Source: Pseudomonas phage HPP-Temi. From it: a stretch of DNA of 64,000 nt. The notes under the pieces are model-generated. The model had not been told where the DNA came from. It did no database searches and worked only from the letters and a program-made list of their open reading frames with translations. The first letter of the stretch is position 1. Each line of letters starts with the position of its first letter. Below are positions 1 through 64,000 of this stretch, one piece after another. The stretch lies in the sequence record PP968062.1. One strand, written 5' to 3'. Made by a program: the position numbers and the translations under genes.

Positions 1-2190
1 ATGGAACTTATTTTATTCCGCGATGATTGGGAGAAGTTCCCAACCGCGATTGCGGATACCAAAACATCAAATAAAACCTTTCTAAAATTAGCGGCCCTTT
101 ATCGGGACGAACTCAAAATAGCAAACTGGAAATTCATTCTCACATTGCTTCAACCAGATCTCCAGGGCGTAGACCCTTATGACCCAGATCTAGATGATGC
201 AACTAAAATGAAGATCGCTTTGGAATGTAAATACAACCCTTGGTATTACTTCCGTGAAGTTGCCCGTGTCCCTGCGACATCTGGTAACGTTCCGAACCCA
301 TTCCGTGCTAACCGTGGTAACATTGCACTTTTCTGGTGCTTCTTTAACCACCTAGACTTTGGTCTGCTGCAACCGCGTCAGACTGGTAAATCTGTTTCAA
401 CCGATATCTTGATGACAGGCATGATGTATATCTGGGGTGAGAACACCACCATCAACCTGATCACTAAAGATAACAAACTCAGAACGGCGAACATTGAACG
501 TCTAAAGGTAATGCGAGATCTGCTACCTGACTACATTCACTGGGCTAACCCGAACGACGTTGACAACAACGAACTAATGACTTGCATTCGTCTGGGCAAC
601 CGCTACAAGACTGCTGTAGGCCGTAATGATAAGATTGCAGCTGACAAACTCGGTCGTGGTCTTACTGTACCGATCATGCAGTTCGACGAATTTGCATACA
701 TTAACTTGATTGAGATCTCTCTCCCGGTAGCTCTGGCTTCCGGTTCCGCGGCTCGTGCCGAAGCTAAGCGTCAGGGTCAACCCTACGGTAACATCTTCAC
801 AACAACTGCTGGCAACATTACTACTCGTGACGGTGCATTTGCATACAAGTTCATGACTGGCGGTCATACTTGGACTGAAACGATGTTTGACCTTGCAAAC
901 CAACGCATGGCCGTACTAGTAATGGAGAAAGGATCTAAGGCAGATCAGAAGCCTATCATCTACGGGGCATTCAACCACCGTCAATTGGGACGGACAGACG
1001 AATGGCTATTCCAAGAACTTAAAGAATCTAGCTCGTTCGGTGAAATTGCTGACCGTGACTTCTTTAACATCTGGACTGTTGGTGGTGAAGGTTCTCCCCT
1101 GTCTCCGGAACATAAGAAGCAATTGAAGGCTTCTGAACGTGAACCTGTGTGGACTGAGATTACTAACGATGGTTACACTATTCGTTGGTACATCCCGAAA
1201 CATGAAGTAGAACAACGACTGGCCGAAGGTCGGTTCATGATGGGTATGGACCCCAGTGAATTGCTGGGCAAAGATAACGACGCCACTGGTATGGTTGTCT
1301 TTGATGTAGAGACTCACGAAGTAATAGCAGCCGGCTGCTATAACGAAACCTCCGTCCCTGTCATCGCTGCATTCATTGGTACGCTATTGATTCGTTACCC
1401 CACGATTACCTGGGTACCTGAGCGTAAGTCCATGGGTACTGCTCTGATTGACTTCGTGGTGATGCAACTACACAAAGCTGGTATTGACCCGTTCCGTCGG
1501 ATCTTTAACCGAATTGTGGATGAGCACACTGTACTTGAATCTGAGTTCCGTGATATTCAGACTCCGCTGTCTCAACGTCCTGCATCGTTCTACGATCGCT
1601 TCAAACGTTACTTCGGTTTCAACACTTCTGGTTCGGGTCGTTACTCTCGTAACAGTCTGTTCCTGGAAGCACTACCGAGCGCAATGGATTACGGTAGCCG
1701 TCGTATGGCTGACAAGAAACTCATTACAGAGCTTCTGGCATTGACCATTAAGAACGGACGTATTGACCACACTCGGGATAACCACGATGACATGGTAATC
1801 TCGATGCTGCTGGCTCACTGGGTTTGCATCCGTGGACAGAACCTGTCCTACTACGGTATCAACCCGGCTACGATCTTCTCTCGTGCTGTTACACGTGATG
1901 TCGAGCTAACTGCTCTTGAGAAATATCGTGAAGACAAAGAGAAGCAAAACAAAGGTGAGTTCGAAGATCTCATCGCTCAGCTTAAAGGTGAGACGAATCC
2001 ATTCGTTATCACTAAGCTTGAAATGCGTCTGCGTAATCTGTCTAAGAGTATCAACATGGAAGAAGCTACAGGTGTCGGTATTGACGCAATGCTGAAACAA
2101 GTCCGTGATGATCGTACTCGTCGAGTTCGTACTTCTCGCTTCCAGCAAGAACGTAGTTTCAGTAACGTAGGTTTCTACGGACGCCGATAG
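1..2190 (+). CDS. terL: terminase large subunit (T4 gp17-like ATPase-nuclease); N-terminus may extend beyond window start
   Basis: Walker A LLQPRQTGKS resembles T4 gp17 LSRQLGKT. Walker B-like VPIMQFDEFAYI resembles gp17 AMIYIEDCAFI. The C-terminal nuclease segment NHDDMVISMLLAHW nearly matches gp17 YHDDLVMSLVIFGW. Confidence 0.85.
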   Translation: MELILFRDDWEKFPTAIADTKTSNKTFLKLAALYRDELKIANWKFILTLLQPDLQGVDPYDPDLDDATKMKIALECKYNPWYYFREVARVPATSGNVPNPFRANRGNIALFWCFFNHLDFGLLQPRQTGKSVSTDILMTGMMYIWGENTTINLITKDNKLRTANIERLKVMRDLLPDYIHWANPNDVDNNELMTCIRLGNRYKTAVGRNDKIAADKLGRGLTVPIMQFDEFAYINLIEISLPVALASGSAARAEAKRQGQPYGNIFTTTAGNITTRDGAFAYKFMTGGHTWTETMFDLANQRMAVLVMEKGSKADQKPIIYGAFNHRQLGRTDEWLFQELKESSSFGEIADRDFFNIWTVGGEGSPLSPEHKKQLKASEREPVWTEITNDGYTIRWYIPKHEVEQRLAEGRFMMGMDPSELLGKDNDATGMVVFDVETHEVIAAGCYNETSVPVIAAFIGTLLIRYPTITWVPERKSMGTALIDFVVMQLHKAGIDPFRRIFNRIVDEHTVLESEFRDIQTPLSQRPASFYDRFKRYFGFNTSGSGRYSRNSLFLEALPSAMDYGSRRMADKKLITELLALTIKNGRIDHTRDNHDDMVISMLLAHWVCIRGQNLSYYGINPATIFSRAVTRDVELTALEKYREDKEKQNKGEFEDLIAQLKGETNPFVITKLEMRLRNLSKSINMEEATGVGIDAMLKQVRDDRTRRVRTSRFQQERSFSNVGFYGRR

Positions 2191-2201
2191 GCAACATAAA
2201 A

Positions 2202-2227
2202 GCCTTCCCCAACGGGAAGGCTTTATG
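2202..2227. terminator. hairpin gccttcccc-aacg-gggaaggc followed by TTTATG; convergent terminator between terL and the minus block
   Basis: GC stem with 4-nt loop and flanking T-tract, seen in sequence. Confidence 0.6.
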
Positions 2228-2230
2228 TCG

Positions 2231-2740
2231 TTAGTCTCGTTGACCTAAAGAACATTGCTGTTCAAGACGACGTTTCTCTTTTTTAACGTTCGGCTTGGTT
2301 GGACGAGCAATAATTCGGTAACCATCTACACCAACACGAATCAGACCACGAATGATCGGATTGACTTTGGATACTTTAAGAGCTTCATAGAAAATATGAT
2401 CGATCTCTTTCCGAGTGATCTTAACTTCCATAGCAGTTCCATTCACCATCTGGAGGATAGTGTAAGTTTCACAAAGCTTGTCATGTAGTGCAGCTGCTTG
2501 ACCATGCTTGCCTAACCGTGGAATCAACCAACGTACAGGACGAGGGATAGATGCACCATCGGTCAGGAAGCATTTGTTAACAATAGCAAACTTACCGGAG
2601 CCTTCACTTCCAATGTCGTATTGGAAGGTCTCCATAATTCGCCAATAGTCGTCACCGAGAATAGCCGATGCATCATCGTCATATTGGATAGACATCTTAG
2701 CGTTGAACTTAGTGTAGCTACTCATTACAATCTCCATCAA
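2231..2740 (-). CDS. DUF1353-like phage protein (TDGASIP motif)
   Basis: 169 aa; FLTDGASIPRPVRW motif typical of the DUF1353 family. Confidence 0.5.
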   Translation of the reverse strand: MMEIVMSSYTKFNAKMSIQYDDDASAILGDDYWRIMETFQYDIGSEGSGKFAIVNKCFLTDGASIPRPVRWLIPRLGKHGQAAALHDKLCETYTILQMVNGTAMEVKITRKEIDHIFYEALKVSKVNPIIRGLIRVGVDGYRIIARPTKPNVKKEKRRLEQQCSLGQRD

Positions 2741-2755
2741 TTACAGAAGATTATG

Positions 2756-3280
2756 TTAGCGCCTCGCCCAGTATTGCAGGCTGTAACCAAGTCCAGGATT
2801 TCGAACAGCTTGTGTTACGCCAGGGAACTTAGAAATGAATCGCCACTTAATGGGATCCAGATATTCGTCGAACCGCGCAACTTCAGTTACGTCATCGGGA
2901 GAACAATCAATGTCCATATCCACAACCGTGCGATAGAACTCACTACAACGAGTGAGACCATCTTTAAATAGTCGTTCTCCACCAATGATGAAAACTTTCT
3001 TTTCATTTTGGGATAGCTCCAATGCTTCATCGAGAGATTTAACATGGACGTATCCTTCACCTTTTAGATTCTCCGCGTTGGAAGACAGAACATAGTTAGT
3101 ACGACCAGGGAGAGGCTTATTGCCAAGCGACTCCCATGTCTTACGACCCATCACTACCGCATGTCCAAAAGTCTTATCTTTAAACCATTTGAAGTCTTCT
3201 GGAATATGCCACGGAATTTCTCCGTTAACCCCAATGACACCATTAGTAGACACTGCAAAAATCATTGCGAGAATGGGCAT
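2756..3280 (-). CDS. frd: dihydrofolate reductase
   Basis: The sequence aligns along its length with E. coli FolA. Matching segments include IGxxGxIPW, VVMGRKTWESLG..PLPGR.N.VLS and IIGG. Confidence 0.9.
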   Translation of the reverse strand: MPILAMIFAVSTNGVIGVNGEIPWHIPEDFKWFKDKTFGHAVVMGRKTWESLGNKPLPGRTNYVLSSNAENLKGEGYVHVKSLDEALELSQNEKKVFIIGGERLFKDGLTRCSEFYRTVVDMDIDCSPDDVTEVARFDEYLDPIKWRFISKFPGVTQAVRNPGLGYSLQYWARR

Positions 3281-3290
3281 GTTAACTCAC

Positions 3291-3872
3291 TTATTCAGCG
3301 AACTTGACGTTGAGGGTGGAGGGAGTCCAGTGGAAAGTGTATTCGGTATCAAAGGTACCACGGAAGCCATCGCATTGTTCATGTAGGTTAGCAATACAGT
3401 GGCTGAGAGCGATCTGCTGTAGTACAGAGAAATGGTTCAAAGAGAACTCGAATTCTTTAGTGCCGATAGTCGATTCAGGATCGAACTCAGGATGAACTTC
3501 TACAATCGACTTGTGAGACAGCGTACCACGGAAGGTAGCGCGGTTCCCACTTGGATGTACGTCAATGAAGTACTCGGTGATAACGAAACCTTTCTGACCA
3601 ACTTCTTCCATATCGGTCAACATGTATTGCGAGATAAGGAAAAGTTGAGGGGCCATTTGCAACGACGGATGTTTACCCGTAAGAGTATCAATCAGATTAG
3701 ACAACTGAGAGAAGTGTAGTGTGTGGGCTTGACCTTCGTTATCTAGGATAGTGAGCTCACGAGACATCATGGTCTCAGTGGCACCATCCACGGTGTGTTC
3801 AAACATAAGACCTTTAGTGATCTTATCGAACGTATCCATTACATCGGGGAAGGGGTAGTTAACAGCAGTCAT
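3291..3872 (-). CDS. hypothetical protein adjacent to frd (possibly nucleotide metabolism)
   Basis: 193-aa ORF tightly linked to frd. It has a weak ThyA-like segment LQMAPQLFLISQYML but no catalytic Cys. Confidence 0.6.
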   Translation of the reverse strand: MTAVNYPFPDVMDTFDKITKGLMFEHTVDGATETMMSRELTILDNEGQAHTLHFSQLSNLIDTLTGKHPSLQMAPQLFLISQYMLTDMEEVGQKGFVITEYFIDVHPSGNRATFRGTLSHKSIVEVHPEFDPESTIGTKEFEFSLNHFSVLQQIALSHCIANLHEQCDGFRGTFDTEYTFHWTPSTLNVKFAE

Positions 3873-4228
3873 TTCTTGGCTCCAGGTTTAACATCAACAA
3901 CTTTCTTGAAAATAGCTTCGAATTCTTTCTTGTGGTGGAGTACGTAGCTAAGAATACGTTTCTTATCATCGCGGATGAATTCGATATAATCACCAGGACA
4001 AACAACCGATGGACTTTCGTTGGTACGGATCTTCAGGATACCGTGTTTACCATAATAGTCGTTACAGATGACACACCTATCAGAAGCAAGTTCCGAACCA
4101 TAGCTTGGATGTCGGCCTACAACATTCCCCTCGTTGATCCCGTTGACAGTGCGGTCCATGGGGTGGTCACCATTTTTAAACCACTGGTGCGCTTCTACTA
4201 AGGGTAAAATAGCTTGATAAAAAGGCAT
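3869..4228 (-). CDS. hypothetical protein
   Basis: The ORF track runs to 4270 with a GTG start. The ATG at 4228 has the best SD (ggaga + 6 nt). Confidence 0.55.
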   Translation of the reverse strand: MPFYQAILPLVEAHQWFKNGDHPMDRTVNGINEGNVVGRHPSYGSELASDRCVICNDYYGKHGILKIRTNESPSVVCPGDYIEFIRDDKKRILSYVLHHKKEFEAIFKKVVDVKPGAKK

Positions 4229-4270
4229 TTGAATTCTCCAAATTGGTATAAATAGCATATCCTTTTCCAC

Positions 4271-4426
4271 CTCAGTAGTTCTTCTTTTTAGGAGTGGTAT
4301 GTTATGCTGTTGGAAGATTTAAACTTCCTTAATAACCAAGTGATCGTAAAAAATACTTGTATGAATTTAGATATGTTAGAATTCATCAACTTACGTTTTA
4401 CGCAATAAACAACTGGAAAAATAGAG
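4271..4426. promoter_or_regulatory. AT-rich divergent intergenic region between the frd block (-) and nrdA (+)
   Basis: 156-bp AT-rich spacer between divergently oriented gene blocks. Confidence 0.4.
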
Positions 4427-6712
4427 ATGATCGAGACTATTATCAAACTGGACGGCACCGAACAACCCTTCGATAACGAGAAAGCAAATGGTTGGGGTGA
4501 GTGGGCTGCCGCACGCTTGGGTAACAAGGTTGACTGGGGTAGCATCGTTCTGGGTGCGGTCAGTGGTAAACCGAAGAAAGTTACTTCTCAAGAATTCCAG
4601 GGCTGGCTGATTGAAGAATGTCTTAATCGTAAGACTTGGTCGTACTACCTCATGGCTGGTCGACTCTACGCGGTTCTGCTCCGCAAGAAGATTTATGGTC
4701 CGGATGGTATCCCGACTGTTAAAGCTCTGCAAGCCAAGATGCTTGCTGATGGTGTAATGATTAAGCTCGACTACAGCGATGCTGAGTTCGAAGCTATTGA
4801 AGCAATGATCGACCATGACCTCGATTTCAACTCTCCTCACTTTGCCCTGCATCACATTCGTGGTAAGTACTCCCTGCGTAACCGCGTAACTGGTAAAGAG
4901 TACGAGACCCAACAATTTACTTACATGCGTATGGCAATGGCCCTGTCCGAGAAAGAGCCTAAAGCTGAACGCCTTGAACACGTGAAGAACTACTATGAGC
5001 TCTTCTCTCAGAAACAACTGTCGGCGCCTACTCCTAACTACGTTAACCTTGGCACTGTACTCAGGGGCTTTGCTTCTTGCTGCCTCTTCGCTTCTGGTGA
5101 CAATGGTACTTCGCTGGCTATCGGAGACTACATCGCGAACATCATGACCCAGTCTTCGGCTGGCATCGGTGTTAACATCATGTCTCGTTCGATCGGTGAT
5201 CCTATCCGTAACGGTCTGATCGTTCACCAAGGCAAGAAGCCTTACATCGACGTAATGGGTAAAGCTGTTCGTGCTAACCTGCAAAACGGTCGTGGTGGCG
5301 CGGTAACTAGCTTCTACAGTCTGTTCGACCCTGAAGCTGACATGATCTCTCAACTGCGTAACCCGCGTTCGACTGAAGACCGTAAGAATCGTGACCTGCA
5401 CTATGCTGCAATGGGTAACGTTCTCTTTGCTGCTAAGGCTGCTAAGAACGAGAAGATCTTTGTGTTCAACCCGTATACTGCACCAGATCTGTTCGAAGCC
5501 TTCTACGGTAAAGACCAAACTCGCTTCAAAGAGCTGTATGAGAAATATGAAGCTGATGAATCGTTCGTTAAGAACTACATCGATGCTCGTGAACTTCTGA
5601 AAGTTGTTCTGAACGAAGCCTATGAGACTGGTGTTGCATACACCGCTCAGATCGACGAAATGAACCGTCATACTCCGTTCAAAGAACCGATCCATAGTTC
5701 TAACCTCTGCATGGAAATTGCTGAGCCTACCAAACCCTACTACGATATGCGTGACCTCTATTCCGAGGAAGACCATGGTCGTGGTGAGATCGCTACTTGT
5801 TCTCTGGCTGCAATCGTTGTTGATAACATCCCCGATGCTGCAACCTATCGTAAGGCTGCGTACTATGCATTGAAGATGATTGACTACTGTATTCTGAACG
5901 CCGAGTATGCATTCCCGCACTTGGGCTTCACTGCTAAGAAACGTATGAGTGCAGGTGTTGGTATCATGGGTCTGGCAACTCACATGGCTCGTGCTGGTCT
6001 GGCTTATTCTTCGGAAGCTGGTAAGCGGGAGATGCACTTCGTTGCAGAACGTCACATGTATCACCTGATCGAAGCTTCTCTACGTATTTCCAAAGAACGT
6101 GGTCTGGCTCCGTGGATGCATAAGACTCTGTGGCCTGAAGGTTGGTTGCCTCTCGATACCTACAAGCGCAACATTGATGAAATTGTACCTGGTGGTTTCG
6201 AGAACATCTACAACTGGGAACGTCTCCGTAAAGAAATCATTGCTAACGGCGGCATCGGTCACTCGGTACTCGTAGCCTACATGCCTGGCGAAGCCTCGTC
6301 TAAAGCTGTTGGTGGTGCTAACTCGATCTATCCAGTTCGTCGTCTTGTTATCAATAAGTCGGACAACAACAACCTGATCAACTGGGCTGCTCCGTTTGGT
6401 GATGATAAGAACTATAATTACGAACTGGCTTACGACATCCCCACTAAGGACATGATCGAAGCTTACGCTATCTTCCAGAAGTGGACTGACCAAGGTATCT
6501 CTGCTGACCTGTATCGTCGAATCGTTGGTGATGAGAAGATCAGTTCTAACGAAATGCTGCGTGATTACTTCCTGCAAGTTAAACTGGGTATGAAGACTCG
6601 CTACTACATGAATACCGAGACTTCCGCTAACCTGTCTCTGGCTGCATTGGATTCCGCGTTCGAAAACAACGATGGTTCCAAAGGCTGTGCTGGTGGTGCC
6701 TGTACTCTGTAA
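4427..6712 (+). CDS. nrdA: ribonucleoside-diphosphate reductase alpha subunit (class Ia), with N-terminal ATP-cone
   Basis: 761 aa with an ATP-cone N-terminus (IKLDGTEQPFDNEK). Conserved RNR large-subunit blocks are present, including PTPNYVNLG, NLCMEI and the C-terminal CxxC tail. Confidence 0.95.
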   Translation: MIETIIKLDGTEQPFDNEKANGWGEWAAARLGNKVDWGSIVLGAVSGKPKKVTSQEFQGWLIEECLNRKTWSYYLMAGRLYAVLLRKKIYGPDGIPTVKALQAKMLADGVMIKLDYSDAEFEAIEAMIDHDLDFNSPHFALHHIRGKYSLRNRVTGKEYETQQFTYMRMAMALSEKEPKAERLEHVKNYYELFSQKQLSAPTPNYVNLGTVLRGFASCCLFASGDNGTSLAIGDYIANIMTQSSAGIGVNIMSRSIGDPIRNGLIVHQGKKPYIDVMGKAVRANLQNGRGGAVTSFYSLFDPEADMISQLRNPRSTEDRKNRDLHYAAMGNVLFAAKAAKNEKIFVFNPYTAPDLFEAFYGKDQTRFKELYEKYEADESFVKNYIDARELLKVVLNEAYETGVAYTAQIDEMNRHTPFKEPIHSSNLCMEIAEPTKPYYDMRDLYSEEDHGRGEIATCSLAAIVVDNIPDAATYRKAAYYALKMIDYCILNAEYAFPHLGFTAKKRMSAGVGIMGLATHMARAGLAYSSEAGKREMHFVAERHMYHLIEASLRISKERGLAPWMHKTLWPEGWLPLDTYKRNIDEIVPGGFENIYNWERLRKEIIANGGIGHSVLVAYMPGEASSKAVGGANSIYPVRRLVINKSDNNNLINWAAPFGDDKNYNYELAYDIPTKDMIEAYAIFQKWTDQGISADLYRRIVGDEKISSNEMLRDYFLQVKLGMKTRYYMNTETSANLSLAALDSAFENNDGSKGCAGGACTL

Positions 6713-6721
6713 CGACATATT

Positions 6722-6746
6722 GCCCTCCCTTTGGGGAGGGCTTTAT
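6722..6746 (+). terminator. hairpin gccctccctttggggagggc followed by TTTATG between nrdA and nrdB (terminator or attenuator)
   Basis: GC stem-loop plus T-tract. Confidence 0.5.
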
Positions 6747-6860
6747 GATGCAATCTACTGACGGCTCGTGGATTGGATATCAAGCTTAAGGCATCTGTCT
6801 AAAAATTACTAATGATCCATATCAATTGTAAGCACTTATACCCTCAACAAGGAAACTGAA

Positions 6861-8018
6861 ATGAGCGACAAACTCCCTGCAAAGATTTTCAACGTAAATA
6901 AGTCTGACTACGATGTACCCGAAATCATTCTGGGTCAAGAACCTGGACTACTGGATTCCATCCATACACACTTCCCGGTACCGTGGTCTCTGTACAAACG
7001 TCTCCGTAAACTTGACTGGGACGAACTCGAATTTGACTTCCAACAATGCCTGGTAGAATTCGAGACCTGTAACAAATCGACTTACGACATGATGATCAAA
7101 ACCCTTGCATGGCAATGGGAAGCTGACTCTGTTGCTAGTCGCGCTATCGTTAACATCCTGGGTCCGGTAATGACCGACTCTCGTATCTGGACTGGTTACG
7201 TCCGTATCAACGATAACGAAGATATCCATGCTCTGACCTATTCTGAGATCGTTCGTGGTTCGTTCAAGAACCCGCGTGTGATCCTCGATGAAATCCTGCG
7301 TGTTGAAGAAGCTCAGGAACGTATGGTTGCTGTTGCTCGGGTAATGGGTGAGGCTCATGACACTTCTCATGCTTATGCACTGAAGCAAGTACCGAACGAC
7401 CAAGATACCTACAACAAGATCTTCATGTTCTTTATCGCTCTCTACATGCTGGAGCGCATTCAGTTCATGGCATCGTTTGCCGTAACCTTTGCTATTTGCA
7501 AAACTGGTCTGTTCCAACAGATCGGCGAAGCCGTGAAGAAGATTGCTCAAGATGAGTTCGAGATTCACGCTCAGTACGGCCAAGAAGTTATCAAGGCTCT
7601 CCTGAAGACTGAACGTGGCATGACTGCTTATGCGCAATGCAAACCACAAATCATCGAACTATTCTGGGAAATCATTCGAACTGAAGTTACCTGGGTTAAG
7701 TACCTGTTCTCTGAAGGTCGTAGCCTTGCTGGTGTTAACGCACAGAAACTGTTCCAATGGGTTCTGTTCAACGGTAACGCAGCTGGTACTTTCCTGAACA
7801 TCATTCCCGAGACTCTGACCGCACATAGCCAAGAGTATCTGGAACTGACTGGTGTACCGCTGGAATTCCCGGAAGACAACCCGCTTCCGTTCATGGTTGA
7901 ATATCTCGACATCTCTGCAACGCAAGCCTCCCCGCAAGAAGCTGAGAAAGGCGACTACATGGTCAACCTTCTCGATACTCGTGGTGAGAAAGCTGAATTC
8001 GACGTGGACTTCTTATAA
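6861..8018 (+). CDS. nrdB: ribonucleoside-diphosphate reductase beta subunit
   Basis: 385 aa with a ferritin-like fold, positioned after nrdA with an SD aaggaaa upstream. It has the acidic C-terminal tail typical of NrdB. Confidence 0.9.
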   Translation: MSDKLPAKIFNVNKSDYDVPEIILGQEPGLLDSIHTHFPVPWSLYKRLRKLDWDELEFDFQQCLVEFETCNKSTYDMMIKTLAWQWEADSVASRAIVNILGPVMTDSRIWTGYVRINDNEDIHALTYSEIVRGSFKNPRVILDEILRVEEAQERMVAVARVMGEAHDTSHAYALKQVPNDQDTYNKIFMFFIALYMLERIQFMASFAVTFAICKTGLFQQIGEAVKKIAQDEFEIHAQYGQEVIKALLKTERGMTAYAQCKPQIIELFWEIIRTEVTWVKYLFSEGRSLAGVNAQKLFQWVLFNGNAAGTFLNIIPETLTAHSQEYLELTGVPLEFPEDNPLPFMVEYLDISATQASPQEAEKGDYMVNLLDTRGEKAEFDVDFL

Positions 8019-8431
8019 TGAGAAAGATCACTCTTGCTGTAGCTCTCGCCTTCCCCCTGGTTGCTCTTGCAGCTGGGGAGATCAAAACCTCCACTACCGG
8101 TATCGTTAAGCAATCGGAATGTCAGTTGGTTGCTAAAGATAACAGTATCGTTGGTGCAACTGTAGGTGGTACTGCCGGGGCCGTTGGTGGTGCAATGCTT
8201 GGTCGTGCCATCTTCGGTAAGAATGGTGGTTGGGTAGGTGGTCTCATTGGCGGTGCCGCAGGTGGCGCAGTCGGTAACGAAATGGGAGCCACTGAAACCT
8301 TTCAGTGTAAGATGATCATCGAGTCTGATGGCAAACAACATCTTGTACAAACCATCGCTAACAAGAAACCAGAAGTAGGTAAATCCGTAACCGTTCTTGA
8401 AATGGTGGATGGTACACGCGAGATCATGTAA
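8018..8431 (+). CDS. secreted glycine-zipper protein (signal peptide followed by a GxxxG-rich segment, YMGG/Rick_17kDa-like)
   Basis: ATGA overlap with the nrdB stop. N-terminal signal MRKITLAVALAFPLVALAAG, then a glycine-zipper segment TVGGTAGAVGGAMLGRAIFGKNGGWVGGLIGGAAGGAVG. Confidence 0.7.
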   Translation: MRKITLAVALAFPLVALAAGEIKTSTTGIVKQSECQLVAKDNSIVGATVGGTAGAVGGAMLGRAIFGKNGGWVGGLIGGAAGGAVGNEMGATETFQCKMIIESDGKQHLVQTIANKKPEVGKSVTVLEMVDGTREIM

Positions 8432-8438
8432 TCATACT

Positions 8439-8461
8439 GCCCTCCTTCGGGAGGGCTTTAT
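8439..8461 (+). terminator. hairpin gccctccttcgggagggc followed by TTTATGTT
   Basis: GC stem with UUCG loop and T-tract after the nrd operon. Confidence 0.65.
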
Positions 8462-8464
8462 GTT

Positions 8465-9211
8465 ATGTCAATTCTAACGGTTGCTATCACGATGAACTCT
8501 TTATTGCAGTTTGCGATTTCTCTCGAAGCGGAAATGGATGATCTCATCAATCAGTTGTTTGATGAAGTCAACAACCCTCGACAAGATCGCCCTTATGATG
8601 TTTGGGTAGACCCAACTCCAACTGAGAGTTTATCTACGCCAACTACAACAGAACTCATTAATAACATCGACGACATGTGGACGTATTACAATCGTTCAGG
8701 TCGTTCTAATGTTAAAGCTTACAAATATGGTCCGGATTGGATTCTCGTGGAATTCGGTGGCGAGGTATATTACCTTTACACGTTGAAGAGCATCACTGAG
8801 ATTCAGCTACAAGACATGAAATATTTTGCTGATGGTGGTTCGGGTTTGAACAGCTATATTAGTAAAGTAATTCGTGGTGGCTACGTAGCTAAGAACATCA
8901 ATAATGAAATCGTTATTACTCCCGGCTTTGAAGCTTATAAGAGTAATGTCCCTGCGATCTTCATCCATGTACGAAATAAAGAACAGGTAACAGACATGAC
9001 TACTCTCACTACTCTAACTGGTTATAAAGCAGCTATCGAAGCGGCTGGTCTTGATGGTCTTACTCCCGAAGCACGGAAGGTTATGCAAGTTGGTCTTGCT
9101 CAGATCGACAAAGAAACAGGCTTTACCAGCGTAGCTACTGAGAACTTCGAAGAGCGAATCGCAGTAGAACAAATCGATGAACGTATTGCGTTTATTAGTG
9201 CTGAAGAATAA
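8465..9211 (+). CDS. hypothetical protein
   Basis: 248-aa ORF with an ATG start. Confidence 0.65.
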   Translation: MSILTVAITMNSLLQFAISLEAEMDDLINQLFDEVNNPRQDRPYDVWVDPTPTESLSTPTTTELINNIDDMWTYYNRSGRSNVKAYKYGPDWILVEFGGEVYYLYTLKSITEIQLQDMKYFADGGSGLNSYISKVIRGGYVAKNINNEIVITPGFEAYKSNVPAIFIHVRNKEQVTDMTTLTTLTGYKAAIEAAGLDGLTPEARKVMQVGLAQIDKETGFTSVATENFEERIAVEQIDERIAFISAEE

Positions 9212-9388
9212 CTTACTCAGTATGTAATGATATGTAGAGATGTCACTCCTCGTCCCTACATGAACCGCAGCGCGCCGGAGCCAACAACCCTTCCAGTTGG
9301 CTTCTAGGAAGTAAGACTCCCTGTTGCGGTTCCCCTCCTTTCAGTTGGTAAGTTGTATCTTTCTCCTTGTTGTGTTGATGAGCATACT

Positions 9389-9412
9389 GCCTCCCAGTCG
9401 GGAGGCTTTATG
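9389..9412 (+). terminator. hairpin gcctcccagtcgggaggc followed by TTTATG
   Basis: GC stem plus T-tract. Confidence 0.55.
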
Positions 9413-9450
9413 TTATATTTATACTTGCTAACATCTTCATATAGAACAAT

Positions 9451-9535
9451 GCCCGGTTGGTGAAATGGTAGTACACAAGAGACTTAAAATCTCTCGGCGA
9501 AAGCCGTGTCGGTTCGAGTCCGACACCGGGTACCA
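9451..9535 (+). tRNA. tRNA-Leu(UAA), type II with long variable arm, CCA encoded
   Basis: Cloverleaf read by hand: anticodon stem AGAGA/TCTCT, loop CTTAAAA, T-arm GTCGG-TTCGAGT-CCGAC, 3' end GGGTACCA. Confidence 0.8.
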
Positions 9536-9593
9536 ATTCAGATATAATGCCTTCCCTTGTGGAAGGTTTTATATTGTCATTAAGAGAGTAAAC

Positions 9594-9821
9594 ATGAATA
9601 CCGTTGCAATGTTAGTACTATCGATCCAAGTTGGTTTCTTTGGATTTACTACAACGAGCGAGTCCAAGATTGAATTCGAGAATAGAAGGCAGTGCATCTC
9701 TCATCTTGATATCCTAGAAAAGAAATACGGTCACCACGAGATCACACGAAATGAATCTACTCTCAAAGTAACAGACCACAGTAATCATGCGATTACCATT
9801 TTTAAATGTCCTACGAGGTGA
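9594..9821 (+). CDS. small secreted/membrane protein (75 aa)
   Basis: Internal Met of the track ORF 9465..9821, whose 5' part overlaps the tRNA. The N-terminus MNTVAMLVLSIQVGFFGF is hydrophobic. Confidence 0.4.
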   Translation: MNTVAMLVLSIQVGFFGFTTTSESKIEFENRRQCISHLDILEKKYGHHEITRNESTLKVTDHSNHAITIFKCPTR

Positions 9822-9825
9822 CGAA

Positions 9826-10113
9826 ATGGAACACCAAGAACAAGTAAGTCTTATTAAGTCTCTCCTGCAATCTGCTTACGATCTAACATTCAATCCTGAA
9901 AAGCGTGGTGGTGCAGTAGGTCCTGATTGGAAGAAGCTAACTGAAGAAGTTGTACTCTTCCCGAATGGATTGGATATTACCATCAATGCGATCACCCGTG
10001 CTATTAAATGGGAACTCATCGATGGACGTGTTGCCAACATCACCTACGTTGAAGCCATGTTCTTTAATAAAGGACTCAAGGCTATCAAAGACTACCTGAA
10101 CGGAACGGAGTAA
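9826..10113 (+). CDS. hypothetical protein
   Basis: ATG preceded by a gaggtga SD. The track ORF begins at 9787. Confidence 0.55.
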   Translation: MEHQEQVSLIKSLLQSAYDLTFNPEKRGGAVGPDWKKLTEEVVLFPNGLDITINAITRAIKWELIDGRVANITYVEAMFFNKGLKAIKDYLNGTE

Positions 10114-10117
10114 AACA

Positions 10118-10450
10118 ATGTCTGAACTTGCACCTATCCAACATGAAGTATATACCGCTTTCTGTAGCCCTGCTCTTATGAATAAGACTACCACTGAAGC
10201 GTTCACTCATCTGCACAAACAGTTCCCTCAGATCAAACATTGCGTCAAAAGAAAGACAGGTGAGCACGAGCTACAATTCGTCTTCATCTTCCATGGCGAC
10301 GTGAATGATTTGATTGTCGTGAGAAAGACTACGCCAATGCCTACGCTGAGTAACTTTAATAACGAAGAAGTTGTTCTGAAGGGAGACGCTTTGAAAGAGG
10401 TGCTTGAGAAGGTCGGTCGTGGATCGATATCTCGGACAAAAAGAAAATAG
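10118..10450 (+). CDS. hypothetical protein
   Basis: 110 aa with an SD ggag 7 nt upstream. Confidence 0.6.
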   Translation: MSELAPIQHEVYTAFCSPALMNKTTTEAFTHLHKQFPQIKHCVKRKTGEHELQFVFIFHGDVNDLIVVRKTTPMPTLSNFNNEEVVLKGDALKEVLEKVGRGSISRTKRK

Positions 10451-10482
10451 TACTATTTGTGTAATAGTATGTAACACACAAT

Positions 10483-10558
10483 TCCGTGATAGCTCAGCAG
10501 GTAGAGCAGCGCACTGTTAATGCGTTTGTCCCATGTTCGATCCATGGTCGCGGAGCCA
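10483..10558 (+). tRNA. tRNA-Asn(GUU)
   Basis: TCCGTGATAGCTCAGCAGGTAGAGCA..., anticodon loop CTGTTAA, T-arm GTTCGATCC, 3' end GGAGCCA. Confidence 0.85.
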
Positions 10559-10717
10559 AACGTAAGATCGAGAAGCCCAAAGCTCGATCGAAAGGGACTG
10601 AGAGACTGCGGGTAGCTCAGTATAATCTAACGCCGCCCAATTCAAGAGAGTAGCTTCGGCTACTCTTTTATGCCGTGATGTTATACTCCAATATCGGAGT
10701 TATAGGAGATACTGAAA

Positions 10718-11374
10718 ATGTTGAATAGATCAAAAGGCCTGTTTTTAGATGATAGTAACCTTATGGAAGTTAAGGTTATAAATGCGGTAGGGCATAGAAC
10801 CCATGGTGGTCCTCATATAGAGGATGGATCAAAATATCATAGAACACTTGACTCGTATGAGGTGTTAGCTAAAGGTTATATGTTACGTGAGGGAGTACTG
10901 TCACTAGGTATAAATACATCTGCACACGATATTGAGTATGATGGATTTGGATTTATTAATGTATTTTTAATAGAAGATCCATTACCTCACGTTGAAGCAT
11001 ATAAAGGAAAACATGTTATTCTATCACCTGTACCTAAACAGTTGGCCGATAAAATAATTAAGGATGATAGAAATGTTGGACGATTAACAAATTTAGGAAT
11101 GTTAGATGATTTACTATACCAAATTGATACACGTGTAACTGAAGCATTAATCTATCTAACTGAAAACATGGCACCAGCCAGTCCCGAATATAGGGCAATT
11201 CCACCAGTTCTAACCTTTGACATTTTTGTAGATAATAAATATGTTTCGATATATGCGTTCGAATCAGCTATTAAAGAAAAGTATGGGGATACGATAACAT
11301 TCCGTATTATAGAACCTAATGAACCTCCGACACCAGGAGAGTATTTAAGGATTGAGTTAACTATAACGAAATAG
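10718..11374 (+). CDS. hypothetical protein in a low-GC island
   Basis: 218-aa ORF with an SD aggaga. Local GC is about 35% against about 47% elsewhere. Confidence 0.65.
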   Translation: MLNRSKGLFLDDSNLMEVKVINAVGHRTHGGPHIEDGSKYHRTLDSYEVLAKGYMLREGVLSLGINTSAHDIEYDGFGFINVFLIEDPLPHVEAYKGKHVILSPVPKQLADKIIKDDRNVGRLTNLGMLDDLLYQIDTRVTEALIYLTENMAPASPEYRAIPPVLTFDIFVDNKYVSIYAFESAIKEKYGDTITFRIIEPNEPPTPGEYLRIELTITK

Positions 11375-11442
11375 CAATATATCCTACAATTTATTCAAAC
11401 AGATTATCTTATGAACTAAATTGTTTACTTGAGAGCACACTC

Positions 11443-13290
11443 ATGTTTGAATTATTGTTATCAGCTGCTGGGCAAGCTAAGCCAGTGGAAATGATACCGT
11501 ATAACCAACCAACATTGTTTGGACAACTGGATGTTGGATTGGTTGGATCGGTACCCTATTTCAGAAATGGTTTATTAAATATTAATAGTGGTGCCCCATC
11601 AAGAAGTACAACTGATAATAACATCAGAATTTTTGATAGCACTGGTACTCAAATCAGTAAAACAGCTGTCCAAAATAGTTATTCACTTTGTCATACGGCG
11701 GGTGTATTTGTTCCAACATCCGATAGACTTTACATGTTCGGTGGGCGTCGTGGCGCTTCTTGGACACAAAACGTCATCACGATGATCAATCCAACTGTAC
11801 CTAATGATAATCTTATTAGTAATCAGTTGATGAATACATCCACTTATAACAGTATCGGCGATTGGGATGGCGGTGAATTTATTTGGGTACTGGAACATGC
11901 AACAGATCTTTTGATTCGCTATAGACTATCGAATAACGTTCGAGAAGTAATGAGTGCCCGGTGCCCTGTTATTCTATCTGGAGCGTATGCATTCTGCCAT
12001 AAAGGGAATTTCTATGTGATGGGTGGATGGAAGAACATCTCTGGCAGTTGGGTTGTTAACCAAGATGTTTATAAATACACCGTTGCTATTAATACATGGA
12101 CATTGTACCATTCATACTCCACAGACTACCACGGTGGTCATCAAGGTGGTAAGTACTGGAACGGGACTTTTAACTACACTATCGTTAAAGATGGTAAGAT
12201 TCATTGTGTTCGTTATTATATCGCCGAAAAACAATTTGTTGTTACTGAGACGAATATTGGTGAGGTCCATGGGACATCAGTCGCATTAAATCCATCGAAT
12301 GGCGATCTGTATCTGATCGGTGGTTCGGACATTGTTATCGATGACGCCCTTTTTAACACCCCTGAAAGAACGAAAGCAGCTATCTATAAATTCACTATTC
12401 CTATCCCTCCAAGTAAAACTGAATGGGAAGTAATGGCAAACGCACCTTATGATAGTCGAGGTTCCACTGCGGTTGTAATAGATGATGAACTGTATATGTT
12501 CGGCGGGTATACAAGTACAGGTGCATATAGAGGCGCGTTTAATAAATATAATCCTGAGACTAATACATGGAACGGTCTATTCACTGGATCTGGTTTAAGT
12601 CCGAGTGCCCGTGCTAATATGTGTGCAGCTGCAAATGATACACATATGTACCTATTCAGTGGATCTAACCAATCAGCAGATTTCTGGCGTTATAACGTAG
12701 CGACCAATGATTGGACGGCTATTACACCCGCTTCTCCGGGTTCATCTAATCCAGTATTTAGAACACAAGCTACGATGGTTCATTATAATGGTAAGCTCTA
12801 TTTGCTTGGTGGGAATAATGAATCTGACGCGTTGTTCGTCTACGATATTGCATCTAACATGTGGTCAAAACGAGTTGCGCAAGGTGGCATCCAACGATCT
12901 TCACATAGAGCGGTTGTTGTCGGCGAGTACATGTATGTCTATGGTGGATTTGTAAATGGTTCGCAATCCGGTCGATTTGATCGAATGAATATGAATACAT
13001 TTGCATGGGAGTCTCTACCGACTACCGATGGTCCCGGTGTTAACAGTTACGGTGTAATGCTGACTAACGATGAAGAAATTATATACATTGGCGGCGCTGA
13101 CGAAGACAAACGTAGAAAAGCCAATGCGTATAATATCCAATCGAGAACTTGGCGTAAACTACCAGAACTACCAAACGGTGTGAATGATGGCTATGGTGGA
13201 TTTATTAATGGCACAGCATATGTTGGCGGTGGTCTAACTGGAGCCAATAATAATACAATTACAGACAAGTTCTATCGTCTTGGAATTTAA
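11443..13290 (+). CDS. Kelch-repeat beta-propeller protein
   Basis: 615 aa with at least 8 repeats carrying the hhY(M/L)hGG signature (LYMFGG, FYVMGG, LYLIGG, LYMFGG, MYLFSG, LYLLGG, MYVYGG, IYIGG) and W/Y-rich spacing. Confidence 0.8.
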   Translation: MFELLLSAAGQAKPVEMIPYNQPTLFGQLDVGLVGSVPYFRNGLLNINSGAPSRSTTDNNIRIFDSTGTQISKTAVQNSYSLCHTAGVFVPTSDRLYMFGGRRGASWTQNVITMINPTVPNDNLISNQLMNTSTYNSIGDWDGGEFIWVLEHATDLLIRYRLSNNVREVMSARCPVILSGAYAFCHKGNFYVMGGWKNISGSWVVNQDVYKYTVAINTWTLYHSYSTDYHGGHQGGKYWNGTFNYTIVKDGKIHCVRYYIAEKQFVVTETNIGEVHGTSVALNPSNGDLYLIGGSDIVIDDALFNTPERTKAAIYKFTIPIPPSKTEWEVMANAPYDSRGSTAVVIDDELYMFGGYTSTGAYRGAFNKYNPETNTWNGLFTGSGLSPSARANMCAAANDTHMYLFSGSNQSADFWRYNVATNDWTAITPASPGSSNPVFRTQATMVHYNGKLYLLGGNNESDALFVYDIASNMWSKRVAQGGIQRSSHRAVVVGEYMYVYGGFVNGSQSGRFDRMNMNTFAWESLPTTDGPGVNSYGVMLTNDEEIIYIGGADEDKRRKANAYNIQSRTWRKLPELPNGVNDGYGGFINGTAYVGGGLTGANNNTITDKFYRLGI

Positions 13291-13334
13291 TAAATACTGG
13301 TATGGTAATACTATGTAAGACTATACCAGATTTC

Positions 13335-13423
13335 GGAGAGATAGGAAAATTGGTAACCCCAGCTGACTGTAAATCAGCCGTCCGTATCGGGCATTACTGG
13401 TTCGAGTCCAGTCCTCTCCACCA
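13335..13423 (+). tRNA. tRNA-Tyr(GUA), type II, CCA encoded
   Basis: Anticodon stem-loop AGCTGA-CTGTAAA-TCAGC, long variable arm, T-arm GGTTCGAGTCC, acceptor GGAGAG.../...CTCTCCACCA. Confidence 0.65.
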
Positions 13424-13435
13424 ATGCGTCATAGT

Positions 13436-13458
13436 GCTCTCCCTCCGGGGAGAGCTTT
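13436..13458 (+). terminator. hairpin gctctccctccggggagagc followed by TTTATG (the ATG is the start codon of the next gene)
   Basis: GC stem-loop seen in sequence. Confidence 0.5.
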
Positions 13459-14022
13459 ATGCCAATTAACACAAAAGGAAATAACATGTCAGCATTAAGT
13501 TTGATTCAACGATGGGCGCCGGAGGCACCGAGGATTCTCCTCCATGCTAATGACAAGCCCTCCACTACAAAGATGGTTCTCGATAAAGATCACGGGGAAT
13601 ACATGAAGTTTAACGACTTCCTGATCCTCCTTAAGAACGGTATCTTTATTGAAGCTACGAAAGATCTTCATGAAACGCTGCTAGATGGTAGAGCACAACA
13701 AGACCTCATGGCTCGACTGGGTCGTATGGGTTATGAAGACTTCGATCAAGTCATGCGTGTATTGGAAGAACAACGTAGTACTGTTCTCAAAGAGAAAGAG
13801 TATGAAATCTGGCAAGAGGGCCATCAAGCATCTGGTGATTCCAGTAAAGCTCATCTCGTTGGTAAGGCTACAGGTTACTCTTTCCTCGATGCTGTAGACA
13901 ACTACATGAAGACAGCCAGTAAAGATACGAAAGACTGTTTCCGTGCTGAACTGGATGCAGCCTATATCTGGGGTTGCCGTCTGTATGACAATGAAATCGA
14001 TGCACGTAAATCTTTCGGGTGA
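13459..14022 (+). CDS. hypothetical protein
   Basis: 187-aa ORF. Confidence 0.65.
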   Translation: MPINTKGNNMSALSLIQRWAPEAPRILLHANDKPSTTKMVLDKDHGEYMKFNDFLILLKNGIFIEATKDLHETLLDGRAQQDLMARLGRMGYEDFDQVMRVLEEQRSTVLKEKEYEIWQEGHQASGDSSKAHLVGKATGYSFLDAVDNYMKTASKDTKDCFRAELDAAYIWGCRLYDNEIDARKSFG

Positions 14023-14025
14023 TCT

Positions 14026-14460
14026 ATGATTCCTAAACTTTCTGTTGCTGATATCCGTAGTAAACAAACTCCTGAACAACTGGCCAATAACCGGGAGAAA
14101 ATCCTGGAAGCAGTCGAGCGTTACCATGCTGCTCAACGAGAGCTTGAAACCTACTGTGAACGTAATGGGTTAGAAGTACCTATCCTAGTCTGTAACTCCA
14201 TGGCAGTTAACAAAGGTATTCCTTCTCGTCTCTCTATGCACGTAATGGTTCAACTCGGTATTGGTGATTATACCAGTCGAATGAACATGAACGCTATCCA
14301 ACTCAGTGATATGATCGAACGTGATCTAACCGATCTTTGGAACAAGCATTATGAGAATGAGTGGATTGATTGGAAACCTTCCGTTAATACATTCCTCTGC
14401 AATGGCCAATATATCATCCAAGTCTTCTTGGGTCGCGAAAAGATCATGGAGTTGAAATGA
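14026..14460 (+). CDS. hypothetical protein
   Basis: 144-aa ORF starting 3 nt after the previous stop. Confidence 0.65.
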   Translation: MIPKLSVADIRSKQTPEQLANNREKILEAVERYHAAQRELETYCERNGLEVPILVCNSMAVNKGIPSRLSMHVMVQLGIGDYTSRMNMNAIQLSDMIERDLTDLWNKHYENEWIDWKPSVNTFLCNGQYIIQVFLGREKIMELK

Positions 14461-14606
14461 CTACTGAAGTCAAAAAAGAAAAGCGACATAGAGGGCGACA
14501 AGCCCTCAATGCAGTTGGTGAAATCATCGGTGCTATATTCGAAGGCATCTGGTGGATCCTGACCTGTCCGTTCCGTTTAATCGGTGCACTCTGTACACTC
14601 GATTAA
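14457..14606 (+). CDS. small membrane protein (49 aa)
   Basis: ATGA overlap with the upstream stop. The protein is basic at the N-terminus and hydrophobic at the C-terminus (IIGAIFEGIWWILTCPFRLIGALC). It is below the ORF-track size cutoff. Confidence 0.4.
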   Translation: MTTEVKKEKRHRGRQALNAVGEIIGAIFEGIWWILTCPFRLIGALCTLD

Positions 14607-14956
14607 AAAGAATACTTGGTTGGTTACAGTATGTAACGAACAAAGTTACTTCATCGAAATGCTGCCCGTTGAAACATCTCACGCTAGGTCCAGCAGACTG
14701 TATCGTTTCGATGTGACCTTTATAGCTCCCGGAAACCAAAGGCTAATTGTGGCAAGCCAATGCTTGAGGGAAGTCGATTGGGCCGACCCTAGAGAAAGGT
14801 GTCTCTTCAGTTCCACTGACTGTACCTAACGAGGGATATCAAGATCAATAAGAGACTGGTTTTGGTATTCGACATACAGCTCTCCGTTAAGGAGAGTTTT
14901 ATGCCGTTTTATACTGGGTACTATAACAGTATGTTAAAGGTCGTAAAGAGGTACAC

Positions 14957-15316
14957 ATGACTACATTCATGCCTAGTCACGCAGAAGCTGATATTGATGT
15001 TGCTTCAAGAAACAAAATGCTGTCTGAACTGCTTATAGAAGAGTTCCCTAATACCGAAGGAATGTCCACCGCAGCAGCTGAAGACTATCTACGTTCTAAG
15101 GTCGTAGATAAATTCAACATTAACCATCCGGAATACACAGCTCACGTTAGTTACGATTGTACAGCTCGTGGCGATTTCATCACAGCTTGGGTAACCCGTA
15201 AGCTCGCCTTAATCAAATTGAAAGTTACATCAGAGGAACCAAAATGTTCGAAAACGCAGAATTCAAAGATGATGGCCTTGGGGCACTCATTACGGAAATT
15301 TTTGGTCGGAACCTGA
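14957..15316 (+). CDS. hypothetical protein
   Basis: 119-aa ORF whose 3' end overlaps the next ORF. Confidence 0.45.
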   Translation: MTTFMPSHAEADIDVASRNKMLSELLIEEFPNTEGMSTAAAEDYLRSKVVDKFNINHPEYTAHVSYDCTARGDFITAWVTRKLALIKLKVTSEEPKCSKTQNSKMMALGHSLRKFLVGT

Positions 15317-15459
15317 ACCAGAAGTTCCAAGAATGGTACAGCCCACTGATGGCTGATCCGACTATAGAAAAGGTTCCAGTCTGCCGAGGTGGGCAGGTTG
15401 TTAAAGAACCAGCTAACTTCGTAGCTCTTGTAAAAGAGTGGTTAGCGAATCAAGAATAA
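15244..15459 (+). CDS. hypothetical protein
   Basis: 71 aa with a good SD gaggaa. Confidence 0.5.
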   Translation: MFENAEFKDDGLGALITEIFGRNLNQKFQEWYSPLMADPTIEKVPVCRGGQVVKEPANFVALVKEWLANQE

Positions 15460-15557
15460 GTTTACTGAGAAGTAAACCATATGTAAGAGTTAATGTCGGT
15501 GGTATCCCTTAACTTAACGGTCGGATGCGAAAAGTGCATCGGTGTTAACTCTTCATT

Positions 15558-15633
15558 GGGAGCATAGGCGAATTGGTATAGCCAGCTGGTTTAGGTCCAG
15601 CCGTCGTAAGACACTGTGGGTTCGAGTCCCTCT
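15558..15633 (+). tRNA. tRNA-Leu(UAG), type II, CCA encoded
   Basis: Acceptor GGGAGCA/TGCTCCT, anticodon stem GCTGG/CCAGC with loop TTTAGGT, long variable arm, T-loop TTCGAGT. Confidence 0.7.
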
Positions 15634-15857
15634 GCTCCTACCATTTACTAGATTCTTGTGTAATACTATACGAGAATATTCAATGACTCTGCATGTTCTC
15701 CGGGTATATCCCATAATTGCTATTCTACTCCTCCCTTAAAAGGATAGCATTTAAAGGTTGCGATGACTAATCGTAATGCAGGGTGATTAATAGTGCCGAC
15801 TATAGCGAGGGTCGGGTCTACACTTAACTGGTGGATTCCAGTACTCAATTCAAATTC

Positions 15858-15886
15858 AGCCGTTATAGCTCAGCAGGTAGAGCAAC
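15858..15886 (+). pseudogene. tRNA 5'-half fragment (paralog of tRNA-Asn acceptor and D-arm) truncated by the HNH gene
   Basis: GCCGTTATAGCTCAGCAGGTAGAGCA is nearly identical to the 5' half of the tRNA-Asn at 10483. No anticodon or T-arm follows; instead the HNH ORF begins. Confidence 0.55.
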
Positions 15887-15890
15887 TAAA

Positions 15891-16298
15891 ATGAGAATAG
15901 ATCTTGATTTTCCGTTTAACCAAGATTGGACTCATGGATATCTTAACAGTCAAACAACAGGTCGTCGGATTGTACATCTCCATGATGGTTCAGGCAAAAC
16001 GAAGACAGTTAGTTATGCAAGATATCTAGTCTCTGTGGAGCTAGAACGTCATCTTGAGAAAGATGAAGAAGTGGATCACGTTGACGATAATTTCGAAAAC
16101 GATAAACTACTTAATCTCCAAATTTTAACACCCCGGCAGAACAGAGCAAAGCAAGGTCCTCTAAATAGAGTAGACGTTGTACATGGTTCTTTAACAGCGT
16201 ACCGTTATTGTAAATGTGATATTTGCAAACTCGGTAAAAGTCTGTGGTCTAAGGGTGACAAAATTGGATACGAAAAAAATCTGGCCAACGTAGCATAG
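15891..16298 (+). CDS. HNH homing endonuclease
   Basis: HNH core EVDHVDDNFENDKLLNLQILTPRQNRAK. The gene sits inside the tRNA cluster, and its 3' end overlaps the next tRNA by about 15 nt. Confidence 0.75.
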   Translation: MRIDLDFPFNQDWTHGYLNSQTTGRRIVHLHDGSGKTKTVSYARYLVSVELERHLEKDEEVDHVDDNFENDKLLNLQILTPRQNRAKQGPLNRVDVVHGSLTAYRYCKCDICKLGKSLWSKGDKIGYEKNLANVA

Positions 16299-16370
16299 CG
16301 GTCGACTGCAATGGATTTGTAATCCATCGACTAACGTCCATCGTGAGTTCGAATCTCACCGTTGGCTCCA
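16284..16370 (+). tRNA. tRNA with anticodon UGU (Thr) but an unusually long variable arm, CCA encoded
   Basis: Acceptor GCCAACG/CGTTGGC, anticodon stem ATGGA/TCCAT with loop TTTGTAA, T-arm GTGAG-TTCGAAT-CTCAC, roughly 15-nt variable region. Confidence 0.5.
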
Positions 16371-16376
16371 GTAATA

Positions 16377-16461
16377 CCCAGTGTGGCAGAGTGGTTTAAT
16401 GCACCAGCGAAAAGCTGGCGACAAGTCCTACGAGTCCATAGGTTCGAATCCTATCACTGGC
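16377..16461 (+). tRNA. tRNA-like gene with Ser-type D-loop but a 5-nt anticodon loop (atypical or pseudo-tRNA)
   Basis: D-arm GGCAGAGTGGTTTAATGC, T-arm ATAGG-TTCGAAT-CCTAT and 3' CACTGGCCCA are recognisable. The anticodon arm CCAGC-GAAAA-GCTGG has only 5 loop nt. Confidence 0.35.
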
Positions 16462-16609
16462 CCAGTTTTTGAAATTAGTTGTAAGATGGTAAGGTACAGC
16501 CCGAATCACATTAAAGGAGCCGCCCGGTGATTCATGATGGGTGCATGGGTACAAGTCGAGTGATAAAACGAGTCGCCTTTCACTCCTGCTAATTTCAAAA
16601 AGCTATTCA

Positions 16610-16687
16610 GGTTCCATAGTCGAGTTGGTTAAGACGCTTGCCTGTCACGCAAGAGATCGTCGGGTTCGAGTCCCACTGGAATCGCCA
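16610..16687 (+). tRNA. tRNA-Asp(GUC)
   Basis: Acceptor GGTTCCA/TGGAATC, anticodon stem CTTGC/GCAAG with loop CTGTCAC, T-arm GGGTTCGAGTCCC, 3' end GCCA. It resembles E. coli tRNA-Asp. Confidence 0.85.
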
Positions 16688-16921
16688 TTCGAAAAGACAA
16701 GTCTATAAAACATTAAATAGACTTAGGTCTATTCCAATTGGAGGAATAGTCTCCAGAGGAACTAAACCTCTCGCCTATCCCTCCTCCTAAATGTGCTCTG
16801 GCAAATGTACTATATAGGTAATAGCTAGCTAAAAGAGTGAGCACAGATACCGTTGTAAAGGTAGCCGAAAGGCTACCTTTATTCCGTCAACTACAAATGT
16901 AATTTACTCAAGGGCTTCACT

Positions 16922-17422
16922 ATGAATGACAATATCGTTAACGCACACATTAACTACATCAATATGTTAATCGAGGATTCTCGTCAGATTAATGCAATCG
17001 CAGTTAATCGTGGACTACTTCGTATTAAACAAGATGCAGTAATGATCCGTGAGCATCAAACCGTAGGATTCCACACGGGTCCTTTGTTGAACCCTGATCA
17101 ATTCATTATTGATTGGTACGTAGCTAATGCAGACTCAACATTGGTGATTCCTTATAGTTCCGAAGATGGAGCTAAAATCACTTTGGAAGTAGCACGACGT
17201 ATGCCAGAAGTAAACCCGCAAAGGAACTTCGGTCATATCCGTTCGCTCTCGGTTCGACCTGCCGACACTATCGAGTTCTCTAGTAAACAAGAACACATCA
17301 AATACGTGATCTTGCAGAATGCTAGCAACGTGTTTACTTATGGTACCATCAAGAAGAAATCATTTTACAATTGGGTTGCTAAATGGTTTGCTAAAGATGT
17401 TTATGTAATTCTCGTTAACTAA
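16922..17422 (+). CDS. hypothetical protein
   Basis: 166-aa ORF after the tRNA cluster. A hairpin at about 16858..16885 and an AT-rich spacer precede it. Confidence 0.6.
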   Translation: MNDNIVNAHINYINMLIEDSRQINAIAVNRGLLRIKQDAVMIREHQTVGFHTGPLLNPDQFIIDWYVANADSTLVIPYSSEDGAKITLEVARRMPEVNPQRNFGHIRSLSVRPADTIEFSSKQEHIKYVILQNASNVFTYGTIKKKSFYNWVAKWFAKDVYVILVN

Positions 17423-17633
17423 AGGAAAATACAATGTTGAATAAAAAGAAACACGTAACGTATTTCTCGCTATTACTAATGTTAAGGTAATGAGATTTCT
17501 CGTGTAGGGATTGGGTGTCATAACTTCAATCCCTTCTTCCGTGTTGATTATGGTGACAAAACAGTAAACTGGGGAAACAAGTATAGCTAAGACTATAGTT
17601 AGAGCAAAACTGATTACAGAATCTGGTGCCTGG

Positions 17634-17882
17634 ATGTCTTCTGATTGGGGACGTGGTTTCATAGTCAATCGCTTTGTTAGACTGGGTGCTGATATCGTCA
17701 CACCAAATGAATTCGAAACACTGTTAACGGACTTCTCGGTTGGAGATATGTTAGTAGTATGGCCCAATGGCCTGAGAACATCGTACAAGACCGATAGCTT
17801 TGATAAGAACTTTACATATGTGAAGGACGAATACTATCAAACTGATCTGATTCCTCTCTTCTATCTAGGGAGTAAACAGTAA
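17634..17882 (+). CDS. hypothetical protein
   Basis: 82-aa ORF. Confidence 0.4.
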   Translation: MSSDWGRGFIVNRFVRLGADIVTPNEFETLLTDFSVGDMLVVWPNGLRTSYKTDSFDKNFTYVKDEYYQTDLIPLFYLGSKQ

Positions 17883-18148
17883 TGGCCTTCGCTTGCTGCA
17901 ATGCAGTTTACATGAACTATATCAATCGCGATGGCGGTACCGATATTGAAGTACTGCGTAAGATATCGGGAATGTAGATGAAGTCGTTCAAAAAGAACGC
18001 ACAGATGACTTAGCGCTATGGCATGCTAAGAAGCATGGTACCGAAGTTGCTAAGACTACGTTTGTATTGATTGGTGGGATAGAGCAAGAGCTCTGTATGT
18101 GTGATTGTCATAAACACGACGGTCATTACGTTTTACATTGAGGTGGAT

Positions 18149-18325
18149 ATGAGTACACTCGTACACAAATACGTAGCATTTACACGTACCTTTAAACTGA
18201 CTGAAATCAAGATGCCTAAAGGCGACCGTATGGTGCGCGCTGGTGGTGGTTTCAATAAAGGTAAGGGGTTCGTTAGGGTTGACCTCGGTGCTGTCGGATA
18301 CCGTATCACACGCCGTGATAACTAA
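18149..18325 (+). CDS. small basic protein (58 aa)
   Basis: Internal ATG of the track ORF 18101..18325, with a strong SD gaggtgg. Confidence 0.4.
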   Translation: MSTLVHKYVAFTRTFKLTEIKMPKGDRMVRAGGGFNKGKGFVRVDLGAVGYRITRRDN

Positions 18326-18336
18326 CAACATAAATA

Positions 18337-18358
18337 CCTTCCCTTCGGGGAAGGCTTA
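18337..18358 (+). terminator. hairpin ccttcccttcggggaagg followed by CTTATG
   Basis: GC stem with UUCG loop. Confidence 0.55.
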
Positions 18359-18546
18359 TGCCGCTATCTTATGATGTTGGTGTCAATCACCGTTTACCAT
18401 AGGGCGAAGTTTTAATTGACTTCACCTATGCCGTTATGACATATAGGAGCACTATCGTGTTTGAGGCCCTATTACCAATCCTAGAAAAAGACCGTCATAT
18501 GGCCTATCCTTGTATACATCGGCATTAAAGAAGATGGGAGTCAATA

Positions 18547-19434
18547 ATGAGAATCGATTTTAAAAACTACAACGATGTTACTGTTACCGGTAGCTATCGA
18601 ATCTACCGTAGTTATAGACCTATCGATCCGAACAATCCTTGGGCACCTATCGCAGAGGTCCCTGTGGGTACCTCTGAGTGGTATGATCTCACAGTAGACC
18701 TTCAACGTATCGCTTATTACCGAATATCGATCGTATCTGATGGTAATGAGGTGATCGGCCCCGAATACTGTACGACTAAGAGATTCTACTCTGGCCCAGA
18801 AATTACAGATGATGCACCTGACATGGTCATTAGGGGTAATGCAGAGTACGGGTATTATGGTAAAATCGCGCAAGAGCGTGTCTTGCCAATTGACCAATTG
18901 GTTGATAAGTATACTGACATCAATCTGATACCGGGTACTGACATTACGGATATCTATTACGAGAAATGTCTCTATAAAGGCAACGTACTGTTCATTCCTA
19001 GTAAGCCTTTCGTACAAGGTAGCTTCAGTGATCTATGGCGTGCAGGGATTGCATACAGCAATCCCAATGCCAAGAATTATCTTAAACAAGAGTTCGCTCA
19101 GAATTTCTCAGACATCCCTCGGTCTACCACTATTACCATGGGTGTACACACCTATAAAGTTCGAGCGATGAATGAGGAAGAGTTTAGAACCATCTATCCA
19201 AGGTTGTATCCTACATCAGGACTTGGACAGACGGTGAATACAATTCTTGCCAACAGTACGCCGCATACACATGGATTGATTATTCCTCGTACCCAAGAAC
19301 AAGGGGAGCAGGTATACGCATACACCATCAATAATGCGGCTGAGCTCGTTGATAGAAACGCTGTTCGACCTATACTTCTAATTCTTGAATTGGTTCCAGC
19401 CGAAACGATATCATTGCACCTACTCCGACAGTAG
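18547..19434 (+). CDS. FN3-like N-terminal domain protein (tail-fibre/adhesin-like)
   Basis: 295 aa. The N-terminal pattern YRIYRS..ID....PVGTSEWYDLTVDL...YYRISIV resembles phage fibre FN3 modules and recurs in the ORF at 20498. Confidence 0.55.
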   Translation: MRIDFKNYNDVTVTGSYRIYRSYRPIDPNNPWAPIAEVPVGTSEWYDLTVDLQRIAYYRISIVSDGNEVIGPEYCTTKRFYSGPEITDDAPDMVIRGNAEYGYYGKIAQERVLPIDQLVDKYTDINLIPGTDITDIYYEKCLYKGNVLFIPSKPFVQGSFSDLWRAGIAYSNPNAKNYLKQEFAQNFSDIPRSTTITMGVHTYKVRAMNEEEFRTIYPRLYPTSGLGQTVNTILANSTPHTHGLIIPRTQEQGEQVYAYTINNAAELVDRNAVRPILLILELVPAETISLHLLRQ

Positions 19435-19439
19435 AGCAT

Positions 19440-20501
19440 TTGACTGATTTCAGTTACCCGAACCACATGCCGACCATAGGCATCTATAAAAATCGTCTGC
19501 ATGTACTGGGTGGTTTTGCAGGCAATCCAACGTTTACCAGTGAAGCCACTAAAACACACATGTCGTTTGCACTGGATGGCACTGATGCAAAAGTTCACCC
19601 TGACTTGTCCTTCGGTATTGGACGTGGACATATTCACGTATACGATGGTAAGATGTTCGTATTCCCCATTTACGACAAGTTCGATGGCGCTATAAGCGAG
19701 ACATTCATTGACGTAAATAACCATGACTTTGTTCATGTTTATACGGAAGATGTATCTGGTGTTGGTAGCTGGGTTGCCTTTCCGCCACCCTCGCCCGAGT
19801 TTAGACTGGCTATGGCCTCGGTTGGCATGTACCCAGATATAGCCACTGGTGAAATGCATTTCGTGATGACAAGTGGTCTCTCACCGATGGCGAATAAACT
19901 ACATTTCGCTAGAGTAGATAGTTTTAATAACAGGTGGGAAGCCAGGGATATACAGCCGATCGTGTACTCCAAAGGTGCTGCTCTCCACGTGCATGAAGAT
20001 ACGCTCTACTCTATTGGCGGAATACACTCGGATGGCATGCCAGCTTCGAAATACGTGAATCTCGTGAAGCTTAAACCACTGGCACCCATGATGCCCTTCG
20101 ATGACGTTCCAGTGCGTCGCGATACAAAGATGAGTGAGCTGGATTATAGTAACTCTGGTTATGCAATGTCTTGGAAAGATACAGTCTATTACGTTAATGG
20201 ACGTTTATTCCCTTCGGCAACAACCGATTGTATCTATCAGTACATCGAACTAGAAACCAGATGGGTTAGGATACCAATCGATCTTGGTCCAACTGGATAT
20301 CGACGAGAGCTGGCATCTGTAAGTCAAGGTAACGTTATCTATATTGTTCGATCCAAGGGTAATACCGACAACGAAGATAGGCCGATCACTCTACATCGAG
20401 TAACACTACTAGATCCAGATCAAGCACCGCTCTTACCCATTACTGGGGTAAACAAAGCTAACATCGTTAATAGACCATGGCGAGTGAGGTTATTTGCATG
20501 A
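19440..20501 (+). CDS. Kelch-like repeat protein
   Basis: 353 aa with LHVLGG and LYSIGG repeats. The track start is TTG; an ATG lies at about 19467. Confidence 0.55.
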   Translation: MTDFSYPNHMPTIGIYKNRLHVLGGFAGNPTFTSEATKTHMSFALDGTDAKVHPDLSFGIGRGHIHVYDGKMFVFPIYDKFDGAISETFIDVNNHDFVHVYTEDVSGVGSWVAFPPPSPEFRLAMASVGMYPDIATGEMHFVMTSGLSPMANKLHFARVDSFNNRWEARDIQPIVYSKGAALHVHEDTLYSIGGIHSDGMPASKYVNLVKLKPLAPMMPFDDVPVRRDTKMSELDYSNSGYAMSWKDTVYYVNGRLFPSATTDCIYQYIELETRWVRIPIDLGPTGYRRELASVSQGNVIYIVRSKGNTDNEDRPITLHRVTLLDPDQAPLLPITGVNKANIVNRPWRVRLFA

Positions 20502-20947
20502 GTATTCTACTAACATTCCAAAATGCAAATTCACCTATGGTGACCGATATAGAGATCTACAGGTCTGAGGAAGATATTCCAGATGTACCAGTGGATCTAC
20601 CTATGGTGACGCTACCTGGCGATACGAGTGAATATCTCGATCTGACTACACATCCAGATAAACTATACCACTACAGATTCCGTGTTGTTTATAGGGGTAC
20701 TAGCCGAAGTGCAATGAGTGAACAGTTTTCATATAGAGACGAGGGTAACCTCGGTCCCGGTGAGACGCACAAAATGTACGGCCATATCCGAAATATAGAG
20801 TATTACGGGTTAAGGAGTTATACCTCTCGGATATTTACATTGATGTTGGAACTGAGATCAATCCACCTGATTACACCTATGGAATGTCGAGTGCATTTGC
20901 ATTCAATGAAAATAAGATGCCTAAAGGTGAACCCTACTATCTTCTAG
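20498..20947 (+). CDS. FN3-like domain protein, paralogous to the N-terminus of 18547..19434
   Basis: ATGA overlap with the upstream stop and an SD gaggt. The N-terminal pattern IEIYRSEEDIP...LPGDTSEYLDLT...YHYRFRVV matches its paralog. The 3' end overlaps the next ORF in another frame. Confidence 0.55.
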   Translation: MSILLTFQNANSPMVTDIEIYRSEEDIPDVPVDLPMVTLPGDTSEYLDLTTHPDKLYHYRFRVVYRGTSRSAMSEQFSYRDEGNLGPGETHKMYGHIRNIEYYGLRSYTSRIFTLMLELRSIHLITPMECRVHLHSMKIRCLKVNPTIF

Positions 20948-21663
20948 CCGAGTTTAAGACCAGGGGACTGCAAACATCGTCGTACGTTGCCCGACAGATC
21001 GTTTCCTATTCTACTAAAGTAGATAAATACTTTAGAAACGGGGTTGAACGAGATTTATTGGGGGACTGGTATGAAGGATGTATTAGTGATACGATTACCT
21101 CTTATTGGTGGCCGAAAGTAGATGTTCTACAAAGACTATTGAATTCAGCTGGTCTTAGTGTACCTAATGCTAATGGTAATTGGCGAGTAGCATTCCACCG
21201 ATATAAAGCAATCATCGCGAATGATCTGTTGTACGGAACTACAGATGTTAAGTCGTTATACAGATCGGGAATGTTAGCCGCTGAAGGTACAATGGAAGAT
21301 ATCTTCACTCCAGATGAGATAGCTGCTTTTGGTGGACCAGTTGTACAAGGTACTAAGATCTACGATACAGGTAACAATGATAAATTACAGGTTCGTGTAC
21401 CAACATTCGAAGAATTGAGTGGTACTATTGCACGTCTGTATAATGCAAATCTTCCTGCATCTGGCGGTATCTGGTCACTCCGTGAACATTCTTCCAATAT
21501 CAATGATCTTTTCTTTACTGCACCGACTCTTAACCCAGCCGGGGAGAGATTCTGGGTAGCAGCGAATAGACAGGAAGGAACGGTTGAATTTAATCCAAAT
21601 CTCCCGAACCTGAAAGTACCACTCATCTTTGTACCGATCCAACAGTTTGAAGAAGAAGAATAA
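20884..21663 (+). CDS. hypothetical protein (possible continuation of the previous ORF by frameshift)
   Basis: 259 aa. Its reading frame is open from 20764 upstream of the ATG and overlaps 20498..20947 by 64 nt. Confidence 0.5.
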   Translation: MSSAFAFNENKMPKGEPYYLLAEFKTRGLQTSSYVARQIVSYSTKVDKYFRNGVERDLLGDWYEGCISDTITSYWWPKVDVLQRLLNSAGLSVPNANGNWRVAFHRYKAIIANDLLYGTTDVKSLYRSGMLAAEGTMEDIFTPDEIAAFGGPVVQGTKIYDTGNNDKLQVRVPTFEELSGTIARLYNANLPASGGIWSLREHSSNINDLFFTAPTLNPAGERFWVAANRQEGTVEFNPNLPNLKVPLIFVPIQQFEEEE

Positions 21664-21680
21664 AAAAAAATAAGGCATAA

Positions 21681-21708
21681 GCCCTCTCCCAAAGGAGAGG
21701 GCTATATG
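21681..21708. terminator. bidirectional terminator gccctctcccaaaggagagggc at the plus/minus block junction
   Basis: GC hairpin with an A-tract on one side (taaaaaaaaataagg) and TATATG on the other. Confidence 0.65.
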
Positions 21709-21711
21709 TCG

Positions 21712-22245
21712 TTACACCATTTCAATTACATCGTAGCAACGATGTTTACCTTGACCATTCCACCAGGCGAACTTACCAGAACGGTTGATGCGATAACCTT
21801 CGATCTCGGTCAACGGATTGACCGCCAGGTAAGTAGCGAACTGGGGATTGTCATTGTAGATTGGAAAACGATCAACAAGAAGCTTGGAGAATGGGAGGAT
21901 ATCCCGCATCGACTTATACAGCGGTGCAGTGATGACACGGTTGTATTCAGTCAGTATGCGATTGACCTCAATGAATGCAGGATCTTTTTCATCGATCAGC
22001 CATGGCGTTTCACCTTCATTTAGAAGGAGTTGTTCGCCGTAGATCGGTATTGCGATTTCATGGTCAGCTACGATAGCAAGACCACCTTCGTTACCAGTTA
22101 CTTCAGTGTGAACGATATCCCCGGTAGCATTACGTCTTTTAACCTGCCAGGTCATACCAAGAAGCTTTGCGGCATGGACCATACGTTCAACGAAAGTTTT
22201 GAAGGTGAAGAGTTCTTTTGCAATAGCGATTTCACGTTGGGACAT
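21712..22245 (-). CDS. hypothetical protein
   Basis: Start taken at an internal Met with an aaggaaa SD. The track ORF extends to 22296. Confidence 0.6.
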   Translation of the reverse strand: MSQREIAIAKELFTFKTFVERMVHAAKLLGMTWQVKRRNATGDIVHTEVTGNEGGLAIVADHEIAIPIYGEQLLLNEGETPWLIDEKDPAFIEVNRILTEYNRVITAPLYKSMRDILPFSKLLVDRFPIYNDNPQFATYLAVNPLTEIEGYRINRSGKFAWWNGQGKHRCYDVIEMV

Positions 22246-22258
22246 TTTCAATTTCCTT

Positions 22259-22387
22259 TTAAAAGAGTTGGATAATAGATACAACGACAACGACACTGAT
22301 GAACGACCACATCAATCCACGTTGTAGCTTATCTTTACGCATATCACGTTGACGACGTTTAAGCCGTTCTTCAGGGAGGCTACGCAT
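22259..22387 (-). CDS. possible 42-aa tail-anchored membrane peptide
   Basis: MRSLPEERLKRRQRDMRKDKLQRGLMWSFISVVVVSIIQLF, with its ATG 6 nt after the upstream stop. It is not in the track because it is under 60 aa. Confidence 0.3.
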   Translation of the reverse strand: MRSLPEERLKRRQRDMRKDKLQRGLMWSFISVVVVVSIIQLF

Positions 22388-22393
22388 TTGTAT

Positions 22394-23071
22394 TTACCTA
22401 TTTACGATTGGAACTGGTTGAGGTTTGTAGTTGACAGCTATCTTCCTTATCGCCTTACGAACGATCATCTGACGTACTCGATCACTCAGATTGATGTCGC
22501 GAGTGAGTACACCCGACTTAGCATTCCAATGATCGAAGCGACAACCCAGGATAGGGTAATGTGCTTGAGCCATTACCATGCATTCCAGTGGGTTGAATGC
22601 ATCACTAGCCGAAGTGAACACATTGTTCAGATGTTCTACCGCTTCACCACACCCGAAAATGATCGGCTTACGAGCAGGAGTGGAATAGTAGTTACTAAGG
22701 AACATGTCATGCGTCGATTGGAACACATGGAGAACATCGTCTTCATCAATGACAATGTATTCCGCATTGGGTGACAGTAGATGTTGGAAGTTCTTCGCCG
22801 TCTCGGCAATACTGTGGATATCATCACCGGTTTCCAAGAAGTTCAACCAGCAATGTCGATATTCGGTATCTCCCACCATAGTGAAGGCTTTTACTTTACG
22901 ACCCCAGACCTTTGCCTCCCAGTTACTCTCGGATGCAAGATAGATCTTGGAATGATCCAACTCAACGTAGTACGGTTTAGGTTTACCGTTCTCGTCCGTG
23001 ATATCGCTTTGGGTAATCGTAGTGACACGATCCACCAGCAAATCTTTACCATCCCAAACAACAAGCGTCAT
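22394..23071 (-). CDS. hypothetical protein
   Basis: 225-aa ORF. Confidence 0.65.
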   Translation of the reverse strand: MTLVVWDGKDLLVDRVTTITQSDITDENGKPKPYYVELDHSKIYLASESNWEAKVWGRKVKAFTMVGDTEYRHCWLNFLETGDDIHSIAETAKNFQHLLSPNAEYIVIDEDDVLHVFQSTHDMFLSNYYSTPARKPIIFGCGEAVEHLNNVFTSASDAFNPLECMVMAQAHYPILGCRFDHWNAKSGVLTRDINLSDRVRQMIVRKAIRKIAVNYKPQPVPIVNR

Positions 23072-23079
23072 ATTAAATT

Positions 23080-23497
23080 TTCCTGTTTTCAGTGCAAGAC
23101 GGAATAAAGCCCGCTCCTATTGGAGCGGGCTATTCGTTAGATCACCTCACTGGAAAGCCGGCCAGCTAGGTCGCCGAGGAGGTCAGCAACCAATCCAGTT
23201 AAGGTAACGCCACTCGGGGATACCCCTCTCAATCGGAGGTAGTAGCCGTCGTAACTTCAGATATAAAGACGGCCAAGTCAATATACCTGCTTCGGCTTGA
23301 TCCTTTGGCATGGATCGCTGTTAGTCTCTCCGAACTTATGCGGAGAGAGCCCACTTACACCGAAAGCTCGTGGGAATAAGGTGAGGTCACTGCGGCACCC
23401 TAATATGGCGACGGGGAGCCTTAGGGGAGATGATCCGGGTGACCTCTGTTCTGTTGGGACATTTGTCCTCGTATATCATTACATGCCAGGTATTCTT
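23080..23497. ncRNA. putative structured non-coding RNA or regulatory region of about 400 nt (strand undetermined)
   Basis: No credible ORF is present; the plus-strand ORF 23297..23980 overlaps a real minus-strand gene. The region is GC-rich with many nested and long-range complementarities (listed in the findings). Confidence 0.4.
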
Positions 23498-24028
23498 TTA
23501 CGTGAGCTTTACTTCCACGTTGACCGATTCGATTCCCAGGCTGTTACGTTTGGTCCGACCACGGGCCAGCAGATAACGAGACCAGGTTTCACCTTGGACA
23601 CGATCGAACTTGAAGAAAATGTGCTGAGTGATCATCTTGCTCAAATCAGCAATCTCTTTCGAGACCATATCGAAGAACAGGTTCTTGTCCATAACAGAAG
23701 CATCGTAATGCTTGAGCTGGACACGACAGTACTGGGAGTTTACCTCGTCGTAGAACTCGACCTCGGGTTCAGGTTCAAAATAATGGACCTTGTTACCCTT
23801 GAACTCGATACCATGAAGGATGACACCGATGTCGTCGTTATGGAAGAAGCGGTCTTTCACAGCACGGTTGTACTCAACAACCATTTTGTCCAGATGGATG
23901 CCACTTACCACTTCTTTGGTAGTGAAGAGGTAGCGACCATTGGGATCGACATACTGTTCACGTGCCCACAGGCAGCATAGACCGGTCGGAATGATTTCAG
24001 CGGGGATACGTAGATCACTGAGCTGCAT
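23498..24028 (-). CDS. hypothetical protein
   Basis: Start at internal Met 22 with an SD aaggaa. The track ORF runs to 24091. Confidence 0.6.
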   Translation of the reverse strand: MQLSDLRIPAEIIPTGLCCLWAREQYVDPNGRYLFTTKEVVSGIHLDKMVVEYNRAVKDRFFHNDDIGVILHGIEFKGNKVHYFEPEPEVEFYDEVNSQYCRVQLKHYDASVMDKNLFFDMVSKEIADLSKMITQHIFFKFDRVQGETWSRYLLARGRTKRNSLGIESVNVEVKLT

Positions 24029-24482
24029 CGAGTTGTTCCTTCTTTGCATGAATGGATTTGGTGATGATGACGCGTCGTTCTTTTGCTGCATCGGACATTA
24101 TCGTTATTTGTTCTTGCATCTGGGTGAACAACAATAGTTCCAGCATGGTGATCAACATGTGCTCTATCCAGAGACGAACACATATTTTGTTCATGGGGGC
24201 ATCATAACGAAGCGGTTGAACCACTTTAGCCAGAGCTCCGGTAAGAGGGCAGGTGAAGCAGATGTGCAGGTTCTCACTGTCACTATCTTCAGCCCAATGA
24301 ACATCTTCCCCTTCTCCGTGAACCATGTTGGTTACATGAACCACGGGTTGATGCTCAAAGGCTTCCGGACGAGGTGTAACACCTTTCTCAACACACTGGT
24401 CAAGATAGATGTCACGAATTACAGCGGAGAGTTCTGCCGCTTCGAGAGACGGCATAAAAGGAAATTTGAGTGTTACCGACAT
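24015..24482 (-). CDS. hypothetical protein
   Basis: Start at internal Met with an SD aggga. The track ORF runs to 24560. Confidence 0.55.
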   Translation of the reverse strand: MSVTLKFPFMPSLEAAELSAVIRDIYLDQCVEKGVTPRPEAFEHQPVVHVTNMVHGEGEDVHWAEDSDSENLHICFTCPLTGALAKVVQPLRYDAPMNKICVRLWIEHMLITMLELLLFTQMQEQITIMSDAAKERRVIITKSIHAKKEQLDAAQ

Positions 24483-24710
24483 TTGTAGGTCCCTATTGTG
24501 AAAGGCAAAATAAACCCCTCCCCCGATCAAGGGGAGGGAGCTCAAGGTTGGTGGTGACACGAGTCACAGGGATCAGCCGATTGCGGACCCTTAAAAGTGA
24601 TGGGACTCTAACCCATCGTGTCTAACGTTGGATTTAGCCCAACTTAACCAAATTGTAAAAGAGCTATCATAAAGGATCAGGAAACGCATATGATGGTGCG
24701 TAACCTTTAA

Positions 24711-25133
24711 CTAAACGATAACCTCGCGCGGAGGTGGTTCAACTTTAGTCCAATCCAAGGTTAGAGGAGTAGCGATCTCTTCCCTCATTTTGAACTCGAC
24801 GATGGTTCGTGGCCCGAAATGTTTAATTCCGAGTACATACCCTTCGATAATGATTTCGTACTGCCGACACAACTTACGAATGTAAAGTTCTATCTCGGTT
24901 TCAGTTCGAGGATCCTCAGGAGCAGGGCGATGCTGATGATCCCAGAATATGCAGAACTCTAGCTTTTGCCAGTTACTGAATTCCGGGTTGTAAGAAAACT
25001 GATGCAGGTGAGCTTGTTCATACTCTTCCCCCACGTAAAACAGCAAACTATCGGTGGGTTCCCTAGTCAACTCACTGAAGTCGACTTTTCGCCCACCACG
25101 GGTGAGATCAACGACAATGAGTTGAGAAGACAT
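24711..25133 (-). CDS. hypothetical protein
   Basis: 140-aa ORF. Confidence 0.6.
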   Translation of the reverse strand: MSSQLIVVDLTRGGRKVDFSELTREPTDSLLFYVGEEYEQAHLHQFSYNPEFSNWQKLEFCIFWDHQHRPAPEDPRTETEIELYIRKLCRQYEIIIEGYVLGIKHFGPRTIVEFKMREEIATPLTLDWTKVEPPPREVIV

Positions 25134-25834
25134 CAGGCGCTCCGTCTGTTATCGGTCAGAGAGCGAATCACTCGTCCGTCCACCTCGTTACGAGTTTTGT
25201 TACGGGTACGTTCAACCACACGAAAGACATTAACATGGTCAGCATCGACTTCATAGTTGGCGAACAGTTCACCGAAGTTGTTGGTCAGAGACTCAAGAAT
25301 CAGTTTCTTCGCATCTTCTTCGTTTATGTAGTGATACAGGATCACGCCACGATGATACAGGAACAGCGGGTAGTCCTGGCCGTTGATCTTAACTTCAGCG
25401 GCAAAGCCACCGTACGACATGGTGTCCGAGTTGATATCTTCACGGTACACATCCAGCTGCACATTGTTGATGGTGTGCATTTGAATCATGTCATTACCTC
25501 GACCACCAAAGAAGGTGGGACGCTTACGACCAGTAACCACATCTTGGATAGATTCCATCAGACGTGATACATCGGTGACGATCTCAATTACATCACACAA
25601 CTTGTTGATGGCTTCGAGGAAGCGAGCGTTCACTTCATCGATTTCGAAACGTGTCCACGGACGGGTTTCATGATTGAGGATGTTGATCCCGAACCATGCA
25701 TAACCGTTGTTATGTTTTACCTTAACGCACAGGTGAGGTACATCATCCAGGCCGGACTGATGGTTCAGCGTGTAATCACTGATGCGCTTCAGGACCAGTT
25801 GTACGAATGGGAGATTGATGATTTTGGTCGACAT
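25133..25834 (-). CDS. hypothetical protein
   Basis: 233-aa ORF. Confidence 0.6.
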   Translation of the reverse strand: MSTKIINLPFVQLVLKRISDYTLNHQSGLDDVPHLCVKVKHNNGYAWFGINILNHETRPWTRFEIDEVNARFLEAINKLCDVIEIVTDVSRLMESIQDVVTGRKRPTFFGGRGNDMIQMHTINNVQLDVYREDINSDTMSYGGFAAEVKINGQDYPLFLYHRGVILYHYINEEDAKKLILESLTNNFGELFANYEVDADHVNVFRVVERTRNKTRNEVDGRVIRSLTDNRRSA

Positions 25835-25912
25835 GAACCTATTCCTATTAATTCTTTAAAGTTGATAGAGGCAGTATAAGCACTCACTAGATTATACTAC
25901 CCCAGTACATTT

Positions 25913-26602
25913 TTAGTGGCGGGTGAAGCTTTGATTCAGACAACGACCTAAAGGGGAATCGATGGTGAAGTTCTCCATGATCTCAATAGCTTGATCGATG
26001 GATTTGAAGGTAGAGACTTCAGTGATAGTGAAGCCGCGGCATTTCAGGATATCATCGGCCTGTTCGGTTACGAAGTTCTGAAGGAGCTTGTTCGAACGGA
26101 AGTGATGCGAATGTTCGATTTTCCCGATGTAATACATGAACTTGGTGAGCACTTCATGTTCATTAGTATTGCTATTGCGGGACTTGGTCAGGAAGTAGTC
26201 GCAGGTCTTGTCATGACGGATCACGAACACACGCCCATTGGTTTCTTTCCTGGGTGCGGTGCGGTGCAACAGCTGATCGCGATGCTCCAGTTCTTCACGA
26301 AGTTGATCAACACAGATCTCAGGCTTGGTGCAGAACCACAGATCCAGTTGTTGGCCGTTCTTTACAGCTTCTTCGATCGCCACCGGCATGTTAGCCATGC
26401 TACCGGACCGATAGCGTTGCATCACAGCCGCGAAAGAGGGGGATTCGGAGAGCCATACGTCACCGGTGTCACGGGTCACCAGAGCATACCAGCCTTTCTT
26501 GGCTTTCGGGGGAGTGGTGGTGTTAGTGAAGTCAGCCATGTACTTCATGATCAGACGACGGGTGTTTTCGTAGGCACGGGATTTGGTTTCAATAGCGAAC
26601 AC
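25913..26602 (-). CDS. hypothetical protein
   Basis: 229-aa ORF. Confidence 0.6.
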   Translation of the reverse strand: MFAIETKSRAYENTRRLIMKYMADFTNTTTPPKAKKGWYALVTRDTGDVWLSESPSFAAVMQRYRSGSMANMPVAIEEAVKNGQQLDLWFCTKPEICVDQLREELEHRDQLLHRTAPRKETNGRVFVIRHDKTCDYFLTKSRNSNTNEHEVLTKFMYYIGKIEHSHHFRSNKLLQNFVTEQADDILKCRGFTITEVSTFKSIDQAIEIMENFTIDSPLGRCLNQSFTRH

Positions 26603-26679
26603 GTTGGTACTCCTTTTGGGTATTTGGATTTTCTATTTGATTAGGGAAAGCGGTGGGATTTCCCCACCGCCTTATGCCG

Positions 26680-28194
26680 TCAGACGATGTCTTTCGGGAT
26701 TGCTTTGATGAACTCAACCGCGTTATGGCGATGCTCCGCAAACAGAGCTTGCAGATCACAACCAGCGATCGGACGGAATACAACATCTTTTTGCACGGCC
26801 ATCTTCGGGAACATCAGTTCAATGTAATCACGAACTTCAGCATCCTCCAACAAACCAATTTCCCATTGATGGTCAACACGACCCTTACGGATCAATGCCG
26901 GATCGAGATGCTCGGGATGGTTAGTAGTCAGCAGGATCAAAGAGCCATCCAGTGGAACAACACCATCCAAAGCGTTCAACAAGCCAGACAGAGTCAGTCC
27001 ACCCATACGGGTATCTTCTTCACCACCGTTCACATGACGGTTGTGGAGTTCCCATAGACGCAGGAGCATTGGATCACCAGCAACGAACTCAGAGAGTGGC
27101 TCACCAGGAGCAGGTACAGCGTAACCAGCTTTTGTGGCATCACGATGCTGGCGAGCTTCTGTTGGATTGTACATCTGGTACCCAACGCGGAAGTCTTTAC
27201 CCATCATTTCCCACAGGCACATGACCTCCACTCCATCATCGATCACCTGATAGTTACCGAGTCCAAACTGAGTGATCAGGCTATCAAGTTCACTCACCTC
27301 ACCATCCGTCAGTTTCTTCAACGTACGGTTTTGTACTGCCTTGTTGGTATCGAAGTCCTCGATCATCAGGATGCTACCAGAAGGCATGGAGGTAACCGCT
27401 TTACGGAGGAGCTCATCGGAGATACTCGCCAGGGACAACCAATAGATGTTCTTATTGAATACCGAGGCGATAGCTTTACCGATAGAAGTCTTACCGGTAC
27501 CGGGCGGACCGGAAAGCATGACGCACATTTTGTACGGCATACCACGGGACTCATACCACTCCCGTCCAGCAAAGAACTCTTCGATCTTTCCGATGATCTC
27601 AGCTTTCTGTTCACGGTTCATGATCACAGTGTTCATAGCACGCTTAGTGATCGGGATGGAATCACCCCAGCGCATACCTTCCCACGGGATCACACAGACT
27701 TCTTTATCATCACCTCTAACACGGAACTCCTCCACCAGATCCAACAGCAGTTGAGTATTTCGAGTCAAGCCATGGATCTCAATCTGGAATTTCTCCAGAT
27801 GAGTACCAGAGCTGTCCAGCTTGGTACGATTGAACCAGAACAGACGACCCTTGTAGAAGAAGAGGTGGATACCGAAGCCAGCACCGATATCAGTGGTAGG
27901 TGAGGGACTACCATTCCATATCGAATTCATCGACAGCTTACGACTGAAGCGTGCGATGGGTTGTTGTTTGAACCAGGTCATGAAAGCGATGCACTGCTCT
28001 TCGTTCGGACCATGTCCACCGTTGTTCATAACCAGAGATGTGACTAACTGGCTCTTAACCACGACGAACAGCTTTTTAGGAAGACTGCGTGCCATCATGA
28101 GCAACCAGCCACCCAAACCAACACCAACCAAAGAAGCAAAGGTTGGGTTGATAGCCATGATTTCTTTATACCAGGTCATTACTTCCTGAATCAT
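26680..28194 (-). CDS. BCS1-like AAA+ ATPase with N-terminal membrane anchor and a roughly 90-aa insertion after Walker B
   Basis: N-terminal TM segment FASLVGVGLGGWLLMMA. Walker A MLSGPPGTGKTS, Walker B SILMIEDFD. The BCS1 hallmark LSGLLNALDGV...LLTTNHPEHLDPALIRKGRVDHQWEIG is present. Confidence 0.8.
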   Translation of the reverse strand: MIQEVMTWYKEIMAINPTFASLVGVGLGGWLLMMARSLPKKLFVVVKSQLVTSLVMNNGGHGPNEEQCIAFMTWFKQQPIARFSRKLSMNSIWNGSPSPTTDIGAGFGIHLFFYKGRLFWFNRTKLDSSGTHLEKFQIEIHGLTRNTQLLLDLVEEFRVRGDDKEVCVIPWEGMRWGDSIPITKRAMNTVIMNREQKAEIIGKIEEFFAGREWYESRGMPYKMCVMLSGPPGTGKTSIGKAIASVFNKNIYWLSLASISDELLRKAVTSMPSGSILMIEDFDTNKAVQNRTLKKLTDGEVSELDSLITQFGLGNYQVIDDGVEVMCLWEMMGKDFRVGYQMYNPTEARQHRDATKAGYAVPAPGEPLSEFVAGDPMLLRLWELHNRHVNGGEEDTRMGGLTLSGLLNALDGVVPLDGSLILLTTNHPEHLDPALIRKGRVDHQWEIGLLEDAEVRDYIELMFPKMAVQKDVVFRPIAGCDLQALFAEHRHNAVEFIKAIPKDIV

Positions 28195-29018
28195 TTCTTT
28201 TCCCTCACGTAGCTGAAGTTTCCACGCGTGTAGGTATTTTGGATCGGATGCTTTTCGATAATCTCATGGTTGGCCATCGAAAGCATGTTTTCAGTGAGTG
28301 CGGGAATATATTCCCCACCGATCATGTAACCGAGGTTCTTCCTTTCTTCATCGCCAATATGGCGTTGATACAAAGGTTGCTCATAGGTCACAATGAATAG
28401 ACCAGTACAACACTTGAAGATGATAAAGCATTGTCCGCGGAGGAACTTATATCTCCACTCCTGTTTTTTAATCTTCTCAATAGGGAACTGATATTCTTTA
28501 CTACCTTCACGGGAAATACGACGAATCTCACTTGCACATTTCTGTGCCCAGGATCCTTCACCGATGACATAAATGTCTTCGATCAAATCGTCATAACCGG
28601 GACGGAACTCGGCCTTTCTCCCACGGGCATTCTTGTAAATCTTGTACGAATGAACATCCGGACCAAACCAGAACGAATCAGTAAAATTTACAACATGGGG
28701 TGAACGATACACATTACGTGCAACCTTTACATCCACCTTCACGTCGCCGTTAAGGGTGAAGTCTTCGATATATGCCAGACGACGCATCAATTGATGATAC
28801 GGATAAAGTTTCTGTGTCTGTGTGCCCGGCAAATGAAAACGGAGAAGATGTGGTTCCACGTTATCGGAAATACGCATCCGATGATTCTTGGTGAGTTCAC
28901 TCAGATTGAATGACTTAATTTCCTCACGCGCAGCTCGCGCTACATATTTCGCATATTTATTTTCACCGTCATTAACGTAAATGTTCATGACAGCTGTGAC
29001 ACTTTCATTGAAGTTCAT
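28191..29018 (-). CDS. hypothetical protein translationally coupled to the BCS1-like ATPase
   Basis: 275 aa; the stop/start overlap is 4 nt. Confidence 0.6.
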   Translation of the reverse strand: MNFNESVTAVMNIYVNDGENKYAKYVARAAREEIKSFNLSELTKNHRMRISDNVEPHLLRFHLPGTQTQKLYPYHQLMRRLAYIEDFTLNGDVKVDVKVARNVYRSPHVVNFTDSFWFGPDVHSYKIYKNARGRKAEFRPGYDDLIEDIYVIGEGSWAQKCASEIRRISREGSKEYQFPIEKIKKQEWRYKFLRGQCFIIFKCCTGLFIVTYEQPLYQRHIGDEERKNLGYMIGGEYIPALTENMLSMANHEIIEKHPIQNTYTRGNFSYVREKK

Positions 29019-29096
29019 TGCATTTTCCTTTTGGTTTAGCTTAACGGCATAAAAGTAATATAGACCTCTAAACGGTTAGAATAGAGGTCTACCTTT

Positions 29097-29309
29097 TTAG
29101 AACTTCAGTTCGTGCTCCCTGGCTTTGAACACCAGGGGACGTGTACGATCCTGAACACTGACCACAAATTGATCAGTACCAGGAATCTGACCGAGCAGGG
29201 TAAGGGGTTCATCCTTCTCTGCGCAGAGATAAGAAGTTCGGCCTTTCAAGGCCGAAGCTTCGATACGTTCATTTGCACGAACAGTAACACGATAGGTCAT
29301 TTTACTCAC
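29097..29309 (-). CDS. hypothetical protein
   Basis: 70 aa. Confidence 0.45.
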   Translation of the reverse strand: MSKMTYRVTVRANERIEASALKGRTSYLCAEKDEPLTLLGQIPGTDQFVVSVQDRTRPLVFKAREHELKF

Positions 29310-29866
29310 TCGAAATCAATTACACGCCAACGATCATACCCACATGCAGCGAGTAGACCGACTCGTTCCATAGCTGGTACGTAACCTGCCAACTTAACTT
29401 GCTGGAGTTCCCCGATATCCATCCCATGATGCAACGATTTCGCAATAGCCGTGTCCGGATACCACTGCGTCAACGGAATCGAGGTATTGTAGGTGTAACC
29501 GCAGAACACATCATAAACGTGATGATGTTCATTAATGAACAGGCAGTTACCCTGTGCGCCATTATCGTGATGGGTTTCTTGGATGAGTGCACGAATCTCA
29601 CTCAGGTGACCAGAGGTGAAGCTATTGTAGAACTGGTCAACGTCGTCGTCCCAAAGCAGATCACGAATACGACGAACCAGAGTATCTTCACCACCAACGA
29701 TGATACACTTGATTTTCTGTTTGCGTTCTTCCTGCGGGGGATGGTAGGTGTTATCATTGTTCTCATGGAAACGAATGACATGGGTATTGAAACCACAGTC
29801 CTTACGCCCAAAGAAAACAACCTGATCCCCGAAAACAGCTTGAGCAAAATGCATTTGACCTTTCAT
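29306..29866 (-). CDS. hypothetical protein
   Basis: Start at an internal Met just downstream of the preceding stop. The track ORF runs to 29944. Confidence 0.55.
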   Translation of the reverse strand: MKGQMHFAQAVFGDQVVFFGRKDCGFNTHVIRFHENNDNTYHPPQEERKQKIKCIIVGGEDTLVRRIRDLLWDDDVDQFYNSFTSGHLSEIRALIQETHHDNGAQGNCLFINEHHHVYDVFCGYTYNTSIPLTQWYPDTAIAKSLHHGMDIGELQQVKLAGYVPAMERVGLLAACGYDRWRVIDFE

Positions 29867-29868
29867 GA

Positions 29869-30210
29869 TTAATCTTCCAGAATGTGAAGGTTCTCGCCAC
29901 GTTCCAGGAACGGGAGGTACGTTTCGTAGTTGTTGATGACCCACTGACAGGATTCATGCTTCGGGGTATCCCTGAGGAACACGCGCATGAAGGTCAGAAG
30001 ATAGATCAGAGAGGCACGGTTGAAACTCAGACCAGCCTGTTCCCATTCTTCCTTGTATTGGCGGGCCTTATCGATGTGATAATCCAAACCCTCCAATGCA
30101 GCGATGTTAACACCATCGATAGCATTAGCCAAATCCTCGATCATGTACGGGAAAACCAGATCGACGTATTCAGCATGTTCGGTAGCATTTACTTGTTCAA
30201 TGATGTTCAT
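29869..30210 (-). CDS. hypothetical protein
   Basis: 113 aa. Confidence 0.55.
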   Translation of the reverse strand: MNIIEQVNATEHAEYVDLVFPYMIEDLANAIDGVNIAALEGLDYHIDKARQYKEEWEQAGLSFNRASLIYLLTFMRVFLRDTPKHESCQWVINNYETYLPFLERGENLHILED

Positions 30211-30416
30211 ACTTCATTTCCTTGTTTGTAGTAGACAGATTTACGAGAGTTGAGGCAACGCGACATATCGCGGACGGGGAAGAGCCCGTCCGCGTATGCT
30301 GTTACCACCTGTGGTCTTGCCCGAGTGGGAATCTCAGCTACAGCTTTCATGGTTACAGGCAGTACGCCTTTACTGAGAATATCATCGACCAGCGCATTCC
30401 AGGCGGTATTTTTCAT
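30207..30416 (-). CDS. hypothetical protein
   Basis: 69 aa, coupled on both sides. Confidence 0.45.
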   Translation of the reverse strand: MKNTAWNALVDDILSKGVLPVTMKAVAEIPTRARPQVVTAYADGLFPVRDMSRCLNSRKSVYYKQGNEV

Positions 30417-31192
30417 TAGCGGTTGACCTGTTCGCGATAGTCACGATCAGCCAGTGCCAACAGAGACCAGGAAGTCGCTACCGGCAGTTCACGGCAATCA
30501 GTAGCTACATGTTCAACGGTGTAACCCGCTACGCGTTCAGCCACGATATCGATCTGCCAATTTGGATCAGTGATCTGCTTGATCGCTTTCGGACGCGCCA
30601 GATCGTACACAATGCCCTGGAAGGTAATACCAATGACGTTAACCTTACCAGCTGCACGCTTAGAGATCTCGACCATGTCGGATTCTTTCAACAGGTGAGT
30701 ACGACGTACGATGTGTTGCAGATAACGACGAGCGCTACGCATGGCGTTATGTTCGCCCATGAAGTAGAACTGGCTGATGAAAATATGCTCGTTGTTATCA
30801 GTACGGATCTGAACCGGACGAGGAAACCCACTACCGATACCCAGGTTCAGAGTGGTCTTTTTGTCCATGGCGTAGAAGTCCACATACTTCTTACGCAGCA
30901 TATAGAGTTCACCAGTGGGAGTCAGATAGATCTTGGTGGCGCTGGAATCATCTACTTCGACTTCATTCAGTTCGCAATAGATACCCAGACCTTGTACAAC
31001 CGATTGTGCTTGTAGTAGCCGTTCTTCAGTGAGGCGTTTCGAATAGGTCACCAGTGTATCTGCGATTACACCAACAAGCAGGTTCTCACCATTGCAGGGA
31101 ATGATCTCCATACCGATCAGTTCTACAAGCTCTAGAGCCAGCTTTACTTTCTCCGCATCATAGCGGTCATAAATACCAATGAACTTAGCCAT
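30416..31192 (-). CDS. hypothetical protein
   Basis: 258-aa ORF. Confidence 0.65.
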   Translation of the reverse strand: MAKFIGIYDRYDAEKVKLALELVELIGMEIIPCNGENLLVGVIADTLVTYSKRLTEERLLQAQSVVQGLGIYCELNEVEVDDSSATKIYLTPTGELYMLRKKYVDFYAMDKKTTLNLGIGSGFPRPVQIRTDNNEHIFISQFYFMGEHNAMRSARRYLQHIVRRTHLLKESDMVEISKRAAGKVNVIGITFQGIVYDLARPKAIKQITDPNWQIDIVAERVAGYTVEHVATDCRELPVATSWSLLALADRDYREQVNR

Positions 31193-31435
31193 TTCTCATT
31201 TTCCTCTTTTGGTTGAAGTAATTACATACAACAGGGTTTGGGAGTATATTCTTACTCGGTACAGCTACTCTTGAGGTAGCTGAGATCCGAGGAACAATAA
31301 TGCTCGATTGTATCGGGAGTTTAATACTCATTTCGGATGTACCTAAAGGTAGTGTATATTTAAAAGAAGAATAAAGAGGGGTAATCTCCCCCTCATTAGA
31401 TCAAGGTGATCCAGTATAAAATTCCTTATCTTTTT

Positions 31436-31672
31436 TTAGATAAGGTTATTGCTCCAGGTGAAACCATCAGGAGCATTCTTACTAAAGAACTCATTACCCC
31501 AACCAAAAGAAATCTTAAAGTCTTTAACTACACCTGAATCGGAGTTAATAACTTTATATTCACTAACCTCATCGCTATTCTGCAATACAATCAACAGAGC
31601 GATAAGATCTTCAGGATTGCCAATACAGAGCTCATGACGCTTGTCATGCCTCTTAAAGATAACTGTCAGCAT
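31436..31672 (-). CDS. hypothetical protein
   Basis: 78 aa. Confidence 0.5.
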   Translation of the reverse strand: MLTVIFKRHDKRHELCIGNPEDLIALLIVLQNSDEVSEYKVINSDSGVVKDFKISFGWGNEFFSKNAPDGFTWSNNLI

Positions 31673-31713
31673 ATCAAACCTCGTGACGAAATAAAGAGAG
31701 CTCCGAAGAGCTC

Positions 31714-32229
31714 TCAGAATCTGTACATCAAAACATCGTCAGGATAACGACGTAGTAGAACTCTAAAGTCCGTATCCATAGGAGCTGTAGTGATGGTAAC
31801 AACTTTACCCTTCATTACTTCTCGAATGTTAACTTCTTCAACAGTGACATTATGGATTGTCTTACGAGTAGTCCATTCAGTGTCAATGTTGTTATACGGG
31901 TTATTGTTCTTCTGCCATCCATCAGACTCTCTGAAAGGAATGGTGTATACGTAGATAGTCAGCTTGAGGAACTCTTCAAGCGTGATCAGTCGGTCAGCAA
32001 AGATCCAGATGTCTCCATTGATCTCTACGAATCGATGAGAGTTAAACTCTTTCTCTACCGCGCTACCAATACCTAACAATTCAGCCTCTCGTTTGTCAGA
32101 GGACGCGTACAGGTTAAGGTTAGATTCAACCCCATCCCAAACGGTTAACTTACCTGACCTTTTAAAGCCCGGCATGAGTTCCTTCTGCTTGTAGAGAGAA
32201 CCGTGATACAACAGCTCTGGTTTGTCCAT
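31714..32229 (-). CDS. hypothetical protein with N-terminal LYHGS motif (possible Tpt1/KptA-like or H-Y-E class ADP-ribosyltransferase fold)
   Basis: 171 aa. The segment LLYHGSLYK....GFKRSGKL..W resembles the KptA segment LYHGT...AGERHYVHL. The match is weak. Confidence 0.55.
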   Translation of the reverse strand: MDKPELLYHGSLYKQKELMPGFKRSGKLTVWDGVESNLNLYASSDKREAELLGIGSAVEKEFNSHRFVEINGDIWIFADRLITLEEFLKLTIYVYTIPFRESDGWQKNNNPYNNIDTEWTTRKTIHNVTVEEVNIREVMKGKVVTITTAPMDTDFRVLLRRYPDDVLMYRF

Positions 32230-32293
32230 GGTGCGATTCTCTTAATAAACTCATACGATGGATGCCTTTTACGACATCCATCGCTAGAGAGCC

Positions 32294-32668
32294 TTACAGA
32301 GCCTTGTAGCTATCGTCCATGTCGATGGGGGAACCCATATGGAGTTGGAAGCGATCGAATAGGCTATCCATGTTCACTCGCAGTGCACGGATGTTCATGC
32401 GATTGTCTTCCGGGCGGCCTTCGGATTCCCATACCTCATGTGCGATACCAGGAGCGACGTTATTCAGGTAATCCTGAACTTCGTCTTCTTCGAGCAACAG
32501 AGTGCCTTGTAAACCGATACGAGAGATCAGCGCGTAATCACGTTGATTCGCTTTCTTAGAACCCTCACGTACCAGATAACTGGTGCCAGCGCCCGAACGG
32601 CAACCAACGCCGTGGATTTCAACGATGTACTTATCGTGCCAAGTGTGATTCATGGAAATCTTCTCCAT
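32294..32668 (-). CDS. hypothetical protein
   Basis: 124 aa. Confidence 0.55.
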   Translation of the reverse strand: MEKISMNHTWHDKYIVEIHGVGCRSGAGTSYLVREGSKKANQRDYALISRIGLQGTLLLEEDEVQDYLNNVAPGIAHEVWESEGRPEDNRMNIRALRVNMDSLFDRFQLHMGSPIDMDDSYKAL

Positions 32669-33217
32669 TTATTCAACTCGTTTGTAATCAGCCGGAAGAT
32701 GGTTACCTTCCCGTTTCATTACCAGGGGAACGGACAGAGTAACGCCGTCCGCCAGTTTCTCCAGAATGCGGTTAACCGCTGCTGCTTCCTGGAGGTTGGT
32801 GCACGGCATTGCGATGGCGTCACCGTAGTACGGACTGTGGTTGATGCTGTCGCCGAACAGGCTATCGACGAAACCGTATTCCAGGCAATCTACAGTAGTC
32901 ATGATAACGACAACGTTGTCATCACCAATCATACCGCTTTCGCGATCACCTACGATCTTCAAGCGTTGTTTCCACCCACGTTGGCAGATCCACACTTCAT
33001 GATAGCGGTAGGGGAACAGCGTTGCCCCGGTCATGGGATCGACTTCACTCACGAAGTACATGGTACCATAGGACGTATCACGGAAGATACCGCCGTCCTT
33101 GTGTTGCTCCCACACTTCTTCGAGACAGTGGGTGTGCTTGTTGATGAACTCGCCATCATTGTTCAGGGTTTCCACGATACCGTCACGGATACGGACAACG
33201 TGCAGGGTTTTGGTCAT
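32669..33217 (-). CDS. hypothetical protein
   Basis: 182 aa. Confidence 0.6.
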   Translation of the reverse strand: MTKTLHVVRIRDGIVETLNNDGEFINKHTHCLEEVWEQHKDGGIFRDTSYGTMYFVSEVDPMTGATLFPYRYHEVWICQRGWKQRLKIVGDRESGMIGDDNVVVIMTTVDCLEYGFVDSLFGDSINHSPYYGDAIAMPCTNLQEAAAVNRILEKLADGVTLSVPLVMKREGNHLPADYKRVE

Positions 33218-33228
33218 GTTGTTTCCTC

Positions 33229-33675
33229 TTAATAGTTTCTGAAGCGTTCTTGGGTTACTTTCTCAGCCAGACGATCAATGACGTAGTTACGACCTACAGT
33301 GAACTGGAGTTTCTGAGGTCCGCTCAACTCTTCCCATTCGGTCAGATGAGGCAGATCCGAGACTTGATCGTATTGTGCTTTATTAAGCTTCGCGATCATC
33401 TCCCACACGTAAGGACCCCCGATAAACCAACGTAGACCCGTGAAGGTATCCCAGTCAGTCAGCTTCACGCCGTAGAGACTGAGATCAACTCCTGCTTCTT
33501 CTGCCATCTTACAGGTCTTTTTATAGGCATCGAATACCGCACGAAGGCGATGGTCGAAACCATCACCCTCGCACATTTCGATAGCTACGATCAACATCGG
33601 AAACGTATCACTGTAGAACTTGATTAGTTTCCGGTTTGCTGCCTCTTTAGCTTTCTGCTGTTGCGTCTTTGCCAT
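33229..33675 (-). CDS. hypothetical protein (paralog family with 33647..34144 and 35661..36179)
   Basis: 148 aa; its N-terminus MAKTQQQKAKEA resembles MAKSKEQKKAEA of 35661..36179. Confidence 0.6.
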   Translation of the reverse strand: MAKTQQQKAKEAANRKLIKFYSDTFPMLIVAIEMCEGDGFDHRLRAVFDAYKKTCKMAEEAGVDLSLYGVKLTDWDTFTGLRWFIGGPYVWEMIAKLNKAQYDQVSDLPHLTEWEELSGPQKLQFTVGRNYVIDRLAEKVTQERFRNY

Positions 33676-34144
33676 TTTGAATTTCCCTGAACTCAGCGAA
33701 GAGTTCTTTTTGATTGTCGTAGTGACGGAAGGCTTTGTTCAGAACACTGATCGCACGCCCGAACATCTTGCGATCTTCACGAGAATGCTCTGACCAGGTC
33801 GGAATGCGACGACGTTTAACCTGCTCGTTGAGATGGCCAACCATATCCCAGAAGGCATAGGTGATCATCCAGTTGGCATGTTCATAGACCGAGTAGTTAT
33901 CCGGATTGACGTCACAGACATCTATCTGCAAACCTGCTTCCTTTGCATAAGCCATGATGCGCTTATGCTTAGTCAGCAACTGGGTCATTACGTCTTCGTT
34001 CGGAATCCCCTTACCAAAGAAGGTGTGGAGATTCTTTATCTGGAGCATGTAGCCGCGGTAACCTTTACTGAAAAAGGAATTCCGCATTTCAGAGCGAGTG
34101 CTACTTTTCTTTACCTCAATCATCTTTACGCTCCACACGACCAC
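33647..34144 (-). CDS. hypothetical protein
   Basis: 165 aa; the start is uncertain and the ORF overlaps its neighbour by 29 nt. Confidence 0.5.
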   Translation of the reverse strand: MVVWSVKMIEVKKSSTRSEMRNSFFSKGYRGYMLQIKNLHTFFGKGIPNEDVMTQLLTKHKRIMAYAKEAGLQIDVCDVNPDNYSVYEHANWMITYAFWDMVGHLNEQVKRRRIPTWSEHSREDRKMFGRAISVLNKAFRHYDNQKELFAEFREIQNGKDATAES

Positions 34145-34706
34145 CCAGGTTGTACTGGACCTTGAACTGCATCATCACCGGAGTGTTAGTCTGGGGACGC
34201 TCGGGGATCTCGTGATATTCACCGTCGAAACGAGTGAACGTCATTTCCCCTTGCAGCGCTTTGTAGATACTTGGCATGTAGTGAACATACCAGAGTTGAT
34301 CATCTTTCAGTGCATAATGACCGAAGCTATTTGTGTTGCGTGCATCGGTAACAACACGAATGTTCTTACCGAGTACATCACCGATGAACGCCAGATGATC
34401 ATCCAGTTCCATACCTTCAGCGGCATTGAACGTAGTGATGACTTCAGGTGCCAGGTACATCTCACGGAGAGTGTCATTGAGCGGATAGATCAGATGAGTC
34501 TCAACACCTTCCAACCACTTACCGAACTTACCCAGGTGATCCTGTTTGTCGGTACCAACCAATACTGTATCATCGTCATACGGCAGGGTAATCAGATCGT
34601 ACCCCTCGGCACGGGCACGTTGATGACCACAACCGTGGAAGTTGATACGCAACAGAGCCATGGCTTGAAGTTTGCCTCGGAGGGCTTCCAGAGTCACTCG
34701 TGACAT
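34116..34706 (-). CDS. hypothetical protein
   Basis: 196 aa. Confidence 0.6.
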   Translation of the reverse strand: MSRVTLEALRGKLQAMALLRINFHGCGHQRARAEGYDLITLPYDDDTVLVGTDKQDHLGKFGKWLEGVETHLIYPLNDTLREMYLAPEVITTFNAAEGMELDDHLAFIGDVLGKNIRVVTDARNTNSFGHYALKDDQLWYVHYMPSIYKALQGEMTFTRFDGEYHEIPERPQTNTPVMMQFKVQYNLGGRVERKDD

Positions 34707-34716
34707 TTTCTATTCC

Positions 34717-35178
34717 TCAGAATACCTTGTTAATGATGGCTGCGCGGAAGCGAGACCACTCAGTTTGACTAACTGCCAGGTGACGTTCTTTCGGACGCCA
34801 CAGGTGATCGCCACAATCGAGACCCAGGTAAAGCATGTTCGCTTTCCATTGGTTCCGATGGTTACGCAGAGTAGCAGACAGACTGAACTCGCACATGACT
34901 TCGTCAACATCCAGATGAACCAGAGTTTCACTGGTCATACCGCTCATACTGATGCCGAGTGCTTTACGCACCCGGATCAGATCTTCGGTCATCGTCCGCC
35001 ATGTCCGGATATGGGCATAGTACTCATCCGGAGTCATGCTGTTCTTGTAGTACAGGCCGCCCGGAGTCATTGCCATCCAATCCGGGAACTGCGAAACTAT
35101 GTAATACATCCAATCACTGTTGTGACGGAGTTCGTTCAGCTTTTCTTGGATCACGAGGTTAGTGGTTGCCTTAGCCAT
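34717..35178 (-). CDS. hypothetical protein, tandem paralog A
   Basis: 153 aa; shares with the next gene the pattern L.EKL.EL....YY.V...FP..M..MP.GL.YK. Confidence 0.6.
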   Translation of the reverse strand: MAKATTNLVIQEKLNELRHNSDWMYYIVSQFPDWMAMTPGGLYYKNSMTPDEYYAHIRTWRTMTEDLIRVRKALGISMSGMTSETLVHLDVDEVMCEFSLSATLRNHRNQWKANMLYLGLDCGDHLWRPKERHLAVSQTEWSRFRAAIINKVF

Positions 35179-35633
35179 TAGACAGTTACCTCGCGCAGAT
35201 ACTCGATAACTGCTTCCTGGAATTCCAACCAGATAGCACGCATATCGACATCATCACGTTGACGAGCACGCCATACATCCGACTCACTCGGAAGCTCCAA
35301 GGCTTTGCAGATATCGCGCCATTGGTGCAGGTATTTACGAATACCAGCAGGAGTGTAAACTACCACCATCGCATCGACGGTAGCCAGTTTGACGAAAGCC
35401 TCGTCTTCGTTCGGCATACCACCCCAGCTAACATCGATCTCACGAACGAGATCGTTCAGTTCAGCCAGGCGATTGTGAAACTCGATCACACCTTCACGAC
35501 CCGGCTTGTAGTTCAGACCAGAAGGCATGGTGCGCATCATGGCCGGGAACAGTTCAGTCAGGACAGCGTAGTAACGTTCATCCTTGGCAAGTTCACGGAG
35601 TTTGTTTTCGAGCATGGAGTTAATCTTAGGCAT
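35178..35633 (-). CDS. hypothetical protein, tandem paralog B
   Basis: 151 aa; see paralog A. Confidence 0.6.
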   Translation of the reverse strand: MPKINSMLENKLRELAKDERYYAVLTELFPAMMRTMPSGLNYKPGREGVIEFHNRLAELNDLVREIDVSWGGMPNEDEAFVKLATVDAMVVVYTPAGIRKYLHQWRDICKALELPSESDVWRARQRDDVDMRAIWLEFQEAVIEYLREVTV

Positions 35634-35660
35634 TTCTATTTCCTCAGGGCTTGATGGAAT

Positions 35661-36179
35661 TTAAACGGTTGCAGGTTTTGGTTTGACGGACTTGATGATC
35701 TCGCTGTACGACATCCAGTTATAGTTGGTGAAGAACTCCGGATGATTTGCTTTCAGCCATTTAACGAACTTATCCAGTTCGACTTCCCGTACGATACCAT
35801 TACCATAGAGATCTCGACGGCATGGATGATCTTCGGGTATTTCAGCGCAATGTGCCTCGTGCATTTGTCGCAACAACTCCAACAAATTTTCTTTACGTCC
35901 AATCATGAACGTAAACACATGCACTGGATCCCAACCGGTCATAGTGGTCCATACGGATTTATTAGCTGTCAGGTTTTCGAGTTTAAGCTCTTTCACCTTA
36001 TCCATCAGTAGTTTACATTGAACAAGCATCCCTCGTAGCTGTTCTTCCGGATCTCCGTCAATAATCCAGTGAGAACCGCCAGGCATATAACCGCAGAAGG
36101 TGTAAAGGCTATCACGCAAATATGCATGACGACCGCGTTCCAAAGCTTCTGCTTTCTTTTGTTCCTTAGATTTAGCCAT
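35661..36179 (-). CDS. hypothetical protein
   Basis: Start at an internal Met with an SD gaggg. The track ORF runs to 36239. Confidence 0.55.
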   Translation of the reverse strand: MAKSKEQKKAEALERGRHAYLRDSLYTFCGYMPGGSHWIIDGDPEEQLRGMLVQCKLLMDKVKELKLENLTANKSVWTTMTGWDPVHVFTFMIGRKENLLELLRQMHEAHCAEIPEDHPCRRDLYGNGIVREVELDKFVKWLKANHPEFFTNYNWMSYSEIIKSVKPKPATV

Positions 36180-36630
36180 TTTCATAACCCTCGTCAGATT
36201 TGTAAGTGCGTTCTGGACTGAACACGTACTTGATGTCATGAATCACCGCTGTGATATAGACCTGATATTCTTTTGAAATAGACTCCATCTGTTCTACAGT
36301 CACTTCTTCCAAAGACGAGATCTTGGCATAAGCGTCATCAAGAAGATCATCATCATTGCCGAACAACCATCCCCGGTCAGAGGAACTGATAACCGGATAA
36401 TGAACCCAGGTACGGATATAAGGCTTACCCAGATGGATCACCTGAATGACCTCATTGTGGGATTGACCTTTCTTTTTGTTCACGTACTTGACATGACGCT
36501 CAATGTACGCATAGATACCCGAGCAATGCTCGTTGGCGTAAGCGGCCAATTCGAAACCGTACTTATGGCCTACGTTGTTGGGATCACGACGCCATTGCGG
36601 AATGAAAGCTTTCATTTGAATTCGTACCAT
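36172..36630 (-). CDS. hypothetical protein
   Basis: 152 aa. Confidence 0.6.
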   Translation of the reverse strand: MVRIQMKAFIPQWRRDPNNVGHKYGFELAAYANEHCSGIYAYIERHVKYVNKKKGQSHNEVIQVIHLGKPYIRTWVHYPVISSSDRGWLFGNDDDLLDDAYAKISSLEEVTVEQMESISKEYQVYITAVIHDIKYVFSPERTYKSDEGYENG

Positions 36631-37127
36631 CCATAAATAGTCAGATCGAGGTCTTTCCAGAACAACTGGGAAAACTCCTCGAAGGTATCGGCATTCTCCA
36701 GTTCGTCCAACTCGACGTCAGGAGATTTAACGAAGCTCATCCCCGTCTCGGGATAAACGTCAGTGATGATGCGAGTGGTGTTGTCCGAATAGTCACGAGT
36801 GAACGTGGTTACGGAACGATCGGTGAACAGAGCGACACTGAGATCACCTTTATGGTTACCCAATTCGTCAGTTACAGCGTCGATGATATCGACATCGATA
36901 ATGTTGCCGCCGAAGTCGAGGATCTTCAGACGGTTACGAACCAGCTCACTGGCTACCCAATCATCGGATTTGATGACCAGGAGTTTAGCTACCTCGCCAT
37001 TGTAGGTAACCAGATCATCCGCACCTTCTACACGGAGGCTCCAGTCGAAACGGATGTCGGTATCCCCGACACCTTTGTCATGAGCGATGATGACGCCTTG
37101 TTTGCCATAAACTACGATGTGCTTCAT
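36612..37127 (-). CDS. hypothetical protein
   Basis: 171 aa. Confidence 0.6.
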   Translation of the reverse strand: MKHIVVYGKQGVIIAHDKGVGDTDIRFDWSLRVEGADDLVTYNGEVAKLLVIKSDDWVASELVRNRLKILDFGGNIIDVDIIDAVTDELGNHKGDLSVALFTDRSVTTFTRDYSDNTTRIITDVYPETGMSFVKSPDVELDELENADTFEEFSQLFWKDLDLTIYGWYEFK

Positions 37128-37144
37128 TTGTATATTCCTTTTGA

Positions 37145-37525
37145 TTAATTGAAACGACTAAATGCATTCCACCACTCTTCATCACGAATGTGAAGAGTCG
37201 TGCACAGATCGATGATCGCGTCGAAGAGCAGAACGGTTGTCGGATTCCGTCCAATGAACTCGCGCTGGAAAGAAGTGAAGATAGCGATGATGTTATCACC
37301 GTCTTCAGTATCGAACAGGATCTGGTCATGGACCAGTGCCATGTCGTAGAAGTCGACTTTATTCAGAGTTTCAAGAAGAACTTCAAGTCGCTTGAGAGCG
37401 GTGTTCAGCTCGAAAACGATGACCGGGTTGCAACCACGGTCTTTATGGTGATGCATGCGATGCTTGGAGATACGCTCTACGATCAAGCGAGGAAGACCTT
37501 GTACATCTACGAGTTTACCTTTCAT
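37145..37525 (-). CDS. hypothetical protein
   Basis: 126 aa. Confidence 0.55.
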   Translation of the reverse strand: MKGKLVDVQGLPRLIVERISKHRMHHHKDRGCNPVIVFELNTALKRLEVLLETLNKVDFYDMALVHDQILFDTEDGDNIIAIFTSFQREFIGRNPTTVLLFDAIIDLCTTLHIRDEEWWNAFSRFN

Positions 37526-37580
37526 TTTGATTTTCCTTTTTTGCGAAATAAATGCCCTCCCGAAGGAGGGCGATATGTTG

Positions 37581-38060
37581 TTACAGGTTGATGACGGTTA
37601 CGAACTCGAACACGCGGTTCAGCTCTTCGTCGCGGTACGCTTGACGGAAAGGCTTGCCCTCAACGCCGCAATACGGGAAGAACAGTTTGCGATGCTCGGT
37701 CTCACCGAACCAGAAGGTCGTGGTATTGGAATCGATGATCCCATGCGTAGCCACACCACGGATGTTCTGGAATACGTGAACCGCCTTCTCAGCGATCACA
37801 CGCAGTTCCACACCATGTTCGTTCATCATGGCCAGGATGTCCTCACGACTGTAGTCAGTACGCTCGGCATTGGTCATGATCTCGTGAACCAGAGAACGCT
37901 TCTCTTTGTCACCGAAGCAGATGCAAACCAACTGGACCAAAGAGCCTTCGATCTTGAGTTGGTTGATCGGCTTGAACAGAACGATGTTCTCGTACTTGAA
38001 ATCGTTGGTAACGATCAGAACGGAACTGTCGCGTACAGCGATACCCAGACTGTAAGTCAT
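37581..38060 (-). CDS. hypothetical protein; possible Ntn-hydrolase (HslV/proteasome-beta-like) fold
   Basis: 159 aa. The N-terminus MTYSLGIAVRDSSVLIVTND is patterned like the HslV start TTIVSVRRNGHVVIAGDG. The match is weak. Confidence 0.55.
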   Translation of the reverse strand: MTYSLGIAVRDSSVLIVTNDFKYENIVLFKPINQLKIEGSLVQLVCICFGDKEKRSLVHEIMTNAERTDYSREDILAMMNEHGVELRVIAEKAVHVFQNIRGVATHGIIDSNTTTFWFGETEHRKLFFPYCGVEGKPFRQAYRDEELNRVFEFVTVINL

Positions 38061-38064
38061 GTTT

Positions 38065-38424
38065 TTATTCCTCTTTAGAAATTGAAATGGTGGCTACCGC
38101 AGCGACCTCATGATCACGAAGGTAAACCAGTTTTACTTTGTAGTTACCAGCAGGCTGACCCATTGCTAGAAGCATTTTGGGTAGATCAGGCTGAGTGGAG
38201 ACATGCGCCAGCATCAACTGGGCAGTCTTGAAGTCTTGCCAACGGACCACTTCCTGTTGTTGGAAGGTAATAGCCCATACAGCAATCTTTTCCCCTTTCT
38301 TTCTAACGAACCACAGAAGGTCTTGATCGTCTTCGGTCGTGACCTTCATGTAGTACGGAGATTGAACGGGGAGCATCAGGTTACGAACATTATTCGCACC
38401 TGACGTATCCCAGTTGAATACCAT
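38065..38424 (-). CDS. hypothetical protein
   Basis: 119 aa. Confidence 0.55.
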   Translation of the reverse strand: MVFNWDTSGANNVRNLMLPVQSPYYMKVTTEDDQDLLWFVRKKGEKIAVWAITFQQQEVVRWQDFKTAQLMLAHVSTQPDLPKMLLAMGQPAGNYKVKLVYLRDHEVAAVATISISKEE

Positions 38425-38431
38425 GCTTACC

Positions 38432-38662
38432 TCACAGAGTCGGTAGCGGGAATGCCGGATTCACACGGATATCAGCTTCAGTCACGTAGACATAGCTGAT
38501 GGTGGTTTCATCACGACGGATACCGTACATCGCTGGAGCTTTGGCAGGATCAACTACCATGATGCGTCCCGGTTGTTCGGCTTCCATGTACACCTCACCC
38601 TTGCTATTCTTGATCTGGGTGTTGGTGATGATGTAAGTACTACACTTGAATTTCTTTTCCAT
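38432..38662 (-). CDS. hypothetical protein
   Basis: Start at an internal Met with an SD gagga. The track ORF runs to 38731. Confidence 0.5.
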   Translation of the reverse strand: MEKKFKCSTYIITNTQIKNSKGEVYMEAEQPGRIMVVDPAKAPAMYGIRRDETTISYVYVTEADIRVNPAFPLPTL

Positions 38663-38669
38663 GTCGTCC

Positions 38670-39314
38670 TCAGTTGAGCCAGCTGTTGTCGGTATCAGCG
38701 AAACGTGCAGCTGAACGATGTGGATAACCAAACGGGATTTGTGGAAGGATGGGTTGATCGATCAAATGTGTCGGATACTCGGGTTCATCGGGGAAGTAGC
38801 CTTCCAGTGAATAGACGAGTTGAATGACACGAACACGATCGGAGTTCGGACCGTAGTAACGACCACAGTTCAAACCAACCCCGTGCATGAATTGATCGGA
38901 ATCGATCGGAATGAAGCGGTAGTAGTAGCGCAGGTTCAGTTGGCTGAGCAACACGTCGTTCAGGTAGTCTGCCCAGTCGCCAGCGCTGTACTGCTCACGT
39001 TCGTGCAGGTCAACCAGATCCAGTGCCAAGGCAGCGCCATTGAAGATCTTACGAACGTAGTCTTTCTCAGTCAGACCCATGGTAACCATTTCAGGTAACC
39101 CCATGCGACCGAGACCGATGGTGTAGCGAGCCTGGGGAATCTCATCAGCGCGACGCGTGTAAATCACGTAATCATCGCTACCGAATTGACTGTTGATGGT
39201 CTGAATGATTTCAGCCACCTTCTTCTCCAGTACATGCGACATTTCGAAAACCGGATTGCTCGGTTGAATAACCATACCGCCCTGAGTACCTGTCATATCG
39301 ACTACAGTGGACAT
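38670..39314 (-). CDS. hypothetical protein
   Basis: 214 aa. Confidence 0.6.
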   Translation of the reverse strand: MSTVVDMTGTQGGMVIQPSNPVFEMSHVLEKKVAEIIQTINSQFGSDDYVIYTRRADEIPQARYTIGLGRMGLPEMVTMGLTEKDYVRKIFNGAALALDLVDLHEREQYSAGDWADYLNDVLLSQLNLRYYYRFIPIDSDQFMHGVGLNCGRYYGPNSDRVRVIQLVYSLEGYFPDEPEYPTHLIDQPILPQIPFGYPHRSAARFADTDNSWLN

Positions 39315-39351
39315 ATTCTCTCCTAAGGGAATAAAGAGGACCCGAAGGCCC

Positions 39352-39711
39352 TCAATTGAGTAACAGATAACCGTACTGAGTTTCTTTCACAGCTTTCCGA
39401 ATACGACCTTCAATCTGCTTAGCTTCAGATTGACTTGCAGGGAACTCCAGCAGTTCTAGATCGCTATTCTCAGGATCACCTTCCATCAACCGATTCATTT
39501 TAGGCCATGGACTAGCCTGGCCTTTGATTCGAGTGATGAGCTGGTCAACATCTTTAGAAACTGTTTTGCTTCGTCCCATAATGAACTTGCCAGTTCCCAG
39601 ATGGACCACACAGTACAGCCCACTCGTCACTATATCTTTACGCTTCCCCCTACCCCAGATAGTCGAAGACCATTTGTTGTATTGGGTTTCACCGTGGAAT
39701 GCCTGTTGCAT
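39352..39711 (-). CDS. small GIY-YIG-like protein
   Basis: 119 aa; SGLYCVVHLGTGKFIMGRSKT resembles a GIY...YIG module. Confidence 0.4.
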   Translation of the reverse strand: MQQAFHGETQYNKWSSTIWGRGKRKDIVTSGLYCVVHLGTGKFIMGRSKTVSKDVDQLITRIKGQASPWPKMNRLMEGDPENSDLELLEFPASQSEAKQIEGRIRKAVKETQYGYLLLN

Positions 39712-39755
39712 TTTCAGATCCTTGCTAAATGACTATTACATTTAGCATCCCAGTA

Positions 39756-40280
39756 TTACTTGTGGTACTCTGGGTACAGGCGCCGGGATTCTCCGTTGTA
39801 TTCAATAACGATAGTTTCCAACTTGTTGAGAATCTCAGCCATCTTCAGGTATGCATCACGTCCCTCTTTGTGCTGGTCATACAAAGGATCGAATACACCG
39901 ATCGATTCCATTTCAGCATCGAGTTGAATGGCTTTGTCCAATGCCTCACAAGAGGTCATGAAGATCTGACGTCCTTCCATCGCCACTTTCAGTTGTATTT
40001 CGAGAATACGGTTGTAACCCTTACGGAAGAACTCTGGATTACCGTCATAACCTTTTGCAACCGCACGCCGGAAGAGTTCAACATCTACCGGAATATCGGT
40101 GGCGATACCGTTATGACTACCTACCACAAAACGACGACCACTGGAATCGGTTGCGTAGAACAGGCTGGTACCGTCCATTTCTTCTTGCAGGGTTAATACC
40201 CAGCCAGGTTGATAGATGACACCGGGGTTGTCGGTGGTGGACAGGGTGGTAGTGGTGAAGAACTGATCACCTACTTTCAT
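39756..40280 (-). CDS. hypothetical protein
   Basis: 174 aa. Confidence 0.6.
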   Translation of the reverse strand: MKVGDQFFTTTTLSTTDNPGVIYQPGWVLTLQEEMDGTSLFYATDSSGRRFVVGSHNGIATDIPVDVELFRRAVAKGYDGNPEFFRKGYNRILEIQLKVAMEGRQIFMTSCEALDKAIQLDAEMESIGVFDPLYDQHKEGRDAYLKMAEILNKLETIVIEYNGESRRLYPEYHK

Positions 40281-40319
40281 TTGGAGTTTCCTTTTAAATT
40301 GAGTTGAGAAAGTGGAGCG

Positions 40320-40589
40320 TCAGTAAATCACAAGCTGACGCCGAGTGGCATAGAACGAAACCGCTTCTGGATCTTTCTCCAGAACGACTTCATAGGTATC
40401 TTCGTTGACCTTACGGATGATCTTGAGATAATCACCCTTGTTGGCCATAACCAGACCAGGACCAGAATCACCGACGTTGGCGGTGATGTTTTCGAGAGCA
40501 GCAGCTTTTGCAGTCATGAGTTCAATCTTCTCCATATAGGGTTCAAGGAATTCAACAGCTTTACCAACAAGTTCGTGTAGAAAGCCCAT
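40320..40589 (-). CDS. hypothetical protein
   Basis: 89 aa. Confidence 0.5.
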   Translation of the reverse strand: MGFLHELVGKAVEFLEPYMEKIELMTAKAAALENITANVGDSGPGLVMANKGDYLKIIRKVNEDTYEVVLEKDPEAVSFYATRRQLVIY

Positions 40590-40591
40590 GG

Positions 40592-40891
40592 TTATTTACC
40601 GTAGTCGTTGAAGGTGTCTTCCATATCACTGAACGGAATGGTTTCGATTTGATCGTAGTTGTCACGGTTGATCACACGGAAACCACCTGCCGGGTTATCC
40701 GTATCCTCACAAATGATTTCCAGATCATCACCTTCGTTTGCATACTTGGTCTCAGTATAACCTTTTTCTCGATCAGTACGCGTGATGAAAATATCGCGAG
40801 CAGCTTGTAGGACCATCCCTTTTACGAGATCGTTCTTAGCCAAGTTCGCACTGAGTTTCATTGTATCGTTAATGAGGGCACTGAAGTTCAT
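40592..40891 (-). CDS. hypothetical protein
   Basis: 99 aa. Confidence 0.5.
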   Translation of the reverse strand: MNFSALINDTMKLSANLAKNDLVKGMVLQAARDIFITRTDREKGYTETKYANEGDDLEIICEDTDNPAGGFRVINRDNYDQIETIPFSDMEDTFNDYGK

Positions 40892-41000
40892 TTCTTTTTA
40901 CCTTTTACTTTTTCGGTATCTACATCTTTACGCGTTCTCCACTTTTGATCGAGGATCGAGTTGATGATGTATTTTTGACGAGTTGGAACTGGTTGCATCG

Positions 41001-41357
41001 TTAACCCATTATGAGTTGTGAGATGGTGATATTCAAATCACGTTGGAAAAGATTTGCAGACGGATTGTCTAATTTGTGGTTAGCATGTGCACAAATCTCG
41101 TTAGTGTTGCGATCAACGAACACCGTCAGGAAACGTTTATCGCGTCCCTGGAAGATGCAGTTGACAACCATCAGACGATCGTCATTTTCACCGCCGCGCA
41201 TTTCAGCTACGTAGTCGATCTTGTCCGACATGGCCTCTACGAGCGCCTTGGTGATGTCGACGGTCTTCATGCCAGCTTCGTGTTGCCTTTTGTAATACTC
41301 GCGTATAACCGCTTCTGCCGCCGCGTTACGCGCCAGACGAATTAGTTCTTCAAGCAT
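41001..41357 (-). CDS. hypothetical protein
   Basis: Start at an internal Met with an SD gggga, placed downstream of the conserved promoter motif. The track ORF runs to 41432, into the terminator hairpin. Confidence 0.5.
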   Translation of the reverse strand: MLEELIRLARNAAAEAVIREYYKRQHEAGMKTVDITKALVEAMSDKIDYVAEMRGGENDDRLMVVNCIFQGRDKRFLTVFVDRNTNEICAHANHKLDNPSANLFQRDLNITISQLIMG

Positions 41358-41379
41358 GTGAAATCCCCAGGTTGACATG

Positions 41380-41425
41380 TTTGTAATATAGTGTTCTAAA
41401 CACTTTGAATGCAACGGTATAAACT
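41380..41425 (-). promoter_or_regulatory. conserved promoter-like element (TTTGTAATATAG, small inverted repeat GTGTT-cta-AACAC, TTTGAATG)
   Basis: The same composite motif recurs at 46106, 46158, 55108, 57921, 53741 and 63637. On the minus strand it reads CTATATTAC and sits about 30 nt upstream of an SD and ATG. Confidence 0.45.
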
Positions 41426-41450
41426 CTCCCACTAGGGGAGAGCTTATGTT
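41424..41450. terminator. hairpin ctctccc-acta-ggggagag followed by CTTATG
   Basis: GC stem-loop between minus-strand genes. Confidence 0.55.
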
Positions 41451-41890
41451 TATTCTACCAACGAGAACTTGACACCGATGATCGGAGATTCCCGGTCGAT
41501 CTTGATCACAGCATGGCCAGTAATACCATCAACTTCGAAAGTGGTACCCCAACGCAGACCATCCATCTTGGATACCATTCCGAAACGGAAGATACCGTCG
41601 CGCCGGATTTCGATCGGATCATGTGCAGTAACCGGATGGAACAAAATGTTATCGCCTGAATCAACGTAAGCGATTTCTTCGATCACCAGCTTGCGAATGT
41701 CCTCATCACCACCACAGAGGGTGAAGATATTAAATGGAGAGTCCACTTTTACATAGCTGGAAAGAACCGAACCGATACCTTCGATATCAACACGGAAGAC
41801 CGGCATGCGCAGGTGTTGAGCAAAGTGCTTATCGCTCTTGCCCATTTGGTAAAGGGGAACGCGGGTGGAACCGGCGACTTGTGTAGTCAT
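41450..41890 (-). CDS. hypothetical protein
   Basis: 146 aa. Confidence 0.6.
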   Translation of the reverse strand: MTTQVAGSTRVPLYQMGKSDKHFAQHLRMPVFRVDIEGIGSVLSSYVKVDSPFNIFTLCGGDEDIRKLVIEEIAYVDSGDNILFHPVTAHDPIEIRRDGIFRFGMVSKMDGLRWGTTFEVDGITGHAVIKIDRESPIIGVKFSLVE

Positions 41891-42267
41891 CAGTATTCTC
41901 CGTATTTGTAATTGAAGTTAATAGGGTGGTCTAATCTTGACCTAACGATACGCTTGGTCTGATTCAGTGAAGCTTCGACAACATAGTAAAAGGCAGGCTG
42001 TTTCACCAAATCTTCTCGATAGCGATTGTCCAATATGACGGCATCATTGGAAACGTAGACATAAAATGGGGAGTCTAAATTTTCAATGATGACTGGATTC
42101 GAACACACGGGAGTAGTTCTTATTCCGTCATGTGAGTATCCAACTACTTCTACTTTCATTAAGTCATGGTTCCCAACATGAGGAACCATGACTATTACCA
42201 TTATCCACGCAAGTAAGATAGCGGTTAATTTTAGCAGAATGGATAACTCAACGAGAGTCCTATCCAT
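41890..42267 (-). CDS. membrane-anchored hypothetical protein
   Basis: Start at an internal Met. TM segment LTAILLAWIMVIVMV. The track ORF runs to 42366. Confidence 0.5.
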   Translation of the reverse strand: MDRTLVELSILLKLTAILLAWIMVIVMVPHVGNHDLMKVEVVGYSHDGIRTTPVCSNPVIIENLDSPFYVYVSNDAVILDNRYREDLVKQPAFYYVVEASLNQTKRIVRSRLDHPINFNYKYGEY

Positions 42268-42281
42268 AAAGGATCTCCGAG

Positions 42282-42674
42282 TTAGATGGTCCTCCAATCG
42301 ATTATACTGTTTACACCCTTGATATCGAACTCCTCGAATTTGTAAGCACCGCCACCCCTCAGCCACACTTGGTGATAGCTGAAGTATTGGACATCCGCAT
42401 CAGCAGAGATCAGTTCGATCTCCAGATTAGTAAGGGATTTGTGGTAAGTAACCTCACCATTCCGGATAACCACATAGAACTGGTTCTTACCGTTACGCAG
42501 GCCGTGACAGTTACCTTTGTTCTTGATGGTAACCTTACGACCTACTTCGCCACGTATATGTAATACATTTACGACGAAGTGTTTCCTGATTCTTAGGGTG
42601 AAACGAACGGCCAGTACAGTGAGTGCCAGAAAGACGACTGTTACACCCAGATGCACCAAAGTTTCGGAAAGCAT
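42282..42674 (-). CDS. membrane-anchored hypothetical protein
   Basis: N-terminal TM segment LGVTVVFLALTVLAV. Confidence 0.55.
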   Translation of the reverse strand: MLSETLVHLGVTVVFLALTVLAVRFTLRIRKHFVVNVLHIRGEVGRKVTIKNKGNCHGLRNGKNQFYVVIRNGEVTYHKSLTNLEIELISADADVQYFSYHQVWLRGGGAYKFEEFDIKGVNSIIDWRTI

Positions 42675-42681
42675 GGCTACC

Positions 42682-42942
42682 TCATTGAATATTAAGTTGA
42701 CGAGTCAGACCGTGGTTGGAGGGGATCTCCACAATATCCAACTCGACATCGTCTTTCACTCGGTATACTCGTTCGAGTACACCACTCATATTACATTCAA
42801 AACGAAGACCAGAATCGGGATGAATACCGAGCGACACCCAGCTAGTGTCGTCGTCCAGCGAAAACGTAAACTTGTTTTGAGTTTCCGCCTTCTGTACCAG
42901 CCATTCGCCTTCACACTTAACCAACTTGGTGTTTGTATTCAT
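42682..42942 (-). CDS. hypothetical protein
   Basis: 86 aa. Confidence 0.5.
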   Translation of the reverse strand: MNTNTKLVKCEGEWLVQKAETQNKFTFSLDDDTSWVSLGIHPDSGLRFECNMSGVLERVYRVKDDVELDIVEIPSNHGLTRQLNIQ

Positions 42943-42944
42943 TA

Positions 42945-43367
42945 CTACTCTCCTGGGAGTTTCACGACCTTACTGACGTCATGACCATTGTCATGTATTT
43001 CGTCTGTCGTATGAGCTTGAAGATAAAGATAGGTAATTTGCACGGCTCGTCCGATGGAATCCGCCCAAACGCAAAGTGTTTTAGTTCGGTACTCTTGCTT
43101 CTCCCACGAATAGCGCTTCGGCTCTCGGTAGGTAAGCTCGATGTTCAAGGTAACGAATTGCTTCGATTCCTTTGCCGACTCGAACATTTTGAGATTGTCT
43201 TCCTCGCTTACCAACAGTTTATTGGCATCGATAAAGGATCCATAATAGCAAGTCCGACCACATAGCATTTGTTGCAAAGTGGCCTTTCCGTTGAAGCGAC
43301 GAGGTTTCAGTTCTACTCGCCAACTCCAATCCAAAAGGTTCTCGATTTGTTCTTCCAGGTTATCCAT
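42945..43367 (-). CDS. hypothetical protein
   Basis: 140 aa. Confidence 0.55.
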   Translation of the reverse strand: MDNLEEQIENLLDWSWRVELKPRRFNGKATLQQMLCGRTCYYGSFIDANKLLVSEEDNLKMFESAKESKQFVTLNIELTYREPKRYSWEKQEYRTKTLCVWADSIGRAVQITYLYLQAHTTDEIHDNGHDVSKVVKLPGE

Positions 43368-43717
43368 TATGGCATCTCGAATTGAACGGTGATAGTCGAC
43401 TTACCTTGCGAGTACTCGATGAACGGGTTAACGTAACCCAGACGCATGATCCATTGACGGAGTTCTTGGTAGTCAGCCATATTCCACGGCATACTACCCA
43501 TGCTAACCCGATAGACCAGACCTTTGGTCGGATCTTTGAGTCGCCAGTTCGCTGAATCCAGTACACCAGAGCGAATGATCATCCTGATTTGATCAACGAC
43601 GCAGTTTGCTTCGGGGTTAGCTTCTCGCACTATACGGAAAGCTTCAGATGCTTTACTCATGTTATCGAAGTTGACCACGAAGCTGTAGCCGTGGCCTTGC
43701 TTAACTTGCATTTTCAA
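43367..43717 (-). CDS. hypothetical protein
   Basis: 116 aa. Confidence 0.55.
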   Translation of the reverse strand: MKMQVKQGHGYSFVVNFDNMSKASEAFRIVREANPEANCVVDQIRMIIRSGVLDSANWRLKDPTKGLVYRVSMGSMPWNMADYQELRQWIMRLGYVNPFIEYSQGKSTITVQFEMP

Positions 43718-43765
43718 ATTCCTAAAGAAAAAGGTATAGAAAGGGGACCCGAAGGTCCCCTGTTA

Positions 43766-44239
43766 TCAGTTCAGAGAATCGCGATGAGCGTACTCGAAGG
43801 TATCGACATCTGCAACCATGTTGAACACAGCGATGATCGCGCTCATGGGTTTCTTACCCATGTTGAAATGCACGACGAAGCTGTCCTTGTAACACTCGAT
43901 GGAACGAATACCATAGACGACGTTGATGCGGTCGATCTGATTGCGAACAACCAGAACTTCTTCATCGGTCATATTCTCGATGTAATTCTCGATCAGCTGG
44001 AACACACGCTCATCACCCAGTATCAGATTTTTGCGCTCGACTTCCACCGGAGCGAAGGTCAGCAGATGAGGCATGAACTCCGGCAGGGCTTCCACGTTGA
44101 ACAACAGCTTGTCGTCCAGCAGAGGAGATGCACGATACAGATCGGACAGAACGATGTTACCGTTCACGATCTCGATCTTGTCTTCTTGAGCCAGTGCAGT
44201 AGCCAGACGACGATCAGCAGCGTTGTTAGAACCGAACAT
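43766..44239 (-). CDS. hypothetical protein
   Basis: 157 aa; a terminator hairpin ggggacccgaaggtcccc lies at 43743..43760. Confidence 0.6.
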   Translation of the reverse strand: MFGSNNAADRRLATALAQEDKIEIVNGNIVLSDLYRASPLLDDKLLFNVEALPEFMPHLLTFAPVEVERKNLILGDERVFQLIENYIENMTDEEVLVVRNQIDRINVVYGIRSIECYKDSFVVHFNMGKKPMSAIIAVFNMVADVDTFEYAHRDSLN

Positions 44240-44283
44240 TGAAATTTCCTTTTAGTAAAGAGTCAGTAGATTAGGGACCTGGG

Positions 44284-44814
44284 TTAAGCTTCCCAGGTGT
44301 CTTTCCAGCGAGTTACAGGAAGTTGGAACGTCTCACAGAGTTTAGTTACTGCGCGATGTTCCAGATTGTTCTCCGGATGGAACGTGATGGGGCTCATGGA
44401 GCAACCCCAGTCAACACGACATCCGGTTTCTTTGTGAATCTCACTGAGGACAGTGTAAGAACCACCGCCATCATCATAACCCATTTTGTACGGGTTGACG
44501 CAGATCTGGGTATTGTGCTTCATCATGACTTTGTCGACTTCGATCGTCAGCAGCCGAACGAACTCGTCAGTCTTGGAGATGTCGTCTACCCAGAACTCCA
44601 GGAGAATCCACTTGCCACGTGGGTCATTATGACCGCCTTGGAAGAATACACTGAAACCTTGTTTTGCTTGATAGAACGGAGAGGACATCAGGTTACATGT
44701 AACAACCCGATGAACAGCTTCCCATACGCGCTCAGTGACGTAATCGCCGTAGAGTTCGATGCAGGGGCCACGACCGGGGAAGCTTTCTTTCGGTGCGAAT
44801 TTGAGTTCGAACAT
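44284..44814 (-). CDS. hypothetical protein
   Basis: Start at internal Met 14. The track ORF runs to 44853. Confidence 0.55.
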   Translation of the reverse strand: MFELKFAPKESFPGRGPCIELYGDYVTERVWEAVHRVVTCNLMSSPFYQAKQGFSVFFQGGHNDPRGKWILLEFWVDDISKTDEFVRLLTIEVDKVMMKHNTQICVNPYKMGYDDGGGSYTVLSEIHKETGCRVDWGCSMSPITFHPENNLEHRAVTKLCETFQLPVTRWKDTWEA

Positions 44815-44816
44815 TT

Positions 44817-45209
44817 TTACACTCCCGATTGGTAGCGCTTGTAGCGAACCCACTGCCCATTACATGGACGTTGGAATTCGAGGGTATCCATCATGTGGTA
44901 ACCGAAGTGCTCGATGATCCACAGAGCCACTTGCTTGGAACGCTTCATGCCCATTTCACAATGGACAACGATGTTCTCGCCGTTACAGGCTTTCACCCAT
45001 TCGATGAGTTCAGCATTCCGAGCATTGACCGGGTTATCGAACCCATCGATCTCGAAGACGTTCACACCGGGATCGATACCGTAGTTATCCTTACGGTTAT
45101 ACTCGATACTGATCAGGTTGGTGCCGGGATTAACTGCGCAACCAACTGCGCGCGGCACATGGATGACGCCTTTACGTTTACGAGTAACCTTTACGGATAC
45201 GATGCTCAT
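44817..45209 (-). CDS. Cys-based dual-specificity/tyrosine phosphatase-like protein (CX5R)
   Basis: 130 aa; VVHCEMGMKRSKQV fits the HCxxGxxRS P-loop of PTP/DSP enzymes. Confidence 0.6.
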   Translation of the reverse strand: MSIVSVKVTRKRKGVIHVPRAVGCAVNPGTNLISIEYNRKDNYGIDPGVNVFEIDGFDNPVNARNAELIEWVKACNGENIVVHCEMGMKRSKQVALWIIEHFGYHMMDTLEFQRPCNGQWVRYKRYQSGV

Positions 45210-45490
45210 TTGAAGTCTACCTCACGCAGTGCACGAATCAGTTTGTCTTTCGCTTCAACGCTGGAGCTCCAGCATTCCACGATGTCGTAACCATGCTCAT
45301 CTTTCTTCATGAAAGCGCGAGCATCTTGTCCCAGCTTGCCAGCAACGTGCATGTTGTAGGCCTGGAAACGCTCGGGGGTCATGGTGACCGGATCCAGGTG
45401 GATAGTGGTAACCATGTCGGACAGATTGTTATAAGTCATCATTTTGATTTCCTTTTTAAACAGTGATATCGCGTTTGTGAACACTAACAA
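45206..45490 (-). CDS. hypothetical protein
   Basis: 94 aa. Confidence 0.5.
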   Translation of the reverse strand: MLVFTNAISLFKKEIKMMTYNNLSDMVTTIHLDPVTMTPERFQAYNMHVAGKLGQDARAFMKKDEHGYDIVECWSSSVEAKDKLIRALREVDFK

Positions 45491-46070
45491 AGGTCAGTTT
45501 GCTAGTGCGTTTGAGGATGTGTGCAGAGAGTACCTTCGAACCGTTGAAAACGTCGGTATCGAGGATCTCTTCTGGTGTTGCTTCCGATGCAGCAGCGCCG
45601 AGATACGCATTGAGGTGATTCGCCTGGAACCAGCTGCGAATGATCATCGCGTCTTCGATGTCTTCAACGAAGCGGATTTTAGTCGGATCTTCACTGGGAG
45701 CCAGGAAGAGACTCTTGCGGCCGTTCTCGAATTCGAGATAGAACTCTTCATGGAGATCGGTCTCACTGATCTCTCTTTCCTCTTCCAGGATTTCATGGTA
45801 TTTAACGCAACCATGTACCAGACCCAGATCGACTTCCGAATCACCATACCAAGTTGCCTTGGCAAGCTCCAGGAATTCCAGAGCATCGTTGAACAGCTTG
45901 AACACTACGCCGTAACGACGAGCATCCTCGACGCTGAAGTCTTTGGCCAGTTGGTTATGTACGATGAACACCGGACGGCTGTAGATGAAGTCTACATACA
46001 GACGGAGCTCACACGCAACGGGAATACCATCAACAGTATTCTCCAGGATCACTTCACGCAGTTGTTTCAT
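45456..46070 (-). CDS. hypothetical protein
   Basis: 204 aa with an SD aaggaag. Tandem promoter motifs lie immediately upstream. Confidence 0.65.
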   Translation of the reverse strand: MKQLREVILENTVDGIPVACELRLYVDFIYSRPVFIVHNQLAKDFSVEDARRYGVVFKLFNDALEFLELAKATWYGDSEVDLGLVHGCVKYHEILEEEREISETDLHEEFYLEFENGRKSLFLAPSEDPTKIRFVEDIEDAMIIRSWFQANHLNAYLGAAASEATPEEILDTDVFNGSKVLSAHILKRTSKLTFVSVHKRDITV

Positions 46071-46099
46071 TGTATCTTCCTTTTTACACGGGGTTGAAT

Positions 46100-46198
46100 A
46101 TCACATTTGTAATATAGGGTTTTAAAAGGTTTAAATATAACCTTCTATTTATCACAGTTGTAATATAGGCTTTTAATGCCTTTAAATGTAAAAGAAAA
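46100..46198 (-). promoter_or_regulatory. two tandem copies of the conserved promoter-like element
   Basis: tttgtaatatagggttttaaaaggtttaaat and ttgtaatataggcttttaatgcctttaaatg, each with a small inverted repeat. The spacing to the downstream SD/ATG of 45456..46070 is about 35 nt. Confidence 0.5.
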
Positions 46199-46213
46199 AA
46201 AAAACGGCATAAC

Positions 46214-46236
46214 GCCTCTCCCGAAGGAGAGGCTAT
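46214..46236. terminator. hairpin gcctctcccgaaggagaggc, with a T10 run on the minus strand
   Basis: Plus-strand aaaaaaaaaacggcataac precedes the hairpin, so on the minus strand a U-tract follows the stem. Confidence 0.7.
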
Positions 46237-46241
46237 TATGT

Positions 46242-46679
46242 TTACTCGCCTTGACCTTCACCACCGGTTTCCGGAGGAGTGGTCTCGCCGCCTTCGCCAC
46301 CAGTACCGGGTTCTTCCGGACCTTCGGGCTCAGTGGTTTGTTCTTCAACGTAGAAGCTGACGAACATTTCGTTGCCGTTCTTGATTTCAACGGAAACGGA
46401 TTTCCAACCGGCGTCTTCGATGGCTTTCTTCAGAGCAGCTACAGAAGTATCAGCGATGTTCACGCCACGGAAGTGACGGTGTACAAAGTGTACTTTCTGC
46501 TCGGCGTCGTTCAGGAAGTCAACGGTACCCGGCAGGGACAGGTATTCGTTGATAGCATCTTCGTACTGAGCAATCTCAGCTTCGGACATTGCCTTGCCGG
46601 CTTCGTCCAGGGAATAAATCGCCATTGGTGATTCTCCATAGTCATGAACAGCGGTATTGCTGCACATAACATCGGTCAC
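46242..46679 (-). CDS. acidic hypothetical protein with Gly/Glu/Thr/Pro-rich C-terminal tail
   Basis: 145 aa; C-terminus EPEGPEEPGTGGEGGETTPPETGGEGQGE. Confidence 0.55.
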   Translation of the reverse strand: MTDVMCSNTAVHDYGESPMAIYSLDEAGKAMSEAEIAQYEDAINEYLSLPGTVDFLNDAEQKVHFVHRHFRGVNIADTSVAALKKAIEDAGWKSVSVEIKNGNEMFVSFYVEEQTTEPEGPEEPGTGGEGGETTPPETGGEGQGE

Positions 46680-47101
46680 TTCACCGGAATAATTCCAAAT
46701 GCCAATTCCGTACGTACGCCAGTTTGCGCTTCAGTTACTTGTTCAACCTTAACACTCCATTCGGGTTCACCCACTAAGGTAACCTCTAGAATAGAATGCG
46801 TTTCCTCGTTAGCCATGTGATAGGCGGATGCTTCAGAGTGATAAATTTCGACATCGCGATCCCGACAGCAAAGAAACACAGACGACTGAGTCTCAGGGAA
46901 ATCTAGATAGACTTGTTTGAAGTCAGCGTATGCAATCATGTTGTTGCCTACGTAGTGCGTCATCCCAGCTAGGATCACGCGACGCTTTTCTTTCTTCTTA
47001 GGTTTCTCTTTCTTAGCTTCTTCGCCACGAGGTAGAGATAACCATACCAACCCAGCTAAGATCAGCAGGATAATGGCCGAGGTAGGAATAGTAAAAGGCA
47101 T
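46676..47101 (-). CDS. membrane-anchored hypothetical protein
   Basis: N-terminal TM segment SAIILLILAGLVWL, then a basic stretch KKEKPKKKEKRR. Confidence 0.55.
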   Translation of the reverse strand: MPFTIPTSAIILLILAGLVWLSLPRGEEAKKEKPKKKEKRRVILAGMTHYVGNNMIAYADFKQVYLDFPETQSSVFLCCRDRDVEIYHSEASAYHMANEETHSILEVTLVGEPEWSVKVEQVTEAQTGVRTELAFGIIPVK

Positions 47102-47132
47102 GACACCACCTAAAAATTAAAAATGGCAGAAA

Positions 47133-47158
47133 GCTGTCCCCGAAGGGACAGCCTTATG
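47133..47158. terminator. hairpin gctgtccccgaagggacagc followed by CTTATG
   Basis: GC stem-loop seen in sequence. Confidence 0.55.
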
Positions 47159-47162
47159 TCGA

Positions 47163-47480
47163 TCAGTTGTTGACGGTAGCCCAGTAGGAAGCAGCCAGGT
47201 CAATCTCCAGAGCGTTCGGAGCAACTTCAACGGAAGTGGATTCACCAGCTTCGTTGACGATGAACTTCGGAGTCAGATGGAAGTCGTTCTGGATACCAGC
47301 CATGGTACCAGCGATAGCACGATCGATGAAGGTAGCTTGTACCTTAACAGCTTCGGCTTCGCGGTCCAGACCTTTCAGCAGATCTTCTTTTAGGTCTTCG
47401 CAATACTTGATTACGGAAGCGCCAGCAGCGGTCAGGTTTTCGTGTTGTTCGATTACGTTTTCTACAGGTTCCATTTTCAT
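47163..47480 (-). CDS. small acidic protein, VN[ST]-tail family (ends ...YWATVNN)
   Basis: 105 aa; a C-terminal motif is shared with six other ORFs in 49351..51739. Confidence 0.55.
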   Translation of the reverse strand: MKMEPVENVIEQHENLTAAGASVIKYCEDLKEDLLKGLDREAEAVKVQATFIDRAIAGTMAGIQNDFHLTPKFIVNEAGESTSVEVAPNALEIDLAASYWATVNN

Positions 47481-47535
47481 TTCCTAATTTTGAGAGAGAG
47501 GGTATAACTGCGCACCCGAAGATGCGCAGCTTGTA

Positions 47536-48402
47536 TTACTTACCGAATACGCGATTGCTCAGACCTTGGGTACCCATTGCTTCGTAGGGTACGAAGATAG
47601 CACTACCGGTATTACCCAGATTGGTAGACATCTTCTCTTGTACTTCCAGAGCACGATAGGCCAGCAGCTTATCACTGATACCGGCAGCGACGATCTGGTT
47701 CTGGTCACGCAGAGTACGAGCTTTGGTCAGTTCAACTTCACGATCAGCTTCAGCCAGTTTCAGAGCGTTAGTGCGCTTGGTCATTTCAATGGCTTGCTGG
47801 TTGTTCTCGGTCTGAATAGCCAGTTCACGTTCAGCTTGTTTCTCGATAGCGTCGGTGATCACCTTCGGATATTCCAGTGCACCCAGGGTGACGTTGGAAA
47901 CTTCCAGAGGCGAATTCTTCATGGCGTCTTGCAGACGGGTCAGTAGATCAGCAGAGATCTTGTCGAAGTTGGCAGGGACTTCTTCAACTTTGTACTTGTT
48001 CAGTACGGAACGTGCAGTAGAACTTACAACGTCACGACCATAGATACCGTAGACCTGGTCCAGCGATACCATGTTGTCCACGACGGTGATCGAGTTGAAC
48101 ATGGCGTTGATGACTTGCTCGTTACCAGCAACGCGAGTACGGAAGCTCACGGTGAAGGTCAGGTCGAGTTTGTCAGCCATCTTCACGGTCAGACGTTCGT
48201 TCTTGGTCTGTACAGAACCGTCCAGCAGGATCAGCTGGTCACGACCGTAGACAGTCAGCTTACCGGGTTCGAGAACTTCCGGAGAGTAACCGTTAACAGT
48301 CAGCAGCTTACCTTTGTGCGCTGGAGGAATTACCTCAAACGAACAGCCGGTTACAGCCAGGGCGATCAGCAGAGCGAAGACGAGTTGGAAGTACTTTTTC
48401 AT
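47536..48402 (-). CDS. SPFH (band-7/HflK-C/stomatin-like) domain lipoprotein
   Basis: Lipobox LAVTGCS after the signal peptide. The SPFH-like body is followed by a coiled-coil segment ERELAIQTENNQQAIEMTKRTNALKLAEADREVELTKAR. Confidence 0.6.
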   Translation of the reverse strand: MKKYFQLVFALLIALAVTGCSFEVIPPAHKGKLLTVNGYSPEVLEPGKLTVYGRDQLILLDGSVQTKNERLTVKMADKLDLTFTVSFRTRVAGNEQVINAMFNSITVVDNMVSLDQVYGIYGRDVVSSTARSVLNKYKVEEVPANFDKISADLLTRLQDAMKNSPLEVSNVTLGALEYPKVITDAIEKQAERELAIQTENNQQAIEMTKRTNALKLAEADREVELTKARTLRDQNQIVAAGISDKLLAYRALEVQEKMSTNLGNTGSAIFVPYEAMGTQGLSNRVFGK

Positions 48403-48749
48403 TGCGCGTTTTCCTGTTTGGATTTCTTGAGTTGTTCGTCGAAGGCGGATTGTGCACTCGACACATTATCCTGAGCCTTGGTAACTTTTTCCGGAATGGT
48501 CGACTGATCCACTACAGGAGCATCGAACCGAGTTACCAGAGCTTGTTTCACCGGAGTGGTGATCTGGAGCAGGGAGGATTGGAAGACGCCTACAATCGCC
48601 AGAGCGATCAGGAAGCGCTTACCACCACCCAGTTGTTTTACCCATTCTTTCTTGGAGAACAGAACGAAGCCTGCCGCAAGAACAGAGATCAGAGTCAGGA
48701 TAGCGTACAGAAACGGCGAACCGATAATAGCGATGTTCAGGTTGTGCAT
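48399..48749 (-). CDS. two-TM membrane protein coupled to the SPFH gene (NfeD-like partner?)
   Basis: 4-nt overlap with the SPFH gene; two hydrophobic helices. Confidence 0.55.
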   Translation of the reverse strand: MHNLNIAIIGSPFLYAILTLISVLAAGFVLFSKKEWVKQLGGGKRFLIALAIVGVFQSSLLQITTPVKQALVTRFDAPVVDQSTIPEKVTKAQDNVSSAQSAFDEQLKKSKQENAQ

Positions 48750-48756
48750 GATTACC

Positions 48757-49101
48757 TCAGTTGTTGATATGGTCGAAGTATTGATCGGCTAAGTTCTTTC
48801 TTTCGTCAGAGAGAAGACTTACACCCACGGAGCGATCACTTGCGGATCGGCTTCTTTTCAGCTTCGAATCGTAGTTACGCGAGCAACGATAGTTACCGGT
48901 ACTCAGGAACCGAAGGGCCAGAAGGATACCTTCCGTAATTCCTTCATCGAACGCGTCTTGTTGCGCAGCGTCTTGGTAACGGAGCACGTTTTCACGGCTG
49001 AACGTCTCATGAGTATCTGCAAGCTCTTCGAGGAATAGACCATTTGCTCTTAACCACTCTTTATTTGGTGTTAAAGGTTTTTGCGTTTTCTCGGCACTCA
49101 C
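48757..49101 (-). CDS. hypothetical protein (ends ...YFDHINN)
   Basis: 114 aa. Confidence 0.5.
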   Translation of the reverse strand: MSAEKTQKPLTPNKEWLRANGLFLEELADTHETFSRENVLRYQDAAQQDAFDEGITEGILLALRFLSTGNYRCSRNYDSKLKRSRSASDRSVGVSLLSDERKNLADQYFDHINN

Positions 49102-49351
49102 GAATAGCCTCCGGAGTTAATTGTAGACGACCGTTCTGAGTTACCTGATTGACACAGTCTTCGTAGTGTTTGACCATAGCCAAACTAGCAGCCGCTTCAC
49201 GATCGAGCCTTGCTTGTTTATCGCTATTGCCCTGGATGATACCACCAATGATCCCCATGATCGCAAGAAGGATCATCGCTTCGATAATGGTGATCTCTGG
49301 CAACCAGCCCCAGATACGAAAACGTTTCCTTCTTTTGGTAGCGAGGTTCAT
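49061..49351 (-). CDS. hypothetical protein with type-IV-pilin-like N-terminus
   Basis: KRRKRFRIWG-WLPEITIIEAMILLAIMGIIGGI resembles a prepilin leader, Gly, then a hydrophobic helix with Glu near +5. Confidence 0.45.
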   Translation of the reverse strand: MNLATKRRKRFRIWGWLPEITIIEAMILLAIMGIIGGIIQGNSDKQARLDREAAASLAMVKHYEDCVNQVTQNGRLQLTPEAIRECRENAKTFNTK

Positions 49352-49686
49352 TAGGTGTTTACCCCTGCGAATAGATCGACCGTGAGATCAGGATACCAAG
49401 GCGTGCTAGTCAGCTGGATCTTACCTTCGCTGTCATACACGTCCGCACCGGTTATCATGATCTGCCCATGAGTCTGGATGGCGTCGATTGCCTCTTTTGC
49501 GGAGAGTCTAGCAGTACGCATAAACAGGTCAGCCATATCGCGACCCTCGCCATTATAGTAGAGATCCTTGAATCCCTCATTAATGACGCTATCTACACGA
49601 TCACGAATTTCTTCCTGTAAGAGTTTAGTCTTGTTAGTTTGAAACTCGTTGGTGTAATACGGGTATTCTACTTCCGCTTCTTCCAT
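49351..49686 (-). CDS. small acidic protein, VN[ST]-tail family (ends ...FAGVNT)
   Basis: 111 aa. Confidence 0.55.
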   Translation of the reverse strand: MEEAEVEYPYYTNEFQTNKTKLLQEEIRDRVDSVINEGFKDLYYNGEGRDMADLFMRTARLSAKEAIDAIQTHGQIMITGADVYDSEGKIQLTSTPWYPDLTVDLFAGVNT

Positions 49687-49883
49687 ACGTTCACCTCAGT
49701 GATCGAACTACGTTTCATCCGATGTCTCAATGACGACGATGCTTTCTCTGTTGCCTCTGTCCAACCACCGCCATAGACGGTGTGGAATGCATTGATCTGT
49801 GTGTGCAGGTCATGGGTAGCCATAACCTTACCAAGTCCACGAGACTCGTAGTACTCGATCAAAGCGTTTGCTGGATCACTCAT
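49668..49883 (-). CDS. hypothetical protein
   Basis: 71 aa. Its start lies within a duplicated 24-nt segment that encodes HYDRVNS-stop. Confidence 0.45.
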   Translation of the reverse strand: MSDPANALIEYYESRGLGKVMATHDLHTQINAFHTVYGGGWTEATEKASSSLRHRMKRSSITEVNVWKKRK

Positions 49884-49908
49884 GAGTTTACCCTGTCGTA
49901 GTGTCTAG

Positions 49909-50148
49909 TCACGAGTTGACGTCTTCATACCAGGACCTAGTCAGCTCCTGTTTAAGTTCAACGACAGCACCCATACCGCCAGTCAGGACCGCTGTTTCGA
50001 CGGCCAAGGCGACAGCGGATAGAGCATGATCGACGGCGTTTTCTATGGTTTCTTCACGTTTGGCATCGACACGAATGGCATTGATACCGATAAGTAACTG
50101 GGTGCGAGCTTTGATGTTAGCTTCGACGATTTCGGTTTGTTCCGACAT
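49909..50148 (-). CDS. small acidic protein, VN[ST]-tail family (ends ...WYEDVNS)
   Basis: 79 aa. Confidence 0.55.
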   Translation of the reverse strand: MSEQTEIVEANIKARTQLLIGINAIRVDAKREETIENAVDHALSAVALAVETAVLTGGMGAVVELKQELTRSWYEDVNS

Positions 50149-50239
50149 TTCTAATATTTCCTATTTAGAGAAGTTTACACCTATCAGAGCTAAGCTGGTG
50201 ATGAAGTTACGGATCATGTTTCGTTGAAAATAGGGTGAT

Positions 50240-50581
50240 TCACGAGTTTACTCTATCGTAGTGATACGAATAGATAGAACTCGCAACATGACTAGCAGAA
50301 CCTGCATTTAAAGAATGGTTCTCAACCATCTTCACCGCACTCTGTGTGATGTCACCGACTTTGTAAGCAAACTCAGTCAGCCACTCTCGCACAGACCCTT
50401 CAGCTATACCAGTCTTGTCGACTACGTCAACTGTTGCTTTATCCAGAAGATCGTCCAACATGGCAACACCGACATTGATGATTGCTTTCTCAAGGTCGAT
50501 AACCACGGCAGAAAACTCCCCACTCACTCGGAGCAGGGAGTCGAGGTCAGGATCGTTCCAATCTAACGAAGGTTCCTTCAT
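50240..50581 (-). CDS. small acidic protein, VN[ST]-tail family (ends ...HYDRVNS)
   Basis: 113 aa. Confidence 0.55.
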   Translation of the reverse strand: MKEPSLDWNDPDLDSLLRVSGEFSAVVIDLEKAIINVGVAMLDDLLDKATVDVVDKTGIAEGSVREWLTEFAYKVGDITQSAVKMVENHSLNAGSASHVASSIYSYHYDRVNS

Positions 50582-50871
50582 TAGGTATTCACGGATTCGA
50601 AGTAAGTCTCGGACAGGCCAGACACACAGGTCAGGTTAACGCCGGGATCTTCCTCGTGGTCGGTGGAACCAGAGATGATGTCTTCGTAGTGATTCTCTAC
50701 CGCATCGAGAACGCCACCGACGGTATAGTCAATAGCAGCAGTAGCTGCACCAACCAGAACATCGTGACCATCATTGGTGTCATCTTTCGACAACTCCTTG
50801 ATTTTGTTCTTGAACAGCTCGATAGCTTCGTTACGTACTTCTACAGCAGCGCCAATCAGTTGAGTAGCCAT
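50581..50871 (-). CDS. small acidic protein, VN[ST]-tail family (ends ...YFESVNT)
   Basis: 96 aa. Confidence 0.55.
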   Translation of the reverse strand: MATQLIGAAVEVRNEAIELFKNKIKELSKDDTNDGHDVLVGAATAAIDYTVGGVLDAVENHYEDIISGSTDHEEDPGVNLTCVSGLSETYFESVNT

Positions 50872-51371
50872 TAAGCTTCTCCTACAAGTTGTTTGGTTTT
50901 GAGACGCAGTTTGTGTTGCCGGTATTTCAGGATGGAGGATGCCTTGACCTTGCCTTCAATGATCCGCTTGGTTTCTTCGGTGGTAAAGTCAGCATCGATC
51001 TGATAGATGAAATGTTTCTCGTAGAAATGTTGGAATCCATTGAAACCATAATAACCACGAAGCAACTTCCCACCAGTCAGCCGACGCAGTTCCTTGATCA
51101 TTCCAGAACCAATGCCTTTCTTGCGTTGATCTGGCTTAACGTAGAACATGCAGATGTTCTGGCGACACACTTTGTACAAGATGTAACCAACCATCTCTCC
51201 GTTCGTATCATCAATCGCCATCACCACACGGTAACGACTCACGGTACCATTTTTCAGAATGGACTTGACGTAACGACAGAGCGAACCGGAATGTTCATAA
51301 AGTTTATTCTCAACTATCAAACGTAGAGTCATCCTCACGAGGACGGGTGTTTCGATGATACTGTAGTTCAT
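50871..51371 (-). CDS. GNAT family N-acetyltransferase
   Basis: 166 aa; motif A RKKGIGSGMIKEL fits the R/Q-x-x-G-x-G/A signature. Confidence 0.6.
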   Translation of the reverse strand: MNYSIIETPVLVRMTLRLIVENKLYEHSGSLCRYVKSILKNGTVSRYRVVMAIDDTNGEMVGYILYKVCRQNICMFYVKPDQRKKGIGSGMIKELRRLTGGKLLRGYYGFNGFQHFYEKHFIYQIDADFTTEETKRIIEGKVKASSILKYRQHKLRLKTKQLVGEA

Positions 51372-51739
51372 CAGCTGTTTACCAACTTGAAGTAATCGAC
51401 AACACCTTCCGAGATATCGATCGCTTCGACATCTTCAGCGGCGAAAGGAATCCAGTTACCACCCGCTTCTACTGCCTCAGCTTTCTCTTCCTCACCTACC
51501 TTTGGGGAAAGAGTAAAACCCGGACAGTCCGGATGACCACCTTCAATGATACCCAGAACACCAGAGATGATTTCATCTGCCAGCGCTGCATTCGGGTTAA
51601 CGTAGGCTTCGAACTTACCCTGCTCAGCTTCAGAGAGGATTTCATCACGTTTACCTTTTACCGCACCAACAAAGAGATCACGTACTTCACTGAAAGTGGC
51701 AGCACGTGGTTCACCGTTACCTTCGAAATATACTGTCAT
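51371..51739 (-). CDS. small acidic protein, VN[ST]-tail family (ends ...YFKLVNS)
   Basis: 122 aa. Confidence 0.55.
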   Translation of the reverse strand: MTVYFEGNGEPRAATFSEVRDLFVGAVKGKRDEILSEAEQGKFEAYVNPNAALADEIISGVLGIIEGGHPDCPGFTLSPKVGEEEKAEAVEAGGNWIPFAAEDVEAIDISEGVVDYFKLVNS

Positions 51740-52158
51740 GGCAGTTCAACCGCTATAGTTAGATCTTCTTTGAATTGCTCGAACTCCTCATCGGTTAACT
51801 GACGAGAAGAGGTCATGCAACGACCGGGATATTGATACCAGGTAATACAGACATCTTTCCAGATCAATGCAACTTCATCCAACCCTGGAAGGCGGAATGT
51901 CTCAAGTACGTCAGTCTTCAGGGTGGGTCCACCAGGATACGGGTTCAGTCGTTCGTGATCAACTTTACTGATCTCTTTGAGAAGATCATAGAGAGGACCA
52001 TTGGAGACAATAACCCAATTGGAGGCCAGGGCAATATCCTCTTCAGGAATGCTTGCCCAGTGCTCGCGCTCGCAGTCGTCCATATCCTCATCAAGCGGTT
52101 TCCCACCGATCAAGGAATAGGCATGTTGTGCAACTTCAACCAGCCTCATGTTTTTCAT
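51736..52158 (-). CDS. hypothetical protein
   Basis: 140 aa. Confidence 0.55.
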   Translation of the reverse strand: MKNMRLVEVAQHAYSLIGGKPLDEDMDDCEREHWASIPEEDIALASNWVIVSNGPLYDLLKEISKVDHERLNPYPGGPTLKTDVLETFRLPGLDEVALIWKDVCITWYQYPGRCMTSSRQLTDEEFEQFKEDLTIAVELP

Positions 52159-52499
52159 AGCTTGATCCTGATTTTGGTTATACCACAGCTGTGTTCACCA
52201 AACTCGACTTTCTTCCAACCGGAAGCTTTCAGGCGAGCAAGGACTTCTTTCTTAACGGCAGGTGCAATCTCGTCTTTATGTTCAACGACGATTTCATAGT
52301 TCTTGACGTAATGGAAGTTGTTGTAACCCGGTAGGTTCTCAAGCATCTTGGTGCGGATGCTGACACAGACTTCATCAGCTTGTCGGACAATCAACATTTC
52401 GATGATTTCAGCACGAGTCGGAATCGTGGTATTGCCAACTTCTTTCTGGAGAGTCAAGATCGCATTCGCCAGTTGTTCCTTAGATATACCGAGAGTCAT
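52155..52499 (-). CDS. hypothetical protein
   Basis: 114 aa. Confidence 0.55.
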   Translation of the reverse strand: MTLGISKEQLANAILTLQKEVGNTTIPTRAEIIEMLIVRQADEVCVSIRTKMLENLPGYNNFHYVKNYEIVVEHKDEIAPAVKKEVLARLKASGWKKVEFGEHSCGITKIRIKL

Positions 52500-52951
52500 C
52501 GTACAAGTTCTCCAACAGTCAAGAAGACTTTAATGAGAGTTTCAGTTTCGGTTGCATCGTGGGGATTCTGGACATCGAGTACCTCCACGAAATAACCATG
52601 TTTACCGATAGCTTCTTTTACAGAGTTCTTCAGGTCTTTCGGAAGGATATGCATGACCTGTACTTCGAACCAGGCTGCTCCTTCTTTGTTGTACTTGATG
52701 TTTTCGTAGTTACCACCGTAGCTATCCAGTTCCATTTCCTGACGCAGATCCCGAAGAATCTGAGTGGTCATGTATTGGACATAGTGACGATAGAAGCTAT
52801 CATGTTGTTCGATTAAAACAGTTTTGTCCCGAGTGAAACGAAGTACTTCCCGTTCGTTCAGGGGGATGATCCCACCGTTACTCACCGAAGCGCACTTGCT
52901 TGAGGAGAGCCAGGGTAGCCACTTCCAGTAGTTCGTCATCTTCAACCTCAA
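52496..52951 (-). CDS. hypothetical protein
   Basis: 151 aa. Confidence 0.55.
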   Translation of the reverse strand: MRLKMTNYWKWLPWLSSSKCASVSNGGIIPLNEREVLRFTRDKTVLIEQHDSFYRHYVQYMTTQILRDLRQEMELDSYGGNYENIKYNKEGAAWFEVQVMHILPKDLKNSVKEAIGKHGYFVEVLDVQNPHDATETETLIKVFLTVGELVR

Positions 52952-53462
52952 TATCTCTCAGTAGCATCATTCCGTCCCATTCGAAGCAACGGTCTTTAAG
53001 GGCAGCGTTAACGCTACTCGGAATCATCAGGTAGACATCGTACTCTTCGCCATCATCATCCAGTTGTCCCAAGCTATGCATCGTGACATCACCCATTTTA
53101 GGGATTGGAGTCATTCGATGAACACCAGGGGTATTGGTGACTTTGATGAAGGTCTTGATGTCCTGAGTGAACTCCATTGATTCACTAATAGCCTTATCCA
53201 AGAAGGTCTCATCCGTCAGATTGACCAGACTGAAACGACCTTGCGGGATATAACGCGTACAGTTGGAATTGCAATACGTCTGGACGATAGGAGTAACAGC
53301 TAGTTCCCATCCAGTTTCATTCTCTGGGCTTGGCATCCAAGACCCATGAATGATTGCGATCTTGTTACCCAATGATACCACCTCGGATAGGCTCTTGATC
53401 TTGGAAGGAAATCCGTACAGTGGGAAGCAGTTCGCCAGCACGTTCTTCCCAACCAATCTCAA
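52878..53462 (-). CDS. hypothetical protein (start uncertain; may begin at an internal Met)
   Basis: 194-aa track ORF; the 5' end overlaps the next ORF. Confidence 0.5.
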   Translation of the reverse strand: MRLVGKNVLANCFPLYGFPSKIKSLSEVVSLGNKIAIIHGSWMPSPENETGWELAVTPIVQTYCNSNCTRYIPQGRFSLVNLTDETFLDKAISESMEFTQDIKTFIKVTNTPGVHRMTPIPKMGDVTMHSLGQLDDDGEEYDVYLMIPSSVNAALKDRCFEWDGMMLLRDIEVEDDELLEVATLALLKQVRFGE

Positions 53463-53539
53463 GACTGCGAATACGCTTTGCGATATCGGGATTGGAAGCG
53501 AGAATAGACTTGCCGCCGTTTACGAGAACTTGAAGACGG

Positions 53540-53716
53540 TCACCGGAACGACTGGACATTTGCAGCTACCTCTTGACAGGAGAGTGGATATTTAATGCAT
53601 TGCTCAGCTTGCCGTTCAGCATGCTTCTTACTGTAGATACAGCCAATGATCATCAATGCAATTACTGAAATGATCATCAGCCAAATTGATTGTTTCCTCT
53701 TATGCGTCATTTGCAT
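53540..53716 (-). CDS. small membrane protein (58 aa)
   Basis: Internal Met with an SD aagga. TM segment IWLMIISVIALMIIGCIY. The track ORF runs into the terminator. Confidence 0.45.
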   Translation of the reverse strand: MQMTHKRKQSIWLMIISVIALMIIGCIYSKKHAERQAEQCIKYPLSCQEVAANVQSFR

Positions 53717-53734
53717 GTTCCTTGTGAATTTAGC

Positions 53735-53775
53735 TAATACGTAATATAGATTTGAAAAAAATTTTAGTGTACAAA
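53735..53775 (-). promoter_or_regulatory. conserved promoter-like element (GTAATATAG on plus = CTATATTAC on minus) with an AT-rich upstream tract
   Basis: The minus strand reads TTTGTACACTAAAATTTTTTTCAAATCTATATTACG. This is nearly identical to the element at 63637. Confidence 0.45.
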
Positions 53776-53800
53776 GCCCTCTCCCGAAGGAGAGGGCATA
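53776..53800. terminator. hairpin gccctctcccgaaggagagggc (identical to the copy at 56662; near-identical copy at 21681)
   Basis: GC stem-loop seen in sequence. Confidence 0.65.
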
Positions 53801-53804
53801 TGTC

Positions 53805-54254
53805 TTATTTCTTTTCTGCCGGGTTGGGTACAGTAAACGGTTTAGGATCAAAACTCTTACTCATCCTGCAAGCAGAGAAAAGCCTTTCTGCGGCACGATC
53901 GGTAGCGGTCATCCCATTAAAGCCGTTATGGCCAAACTGTTTCCTATACCGCGTGATATCGACATGGAAGTTAACGATCTTGTCTTTGATATACCACAGC
54001 GCAGTAAGATTCGCAGTGATTTCGTACTCCATGGTTTTTGGCATATCTTTTGCTTTGTTCCATAGAGTCCAGTATGCCTTCTGAACGGCAATAGAAGCCT
54101 GATCGGAATTGGCGTTTTTCTCTTCGATCTGATTACCTACAACAATACTGGTTTGATATACCAGCGCGCAAACGTCATCGTTCAACGCGAGGTAATTATT
54201 CGCATTAACAGCGAAAGAGAAAAACATAAGAACGAAAGCAGCTACGTATTTCAT
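53805..54254 (-). CDS. secreted protein (signal peptide)
   Basis: 149 aa; N-terminus MKYVAAFVLMFFSFAVNA. Confidence 0.55.
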   Translation of the reverse strand: MKYVAAFVLMFFSFAVNANNYLALNDDVCALVYQTSIVVGNQIEEKNANSDQASIAVQKAYWTLWNKAKDMPKTMEYEITANLTALWYIKDKIVNFHVDITRYRKQFGHNGFNGMTATDRAAERLFSACRMSKSFDPKPFTVPNPAEKK

Positions 54255-54268
54255 GGGATCTCCTTAAT

Positions 54269-54724
54269 TTAGAGGGCGCGCCCATTGATGGGACGAAGAT
54301 ATTCAAATTTGGTACCGATGGCTTTCTTACAATCGAGGTAAGTGGCACCACCGATAAAATCAGGATACTGACTGAGATTACCTTTTAGGTTAAGCCAATT
54401 AAGGCGGTAGGTTTTACTATAAAGGTTATTATGCAGGGTTGGTGAATAAACTGCAATGTAGTGGAATATTGCCCAACTAGTCGGATCTTTTGTTTCGTTG
54501 TTCAAAAGAACGGTAACGACCTGCTGTGAGAGATCACGAGCACTTACATTGCTTTCCATGTTGTCAATAGCGAGAGCAGTTGCGAAGATCTCAACTTTTT
54601 CACAAAGCTCTACATCGACCACACGGGTATCCCGCATGAAACCTTTGGGTGGTGGTGCAGCATTGGCTACACTCAACACCGCCAGCATTACAAAACCTAC
54701 AATAAGACGAGCGAACATATTCAT
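54269..54724 (-). CDS. secreted protein (signal peptide)
   Basis: 151 aa; N-terminus MNMFARLIVGFVMLAVLSVANA. Confidence 0.55.
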   Translation of the reverse strand: MNMFARLIVGFVMLAVLSVANAAPPPKGFMRDTRVVDVELCEKVEIFATALAIDNMESNVSARDLSQQVVTVLLNNETKDPTSWAIFHYIAVYSPTLHNNLYSKTYRLNWLNLKGNLSQYPDFIGGATYLDCKKAIGTKFEYLRPINGRAL

Positions 54725-55077
54725 TTACTCCCTGCGAATTTGTAACCCACGTTAGCTTCACAACTTTCGATTATTGCCTGGACAATATCTTTATCAGGAT
54801 AACTCTTAGATATATTGCGACGAATGTCCATGACCAGAACTTGAGCATAGACCGCACCTGTACGAATGTCTTCGTTATCGGTGTTACCCATGCGCTTATT
54901 CAGGTAGGACATCGCTTGAAACTGATCTCCCCCGTTCCGAAAAATCTTGATAACATCACGGGACATGGACACAGCGATCTTACAGGATTTCTCGGTGATC
55001 AGTTGGTCTTTCTCTGCGAACGAAGGTTGGCAGCCAGTGAACAGCATGATCAGAAAAGCGAGTACGTAACGTTTCAT
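54721..55077 (-). CDS. lipoprotein
   Basis: 118 aa; N-terminus MKRYVLAFLIMLFTGC with lipobox LFTGC. Confidence 0.55.
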   Translation of the reverse strand: MKRYVLAFLIMLFTGCQPSFAEKDQLITEKSCKIAVSMSRDVIKIFRNGGDQFQAMSYLNKRMGNTDNEDIRTGAVYAQVLVMDIRRNISKSYPDKDIVQAIIESCEANVGYKFAGSK

Positions 55078-55099
55078 CTTCTTAACCTCTTTGGTGTGT

Positions 55100-55150
55100 A
55101 TATCAAGTTTGTAATATAGCCTTTAAAAGGCTTTAAATGTTAAATTGAAA
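55100..55150 (-). promoter_or_regulatory. conserved promoter-like element with perfect palindrome GCCTTTAAAAGGC
   Basis: caagtttgtaatatagcctttaaaaggctttaaatgt. Confidence 0.45.
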
Positions 55151-55185
55151 AGGACATAAAGCCCTCCCCGAAGGGAGGACCTCAT

Positions 55186-55458
55186 TCAGAGAGCGTAAGA
55201 CTCAACGATAGGGCCAACTAGGTAGCCCACCCATATAGCCATTACACACGGCATTGCAAAATCATGCATGTCCATCCAACGCTTGAACCACTTGGGAGAA
55301 CGCTTGAACACCCACTTCCAAATATCTCGCGCTTTGAATTGGATATACACGTAGAACCAGATGGAGACACCGATGAACAGAAATATTGCAGCCTTCTCAT
55401 GGTAAGCCGAGATGTAAGCTGTAATGATGCCAACGATGATCGCTAGGTAGTATTGCAT
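55186..55458 (-). CDS. membrane protein
   Basis: 90 aa with multiple hydrophobic helices. Confidence 0.5.
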   Translation of the reverse strand: MQYYLAIIVGIITAYISAYHEKAAIFLFIGVSIWFYVYIQFKARDIWKWVFKRSPKWFKRWMDMHDFAMPCVMAIWVGYLVGPIVESYAL

Positions 55459-56063
55459 TATACCTCCAGTTTGGCGAGCGCTTCATCCAGGAACATTTTG
55501 AACACATCTCGTACAACCGGATGCGCTTTCGTCATCCGATTATAGAGATCGAGTTTCTCGTTGAGGAACACCGGAGCAAACTTCGGAGAGTCTTCAACAA
55601 TAACGTAGACGTTAGTCAGAGACTCGATCAGTTTACAGGTTTGCGTGATATCGCAGCACGACTCCAGTTGGGTGTGGTAAGTATCAATACGAACTTTGCG
55701 CGGAGCATCGAAGTTCGGTTGAGTCAAACCTTTCACAAGCCTGGTGATATAAGGAGTGAAGTGAACCAATACATCTTCAATGGTCCAACTACTATCCTCA
55801 ACAATGTCATGAAGCCACAAAGCAGCTTGCTCACCGGGTCCCAGGCCGAATACCTTGGCGATGGTAGCGGAGTTGTGTAAGTGGGTCCATACAGGCAAAC
55901 CAGAGCCTTTACGACGCTCTCCTGATCCGATCGTGTAACCTACCCCAATAGCGGCTGCCAACTCTACAGTATGGTGCCCTTTCCATAGCGGAAGCACGTT
56001 CGCTGGAAGGCGAGTATCCAAGATAGCTTTAACTTGCTGATATGCTTCTGCTACTACGTCCAT
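55458..56063 (-). CDS. HD-domain phosphohydrolase
   Basis: 201 aa; H..H...LHDIVED pattern (HLHNSATIAKVFG ... ALWLHDIVEDS). Confidence 0.6.
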   Translation of the reverse strand: MDVVAEAYQQVKAILDTRLPANVLPLWKGHHTVELAAAIGVGYTIGSGERRKGSGLPVWTHLHNSATIAKVFGLGPGEQAALWLHDIVEDSSWTIEDVLVHFTPYITRLVKGLTQPNFDAPRKVRIDTYHTQLESCCDITQTCKLIESLTNVYVIVEDSPKFAPVFLNEKLDLYNRMTKAHPVVRDVFKMFLDEALAKLEV

Positions 56064-56099
56064 AACTTACTCCAGGGTGAATAAAATTTCGGTTTTCCC

Positions 56100-56579
56100 T
56101 TAATTGGGGAAAAGGATATGCTCATTGGGATCAATAAAGAAACCACAATTGACGAGGATAACATCCATCCAGGTTTTAGTCTGGAGGATACCTACCTCAT
56201 GTGCATCTACTAGATCAATGAGATCCAGTGGATCGAATGAACCGTAATACGTAGGTCCATCTTCCAGCTGGAATTGGTAGAAGCGGAGTCTCGATGTGTC
56301 CTCTTCATCCAACGGATCAAGAGTATCATCTGCATCTTCATCGTCGTCATCCAAACCTAGCATCAGATCTAGTACGTGTTCACGATAAAGGAAACGCTGC
56401 CCACTTTCTACAGTGAACATATGCTTCTTACCTGCAACTGGGATACGGCGTTTGAATTGAGGTTCTGCAATGAAAGCACGATAGCTTTCTTCCAGACCAT
56501 CAGCTCGACCACAGGCCAGCGTTGAGGAACGGATAGCGGTTAACATCACTGCTTCCAAGATTGGATGCATCTCAATCAT
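56100..56579 (-). CDS. acidic hypothetical protein
   Basis: 159 aa with the Asp/Glu-rich stretch DDDEDADDTLDPLDEED. Confidence 0.55.
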   Translation of the reverse strand: MIEMHPILEAVMLTAIRSSTLACGRADGLEESYRAFIAEPQFKRRIPVAGKKHMFTVESGQRFLYREHVLDLMLGLDDDDEDADDTLDPLDEEDTSRLRFYQFQLEDGPTYYGSFDPLDLIDLVDAHEVGILQTKTWMDVILVNCGFFIDPNEHILFPN

Positions 56580-56663
56580 TGCTGCCTCCTATTGACAGGT
56601 TGATGATCACTTACATGATGTAGATCTAAGATAATTTTTAACAAAAAGAAAAACGATAAAAGT

Positions 56664-56690
56664 CCCTCTCCCGAAGGAGAGGGCTTTATA
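56664..56690. terminator. hairpin ccctctcccgaaggagaggg followed by CTTTATAT
   Basis: GC stem-loop seen in sequence. Confidence 0.6.
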
Positions 56691-56694
56691 TCAC

Positions 56695-57087
56695 TTAGGC
56701 TTTCGGTGCGTCGCAGTTCTGCGCGATATTACGAAGAACTTCTTTCAGGAGAGCACGCATCCAACCTTCGGAACGAATACCTTGACGGTACTTATGTATG
56801 ATGGTTATCCGCCCGATAGCATCCTTATCGAACTCGTATTCGATCCAGCTGGTTTCTTTATTACGAGTAACCGTCACATTGATAATGAAGCGATCAGGAG
56901 CTTCCGATTTCCAGTCAATGCGAACATCGACTTTGTGATCATCAGGACCTTCGGCGTTCTCTACGATGTACGGAAGTTTCTCCGGGGTTACCTTGTCCAG
57001 GATGAATTGGAACAGGGCAATAGCCACTGCATCGTATTCAACATGGTACAGCTCATTACGACGGAGACGGTGAAATTCCTGATCCAT
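56695..57087 (-). CDS. hypothetical protein
   Basis: 130 aa. Confidence 0.55.
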   Translation of the reverse strand: MDQEFHRLRRNELYHVEYDAVAIALFQFILDKVTPEKLPYIVENAEGPDDHKVDVRIDWKSEAPDRFIINVTVTRNKETSWIEYEFDKDAIGRITIIHKYRQGIRSEGWMRALLKEVLRNIAQNCDAPKA

Positions 57088-57096
57088 ACCTGTTCC

Positions 57097-57435
57097 TTAG
57101 CGAGTAACGTACTCGGCCCACTTGATGAGAGTTTCAGCTGCTTCACGATAGAGCTCTGCCGATTCGATGCAACCCCGCGTACCGAAATGCAGGATGACTA
57201 CACCACCGTCATGCACGAATGCATCAAAGTGGAGAATCCCCGGACCCGTACCAACAGCGAACGTCCAGGTCTTTACAGTTTCATCAGCACTGGTGTCACC
57301 GATGATGACCTGAGTACCGTTGCAAAAGTGAGTTCGAGTTTCACTCAAGCAATTCGGATTGGTCGTGATCGTATCGGTTACGACCGTGATGATGGTTTTC
57401 TTCCACAACTCTTGGTAACGCTTATCAACGTCCAT
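57097..57435 (-). CDS. hypothetical protein
   Basis: 112 aa. Confidence 0.55.
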   Translation of the reverse strand: MDVDKRYQELWKKTIITVVTDTITTNPNCLSETRTHFCNGTQVIIGDTSADETVKTWTFAVGTGPGILHFDAFVHDGGVVILHFGTRGCIESAELYREAAETLIKWAEYVTR

Positions 57436-57450
57436 TGACTACCCTCCTTA

Positions 57451-57852
57451 TTACTTGATGCTCGGCATGATCGGTTTGCCATTCTGATCACAGTGGGAAG
57501 AACAGTAAGCAACTGCCTCAGTGAACAGGCTGTTGACTTCCTCCATGTCGGAGATGATGTCATCGGACATCGTACCGCCAACCAGCTGGAAGTCAACACC
57601 GCCAGGAACACCGTAGCTGTATTCCTGAGTGATGTGCCAGATACGATCAGAGACCGTAACTTCAGCACGTACCATGCTCAGACGACGATCGACCGATTCG
57701 TGGTGGAAGGTGACAGTCGCGTCACCGACTTCTACCGTGGGGAGAGCATTGGCAGCTTCACGACGGAAGGAGTTGTTGTAGTAAACGAAGATGGCTTCTG
57801 CTACACGTTGCAGAATGGTGATATGTACACTGGTTTGAATTTCAGCGTTCAT
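57451..57852 (-). CDS. hypothetical protein
   Basis: 133 aa. Confidence 0.55.
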   Translation of the reverse strand: MNAEIQTSVHITILQRVAEAIFVYYNNSFRREAANALPTVEVGDATVTFHHESVDRRLSMVRAEVTVSDRIWHITQEYSYGVPGGVDFQLVGGTMSDDIISDMEEVNSLFTEAVAYCSSHCDQNGKPIMPSIK

Positions 57853-57914
57853 GAGAATTCCTCTATTGATTATCGATGGTCTTCTTTACGTATTTGAATG
57901 ATAGTCTTTCGAAT

Positions 57915-57993
57915 ATCATATTTGTAATGTAGGCTTTTAAAACGTTTAAATACAAAAAAAAAGAAATAAACATGGGGAGCCGAAGCTCCCCTA
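57915..57993 (-). promoter_or_regulatory. conserved promoter-like element (tttgtaatgtaggcttttaaaacgtttaaatac), A9 tract, and terminator hairpin ggggagccgaagctcccc
   Basis: Motif copy together with one of three identical ggggagccgaagctcccc hairpins (57974, 61740, 63673). Confidence 0.5.
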
Positions 57994-57996
57994 TGC

Positions 57997-58557
57997 TTAG
58001 ATAGAACGACACAGGGTAGAATCGAGATTCTGGGTGGATTCCAGGAACACCGAACGCAGATCGATGCCCCAACCACTAATGGCTTCAGCAGCCTCGGGCC
58101 AATATTCGGTACCAAGAGGACTCTCGAAGGCGAAACGAGGGCCGTCGAGATCACGCAGAGTGAACTTGTTAGCATCAATCAGTTCCAGGTGTTGTACCAG
58201 AATGTGGTAGATCACTTGACACAGAATCGACTTACCACGGTGATTACCACCCAGAACCGCGATACGGAGTTCTTTGCTCCACAGTGGATTGATGGCATTG
58301 TTTACCGGGGGAGATACCTTAGTACCACACGGATGAATAGCGTGCTCACTGACAGTCAGATGATAGCCATCAGCCTTGAATCCACTCAAGATTACAGCGG
58401 AATCGAGATCACCATAGTCTTCACGACCATTGTGTATTACTTCGTGGTTAAGACCAAGAGAGGTAAACCCATTAGAAAGCATATTCCGGATAGCCAGGCT
58501 GGTTGCAGGGTCATCAGTGAGAACGAGGATTTGGTTACGTACGTGGTTATACAGCAT
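57997..58557 (-). CDS. hypothetical protein
   Basis: Start at an internal Met with an SD aagga. The track ORF runs to 58644. Confidence 0.55.
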   Translation of the reverse strand: MLYNHVRNQILVLTDDPATSLAIRNMLSNGFTSLGLNHEVIHNGREDYGDLDSAVILSGFKADGYHLTVSEHAIHPCGTKVSPPVNNAINPLWSKELRIAVLGGNHRGKSILCQVIYHILVQHLELIDANKFTLRDLDGPRFAFESPLGTEYWPEAAEAISGWGIDLRSVFLESTQNLDSTLCRSI

Positions 58558-58731
58558 TTTGTTTTTCCTTGATTTCGTTAAAGGTCTTTTCGTAGAGGGG
58601 TGCAGTGAGATGGCTTTCAGGGAACACGGGTGCTCCACTTCCACCTCTTACCCAACGGATGTAGGTAGTGGGGTCAAACAGATTACTGCGATTGATTTTT
58701 ACTGGTCATTGAAATATCCTAGTGGATATAA

Positions 58732-58755
58732 AGCCCAGCCTAAGCTGGGCATTTA
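58732..58755. terminator. hairpin gcccagcctaagctgggc followed by ATTTATG
   Basis: GC stem-loop seen in sequence. Confidence 0.55.
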
Positions 58756-58871
58756 TGTTATCAGATCCAGTCTTCCTCTTTGGTGATGATACCATCGTAT
58801 TCATCAGAAGAAACACCTTCACCAACACCGATGTAGTCTTCCCAAGAATCAGAAACCTTCATAGTCGTCTC

Positions 58872-59177
58872 TCATATAACTTTCCTTACACGGATGGTCA
58901 GTGTTGCGCCATCGTCACTCTTGAAACGGAACAGAGCGGTACCCGGTTCCCAAATCGAAGGAATGACTTTGACGACCCAGTTACGAGCCTTTTTACGGCT
59001 GCGTATATAATGGTCGAGTGCACTGCTAAGCTGCTCCGACCAATGATACTTCTCGAAGTGAGCGATTACCTGGAGGACGTACTCCTTATCACCAACGAAA
59101 GTAGCACGATCGTTCATGTAGTTGGGGATACCAACAGTGAAGACAGCGTGAAGGTGTTGACAAGCGGAAAGGAGCAT
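58872..59177 (-). CDS. hypothetical protein
   Basis: Start at an internal Met with an SD gaggt. The track ORF runs to 59264. The plus-strand ORF 58722..59204 is judged spurious. Confidence 0.5.
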   Translation of the reverse strand: MLLSACQHLHAVFTVGIPNYMNDRATFVGDKEYVLQVIAHFEKYHWSEQLSSALDHYIRSRKKARNWVVKVIPSIWEPGTALFRFKSDDGATLTIRVRKVI

Positions 59178-59435
59178 ACCTATTATAACCTCTGGAGAGT
59201 TTGACTGATGATTTCTATACCGAGCCAGCAACCACTTAAAAAAGCAATCCAGAACCATGTCCAAGGAGAAACCCCTTCGAACAAATTAAACCGTTCTCTT
59301 GGAATAAACTCGACTTGAGGGTCAATTACTCTTTGACTAGGTGGTATAGTGCGAACGATGGGGTCAACCTTTATTTGGATTGGTTCTTTAGCTATCGGCG
59401 GTACCGGTACTAAGGATTGGATATCGCGATAGATA

Positions 59436-60005
59436 TCACGGACGTCCGTAACTCTGGTCGGCGTCTTCGATGAGCTCTGCGTAGTAGTTCGGGTTTCCCA
59501 CGATAGCCTTGTAGGGGGCCTGGACGTACGCCTTGTAGTACTCTTCATCATAGGCAATCCTTGTGTTGATGTCCCCGTTAAAGAGACGATAGGGCTGGGC
59601 ACCGATCTTCTCCGCAAAGGCTCGAACACGAGCAATGGTTACAGGATAACCTTCAAGGCGCTTACGATCGATGGAGTAAAGAACACTCACATCGTAATTG
59701 AAGAAACTGTTAGTAAGAGTGTAACCCTTATCAACAGCTTCATCATAAGTCTTTTCCAGATAGTCCAGTTTGTTATTGACCACAGTGGCCCATTGATTGA
59801 TCCGGAAGTCTTCTTCCTTGATCAAACGAGGAGCATGTTCAATACGACCCTGGGTTTCTGGTTGAATATCGTGAGCGTCCAACCAATGTTTGGCATCGTT
59901 CAGACGCTCGGGGATTACTTGCGGACCCATCGGGGTACTGGCACAGAACTCTTCTATGAATTGTTCTAGTAAACCTTTTCTAGTCAGTTGCTCAAGGATC
60001 TTCAT
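59436..60005 (-). CDS. hypothetical protein
   Basis: Start at an internal Met whose ATG overlaps the upstream stop (ATGA). Confidence 0.6.
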   Translation of the reverse strand: MKILEQLTRKGLLEQFIEEFCASTPMGPQVIPERLNDAKHWLDAHDIQPETQGRIEHAPRLIKEEDFRINQWATVVNNKLDYLEKTYDEAVDKGYTLTNSFFNYDVSVLYSIDRKRLEGYPVTIARVRAFAEKIGAQPYRLFNGDINTRIAYDEEYYKAYVQAPYKAIVGNPNYYAELIEDADQSYGRP

Positions 60006-60562
60006 TTGAAACGCTCCAGGAAAGTCCAACGTTCGTAAGGGCTGTAAACACGCAGACCAGGATTGGTGATCAGTTCGAGTTGGCCGCCTTCTACGTAAGG
60101 ACGCATAGCCAGTACGAAGTCCTCTTCCGCTCCACGGCAGTTGAGATCAACGTCAGGATCGAAGGTGAAGTCTTCTTTGACGAGGGCGATCATCATATTA
60201 CCTTTCAGATCACTGCCGCTATAGACAGGACGAGGGAACAGAACGATCATCTCACCAGCTTTGTAGTCTTTACGACCAGCAGTCATGGTTTCGAACAGAG
60301 TCTCGGTACGGTCACGCAGGTCTTCCACAGTAGTGGGAAGATGGCGACCACGCAAGAACTTAAGACCGAGATCATGGCGATACACGGTAACTACGTCCGG
60401 GTTGAAGTCGAGCTCTTCCGGAGTAGCATCTTCATAACACGCATGCTTGAAGTCTTCAGTCAGACCACACTTACGAACGATGTCAAAAACATCAGTCGGT
60501 TGCAGTGGAGTCTCTTTACGTTTTTCCAGAGGAGATACAGACAGATCAGGAGTTTCGGACAT
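60002..60562 (-). CDS. hypothetical protein
   Basis: 186 aa. Confidence 0.6.
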   Translation of the reverse strand: MSETPDLSVSPLEKRKETPLQPTDVFDIVRKCGLTEDFKHACYEDATPEELDFNPDVVTVYRHDLGLKFLRGRHLPTTVEDLRDRTETLFETMTAGRKDYKAGEMIVLFPRPVYSGSDLKGNMMIALVKEDFTFDPDVDLNCRGAEEDFVLAMRPYVEGGQLELITNPGLRVYSPYERWTFLERFK

Positions 60563-60614
60563 TTGAGTTTCCTAGTTAAGGTTGATAACACATTATCAGA
60601 GAACTGAGTACTTT

Positions 60615-61067
60615 CTAGTCAGTCCTTCTAAAGGCTTCTTTCCATCCCCGTTTCCAATTGTACTTCGGTGATGAGATCTTAGCGAAGCCATCATCGCTCA
60701 TGAAAATGAAGTGATCACGTTCAACGATCTTTACAATCGCATCAGGAGTATCGGCGTTAGCACGAATACATTCCTTAGCCTGCTTAACGTAGTTACCCCA
60801 TTCATCGATGTAACCTTCTTTGATTTCGTCTACTCGTCCAATCCACATACGAGGAGCGAATAGATAACGGAACCAACCGATGAACAGAATGTAGGATAAC
60901 CACACACCCAGTAACAGAGTACAGAACCACAGAGCGGTAAAGAACGTATGTCCGTCACAGGGAGAAGCTGTGGTCAATTCATGCCAACCACGACGAATCC
61001 AACTGATAGGATTCCACCAGACGATCTCCGCTTTAGGTTGACTGGCGTAACGATGGAATAAGGACAT
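60615..61067 (-). CDS. membrane protein
   Basis: 150 aa; TM region TFFTALWFCTLLLGVWLSYILFIGWF. Confidence 0.55.
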   Translation of the reverse strand: MSLFHRYASQPKAEIVWWNPISWIRRGWHELTTASPCDGHTFFTALWFCTLLLGVWLSYILFIGWFRYLFAPRMWIGRVDEIKEGYIDEWGNYVKQAKECIRANADTPDAIVKIVERDHFIFMSDDGFAKISSPKYNWKRGWKEAFRRTD

Positions 61068-61069
61068 AT

Positions 61070-61351
61070 TTAATCCTTCACGTCGAGAATGGTTTCCCAG
61101 GATTTGTCAGTCTTCAGCTGAATCTTGATTTGGTGCGTATACATCGAGTCCGAATATTTCCTGAATACACTTTTCAGAATGTGTTGCCACCAAGGCATGT
61201 AACGACTGTAACTGACAGTGAAATACTGGTTAGGATCGTAAGCTTCTAGAGCTTTACGAATCGTTTCGGCAAAGAAAGCAAACGCATACACGTTGTTATT
61301 ATACAACAGAGCTGCAATAGCTTTCTTAGGGCCGACGAGGTTTACCTTCAT
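61070..61351 (-). CDS. hypothetical protein
   Basis: 93 aa. Confidence 0.5.
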   Translation of the reverse strand: MKVNLVGPKKAIAALLYNNNVYAFAFFAETIRKALEAYDPNQYFTVSYSRYMPWWQHILKSVFRKYSDSMYTHQIKIQLKTDKSWETILDVKD

Positions 61352-61730
61352 GGAAAATGTCCATCACGTCAATGGTGGTACTATACTCAACACGAGCATA
61401 CCCAGGTTCTTCGAAGATGACGATGTTGAATTGACCGTCACGCCAAACAAACTTGAAGTAGTTACGAACTGCACTAATCAGGTCTTCTTGGAACTCAGGA
61501 TGGGCGTGTTCTGCCCGGATGAGTCGACAGATCTTCCAGAGAGCGTTGTCGAACTTGTAGTAGACTCGCCGCCCTTCTTCGCCCATCTCTTCCGACAGAA
61601 TACCGACAGTCTGAAGAATAGGAGAGAGTACAGGATCACTCTTCCAGTTAGTTAGCAGGTAGAGTTCCTCACTATCAAGAGCGCGAGCCAGAAACTTTAG
61701 AGCTTGAGACATGTGGTCACCTTTTAACAA
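61326..61730 (-). CDS. hypothetical protein
   Basis: 134 aa. Confidence 0.55.
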   Translation of the reverse strand: MLKGDHMSQALKFLARALDSEELYLLTNWKSDPVLSPILQTVGILSEEMGEEGRRVYYKFDNALWKICRLIRAEHAHPEFQEDLISAVRNYFKFVWRDGQFNIVIFEEPGYARVEYSTTIDVMDIFHEGKPRRP

Positions 61731-61739
61731 AAAATAAAT

Positions 61740-61763
61740 GGGGAGCCGAAGCTCCCCTTTATG
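61740..61763. terminator. hairpin ggggagccgaagctcccc; on the minus strand it is followed by ATTTATTTTTTGTT
   Basis: GC stem with GAAG loop and a U-rich tail on the minus strand, directly after the stop of the ligase gene. Confidence 0.7.
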
Positions 61764-63128
61764 TCACTCAGCCGAAGCTTGCGCTTCTTTAGCAGCGGCT
61801 TTCTCTTCCTCTTTTTCCTTCTTGAGCAAGTAGCTGTTCGATATGGATTTCCAGGAGAGTACACGTTGGTTGGACTTGAAGACCAGACCTTCGCGGTAGC
61901 CACGTTTGTTCTTGAACGCGGACGGACCTTCAGCCATTGCCAGGACATCTTTAACAGAGGTCTCAGCGGTAGGCTTCCAGGCCGGATCGAATACCGGTAC
62001 GTATTTCAGGCCGAGTTCTTTCACGATGGAACGTGCTTCAGCCGGCAGTAGTTCACGATTGCCATCTTCGTAGACGTTGAACACGAAGTAATCGTAATCG
62101 GCTACTTCTTCAAAGTTATCCTGAATGGACGGGCCAATCAGTTCACCCTGTACGGAGATGTAGCGACCAGTGGTGGCCTGGAAGTTGCGCAGACGTTCGA
62201 TGATCTGCTGTTGATTGGTAACACGTACGAAGTTGTTGTCTTCGATAGCAGTACCTTTTGTCCACAGGGGCCAGATGATACCGTTACGAAGTTTACCTTC
62301 CGGAGTAATCCAGGTCTTCTTGCGGAATACGTTACGGTTACGGATCAGGAAGTTGCCGACCCAGTAACGCAGTTGTTGCAGGAAGCCCCACTTCTCACCA
62401 CCCATACCCAGCTCGTAGTTACGCGAGCAAACGCCAGTACGAACACCTTTATCTTCTACGCAGAACACGGTCATGGAGCTACCATCGAGTTTGTAGGTAA
62501 CTTCCATGTCATCGCCGGCTTCTTTTAGGGTATTGAAAGCAACGGTTTTGTTCTGGATACGATCTTGGTCAGACTTGGTCAGCATTACAGGCCAGGGCTT
62601 CAGCGCGCCACCCAGATCACCAATCAGCTTGACAGCTAGCTTGACGATCCACGGAGCGTTACGTGCAGCGTGAGCTTTCGGTACCATCGGAGGAGCAGAC
62701 TCGTATTTCAGGATACCCAGCTTCAGAGTCAGGTTAGTATCAACCGGCTCGTCTTTGAACTCTTCCGGAATAGGAACCAACAGACCCTGGGACAGCTCTT
62801 TGCGAAGCTTGATGGTTTTCAGACGATGATAGTTCTTACCATCTACACGACGGTTATCGGAACGACGAGCTTCCAGGAAACCGAACAGTGGGATGTTGTC
62901 CAGCGGAAGCAGAGAGTCGATCTCGCAATAGATAGCACGATCGCCTTTCTTGTACTCACCGAGTTTTACGCACAGTTGCCAACCACCAACAATTGCCAGT
63001 TCCAACGCGTCTGCGTTCGGGTGCTTGACTACGTCGTCGATTTCAACGATACGTGCCAGCTTACGAGTTTCTTCTACAACGCCGAAGCCTTCGCGGATCG
63101 GTTTGAGTTCTTCCATTTCGAGAGTCAT
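61764..63128 (-). CDS. ATP-dependent RNA ligase with N-terminal tRNA-binding (Myf/EMAP/CsaA-like OB) domain
   Basis: 454 aa. The N-terminal segment VVKHPNADALELAIVGGWQLCVKLG..GDRAIYCEIDSLLP matches the HPNADKL...VDVG tRNA-binding fold. Nucleotidyltransferase motifs occur in canonical order: I YKLDGSS, III ISVQGELIG, IV REGLVFK, V YLLKKEK. Confidence 0.75.
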   Translation of the reverse strand: MTLEMEELKPIREGFGVVEETRKLARIVEIDDVVKHPNADALELAIVGGWQLCVKLGEYKKGDRAIYCEIDSLLPLDNIPLFGFLEARRSDNRRVDGKNYHRLKTIKLRKELSQGLLVPIPEEFKDEPVDTNLTLKLGILKYESAPPMVPKAHAARNAPWIVKLAVKLIGDLGGALKPWPVMLTKSDQDRIQNKTVAFNTLKEAGDDMEVTYKLDGSSMTVFCVEDKGVRTGVCSRNYELGMGGEKWGFLQQLRYWVGNFLIRNRNVFRKKTWITPEGKLRNGIIWPLWTKGTAIEDNNFVRVTNQQQIIERLRNFQATTGRYISVQGELIGPSIQDNFEEVADYDYFVFNVYEDGNRELLPAEARSIVKELGLKYVPVFDPAWKPTAETSVKDVLAMAEGPSAFKNKRGYREGLVFKSNQRVLSWKSISNSYLLKKEKEEEKAAAKEAQASAE

Positions 63129-63207
63129 TTCAGTTTCCTTATTAACAAGGTTTATGTTTTTCTTTCTTCTGTCTACATAACTGAACGAGTCCAGTCGAAT
63201 TTTCCTA

Positions 63208-63606
63208 TTAGGTATTTACACCCCAGTTGTAGTCGTAGTAGGTTTCACAGAAGGTCTTACCTGCGGTATACTTCATGGTGCAGTTGTTGGAATCAACCAG
63301 AGTCGCTAAGTCTTCGAACGGTACAGGGTGACCACTCATCGGAGAGATGATCGTGTAACCGTTGTAGCGCAGATGATCAACCAGAGCAACCATACCAGTT
63401 TCCAAACCGACATTGTAGATGCGGTTTTCTTTCGGAGTCTCAACGATGTACTGTTCACCAGCAGGAATGTCAGTGATCAGACTACGATCGTCATCGGTAC
63501 GAGCTACATCGGCCATGGTCCGACTGATTTCCCAGCAGAACTCATTGAGTACGGGGTTGGATTCTTGCCATTCTTTCTTTTCTTGCAGACGCTGTTCGCA
63601 GGACAT
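63208..63606 (-). CDS. hypothetical protein
   Basis: Start at an internal Met. The track ORF runs to 63762, into the terminator. Confidence 0.5.
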   Translation of the reverse strand: MSCEQRLQEKKEWQESNPVLNEFCWEISRTMADVARTDDDRSLITDIPAGEQYIVETPKENRIYNVGLETGMVALVDHLRYNGYTIISPMSGHPVPFEDLATLVDSNNCTMKYTAGKTFCETYYDYNWGVNT

Positions 63607-63635
63607 TGTAATTACCTCGTTGTGGATGCAAATAA

Positions 63636-63693
63636 GTAATATAGATCTGAAAAAAATTTTATTGACATAAAGGGGAGCCGAAGCTCCCCCATG
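63636..63693 (-). promoter_or_regulatory. conserved promoter-like element (gtaatatagatctgaaaaaaatttt) and terminator hairpin ggggagccgaagctcccc
   Basis: Near-identical to the cassette at 53735..53800. Confidence 0.5.
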
Positions 63694-63697
63694 TCTA

Positions 63698-63970
63698 TTA
63701 CAGAGATGCAGCAATCCGTTCCCGGATCTTAGCCATCGTGTCGTGTTTGTAGAACTCACCATTCTTGAAGAACAGTTTCAGTTCACCCGATTCGGTTTCC
63801 AAAGCATCCCAACTAAGGTCAGCTTCTTGTTCCAGAACGAACTTACCATCTTCGGTCTTCACTACATGCAGGAAACCTTTAGCCGACTTCTTGGAAGAAG
63901 CAGCTTTAGGATCTTTGTACAGCTCAACGAACTCGTCTTCGATCTGAACAGCAGTAGCTTTGACAGCCAT
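63698..63970 (-). CDS. hypothetical protein
   Basis: 90 aa; a further minus-strand gene continues beyond the window end. Confidence 0.55.
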   Translation of the reverse strand: MAVKATAVQIEDEFVELYKDPKAASSKKSAKGFLHVVKTEDGKFVLEQEADLSWDALETESGELKLFFKNGEFYKHDTMAKIRERIAASL

Positions 63971-64000
63971 GCCGAAAGTATCGCGAGTGTTGTACTGATA

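What the first reader, a model, noticed from the sequence alone, without database searches (positions are those of the whole stretch)
10559..13334. Low-GC island between tRNA-Asn and tRNA-Tyr encoding a 615-aa Kelch-repeat beta-propeller protein
GC drops to about 35% across 10.7-13.3 kb, against about 47% elsewhere. The island encodes a 218-aa protein and a large Kelch propeller with at least 8 hhY(M/L)hGG repeats. Insertion between tRNA genes and the compositional shift suggest horizontal acquisition. Kelch propellers are protein- or glycan-binding scaffolds and are uncommon in phages. It could be a host-interaction or adhesin module.
Basis: seen in the sequence. Interest (0 to 1): 0.55.

Follow-up and report, generated by a model that had tools for sequence, protein, structure and literature searches.

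The report
Swappable Kelch-propeller phage adsorption gene
The flagged region holds a giant Pseudomonas phage's double-length version of phiKZ gp298, a Kelch-propeller virion protein recently reported to be needed for attachment to some host strains, and this copy was recently swapped between related phages, so it is a known kind of host-range gene and not a foreign island.

Summary
The window comes from a phiKZ-like jumbo Pseudomonas aeruginosa phage of the PS119XW/PA1C/BRkr/HHBS36_1 group.

**What was confirmed**
- tRNA-Asn, tRNA-Tyr, the 218-aa ORF and the 615-aa Kelch ORF are all real.
- The GC dip is real but overstated. The region is 39.3% against 46.0% for the window. About 35% holds only for the 218-aa gene. 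The Kelch gene is 41.2%.

**What the 615-aa protein is**
- It is the phage's only gp298-family gene, in the same tRNA-cluster slot as phiKZ gp298 and PhiPA3 gp360.
- Its N-half is a divergent Kelch propeller that matches gp298 over gp298's whole length. Its C-half is a canonical six-bladed Kelch propeller.
- A 2025 preprint reports gp298 as a low-abundance virion protein needed for adsorption to some wild isolates.

**Evidence for exchange**
- The slot is ancestral but its content is exchangeable. The Kelch gene plus tRNA-Tyr is 98-100% identical to BRkr and HHBS36_1 in an ~80% background.
- The same protein is only 22-30% identical to the PS119XW and PA1C alleles, whose flanking genes are 76-96% identical.
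- Conserved leader and downstream elements bracket the gene.

**The 218-aa gene** is a true insertion and an orphan.

**Verdict:** a new member of a known kind, of moderate interest.

The parts
10483..10558 (+). tRNA-Asn (GTT), the upstream landmark. It is 80% identical to the phiKZ tRNA-Asn that precedes gp298.
   Evidence: ARAGORN; Rfam 61.5 bits; blastn to phiKZ L004 2878-2956.
10644..10672 (+). Conserved hairpin AAGAGAGTAGC-TTCG-GCTACTCTTTT, followed by and overlapping TATG (10669-10672). It looks like a terminator and is shared with phiKZ, PhiPA3, BRkr and PA1C. It is the upstream half of the ancestral tRNA-Asn-to-gp298 spacer.
   Evidence: RNA fold -17.2 kcal/mol, z -3.4, 0 of 200 shuffles as stable. 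Columns invariant in 5 phages. 94% identical to phiKZ L004 2958-2990. The simple terminator scan did not call it.
10718..11374 (+). 218-aa orphan gene inserted into the ancestral spacer. It has the lowest GC (34.6%) and the lowest GC3 (21.9%) in the window. Function unknown. It is dispensable for the Kelch allele, because HHBS36_1 carries the same Kelch allele without it.
   Evidence: No Pfam, PHROG, NCBIfam or PADLOC hit. Only BRkr (95% aa) and PA1C (49% aa) carry it among 50,697 phage records. One representative among 1.84 billion proteins. 25 synonymous against 11 non-synonymous codon changes versus BRkr. The single-sequence AF2 model is unusable, pLDDT 35.
11401..11463 (+). Conserved leader element. 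It holds TATG at 11410-11413 (the late-promoter motif of phiKZ-type non-virion RNA polymerase, with G as the putative start site), GAGAG at 11431-11435 (Shine-Dalgarno-like), the ATG at 11443 and the first 7 codons (MFELLLS). It marks the 5' edge of the exchangeable cassette.
   Evidence: 92% identical to phiKZ L004 3001-3060 and 79-89% identical to PS119XW, BRkr and PA1C copies, including the copies upstream of the short paralogue. The TATG motif comes from PMC4666361. The leader occurs once in the window. Promoter function is inferred.
11443..12408 (+). Kelch protein N-domain (aa 1-322). It is the gp298-homologous, strongly diverged Kelch propeller, with three recognisable blade motifs.
   Evidence: BLASTP to phiKZ gp298, aa 1-319 against 1-329, E 3e-10. 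phrog_19623 'virion structural protein', E 6e-13, profile positions 1-314 of 335. hhalign against a Kelch profile gives 99.3%, E 1.8e-20, over 282 columns. The PDB profile search hits KLHL20 and Keap1 Kelch domains at E 1e-10. Pfam Kelch hits are below cut-off. AF2 pLDDT is below 50.
12409..13290 (+). Kelch protein C-domain (aa 323-615) plus the stop codon. It is a canonical six-bladed Kelch beta-propeller and is absent from the short gp298 form.
   Evidence: Pfam hits across aa 321-604. AF2 pLDDT is about 90 or higher across aa 330-615. Foldseek matches the LZTR1, KLHDC2, NS1-BP and Keap1 Kelch domains with target TM-score 0.8 and E 1e-18.
13291..13334 (+). Conserved 3' element just after the stop codon, with TATG at 13312-13315, 20 nt upstream of tRNA-Tyr. 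The 3' flank starts here; similarity to PA1C and PS119XW resumes at 13289-13292.
   Evidence: Alignment with PA1C, PS119XW and phiKZ; blastn. The homologous phiKZ TATG ends at record position 270596, next to the published 5' end (270595) of the ncRNA 3'UTR_PHIKZ298.
13335..13423 (+). tRNA-Tyr (GTA). It travelled with the Kelch gene inside the near-identical tract.
   Evidence: 99-100% identical to BRkr and HHBS36_1 up to position 13459.
10635..13459 (.). Recently exchanged tract: 94-100% identical to BRkr over 10635-13459 and 97-100% identical to HHBS36_1 over 11460-13459 (the similarity starts at 11401). Identity falls to 70-80% at 13460.
   Evidence: 100-nt sliding identity. Across 95 aligned 500-nt windows against HHBS36_1 the median is 80% (IQR 76-85%), and the only windows at 95% or more are the four in this tract and one at 54.0 kb.

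Best explanation
The 615-aa ORF is this jumbo phage's only gp298-family gene.

**What the protein is.** It is a tandem double Kelch beta-propeller.
- The N-terminal propeller (aa 1-322) matches phiKZ gp298 over gp298's whole length, including the identical first seven residues MFELLLS.
- The C-terminal propeller (aa 323-615) is an extra, canonical six-bladed Kelch domain. The long forms of PhiPA3 (gp360), PS119XW and PA1C have it too.

**How it most likely works.**
- Inferred: it is made late, from a TATG-type promoter of the phage's own non-virion RNA polymerase.
- By analogy with phiKZ gp298: it is built into the virion in low copy number and acts as an accessory adsorption or host-range factor. 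Its propeller faces would bind a surface structure that varies between P. aeruginosa strains, most likely a glycan.

**How the locus evolves.**
- Shown: the gene sits in a fixed slot of the tRNA cluster. The slot is bracketed by a conserved leader that includes the first 7 codons, and by a conserved element just after the stop codon.
- Shown: the content of the slot exists as several deeply diverged alleles. The allele here, together with tRNA-Tyr, was recently exchanged with the BRkr and HHBS36_1 lineages.
- Inferred: the exchange happened by homologous recombination, with its 5' edge at the conserved hairpin (BRkr) or leader (HHBS36_1) and its 3' edge just beyond tRNA-Tyr, at about 13459.

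**The neighbouring gene.** The 218-aa low-GC gene is a separate orphan inserted into the ancestral spacer. The Kelch allele occurs without it in HHBS36_1.
For: **Family and synteny**
- The tRNA cluster has the same gene order in phiKZ, PhiPA3, PA1C, PS119XW, BRkr and HHBS36_1.
- BLASTP to gp298 covers the full length, E 3e-10. phrog_19623 matches at E 6e-13.
- The leader is 92% identical to phiKZ.

**Fold**
- Pfam Kelch at E 2e-40.
- AF2 C-domain pLDDT is above 90, and Foldseek gives target TM-score 0.8 to solved Kelch domains.
- N-domain against a Kelch profile by hhalign: 99.3%.

**Function by analogy**
- phiKZ gp298 is reported as a low-abundance virion protein. An orf298::Tn mutant fails to adsorb to isolates PA1032 and Env201 but adsorbs normally to PAO1 (PMC12676376).

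**Exchange**
- Flanking proteins are 76-96% identical to all four relatives. The Kelch protein is 99.5% identical to BRkr and HHBS36_1 and 22-30% identical to PS119XW and PA1C.
- The tract is 98-100% identical by nucleotide, with a sharp drop at 13460. The genome-wide median against HHBS36_1 is 80%.

**The gene is live**
- 11-12 synonymous against 3 non-synonymous codon differences.

**Promoter motif**
- TATG sits 30-33 nt upstream of the ATG in every gp298-type and long-form copy examined. TATG is the phiKZ late-promoter motif (PMC4666361).
Against: - No experiment exists for any long-form allele. Virion presence of this protein is untested.
- The 2026 cryo-EM atlas of phiKZ places 40 proteins and does not mention gp298, so 'tail-associated' rests only on the adsorption phenotype.
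- The window N-domain is only 21-31% identical to the other alleles, and its AF2 model is unreliable (pLDDT below 50).
- TATG occurs about 2.6 times per kb by chance, so the promoter call is weak on its own.
- The ligand is unknown.
- The closest solved folds are eukaryotic protein-binding Kelch domains, which does not favour a glycan over a protein ligand.
Confidence: 0.62

Rival explanations
1. The protein is an enzyme, not a binder. It would be a NanM/YjhT-type sugar mutarotase or a galactose-oxidase-like propeller that modifies or processes a host surface sugar, such as a nonulosonic acid, to give access to the receptor.
For: Pfam NANM (PF24996) scores 61.7 bits against a cut-off of 45. 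[quoted passage not shown] One phiKZ-like record annotates gp298 as nanM (H102).
Against: NCBIfam mutarotase models score 56-75 bits against curated cut-offs of 243-416, which is generic Kelch cross-matching. The NANM hit covers only about 90 of 350 profile positions. The top structural matches are binding domains, not NanM or galactose oxidase. Catalytic residues were not checked.
Confidence: 0.1
2. The protein is an intracellular effector. Like the Kelch proteins of poxviruses and giant viruses, it would bind a host or phage protein inside the cell, for take-over or anti-defence, and would not be a virion adsorption factor.
For: The best solved-structure matches are substrate-receptor Kelch domains: LZTR1, KLHDC2/3/10 and Keap1. 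The gene lies among non-essential accessory genes far from tail genes, as the preprint also notes for orf298.
Against: There is no BTB/BACK or other adaptor domain and no PADLOC hit. The homologue gp298 is reported in virions with an adsorption-specific phenotype. Paralogues in relatives are annotated as virion structural proteins. The pattern of deeply diverged, swappable alleles is typical of receptor-binding proteins.
Confidence: 0.12
3. This is the first reader's reading: a foreign genomic island from outside this phage group, integrated between tRNA genes.
For: The region is among the lowest-GC stretches of the window, and its two genes are among the three lowest in GC3. tRNA genes flank it. 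The 218-aa gene really is an insertion with almost no relatives anywhere.
Against: The Kelch slot is occupied by a homologue in every relative and in two other genera. There is no integrase and there are no flanking direct repeats. All gp298-family alleles are low in GC3 (24-39%), so low GC belongs to the family and not to a new arrival. The nearest relatives outside these phages are only generic Kelch proteins at about 27% identity over about 35% of the length.
Confidence: 0.08

Closest known systems
phiKZ gp298 (PHIKZ298; phrog_19623), the 335-aa Kelch-type low-abundance virion protein reported as conditionally essential for adsorption to wild P. aeruginosa isolates (bioRxiv 10.1101/2025.11.23.690004)
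   Same: It occupies the same slot in the tRNA cluster downstream of tRNA-Asn and has the same leader (92% nucleotide identity). The N-terminus MFELLLS is identical. Homology runs across the whole of gp298 (aa 1-319 against 1-329). The N-domain has a Kelch-type fold signature.
   Different: Identity is only about 24%. The window protein carries a second, canonical six-bladed Kelch propeller of about 290 aa. It is followed by tRNA-Tyr, where phiKZ has the ncRNA/gp297 region. It is preceded by an inserted orphan gene. No functional data exist for this form.
Long-form gp298 homologues: PhiPA3 gp360 (619 aa), PS119XW QEM42111 (631 aa), PA1C QBX32537 (618 aa), and BRkr RVBP21_2560 and HHBS36_1 CDS0016 (615 aa)
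   Same: They have the same two-propeller architecture, the same slot, and the same MFE(L/I)LL start. The BRkr and HHBS36_1 copies are the same allele (99.5% aa identity).
   Different: The other alleles are 22-30% identical although the surrounding genes are 76-96% identical. They are discrete allele types, not gradual variants.
phiKZ gp131-135 tail-fibre paralogues, which share an N-terminal anchor and have varied C-termini; the gp131 C-domain is a seven-bladed beta-propeller (Sycheva 2012; PMC13250141)
   Same: The logic is the same: a family of virion paralogues with a common N-terminal segment and variable propeller domains proposed to contact the host.
   Different: There is no sequence relationship. 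The gp131-135 N-termini do not carry MFExLL. gp131 is a 7-bladed non-Kelch propeller that has been placed on the baseplate. gp298 has not been placed in the virion.
NanM/YjhT N-acetylneuraminate mutarotase (six-bladed Kelch enzyme)
   Same: The fold class is the same. There are weak profile matches.
   Different: Scores fall far below the curated family cut-offs. Nothing supports catalysis.
Receptor-binding-protein cassette exchange in tailed phages, that is tail-fibre or tailspike modules swapped at conserved junctions
   Same: Conserved junction sequences bracket deeply diverged alleles. A near-identical allele is shared between otherwise diverged genomes.
   Different: The module is a Kelch propeller and not a fibre or tailspike. 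It lies in a tRNA/accessory region and not in the tail gene cluster.

Membership tests
phiKZ gp298 family (phrog_19623) | Sequence homology over the whole gp298 length | tested here: met
   BLASTP E 3e-10, aa 1-319 against 1-329. PHROG profile E 6e-13, positions 1-314 of 335.
phiKZ gp298 family (phrog_19623) | Syntenic slot in the tRNA cluster, with the conserved leader and the MFE(L/I)LL N-terminus | tested here: met
   The leader is 92% identical to phiKZ.
phiKZ gp298 family (phrog_19623) | Present in purified virions | not testable with these tools
   The only evidence is annotation or literature for homologues.
phiKZ gp298 family (phrog_19623) | Needed for adsorption to a subset of host strains | not testable with these tools
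   Reported for phiKZ orf298::Tn only.
Kelch beta-propeller (Pfam Kelch families) | Profile matches above curated cut-offs | tested here: met
   For the C-domain, PF24681 scores 139 bits against 50, and Kelch_6, Kelch_1, Kelch_2, Kelch_3 and Kelch_4 are all above cut-off. The N-domain alone is below cut-off but scores 99.3% by hhalign against a Kelch profile.
Kelch beta-propeller (Pfam Kelch families) | Six-bladed propeller fold | tested here: met
   For the C-domain, AF2 pLDDT is above 90 and the Foldseek target TM-score is about 0.8 to LZTR1, KLHDC2 and NS1-BP. The N-domain fold is inconclusive (pLDDT below 50).
NanM/YjhT mutarotase | Score above the curated family cut-off | tested here: not met
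   TIGR03547 56 bits against 256; NF010730 67 against 416; TIGR03548 75 against 243.
NanM/YjhT mutarotase | Catalytic residues conserved | not tested
   No structure-based alignment to NanM was made.
tRNA-associated integrative island | Integrase or recombinase gene in the island | tested here: not met
   There are only two sizeable ORFs on the coding strand. One is Kelch and the other has no family match.
tRNA-associated integrative island | Flanking direct repeats (att-like, duplicating a tRNA 3' end) | tested here: not met
   The repeat finder gives only short internal repeats, some from the Kelch blades.
tRNA-associated integrative island | Empty site in close relatives | tested here: not met
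   The Kelch slot is occupied in all relatives. The 218-aa gene alone does have empty sites, in phiKZ, PS119XW and HHBS36_1.
BTB-Kelch substrate adaptors (poxvirus or eukaryotic type) | BTB/BACK domain N-terminal to the Kelch repeats | tested here: not met
   There is no BTB or BACK hit at E <= 1.
Canonical tail-fibre or tailspike families | Profile match to a known fibre, spike or anchor domain | tested here: not met
   The only hit is Phage_T4_gp36 at E 0.036, 14.5 bits against a cut-off of 26. No PHROG tail category matched.

The most novel reading that the evidence does not exclude
The gp298 slot may be a dedicated plug-in site for host-range modules in phiKZ-like jumbo phages.
- The Kelch virion paralogues seen here all begin with the same MFExLL heptapeptide: the 312-, 335-, 522- and 615-631-aa proteins. 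A 315-aa protein in HHBS36_1 has the same start but was not tested for Kelch repeats. The heptapeptide would then be a shared signal for docking onto the virion.
- A conserved promoter/leader and a conserved downstream promoter bracket the gp298-type slot. They would serve as recombination anchors.
- Co-infecting phages, even of different genera, could then swap whole propeller modules, perhaps helped by the HNH endonucleases in the same tRNA region.
- The short paralogue of BRkr, PA1C and phiHQ fits this: it is 90-98% identical to phiKZ gp298, against 42-68% for the two neighbouring proteins that could be compared between the window and phiKZ.
Probability: 0.3. Interest if true: 0.55.

Novelty: new member of a known kind. 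Interest (0 to 1): 0.36.

Why it matters
phiKZ-like jumbo phages are therapy candidates, and their host-range determinants are poorly mapped. The only functional clue for this gene family is one transposon phenotype in phiKZ.

This analysis shows three things:
- The same slot holds deeply diverged, double-propeller alleles.
- Those alleles move between lineages as a unit.
- The slot has conserved junctions.

That points to a concrete and engineerable host-range cassette. It gives a direct experiment: swap alleles at the conserved junctions, then score adsorption on strain panels.

It also corrects a tempting misreading, namely that low GC plus flanking tRNAs means a foreign island. The locus is ancestral. 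Only the allele, and the small orphan gene next to it, are mobile.

Tried and rejected
**Searches and models that did not help**
1. A word-indexed protein search with the N-half alone returned nothing, not even the identical BRkr protein. It is therefore uninformative and is not evidence of absence.
2. The same tool run with the family alignment returned only generic Kelch proteins and no phage homologues. No deep alignment for the N-domain could be handed to AlphaFold.
3. AF2 of the full protein gave a confident C-domain only. The N-domain has pLDDT below 50.
4. AF2 of the 218-aa protein from a single sequence gave pLDDT 35, which is unusable, so no fold search was run on it.
5. An IMG/VR scan with the N-domain alignment found only PhiPA3 itself.
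6. A long degenerate leader pattern found nothing in the window, not even the leader itself, because I wrote its spacing wrongly. The 14-nt core is unique in the window.
7. The simple terminator scan did not call the conserved hairpin. Folding shows that it is stable.

**Ideas rejected**
8. A tRNA split by an HNH intron at 15.8-16.4 kb. Rfam finds an intact tRNA at 16284-16367 and no group I intron.
9. NanM membership.
10. An anti-defence or defence role (PADLOC).
11. An integrative island.
12. MFExLL as a general tail-fibre anchor. The 100 kb of phiKZ that I read, which includes gp131-135 and gp145/146, has no MF[ED]x[LIVM][LIVM] match at all, and those seven N-termini are unrelated to it. 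The other 180 kb of phiKZ was not scanned.
Full report
**1. Source and observation**

Megablast places the window in the phiKZ-like jumbo Pseudomonas aeruginosa phages of the PS119XW/PA1C/BRkr/HHBS36_1 group, which have genomes of about 300 kb. No record is identical to it.

- tRNA-Asn (10483-10558) and tRNA-Tyr (13335-13423) are confirmed by ARAGORN and by Rfam.
- Between them lie ORFs of 218 aa (10718-11374) and 615 aa (11443-13290).
- The 615-aa protein matches Pfam Kelch families far above their cut-offs.
- It has nine blade motifs of the hxhxG[GS] type, three in the N-half and six in the C-half.

The GC dip is real. At 39.3% against 46.0%, the region is one of the two lowest-GC 2.8-kb stretches of the window, about 3 sd below the mean.

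| Feature | GC | GC3 | Rank among 71 genes by GC3 |
|---|---|---|---|
| 218-aa gene | 34.6% | 21.9% | lowest |
| Kelch gene | 41.2% | 32.6% | third lowest |
| Neighbourhood 8-22 kb | 42.5% | mean 37% | not ranked |

**2. What the Kelch protein is**

The locus is syntenic with the tRNA region of phiKZ, where tRNA-Asn is followed by PHIKZ298. It is also syntenic with PhiPA3 gp360, PA1C, PS119XW, BRkr and HHBS36_1.

The N-half (aa 1-322):
- It aligns with the whole of phiKZ gp298: aa 1-319 against 1-329, 24% identity, E 3e-10, with the identical start MFELLLS.
- It matches phrog_19623, 'virion structural protein'.
- Its Pfam Kelch hits are sub-threshold.
- A profile of the phage N-domains aligns end to end with a Kelch profile: hhalign 99.3%, E 1.8e-20, 282 columns.
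- The same profile finds the KLHL20 and Keap1 Kelch domains in the PDB at E 1e-10.

The C-half (aa 323-615):
- It folds with pLDDT above 90 into a propeller.
- The model superposes on solved six-bladed Kelch domains (LZTR1, KLHDC2, NS1-BP, Keap1) with target TM-score about 0.8.

The protein is therefore a tandem double Kelch propeller. The first propeller is the gp298 homologue. The window holds no other member of the family.

NanM membership fails the curated cut-offs by a wide margin. There is no BTB domain and no defence-system match.

**3. Function by analogy**

A 2025 preprint (PMC12676376) reports the following for phiKZ:
- orf298 tolerates transposon insertions on PAO1.
- An orf298::Tn mutant fails to plaque on, and to adsorb to, two wild isolates.
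- gp298 is a low-abundance virion protein with a Kelch domain.

The 2026 cryo-EM atlas of phiKZ does not mention gp298, so its position on the particle is unknown.

The step from gp298 to this long allele is inference. It rests on homology, on synteny and on the evolutionary pattern described next.

**4. The slot is ancestral and its content is exchanged**

Amino-acid identity of window proteins to four relatives:

| Window protein | BRkr | HHBS36_1 | PS119XW | PA1C |
|---|---|---|---|---|
| Well-aligned flanking proteins (range) | 77-81% | 76-96% | 76-96% | 76-82% |
| Kelch protein | 99.5% | 99.5% | about 30% | 22-24% |

Three small neighbours fall below that range in every relative where they match. 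Two lie just upstream of tRNA-Asn (108 aa at 68-69%, 110 aa at 44-45%), and the 144-aa ORF at 14026-14460 aligns over only 39% of its length at 59-62%.

- At the nucleotide level, identity to BRkr and HHBS36_1 is 98-100% from 11460 to 13459. It drops to about 70-80% exactly at 13460, where the next gene starts.
- Towards BRkr the tract also covers the 218-aa gene, starting at 10635.
- Towards HHBS36_1 it starts at 11401.
- Over 58 kb compared with HHBS36_1, the median identity of 500-nt windows is 80% (IQR 76-85%). Only five windows reach 95%. Four of them are this tract.
- Within the allele, changes are mostly synonymous: 11-12 synonymous against 3 non-synonymous codons. The gene is therefore under purifying selection.

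There are at least four deeply diverged long-form allele types: window/BRkr/HHBS36_1, PS119XW, PA1C/phiLBG22/phiHQ, and PhiPA3. They are 21-42% identical per domain.

**5. Conserved junctions**

The 5' junction:
- Positions 11401-11463 are conserved. They are 92% identical to phiKZ and 79-89% identical to the PS119XW, BRkr and PA1C copies, including the copies in front of the short 335-aa paralogue of BRkr and PA1C.
- The element holds TATG 30-33 nt upstream of the ATG. TATG is the late-promoter motif of the phiKZ non-virion RNA polymerase, with G as the start site (PMC4666361).
- It also holds a GAGAG ribosome-binding motif and the first seven codons.

The 3' junction:
- Similarity to PA1C and PS119XW resumes at 13289-13292, right at the stop codon.
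- An element of about 35 nt there is also conserved in phiKZ.
- In phiKZ, the TATG of that element ends at record position 270596. That is next to the published 5' end (270595) of the ncRNA '3'UTR_PHIKZ298'.
- In the window, the same element lies 20 nt upstream of tRNA-Tyr.

These junctions are plausible anchors for homologous recombination. In BRkr the leader occurs twice as a direct repeat. A deletion between the two copies would yield the HHBS36_1/PS119XW arrangement. This is an inference.

**6. The 218-aa gene**

- In phiKZ the spacer between tRNA-Asn and gp298 is contiguous. In the window its two halves lie on either side of the 218-aa gene: 10640-10672 (94% identical) and 11404-11462 (92% identical). 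The gene is therefore an insertion.
- The upstream half carries a conserved, stable hairpin followed by a T-run.
- The protein has no family match.
- It is found only in BRkr (95% aa) and PA1C (49% aa) among 50,697 phage records.
- It has one representative among 1.84 billion clustered proteins.
- HHBS36_1 carries the same Kelch allele without it, so it is not an obligatory partner of the Kelch protein.
- Its function remains unknown. The single-sequence AF2 model is unusable.

**7. Why low GC**

- All gp298-family genes are low in GC3 (24-39%), including phiKZ gp298 itself.
- The short paralogue of BRkr, PA1C and phiHQ is 90-98% identical to phiKZ gp298. The two neighbouring proteins that could be compared between the window and phiKZ are 42-68% identical.
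- Inference: low GC is a property of a gene family that circulates between these genera. It is not the signature of a recent arrival from outside the phages.
- There is no integrase and there are no att-like repeats.

**8. A family signature**

- In the relatives, every ORF that begins MFExLL in the stretches read is one of these: the 335-aa gp298 form, the 615-631-aa long form, the 312-aa and 522-aa proteins annotated as virion structural, and a 315-aa ORF of HHBS36_1.
- The 312-aa and 522-aa proteins match Pfam Kelch families.
- The motif never occurs inside an ORF in these loci.
- The window lacks the 335-, 312- and 522-aa paralogues.
- The phiKZ fibre paralogues gp131-135 do not carry the motif.
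- Whether MFExLL is a docking signal, a strand that closes the propeller, or only shared ancestry is open.

**9. Verdict**

The host-interaction guess is good. The acquisition is an allele exchange at an ancestral slot and not an island insertion.
- The object is a new member, in long double-propeller form, of a family whose function has only just been described. The same allele is already in GenBank, unannotated.
- The cassette architecture and the evidence for exchange are the added value.

Noticed in passing
L001 2084/4810/8627/9874; L003 151/3141/6968/8215; L005 2200(-)/6240/10056/11303; window 11443: Every ORF in these loci that starts with the heptapeptide MFExLL is one of these: a gp298-type protein (335 aa), a long form (615-631 aa), a 312-aa or 522-aa Kelch protein annotated as virion structural, or a 315-aa ORF of HHBS36_1 that was not tested for Kelch repeats. 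The motif never occurs inside an ORF. It could be a virion-docking or propeller-closing signal.
   Followed up: partly
window 15831-16298: An HNH-like ORF (Pfam HNH_3 at E 1.3e-3, below cut-off; GC3 28.7%, second lowest of 71 genes) lies between tRNA-Leu and tRNA-Thr. Relatives carry the 522-aa Kelch virion protein between these two tRNAs. The 312-aa Kelch gene that relatives carry just upstream of tRNA-Leu is also missing from the window. Positions 15831-15887 match the 5' part of PA1C's tRNA-Thr. The window's own tRNA-Thr (16284-16367) is intact and no group I intron was found.
   Followed up: partly
window 13291-13334 and phiKZ L004 4080-4110: A conserved TATG element lies just after the gp298-family stop codon. 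In phiKZ it coincides with the published 5' end of the ncRNA 3'UTR_PHIKZ298. In the window it precedes tRNA-Tyr by 20 nt. The phiKZ ncRNA thus occupies the position that tRNA-Tyr holds in this group.
   Followed up: partly
BRkr L001 2084-3091; PA1C L003 151-1158; phiHQ (H75): The short gp298 paralogue of the PA1C-group phages is 90-98% identical in amino acids to phiKZ gp298. The two neighbouring proteins that could be compared between the window and phiKZ are 42-68% identical. This suggests recent transfer between genera. The window, HHBS36_1 and PS119XW lack this paralogue.
   Followed up: partly
window 53800-55100 (- strand): This is the only other tract at 95% or more identity to HHBS36_1 (96% at 54.0-54.5 kb, 90% at 54.5-55.0 kb). 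It encodes three small proteins with signal-peptide or lipobox-like N-termini (149, 151 and 118 aa). It may be a second exchanged module.
   Followed up: partly
window 16377-16463: ARAGORN calls a tRNA-Phe with the unusual anticodon AAA. Rfam scores it at 39.8 bits, the weakest of the seven tRNAs.
   Followed up: no
BRkr L001 ~3960-4000; PA1C L003 ~2290-2335: A sequence resembling a tRNA 3' end (GGTTCGAGTCCAGGTCGCGGAGCCA) follows the gp296-like gene and directly precedes the conserved hairpin. The gp296-like protein carries an HNH-like motif (HHLDENKLN) seen by eye and was not scanned against Pfam. This may be a remnant of endonuclease-associated rearrangement in the tRNA cluster.
   Followed up: no
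window 8465-9211: The 248-aa ORF matches Pfam phiKZ_IP (internal head proteins) just above cut-off, 27.9 bits against 27. HHBS36_1 annotates its homologue as a virion structural protein.
   Followed up: no
KEN49 PP456877 29288-31449 (H54, H68): A few phiKZ-like phages (KEN49, pPA-N1803-4At.2, Wadjak 2) carry a second gp298-like gene in tandem, immediately upstream of gp298. It is 30% identical to the window N-domain over 353 aa.
   Followed up: no

Follow-up and report, generated by a model that had tools for sequence, protein, structure and literature searches.

What kind of sequence fills the long gap between two neighboring minus-strand genes of Pseudomonas phage HPP-Temi, and what might its product do for the phage? 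The gap spans 426 nt (23072..23497) of the 64 kb of DNA that was analyzed (hereafter the window), and is flanked by minus-strand ORFs at 23498..24091 and 22394..23071. A first-pass annotation had described the locus as a GC-rich, highly folded, non-coding stretch of about 400 nt, and this description is accurate: the GC content of 23103..23471 is 0.537 as compared with 0.46 for the window, a value reached by just 0.3% of 369-nt windows, and the predicted fold of the minus-strand RNA across the same interval (-158.1 kcal/mol) has a z-score of -5.55, equaled by 0 of 100 shuffles. The only long ORF that touches the gap (23297..23980, plus strand) does overlap a minus-strand gene, as the annotation had noted, and stop codons are abundant in all three sense frames of this non-coding gap.

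The upstream gene (23498..24091, minus strand) is listed with 197 aa, as against 176 aa in the annotation of its relatives, and its TAA stop codon, which is conserved in relatives, falls within the promoter block described below. Its homologues are confined to seven Pawinskivirus-like records, and the corresponding place in PhiPA3 is occupied by an unrelated gene, gp354. The downstream gene (22394..23071, minus strand; 225 aa) belongs to the phiKZ gp289 family; its ATG, at 23071, follows a Shine-Dalgarno sequence (AGGA) and lies ~30 nt 3' of a terminator. Between terminator and start codon it has no recognizable promoter of its own, and it must therefore be read through the element upstream of it. 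By tblastn, its product is 77-79% identical to the Pawinskivirus homologues, 34.5% to PhiPA3 gp355 and 29% to Viktualia CDS0143. Comparison of the flanking proteins with Pfam, PHROGs, NCBIfam and the PDB gave no sequence matches and no recognizable RNA-binding domain; just two close homologues were found in this analysis, and the AlphaFold model of the downstream protein (pLDDT 37) is unusable. Farther upstream, on the same strand as the element, lies a gp287 homologue (25133..25834, minus strand). HPP-Temi is a jumbo phage close to Pawinskivirus (PS119XW, PA1C, HHBS36_1, BRkr, phiHQ and LBG22), and a gap of ~429 nt is common to all seven Pawinskivirus-like records.

Architecture of the encoded RNA

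The interval 23471..23103 of the minus strand is the gene for a structured non-coding RNA of ~369 nt, the start and 3' end of which would lie, as deduced by homology, at ~23470/23471 and ~23103. That the region encodes a large structured RNA, either a phage non-coding RNA or a long regulatory leader, had been proposed at first pass, and the proposal is upheld by covariation across multiple lineages, by strand-specific G.U pairs, by conservation of promoter and terminator, and by the mapped transcript of a phiKZ homologue. The annotation was likewise right to regard a protein-binding DNA site as the lesser fit, since substitutions preserve base pairs, including G.U pairs that are specific to the minus strand. 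The fold of the plus strand has a z-score of only -2.90, and 19 G.U pairs of the minus-strand RNA would become A.C on the opposite strand; these pairs, including those of the three-way junction, identify the minus strand as the functional one.

The promoter block UAAAAGAAUACCUGGCAUGUAAUGAUAUAC (23471..23500, minus strand) lines up with P130, a middle promoter of phiKZ, base by base, its conserved part GAATACCTGGCATGTAATGATATAC reading GAATAC-N13-TATAC where P130 reads AAATAC-N13-TATGT, and a block of the form AAnAATAC...GTAATnnTATA/G precedes the RNA in 18 lineages. It is this position-for-position match that points to a transcription start at ~23470/23471. The first-pass annotation had placed the locus between early genes; the class of the homologous phiKZ promoter is middle. 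The RNA would open with a 5'-terminal hairpin, P0 (GGAC-AAAU-GUCC; 23457..23468, minus strand), which is found in every long form of the family with differing sequence (GGAA/UUCC, GGACA/UGUUC, GGAGC/GCUCC, GGAGU/GCUCC). It is followed by domain 1 (23383..23446, minus strand), the core of the molecule, a long hairpin of 64 nt composed of helices P1, P2, P3 and P3b and captured by our covariance model R1. Three stretches of domain 1 are invariant: AUCUC(C/U)C, which makes up an internal loop and the first part of P3, the loop CCCGUC at the apex and, on the 3' side, G(G/A)UGC. The single strands that flank the hairpin, CAACAGAACA (23447-23456) and ACCUUAUU (23375-23382), are conserved as well.

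Domain 2 (23288..23374, minus strand) is multi-branched, with a closing helix UUUCGGU/GCCGAAG around hairpins P5 (23325-23348, minus strand) and P6 (23299-23316, minus strand). Independent predictions for all six long-form lineages yielded this helix with two or three hairpins inside it; P5 and P6 have lineage-specific sequences in which complementarity is maintained, and the closing helix is almost devoid of covariation support because its strands are nearly invariant. Several of the complementary pairs listed at first pass find their place in these two domains: GAGGTCAC/GTGACCTC is P1 of domain 1, TCTCTCCG/CGGAGAGA is P5 and GATCC/GGATC is P6, and compensatory changes preserve each of them in other phages. 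The pair CCCAC/GTGGG corresponds to a stem, S1, that would form a pseudoknot with the closing helix of domain 2; its support consists of a single compensatory change, from CCCAC/GUGGG here to CCCUC/GAGGG in PhiPA3, and the proposed S1 pseudoknot, like the middle region that follows, is without covariation support. The pairing AAGCCGG/CGGCTT has to be abandoned, as relatives do not keep it.

The structure of the middle region (23212..23287, minus strand) is partly resolved. It contains the heptamer GAAGUUA (23252-23258), which is invariant and found in all long forms, local helices (GCCGUC/GACGGC and AGGUA/UACCU) and a hairpin, GGGG-UAU-CCCC (23216-23226). The helix CCGUC/GACGG reads AUGUC/GACGU in PhiPA3, as judged directly from the sequences, and the folding of the region is inconsistent among lineages. 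The sequence GGGGATACCCC, listed at first pass, is a small hairpin that holds in close relatives and not beyond them. Toward the 3' end lies a three-way junction (23140..23208, minus strand), in which a closing helix, X (GUUACCUUA-A-CUGGA / UCCAG-UGAGGUGAU), encloses hairpins Y (23169-23191, minus strand) and E (AGCU-GGCC-GGCU; 23156-23167, minus strand). The long-range pairing formerly drawn between GATCACCTCA and TGAGGTGA is better read as this closing helix. Across lineages the inner part of X changes from CUGGA/UCCAG to CCAGA/UCUGG, UUCCU/AGGAA, CUGAC/GUCAG and CUGGU/ACCAG, and the self-complementary GGCC loop of hairpin E could serve in dimerization. At an identity of 71-73% to Pawinskivirus, and thus a divergence of 27%, 96.6% of the cells of the junction are paired, owing mostly to changes to or from G.U, many of them from G-C or A-U to G.U; slid controls gave 19-53%, and the shuffle control, with four sequences, was non-significant (81/500).

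The linker UAACGAAU leads to the intrinsic terminator, AGCCCGCUCC-AAUA-GGAGCGGGCU followed by UUAUUCC (23101..23131, minus strand). The hairpin that had been annotated as flanking the region is real and occupies 23108..23131; read on the minus strand, it forms the 3' end of the RNA itself. A generic terminator scan made no call here; the element bears the phiKZ-type signature of a stem followed by UUUAU(U/G)CCGU, and this tail is retained in every lineage while the hairpin sequence varies.

A family core shared with phiKZ

The evidence for domain 1 as the core of a family comes from covariance model R1, built on five training sequences (the window, two Pawinskivirus variants, PhiPA3 and phiKZ). 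In the four distinct sequences of this set, 100% of cells pair and 9 pairs are altered on both sides. The model matches the window once, at 23375..23462, with 111.8 bits (the window being a training member), and in another 24 loci of Pseudomonas chimalliviruses it has a single match each, always 3' of a gp287 homologue and on the same strand. Single copies are present in RVTF4, Psa21, D6, Viktualia and a metagenomic relative, L038, as well as in 17 of 20 IMG/VR chimallivirus loci, including that of 201phi2-1, which were themselves gathered by synteny with the neighboring gp287 homologue. These copy counts cover the 64 kb window, ~25 loci of 7-15 kb and positions 1-50 kb of phiKZ, each with at most one copy, and exact-block scans of IMG/VR and metagenome contigs returned PhiPA3 itself or nothing. 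Across 18 distinct sequences of domain 1, 95.4% of cells are paired and 98 cells are compensatory, whereas slid controls leave 33-50% of cells paired. Covariation in related phages, which the first-pass annotation had named as a way to check its reading, is thus positive, with 17 of the 20 pairs of domain 1 changed on both sides.

The loop CCCGUC of domain 1 is the same as nucleotides 1402-1407 of 16S rRNA, and we regard this likeness to the decoding site as chance, because it comprises only 6 invariant nt.

The phiKZ member of the family lies in the 166-nt gap between gp288 and gp289, which the window RNA matches by blastn with E = 1e-4, and which holds one long hairpin, with internal loops as in domain 1 and a terminator directly after it. 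This gap is transcribed: a start site of the middle promoter class, P130, has been mapped at 263172 (Putzeys et al. 2024, Microlife uqae002; bioRxiv 10.1101/2023.10.13.562163 supplement), and a terminator homologous to that of the window, T119, at 263292, and the resulting 120-nt unit, P130-T119, is listed as TU198, a "5'UTR-derived" ncRNA candidate of PHIKZ289, in a table entry without structure, family or function (Putzeys et al. 2024, Microlife uqae002). Of the units that start at P130, the longest takes in PHIKZ289, and the units from P128, P129 and P130 all end at T119, after domain 1 (Putzeys et al. 2024, uqae002). The window RNA has the same synteny, on the same strand, 1-3 kb 3' of the gp287 homologue and as the leader of an operon with a gp289 homologue; it is an expanded orthologue of the 120-nt phiKZ P130-T119 RNA.

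The first downstream gene differs among lineages. In Pawinskivirus, PhiPA3, phiKZ, RVTF4, Psa21, D6, Viktualia and L038, a homologue of gp289 follows the RNA at a distance of 0-2 genes, and none is detectable in 201phi2-1.

Short forms, long forms and their conservation

Two forms of the RNA can be distinguished. The short form (~120 nt), consisting of domain 1 and the terminator, is found in phiKZ, RVTF4, Psa21, D6 and ~10 IMG/VR loci, and the long form (370-480 nt), in which extra domains are added to domain 1, in the window, Pawinskivirus, PhiPA3, Viktualia, 201phi2-1 and two uncultivated phages (L030 and L032). The additions are P0, the multi-branch domain 2, the middle region with its GAAGUUA, and the three-way junction of X, Y and E; in the 201phi2-1 group, ~90 additional nt separate P0 from domain 1. 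L038 has domain 1 followed by ~200 nt of unrelated AT-rich sequence, a layout which indicates that the extension is evolutionarily labile and that domain 1 is the core. The long form is nowhere described in the literature that we searched, and it is a previously undescribed multi-domain version of the listed, uncharacterized phiKZ transcript. In 201phi2-1 it corresponds to ~287,075-287,535 of NC_010821 (plus strand) and would measure ~470 nt, as compared with ~385 nt in PhiPA3; the published ONT-cappable-seq study of 201phi2-1 retained units shorter than 250 bp and would have overlooked it.

The extra domains are supported by an nhmmer profile built on the long RNAs of the 201phi2-1 type, which matches 23457..23101 of the window, colinear over the full length, with E = 3e-6, and by folding of each lineage, which recovers the same architecture of domain 2 and junction. 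The helices were established by this lineage-by-lineage folding and by hand-listed strands instead of an RNAalifold alignment: when all long forms were aligned with MAFFT, the hairpins, which differ completely in sequence, were misplaced against one another, and the structure that RNAalifold returned made no sense. In this way, the helices of P0, P5, P6, X, Y, E and the terminator are seen to be re-made with different sequences in up to seven lineages; since the strands were hand-picked, their 100% pairing is given by construction, and the informative control is that of swapped partners, in which 65% are paired.

The element is conserved differently from its surroundings. Relative to Pawinskivirus, the whole gap is ~90% identical and each flanking gene 74-76%; within the RNA, the 5' 260 nt reach 97-98% and the 3' three-way junction 71-73%. 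The 5' part thus evolves far more slowly than the adjacent genes, which suggests a strongly selected function, and recent exchange between related phages could, beside selection, account for part of its 97% identity. PhiPA3 (Miltoncavirus) has a gap of 416 nt in the corresponding place, the 5' part of which is 78% identical, and retains the RNA despite an unrelated upstream gene and a downstream protein that is 34.5% identical.

Function, rival explanations and known systems

Most likely, the product is a stable structured non-coding RNA that is additionally the terminator-bounded leader of the downstream operon. In the course of events that we propose, the non-virion RNA polymerase of the phage would transcribe it in the middle phase, most transcripts would end at the terminator and build up as a stable RNA with a protective hairpin at either end, and in a minority of read-through transcripts the RNA would be the 5' leader of the downstream operon with its gp289-family gene. 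The RNA most likely acts as a small RNP or decoy, through a phage or host protein that recognizes the unpaired, invariant positions of domain 1 (AUCUC, UG and CCCGUC); the added domains of the long form would be accessory modules particular to each lineage. Taken as a whole, namely that a trans-acting, protein-recognized RNA, the proposed RNP or decoy, also insulates the downstream operon, this is an explanation to which we give slightly better than even credence. It is a more tentative thought, plausible but in our judgment somewhat doubtful, that the long form is a new large (370-480 nt) multi-domain RNA class specific to nucleus-forming Pseudomonas jumbo phages, with the 64-nt core hairpin of all family members at its center, and acts in trans, as more than a leader, either as the RNA subunit of a phage RNP or through catalysis or self-assembly.

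The layout of the locus invites a purely cis-acting explanation, in which the RNA sets read-through into the gp289-family operon in response to a metabolite, to a phage protein or to the polymerase itself, be it by attenuation, as a riboswitch or by put-like antitermination, with the short RNA as a by-product; we consider this rather unlikely, while giving it real weight. A promoter, a structured RNA, a terminator, a Shine-Dalgarno sequence and a gene follow one another, with 10-45 nt from terminator to first start codon in every lineage, and the folded leader with a terminator shortly before the ATG (~30 nt in the window), a feature of riboswitches and attenuators, is the same in all lineages; in addition, the longest phiKZ P130 unit includes PHIKZ289, and a gp289-family gene is 0-2 genes downstream in most lineages. 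An antiterminator, however, was not found: duplex energies between the left arm of the terminator and the upstream RNA are at the level of shuffles in four short forms (phiKZ, RVTF4, Psa21 and D6), the terminators have freely variable stems and the tail that is generic to phiKZ terminators, and known aptamer classes give zero matches. The first downstream gene, moreover, is inconstant, and 201phi2-1 has no detectable gp289 homologue. A classical riboswitch is unlikely given the missing antiterminator pairing in these four short forms and the variable first downstream gene. Strong put-like antitermination is opposed by the phiKZ units from P128, P129 and P130, which stop at T119 past domain 1, and the long forms, at 370-480 nt, far exceed known aptamers in size. 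We regard it as improbable, too, that the RNA acts as a base-pairing sRNA, with the GAAC before P1, the CCCGUC loop and AUCUCC pairing with phage or host mRNAs, and Hfq possibly bound to the A/U-rich linker and the U-tail of the terminator. The short forms do have the parts of an sRNA (a 5' single strand, a hairpin, an A/U-rich linker ACCUAUUUAUA and a terminator with a U-tail), and the nucleotides of loop and linker are invariant, but the conserved motifs are a mere 5-7 nt long, no target emerged, and some 250-350 nt of extra conserved structure in the long forms would be superfluous for seed pairing.

A self-splicing intron, an intron relic or another ribozyme might be thought of in view of the group I introns of phiKZ-like phages, the multi-domain fold and the possible pseudoknot. 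It is very hard to reconcile with the boundaries of the element, which are a promoter and a terminator, and with its neighbors: the downstream ORF is complete, aligns from residue 1 and in Viktualia directly adjoins the gene before it, the upstream ORF terminates at a conserved stop of its own and is absent from PhiPA3, and an intron is excluded since both flanking ORFs are complete, independent genes. No such family scores even at E<=10. We attach next to no credence to a DNA-level element (a replication origin, packaging or partition site) or to a small or frameshifted protein gene. Short CDSs have been annotated over the RNA (HHBS36_1 CDS0035, Viktualia CDS0139 and CDS0140), yet these small ORFs are not common to different lineages, stops occur in every sense frame, and indels among relatives are not multiples of three. 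As to a DNA element, substitutions preserve pairs, many of them G.U and thus A.C on the other strand, and the features observed include neither iterons nor tandem repeats.

Searches for known RNA families gave a consistent picture. With Rfam 15 at the gathering score, the window contains only tRNAs, located elsewhere; at E<=10, both the 800 nt around the locus and a 131-nt segment of it returned terminator-hairpin look-alikes and nothing relevant, and four relatives had no match at E<=1. Group I and II introns, 6S, RNase P, GOLLD, ROOL, HEARO, OLE, raiA and ribozymes have no Rfam match, and the candidates named at first pass (intron, ribozyme, 6S, GOLLD and ROOL), which fail even at E<=10, are not supported. 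ARAGORN finds no tmRNA, and a near-match to the hairpin ribozyme is at chance level (14.7 bits against a threshold of 65 bits). Likenesses to 5S rRNA (GAAGU..ACGACG, CCGAU and GGGGUNUCCCC) were rejected, as alignment to E. coli 5S is at the level of shuffles in five lineages, and so was a resemblance to the T-box (UAGGGUGCC), since the stretch belongs to helix P3/P2, and Rfam gives no T-box match.

Nucleus-forming jumbo phages have so far been studied almost wholly through their proteins, and the region defined here adds a family of RNAs with a universal core, with covariation comparable to that of established Rfam families, with a mapped transcript in the model phage phiKZ, and with a version expanded three- to four-fold in PhiPA3, 201phi2-1 and PA1C-like phages, which all serve as laboratory models. 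If the long form is indeed a new class of trans-acting RNA, an RNA component would be added to the biology of the phage nucleus. The RNA is a genetically tractable target (by antisense oligomers, Cas13a or deletion) for the roles of structured RNAs in these phages, the spurious CDS annotations in several public genomes can be corrected, and the family can be added to Rfam.

Comparison with known systems sets the RNA apart from each of them in some respect. It resembles riboswitch and attenuator leaders, and the sRNAs derived from these, in the order of promoter, folded RNA, terminator, Shine-Dalgarno sequence and gene, and in the discrete short transcript of phiKZ, but differs from riboswitch leaders in that no antiterminator is detectable, no known aptamer matches and the first downstream gene is inconstant. 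With the put element of HK022 it shares a promoter-proximal folded RNA ahead of terminators in a phage operon; unlike with put, phiKZ transcripts that include domain 1 still finish at the following terminator, the long forms greatly exceed put in size, and the sequence is unrelated. Group I introns, which phiKZ carries in gp55, gp56, gp72, gp179 and gp180, are likewise GC-rich structured inserts of a few hundred nt between ORFs of a phiKZ-like genome, whereas the window RNA interrupts no gene, is bounded by a promoter and a terminator of its own and has no group I match in Rfam. The long form recalls GOLLD, ROOL, HEARO, OLE and raiA in its size class, its covarying multi-domain fold and its phage context, and the window RNA shares with GOLLD-type RNAs the presence of nearby tRNA genes, a few kb off; in contrast to these RNAs, the window family is confined to Pseudomonas chimalliviruses, has a minimal form of 120 nt and matches none of their models. 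The closest counterpart is the phiKZ P130-T119 RNA, which has the same syntenic slot, promoter block, domain 1 with its invariant loops, and type of terminator; whereas that RNA consists of domain 1 and the terminator only, the window RNA is three times longer, and adds P0, domain 2, the middle region and the three-way junction.

Conserved and variable elements of the three-way junction

Within the 3' three-way junction of the RNA, hairpin E (window 23156-23167, minus strand) follows the pattern NNNU-GGCC-ANNN in all long forms, and its stem covaries among them (AGCU/GGCU, AGCU/AGCU and CACU/AGUG). Being self-complementary, the GGCC loop could speculatively serve as a kissing or dimerisation site. 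Part of the 3' strand of the closing helix X lies at window 23140-23149 (plus-strand numbering), where the minus strand reads UGAGGUGAUC and contains GAGGUGAUC, a perfect complement of the 3' end of 16S rRNA. This complementarity is probably coincidental, because GAGGUGAUC occurs in helix X of this phage only, being replaced by AAGGUAAUC in Pawinskivirus and likewise not conserved in PhiPA3.

Overlapping annotations and a metagenomic variant

Public annotations place coding sequences over the RNA in three relatives, namely the short hypothetical CDS0035 of HHBS36_1 (L001 3763-3888, minus strand), the short hypothetical CDS0139 and CDS0140 of Viktualia (L008 1586-1867 and 1947-2036, plus strand), and an N-terminal extension of 201phi2-1 gp425 (L035 1916-1980, plus strand). 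None is common to different lineages, and all of them are probably spurious. An uncultivated relative, represented by a 30.3-kb Logan contig (SRR8512233; L038) encoding a gp289-like protein with 59% identity, carries the RNA region at 1979-2300 (plus strand). Here domain 1, the core hairpin, precedes an AT-rich stretch of about 200 nt that is not related to the long form, and a terminator comes next. The GAAGUUA motif is still present, and this version of the RNA may represent a third variant.

Other features of the window

A seven-tRNA cluster (window 9451-16687) includes neighbouring genes called as tRNA-Thr(TGT) and tRNA-Phe(AAA) (16284-16463, plus strand; 87 nt each). In both, the variable region is enlarged by long insertions, which is uncommon for these identities; an AAA anticodon is odd too. 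Local searches also returned weak matches to the terminator signature of the phiKZ type, in which CTTTAT comes after a GC stem, at window 56660-56689 (plus strand) and 21679-21714; these extra copies are consistent with a genome-wide terminator motif, as described for phiKZ and 201phi2-1.

Follow-up and report, generated by a model that had tools for sequence, protein, structure and literature searches.

An Rnl5-family RNA ligase, a predicted small alarmone hydrolase and an ADP-ribosyltransferase-fold protein as probably separate accessory functions of a nucleus-forming jumbo Pseudomonas phage

The window, by which we mean the entire 64,000-nucleotide stretch of Pseudomonas phage HPP-Temi (PP968062.1) that was analysed, belongs to a PhiPA3/PA1C-like, nucleus-forming jumbo Pseudomonas phage and has seven close relatives at ~77% DNA identity. 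Three genes, all located on the minus strand, are considered here: an RNA ligase of 454 amino acids (61764..63128), an HD-domain protein of 201 amino acids (55458..56063) and an ADP-ribosyltransferase (ART)-fold protein of 171 amino acids (31714..32229). A sequence-only reading had singled out these open reading frames, and their existence and coordinates are confirmed. It had also placed them together in one early region, which is a loose description: the HD gene is located 6 kb from the ligase gene, with hairpins intervening, and the 171-aa gene is 30 kb away from it. Family and fold membership, catalytic-residue conservation, gene layout and phage distribution were computed in this work, whereas substrates and physiological roles are inferred.

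A terminator-like hairpin, GGGGAGCUUCGGCUCCCC, followed by a U-rich tail, is present on the minus strand at 61740..61757, only 7 nt past the ligase stop codon. An identical hairpin (63672..63690, minus strand) resides between the gene for nicotinamide phosphoribosyltransferase (NAMPT) and a small open reading frame upstream of the ligase, and there are three exact copies of this sequence in the window when none would be expected by chance. Another terminator-like hairpin closes the HD transcription unit (55156..55185, minus strand) and a further one is located upstream of that unit (56664-56683). Both the ligase and the HD unit are flanked by such structures, and at least three of them occur between the two genes. 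Elsewhere, a plus-strand cluster at 9451..16687 encodes Leu-UAA, Asn-GUU, Tyr-GUA, Leu-UAG, Thr-UGU, an aberrant 87-nt tRNA and Asp-GUC, with the 3′ CCA encoded in all but one of the genes. ARAGORN and Rfam (RF00005) agree on these seven tRNA genes in the window, rather than the approximately 10 counted earlier.

The edge of the window falls inside the NAMPT gene, whose C-terminal part occupies 63698..64000 on the minus strand in a frame that remains open to base 64000, and which is syntenic with CDS0126 of HHBS36_1 (PF04095/PF18127). The ligase adjoins NAMPT in the seven close relatives. For HHBS36_1, the one relative whose flank was examined, NAMPT is followed by Prs, RtcB (PF01139, 1e-128) and RlaP (PF10127, 1e-88), such that RtcB and RlaP are located about 3.5-6 kb from the ligase. 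RtcB is the enzyme that the sequence-only reading had excluded. Because the window sequence stops at base 64000, the presence of RtcB and RlaP in this phage is judged from its relatives, and on this basis the lineage probably has tRNA-repair capacity through these two proteins, encoded just beyond the window. In PhiPA3, a more distant relative, the same ligase is present without a neighbouring RtcB/RlaP island.

The HD motif recognized in the 201-aa protein is genuine (H61, H85-D86 and E89-D90), but the RNA end-healing activity once proposed for it is not supported by its family. The protein matches Pfam HD_4 (PF13328) at 6.8e-6 and 26.3 bits, just under the cut-off of 27.2 bits, and its PDB matches are all Rel, SpoT or MESH1 proteins. 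An exhaustive search yielded 1388 relatives, most of which consist of a single domain and are 170-200 amino acids long. The corresponding family profile matches only RelA/SpoT-type enzymes in the PDB, including MESH1 (1e-30), stand-alone small alarmone hydrolases (SAHs) and a (p)ppApp hydrolase, with no match to RNA end-healing HD enzymes. Residues H61, H85, D86, E89, D90, R122 and N151 are invariant, whereas E147 replaces the Asp that usually serves as the fourth metal ligand, a change confined to this clade (5 of 81 sequences). The protein is also homologous to the SAH of Salmonella phage SSU5 (34% identity, 8e-8 by tblastn). From its sequence, it is predicted to be a RelA/SpoT-type small alarmone hydrolase.

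Such an enzyme would act on (p)ppGpp or (p)ppApp by stripping the 3′-pyrophosphate, might do the same to tRNA CCA ends that have been pyrophosphorylated by toxSAS defence toxins, and would thereby dampen the stringent response or abortive infection. An ‘HD-alarmone PDEase’ has already been listed for jumbo phages (PMC7824862). It is possible, although unlikely, that the protein is specifically a tRNA 3′-CCA de-pyrophosphorylase that counters CapRel/FaRel2-type toxSAS and thereby repairs tRNA by other chemistry. The stand-alone phage SAHs of SSU5, which is the homolog noted above, and PVP-SE1 neutralise every toxSAS toxin tested (PMC7229694), and SAHs restore pyrophosphorylated tRNA, with MESH1 and ATfaRel bringing back its competence for aminoacylation (bioRxiv 10.1101/2021.04.30.441581). 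However, these SAHs accept (p)ppGpp and (p)ppApp as substrates as well, and therefore the substrate preference of an SAH is not readable from its sequence. A 45-aa N-terminal extension and the E147 substitution likewise count against this dedicated role, and we retain the assignment as a small alarmone hydrolase.

The largest of the three proteins had been read as an RNA ligase with an OB fold of the tRNA-binding type and as not obviously belonging to Rnl1 or Rnl2. This description is supported: the protein is an ATP-dependent RNA ligase outside both of those families, and its own family, which had been left unnamed, is Rnl5 (DraRnl/NgrRnl-type), as evident by Pfam, PHROG and PDB matches. The protein matches PF21189 (OB, 1.7e-24), PF09414 (RNA_ligase, 2e-18) and phrog_968 ‘RNA ligase’ (6e-114), and scores 145.3 bits (2e-42) against TIGR02306, just below the equivalog cut-off of 151.15 bits. 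Naegleria gruberi RNA ligase NgrRnl (5cot) aligns over its full length (3e-46). Motifs I (K213LDGS), III (GE329LIG) and IV (E413GLVFK) stand as originally recognized, and none of 41 homologs departs from K213, E329, E413, K427 or R190. All residues corresponding to the catalytic and OB contact residues of NgrRnl are likewise invariant. Motif V was misplaced at KKEK (aa 436-439), where homologs differ at positions 437-439 and most of them lack the tail from 440 onwards. It is instead S425-W-K427-S-I-S430, whose K427 aligns with NgrRnl K326. Judged from these alignments, the protein is a full-length Rnl5 RNA ligase with every catalytic residue conserved.

The N-terminal OB domain (about aa 22-142; 62703..63065, minus strand) is indeed of the tRNA-binding structural type (Trbp111/CsaA/EMAPII/PheRS-beta B2). 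This fold is a published hallmark of Rnl5, and in characterised Rnl5 enzymes the demonstrated function of the OB domain is to aid adenylylation of the ligase and not to bind tRNA (PMC7261155, PMC5397189, PMC1807946). Between motifs I and III is an insertion (aa 243-319; 62172..62402, minus strand) that is abundant in basic and aromatic residues. The NgrRnl alignment breaks at this location (about 22 aa in NgrRnl versus 77 in the phage protein), and the region varies from 28 to 100 aa among homologs. Ligase homologs occur in 337 phage records, most of them annotated ‘RNA ligase’, and PhiPA3 gene 289 already carries the annotation ‘RNA ligase, DRB0094 family’. The enzyme is of a known type, and the three genes together represent mostly known biology.

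Characterised Rnl5 enzymes seal 3′-OH/5′-PO4 nicks in duplexes (PMC7261155, PMC5397189, PMC1807946). By homology, the phage ligase would self-adenylylate on K213, with R22, D71 and K141 of the OB domain placing the pyrophosphate leaving group, and would then move AMP onto a 5′-PO4 end and join it to a 3′-OH RNA end in a base-paired context. Its role may be to seal such breaks in structured RNA, most plausibly tRNA. Suitable ends could be generated by metal-dependent defence nucleases such as PARIS AriB, whose products carry 3′-OH and 5′-PO4 ends (PMC12409363), or by RlaP after nucleotide addition, which yields a 3′-OH end that is unusable by RtcB but usable by 5′-phosphate ligases (PMC12776372). 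The RtcB encoded ~3.5 kb from the ligase in HHBS36_1 would take 2′,3′-cyclic-PO4/5′-OH ends. Characterised Rnl5 enzymes need a duplex nick, and an anticodon-loop break is not one, which counts against a tRNA role.

The physiological role of Rnl5 has been termed ‘uncharted’, and the only known in vivo phenotype points to DNA or hybrid repair: deletion of DraRnl makes Deinococcus sensitive to ionising radiation (PMC5397189). Both DraRnl and NgrRnl act on nicks whose 3′-OH strand is RNA, sealing them whether the partner is DNA or RNA, and according to the authors it is undecided whether the repair substrate of Rnl5 and Rnl2 enzymes is DNA, RNA or both (PMC5397189). Moreover, no RNA-repair gene adjoins the ligase in PhiPA3 or PAK_P4. 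The ligase might accordingly seal DNA or RNA:DNA hybrid nicks with a ribonucleotide 3′-OH during phage replication or repair, but we regard this as distinctly improbable. The phage lineage encodes a separate NAD-dependent DNA ligase, the OB fold of the Rnl5 protein belongs to the tRNA-binding type, and in PA1C-like relatives the gene is located beside NAMPT, with RtcB and RlaP further on in HHBS36_1. A nucleus-forming phage, as indicated by chimallin and PhuZ in a relative, would also be expected to shield its DNA while leaving cytoplasmic RNA exposed. We favour sealing of structured RNA as the role of this ligase.

The 171-aa protein belongs to the PHIKZ282/PhiPA3 gp341 family and had been described as either a Tpt1/KptA-like 2′-phosphotransferase or an H-Y-E ART. 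The ART fold and the invariant H9, Y41 and E118 agree with the second description, and the nearest solved structure is the NAD lobe of Tpt1 (77 of 179 residues aligned). We reject Tpt1 identity because the N-terminal RNA lobe is absent and the protein carries an H-Y-E triad; it also has no Tpt1 profile match. Searching 34 family members with PF01885 gave no match, and the weak matches found were to ART-PolyVal. Tpt1 catalysis requires an Arg-His-Arg-Arg tetrad, whereas this family has no invariant Arg, and the invariant Glu118 fits H-Y-E transferases (PARP, DTX, Arr, DarT). A predicted catalytic role for E118 is based on its position in the sequence and on predicted secondary structure. A Tpt1-like action on nucleic-acid phosphate ends, either 2′-phosphate removal or ADP-ribosyl capping of 5′-phosphates, would place the protein in RNA metabolism rather than protein modification, but the features above make this very doubtful. 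The protein is best viewed as a predicted minimal H-Y-E ADP-ribosyltransferase, conserved in phiKZ-like phages, that would catalyse NAD+-dependent modification of a host (or nucleic-acid) target. Members of its family are confined to phiKZ-like jumbo phages, and each of the listed records either labels them ‘hypothetical’ or gives a wrong annotation.

The proposal that the HD protein heals 2′,3′-cyclic or 3′-phosphate ends, the OB-ligase seals tRNA halves and a Tpt1-like protein removes the junction 2′-phosphate, in opposition to PrrC/RloC-type nucleases, is very nearly untenable, even though the ligase fold and the Tpt1 structural match noted above would suit it, the phage encodes tRNAs, relatives carry an RNA-repair island beside the ligase, and a few jumbo-phage repair kits have been described as including HD-type phosphatases (PMC7824862). 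The family assignments largely refute it, since every test places the HD protein among the RelA/SpoT-type hydrolases and the 171-aa protein has neither the RNA lobe of Tpt1 nor a match to a Tpt1 profile. To our knowledge, a 2′-phosphate junction is produced solely by Trl1 and plant-type ligases, which depend on a cyclic phosphodiesterase, and this enzyme is absent here. The window yielded no 5′-OH kinase, 3′-phosphatase or 2H phosphoesterase, none is annotated in a complete close relative, and the RtcB of HHBS36_1 requires no end-healing. The one oversized ‘thymidylate kinase’ proved to be a genuine Tmk and not a 5′-OH kinase. Distances of 6-30 kb and intervening terminator-like hairpins separate the genes, which are not co-inherited: homologs of the ligase, HD protein and ART occur in 337, 100 and 65 phage records, respectively; phiKZ has homologs of the HD protein (gp246) and the ART (PHIKZ282) but is not named among the ligase relatives; and Pakpunaviruses and Aeromonas T4-like phages carry the ligase without the ART. 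Given that the ligase and the HD unit are each bounded by terminator-like hairpins and that the distributions differ, we consider it probable that the Rnl5 ligase, SAH and H-Y-E ART provide three separate accessory functions.

Each component can be compared with known systems. Like T4 Pnk plus Rnl1, the phage encodes an ATP-dependent RNA ligase that needs 3′-OH/5′-PO4 ends and could plausibly be deployed against RNA-cleaving host defences. Unlike that system, the ligase lacks the Rnl1 C-terminal domain (its Rnl2 HMM match is E = 0.055), a Pnk kinase-phosphatase was neither detected in the window nor annotated in a complete relative, and characterised Rnl5 enzymes favour duplex nicks over anticodon-loop breaks. 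The phage ligase is longer than DraRnl (DRB0094) and NgrRnl, which are about 340 aa: its N terminus is extended by 20 aa, its C-terminal tail is charged, and motif I is separated from motif III by ~55 additional residues that vary among the phage homologs. It is also phage-encoded and adjoins an NAD-salvage/RtcB/RlaP island in PA1C-like relatives. The HD protein resembles human MESH1, SSU5 PaSpo, PVP-SE1 PbcSpo and the P. aeruginosa SAH in being a single HD_4-type domain of about 200 aa with the H...HD...ED...N signature of stand-alone SAHs, and differs by its fourth metal-ligand Glu and N-terminal extension. Compared with Tpt1/KptA, the 171-aa protein lacks the conserved Arg/His tetrad and has a different C-terminal extension, and it has no significant sequence similarity to H-Y-E ARTs (diphtheria toxin/PARP clade, Arr, DarT) or phage ARTs (AcrF11, ART-PolyVal). 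Finally, RtcB and RlaP of HHBS36_1 match the published jumbo-phage RNA-repair repertoire, which includes RtcB/RlaP sets (Iyer et al. 2021; PMC7824862), and differ from the Pseudomonas RtcB-RlaP(-RtcA) operon in that no RtcA is annotated, the phage genes are outside the window, and the Rnl5 ligase and NAMPT/Prs share their neighbourhood.

The phage is a phiKZ-like, nucleus-forming jumbo phage, as evident by the nuclear shell protein and PhuZ tubulin encoded by its complete relative HHBS36_1, by close homologs of the window's proteins in PhiPA3, Phabio, Psa21 and 201phi2-1, and by a match to a phiKZ internal head protein within the window. The 8.5-kb region around the ligase gene shares ~77% DNA identity over >90% of its length with seven ~300-kb P. 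aeruginosa jumbo phages, among them HHBS36_1, phiLBG22, phiHQ, BRkr, PS119XW and PA1C. Three minus-strand ORFs, which encode a ligase of 454 aa (61764..63128), an HD-domain protein of 201 aa (55458..56063) and a protein of 171 aa (31714..32229), lie exactly where the sequence-only reading had placed them. That reading had suggested that the three could form one tRNA-repair pathway, which would have constituted a new phage tRNA-repair toolkit.

The ligase carries the architecture of Rnl5 RNA ligases, in which an N-terminal OB module precedes a C-terminal nucleotidyltransferase domain and no C-terminal accessory domain follows. Pfam reports these parts as PF21189 ('PHA02142 OB-fold', 1.7e-24, aa 24-120) and then PF09414 (RNA_ligase, 2e-18). 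The joining of an N-terminal OB module to a C-terminal adenylyltransferase domain is the hallmark of Rnl5, whose founder is DraRnl from Deinococcus and whose structural prototype is NgrRnl (PMC7261155, PMC1807946). Entries for this Naegleria gruberi RNA ligase (5cot and others) are the only solved relatives of the phage protein (3e-46, residues 21-437), and PHROGs places it in phrog_968, 'RNA ligase' (6e-114). The NCBIfam model TIGR02306 (RNA_lig_DRB0094) is matched over positions 2-341 of 341 with an E-value of 2e-42 and 145.3 bits, against an equivalog cut-off of 151.15, and the shortfall of ~6 bits is probably due to a 55-aa insertion. Homologs occur in 337 phage records (218 from Pseudomonas, 44 from Aeromonas, and others), mostly annotated 'RNA ligase', and the carriers include ~90-kb Pakpunaviruses and Aeromonas T4-like phages. 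The deposited annotation of PhiPA3 gene 289 already reads 'RNA ligase ... DRB0094 family'.

Residue conservation was scored on an alignment of 41 diverse ligase homologs. Five residues are invariant in all 41, and each corresponds to a residue of NgrRnl with an assigned role (PMC7261155): K213 to K170 in motif I, E329 to E227 in motif III, E413 to E312 in motif IV, K427 to K326 in motif V, and R190 to R149, the gamma-phosphate Arg. Because these catalytic counterparts are invariant, motifs I, III and IV had been read correctly from the sequence. The proposed motif V, KKEK (aa 436-439), had not: positions 437-439 vary and most homologs lack the tail from residue 440 onwards; the true motif V is S-W-K427-S-I-S. 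Within the OB module, R22 (conserved in at least 90% of homologs) and the invariant D71 and K141 correspond to R4, D53 and K121 of NgrRnl, which contact the ATP gamma-phosphate and orient the PPi leaving group (PMC7261155).

Compared with NgrRnl, the phage ligase is longer by ~110 aa, and most of this excess falls within aa 243-319, in the segment between motifs I and III. This segment (window 62172-62402, minus strand) is without an NgrRnl counterpart and ranges from 28 to 100 aa in phage homologs. Trp, Arg and Asn positions are conserved within it, with the consensus W..Q.R.W...F...NRR...P.W..G, and the segment may serve as an extra element for binding nucleic acid.

The OB fold had also been read as one of tRNA-binding type, a view that is upheld by structure but not by sequence profile. 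The barrel is structurally closer to tRNA-binding domains (Trbp111, CsaA, EMAPII, MetRS-C and PheRS-beta B2) than to other OB classes, whereas the tRNA_bind family PF01588 is unmatched by the isolated domain, for which Pfam gives PF21189 alone at E-values up to 10. When a profile of the isolated domain was run against all PDB sequences, NgrRnl was recovered at 5e-26; the other matches were YgjH and two MetRS C-terminal domains, all of them tRNA-binding OB proteins, at non-significant E-values of 0.4-1 over 23-27 residues of the beta1-beta2 'HPNAD' stretch. The tRNA-binding-type reading is correct but already published for DraRnl: Raymond and Shuman (2007) described its N-module and the PheRS-beta B2 OB fold as putatively homologous (PMC1807946). 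The activity shown for the OB domains of DraRnl and NgrRnl is promotion of ligase adenylylation through contact with the PPi leaving group, and no tRNA binding by them is reported in the same studies (PMC7261155, PMC1807946).

Every line of sequence evidence on the HD protein indicates the RelA/SpoT-type small alarmone hydrolase (SAH) family. PF13328 (HD_4) is matched at 6.8e-6 and 26.3 bits, 0.9 bit short of the gathering score of 27.2, and is precomputed on both close homologs; the NCBIfam model spoT_relA is matched at 1.6e-5. All PDB matches are Rel or SpoT hydrolase domains or MESH1. An exhaustive HMMER search recovered 1388 relatives, mostly single-domain proteins of 165-210 aa, and a profile built from 81 relatives matched human MESH1 (1e-30) and an SAH (4e-21) in PDB, with Rel/SpoT hydrolase domains, SAHs and a (p)ppApp hydrolase as the only classes found. 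At 201 aa and with one domain, the protein is a predicted stand-alone hydrolase that lacks a synthetase domain. All residues of its HD signature, H61...H85-D86..E89-D90...N151, are invariant. Glu147 stands in the place of the fourth metal ligand, which is Asp in 76 of the 81 family members; this Glu is common to the HD protein and its four closest relatives (39-90% identity), a clade-specific change in the active site. Searches with tblastn identified homology to the SSU5 phage SAH (34% identity, 8e-8), as well as homologs in phiKZ and PhiPA3 that are annotated as phosphohydrolase or GTP pyrophosphokinase-like.

Membership in the RelA/SpoT hydrolase family means that the HD protein is not an RNA end-healing enzyme, so the proposed 2',3'-cyclic phosphate or 3'-phosphate healing activity must be set aside. 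We also considered an RNA healer of the HD-Pnk or CCA-enzyme type, in which a generic HD domain (PF01966) is fused to a polynucleotide kinase or CCA-adding enzyme or adjoins one, and rejected it: PF01966 is unmatched at E-values up to 1, the neighbouring genes carry no Pfam domains, and no kinase occurs in the window or in the HHBS36_1 annotation. Stand-alone phage SAHs, those of SSU5 and PVP-SE1, neutralised all tested toxSAS toxins (PMC7229694), and SAHs are able to strip the 3'-pyrophosphate that toxSAS enzymes add to tRNA CCA ends (bioRxiv 10.1101/2021.04.30.441581). Any action of the HD protein on tRNA, if there is one at all, would be by a chemistry other than that first proposed. To judge from its family, the protein likely serves as a counter to alarmone or toxSAS defence. 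Among the jumbo-phage functions described by Iyer et al. (2021), an 'HD-alarmone PDEase' is already listed (PMC7824862).

The 171-aa protein had been offered as either a Tpt1/KptA-like 2'-phosphotransferase or an H-Y-E ADP-ribosyltransferase (ART), and the second of these descriptions survives. Sequence searches of Pfam, NCBIfam and PDB gave no match for it, and its PHROG is a function-unknown group. All 57 homologs from the database and all 65 phage records belong to phiKZ-like jumbo phages, with carriers that include phiKZ (ORF PHIKZ282), PhiPA3 (gp341), 201phi2-1, Phabio, Noxifer and Erwinia phage Wellington; none of these listed records bears a credible functional annotation, being either hypothetical or mis-annotated. 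The protein has the features of the ART fold, with a His on beta-1 (xHG[ST]), a Tyr on beta-2 and a predicted catalytic Glu on a late strand. These are the invariant residues H9 (LYHGS, strand 6-11), Y41 (LYA[ST], strand 40-43) and E118, which opens strand 118-121, and their positions match the H-Y-E triad seen in active transferases. An ART fold is confidently assigned to the PHIKZ282/PhiPA3 gp341 family, whose H-Y-E triad is complete. The BFVD viral library yielded an uncharacterised relative together with weak Arr-like and ART-PolyVal-like matches, and ART-PolyVal was the only weak match among 34 family members.

Assignment to Tpt1 itself is rejected. Tpt1/KptA enzymes combine an N-terminal RNA-binding lobe with a C-terminal NAD+ lobe, whereas this two-lobe architecture is absent from the 171-aa protein: the alignment with Tpt1 covers the NAD lobe alone and, because the ART strand begins at residue 6, there is no N-terminal RNA lobe. 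Tpt1 catalysis depends on an Arg-His-Arg-Arg tetrad, whereas not one Arg is invariant across the 34 members of this family, whose invariant positions, K60 excepted, hold acidic, polar or aromatic residues. PF01885 (Tpt1) is likewise unmatched, both by the query at E-values up to 1 and by all 34 members at E-values up to 10. Examples of 'KptA' in group-1 jumbo phages are given by Iyer et al. 2021 (PMC7824862).

Taken together, the evidence says that the ligase, the HD protein and the ART do not form one system. The genes are scattered, at 31.7 kb (ART), 55.5 kb (HD) and 61.8 kb (ligase), and hairpins separate them. Their distributions are unequal, with 337 phage records for the ligase, 100 for the HD protein and 65, from jumbo phages only, for the ART. 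PhiPA3 annotation ties the HD protein to phiKZ gp246 and the ligase only to 201phi2-1, and PAK_P4 carries the ligase beside a MazG-like gene and without any of the other genes. In this unrelated phage, a Pakpunavirus (stretch L010, 7276-8085), the MazG-like NTP pyrophosphohydrolase lies two genes past the Rnl5-type ligase and is another nucleotide/alarmone-hydrolase type near such a ligase. Of 98 window ORFs surveyed with Pfam, none has a kinase, phosphatase, 2H, CCA-adding or RtcB domain, and no polynucleotide kinase or phosphoesterase is annotated across the whole HHBS36_1 genome. Two HHBS36_1 proteins were considered as a hidden polynucleotide kinase/phosphatase and rejected, since the 375-aa 'thymidylate kinase' is a genuine Tmk and the 'ribonuclease' is RNase H. 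Breaks of the PrrC or RloC type are beyond the reach of an ATP-dependent ligase that has no end-healing enzymes to work with.

The terminator-like hairpins that divide these genes include a repeated element. Two identical copies of the hairpin GGGGAGCUUCGGCUCCCC with a U-rich tail bracket the ligase gene (63672-63690 and 61740-61757, minus strand), and a third exact copy with the same type of tail (57974-57991, minus strand) lies between the ligase and HD genes. Two further hairpins (58733-58750 and 56664-56683) occupy the same interval, and another (55156-55185) closes the HD unit. No exact copy of this sequence, which has a UUCG tetraloop, is expected in the window, and each of the three is located a short way 3' of a minus-strand stop codon. 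These copies look like a reused intrinsic-terminator cassette. A variant at 43743-43760 (GGGGACC...GGGTCCCC) has two changes and keeps the pairing of the stem. Promoter claims are withheld, as sigma-70 matches in the window are not enriched (12 versus 12.0 in shuffled sequence).

Other contents of the window were recorded alongside. PADLOC returned zero matches for the ligase, HD protein and ART. Domains in the 98-ORF survey include a multi-Kelch beta-propeller protein, an AAA/BCS1-like ATPase, an SPFH/Band_7 protein, a GNAT acetyltransferase, DUF1353, DUF4262, the large and small RNR subunits and DHFR. The window has seven phage tRNA genes (9451-16687, plus strand), all but one of which encode the 3'-CCA; Asn-GUU, Tyr-GUA, Asp-GUC and Thr-UGU are among them. 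Some isoacceptors in this group have been reported as substrates of colicins and of tRNA-cleaving defence systems. A QueC-like protein is encoded in HHBS36_1 as well (stretch L004, 230-967). An aberrant tRNA-like gene of 87 nt (16377-16463, plus strand) has a long variable arm, and ARAGORN calls it Phe-AAA because its anticodon loop reads CGAAAAG. It carries G at position 33, where U is near-universal, does not encode CCA and has the lowest Rfam score of the seven (39.8 bits). A pseudo-tRNA, a decoy function or unusual decoding could each explain it.

The surroundings of the ligase gene suggest a role for the enzyme. The last window ORF (63698..64000, minus strand) encodes the C-terminal end of NAMPT and continues past the edge. 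At the same position, HHBS36_1 carries NAMPT (PF04095), a Prs-like gene, RtcB (PF01139, 1e-128), two small ORFs and RlaP (PF10127, 1e-88); the RtcB and RlaP context of the window ligase rests on such relatives, its own sequence ending at base 64000, and neither a look-up of exact proteins nor a scan of viral contigs with an exact 39-mer recovered the phage's contig past that base. The NAD+-salvage pair of NAMPT and the Prs-like gene is interleaved with RtcB and RlaP beside the Rnl5 ligase (HHBS36_1 stretch L002, 2460-7976). This island is missing at the equivalent place in PhiPA3 (stretch L009), where only small hypothetical genes lie between thymidylate synthase and the ligase, and it looks like a clade-specific insertion.

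RtcB directly seals 2',3'-cyclic-PO4/5'-OH ends. RlaP extends the damaged 3' ends of RNA by 1-2 nt and assists in restoring tRNA function, and its 3'-OH product is unusable by RtcB but usable by 5'-phosphate ligases (PMC12776372). The tRNA ends left by PARIS AriB, a metal-dependent defence nuclease, are 3'-OH/5'-PO4 (PMC12409363). From these end chemistries and the HHBS36_1 island, the best mechanistic inference is that the ligase would act on 3'-OH/5'-PO4 breaks and RtcB on cyclic-phosphate breaks. Against such a division of labour, the ligase of PhiPA3 is not accompanied by the island. A serious rival is that the Rnl5 ligase serves DNA or hybrid repair, as has been suggested for DraRnl (PMC5397189). 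Characterised Rnl5 enzymes seal 3'-OH/5'-PO4 duplex nicks with an RNA 3'-OH strand in a Mn2+-dependent reaction, and their physiological role is termed 'uncharted' (PMC5397189).

A more specific form of the division between ligase and RtcB seems to us improbable, namely that the PA1C-like Rnl5 is the missing 5'-phosphate-ligase partner of RlaP in a tRNA-guided, dual-chemistry RNA-repair island with RtcB. There, breaks with 2',3'-cyclic-PO4/5'-OH ends would fall to RtcB. The tRNA-synthetase-type OB fold, perhaps with the phage-specific basic insertion, would guide Rnl5 to tRNA, where it would join the 3'-OH/5'-PO4 breaks made by metal-dependent nucleases such as PARIS AriB and retron PtuB, and would also seal breaks after RlaP restores a lost nucleotide. 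If true, this would provide the first defined physiological substrate for Rnl5 and resolve the end-incompatibility of RlaP and RtcB in the RlaP preprint (PMC12776372).

Relative to known systems, the ligase and the HD protein each add a new member to a well-described family; relatives already carry annotated versions, and both families have been discussed in the context of jumbo phages. The ART assignment is the least documented element and still concerns a member of a known superfamily; it gives an ART fold with H-Y-E residues to a gene family conserved across phiKZ-like phages. The jumbo-phage ligase now stands firmly in Rnl5, beside an RtcB/RlaP/NAD-salvage island in close relatives, and the in vivo role of Rnl5 becomes testable in a tractable phage-host pair. 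Human C12orf29/HsRnl was considered as a possible tRNA-ligating relative and set aside, as it represents a separate minimal ligase family that is not termed Rnl5 in the paper concerned. The earlier suggestion that the ligase is of neither T4 Rnl1 nor Rnl2 type is borne out: the Rnl2 profile TIGR02307 reaches only 13 bits (E 0.055) against a cut-off of 197, and the domain order is the reverse of that in the T4 enzymes, in which the nucleotidyltransferase domain comes first and a family-specific C-terminal domain follows.
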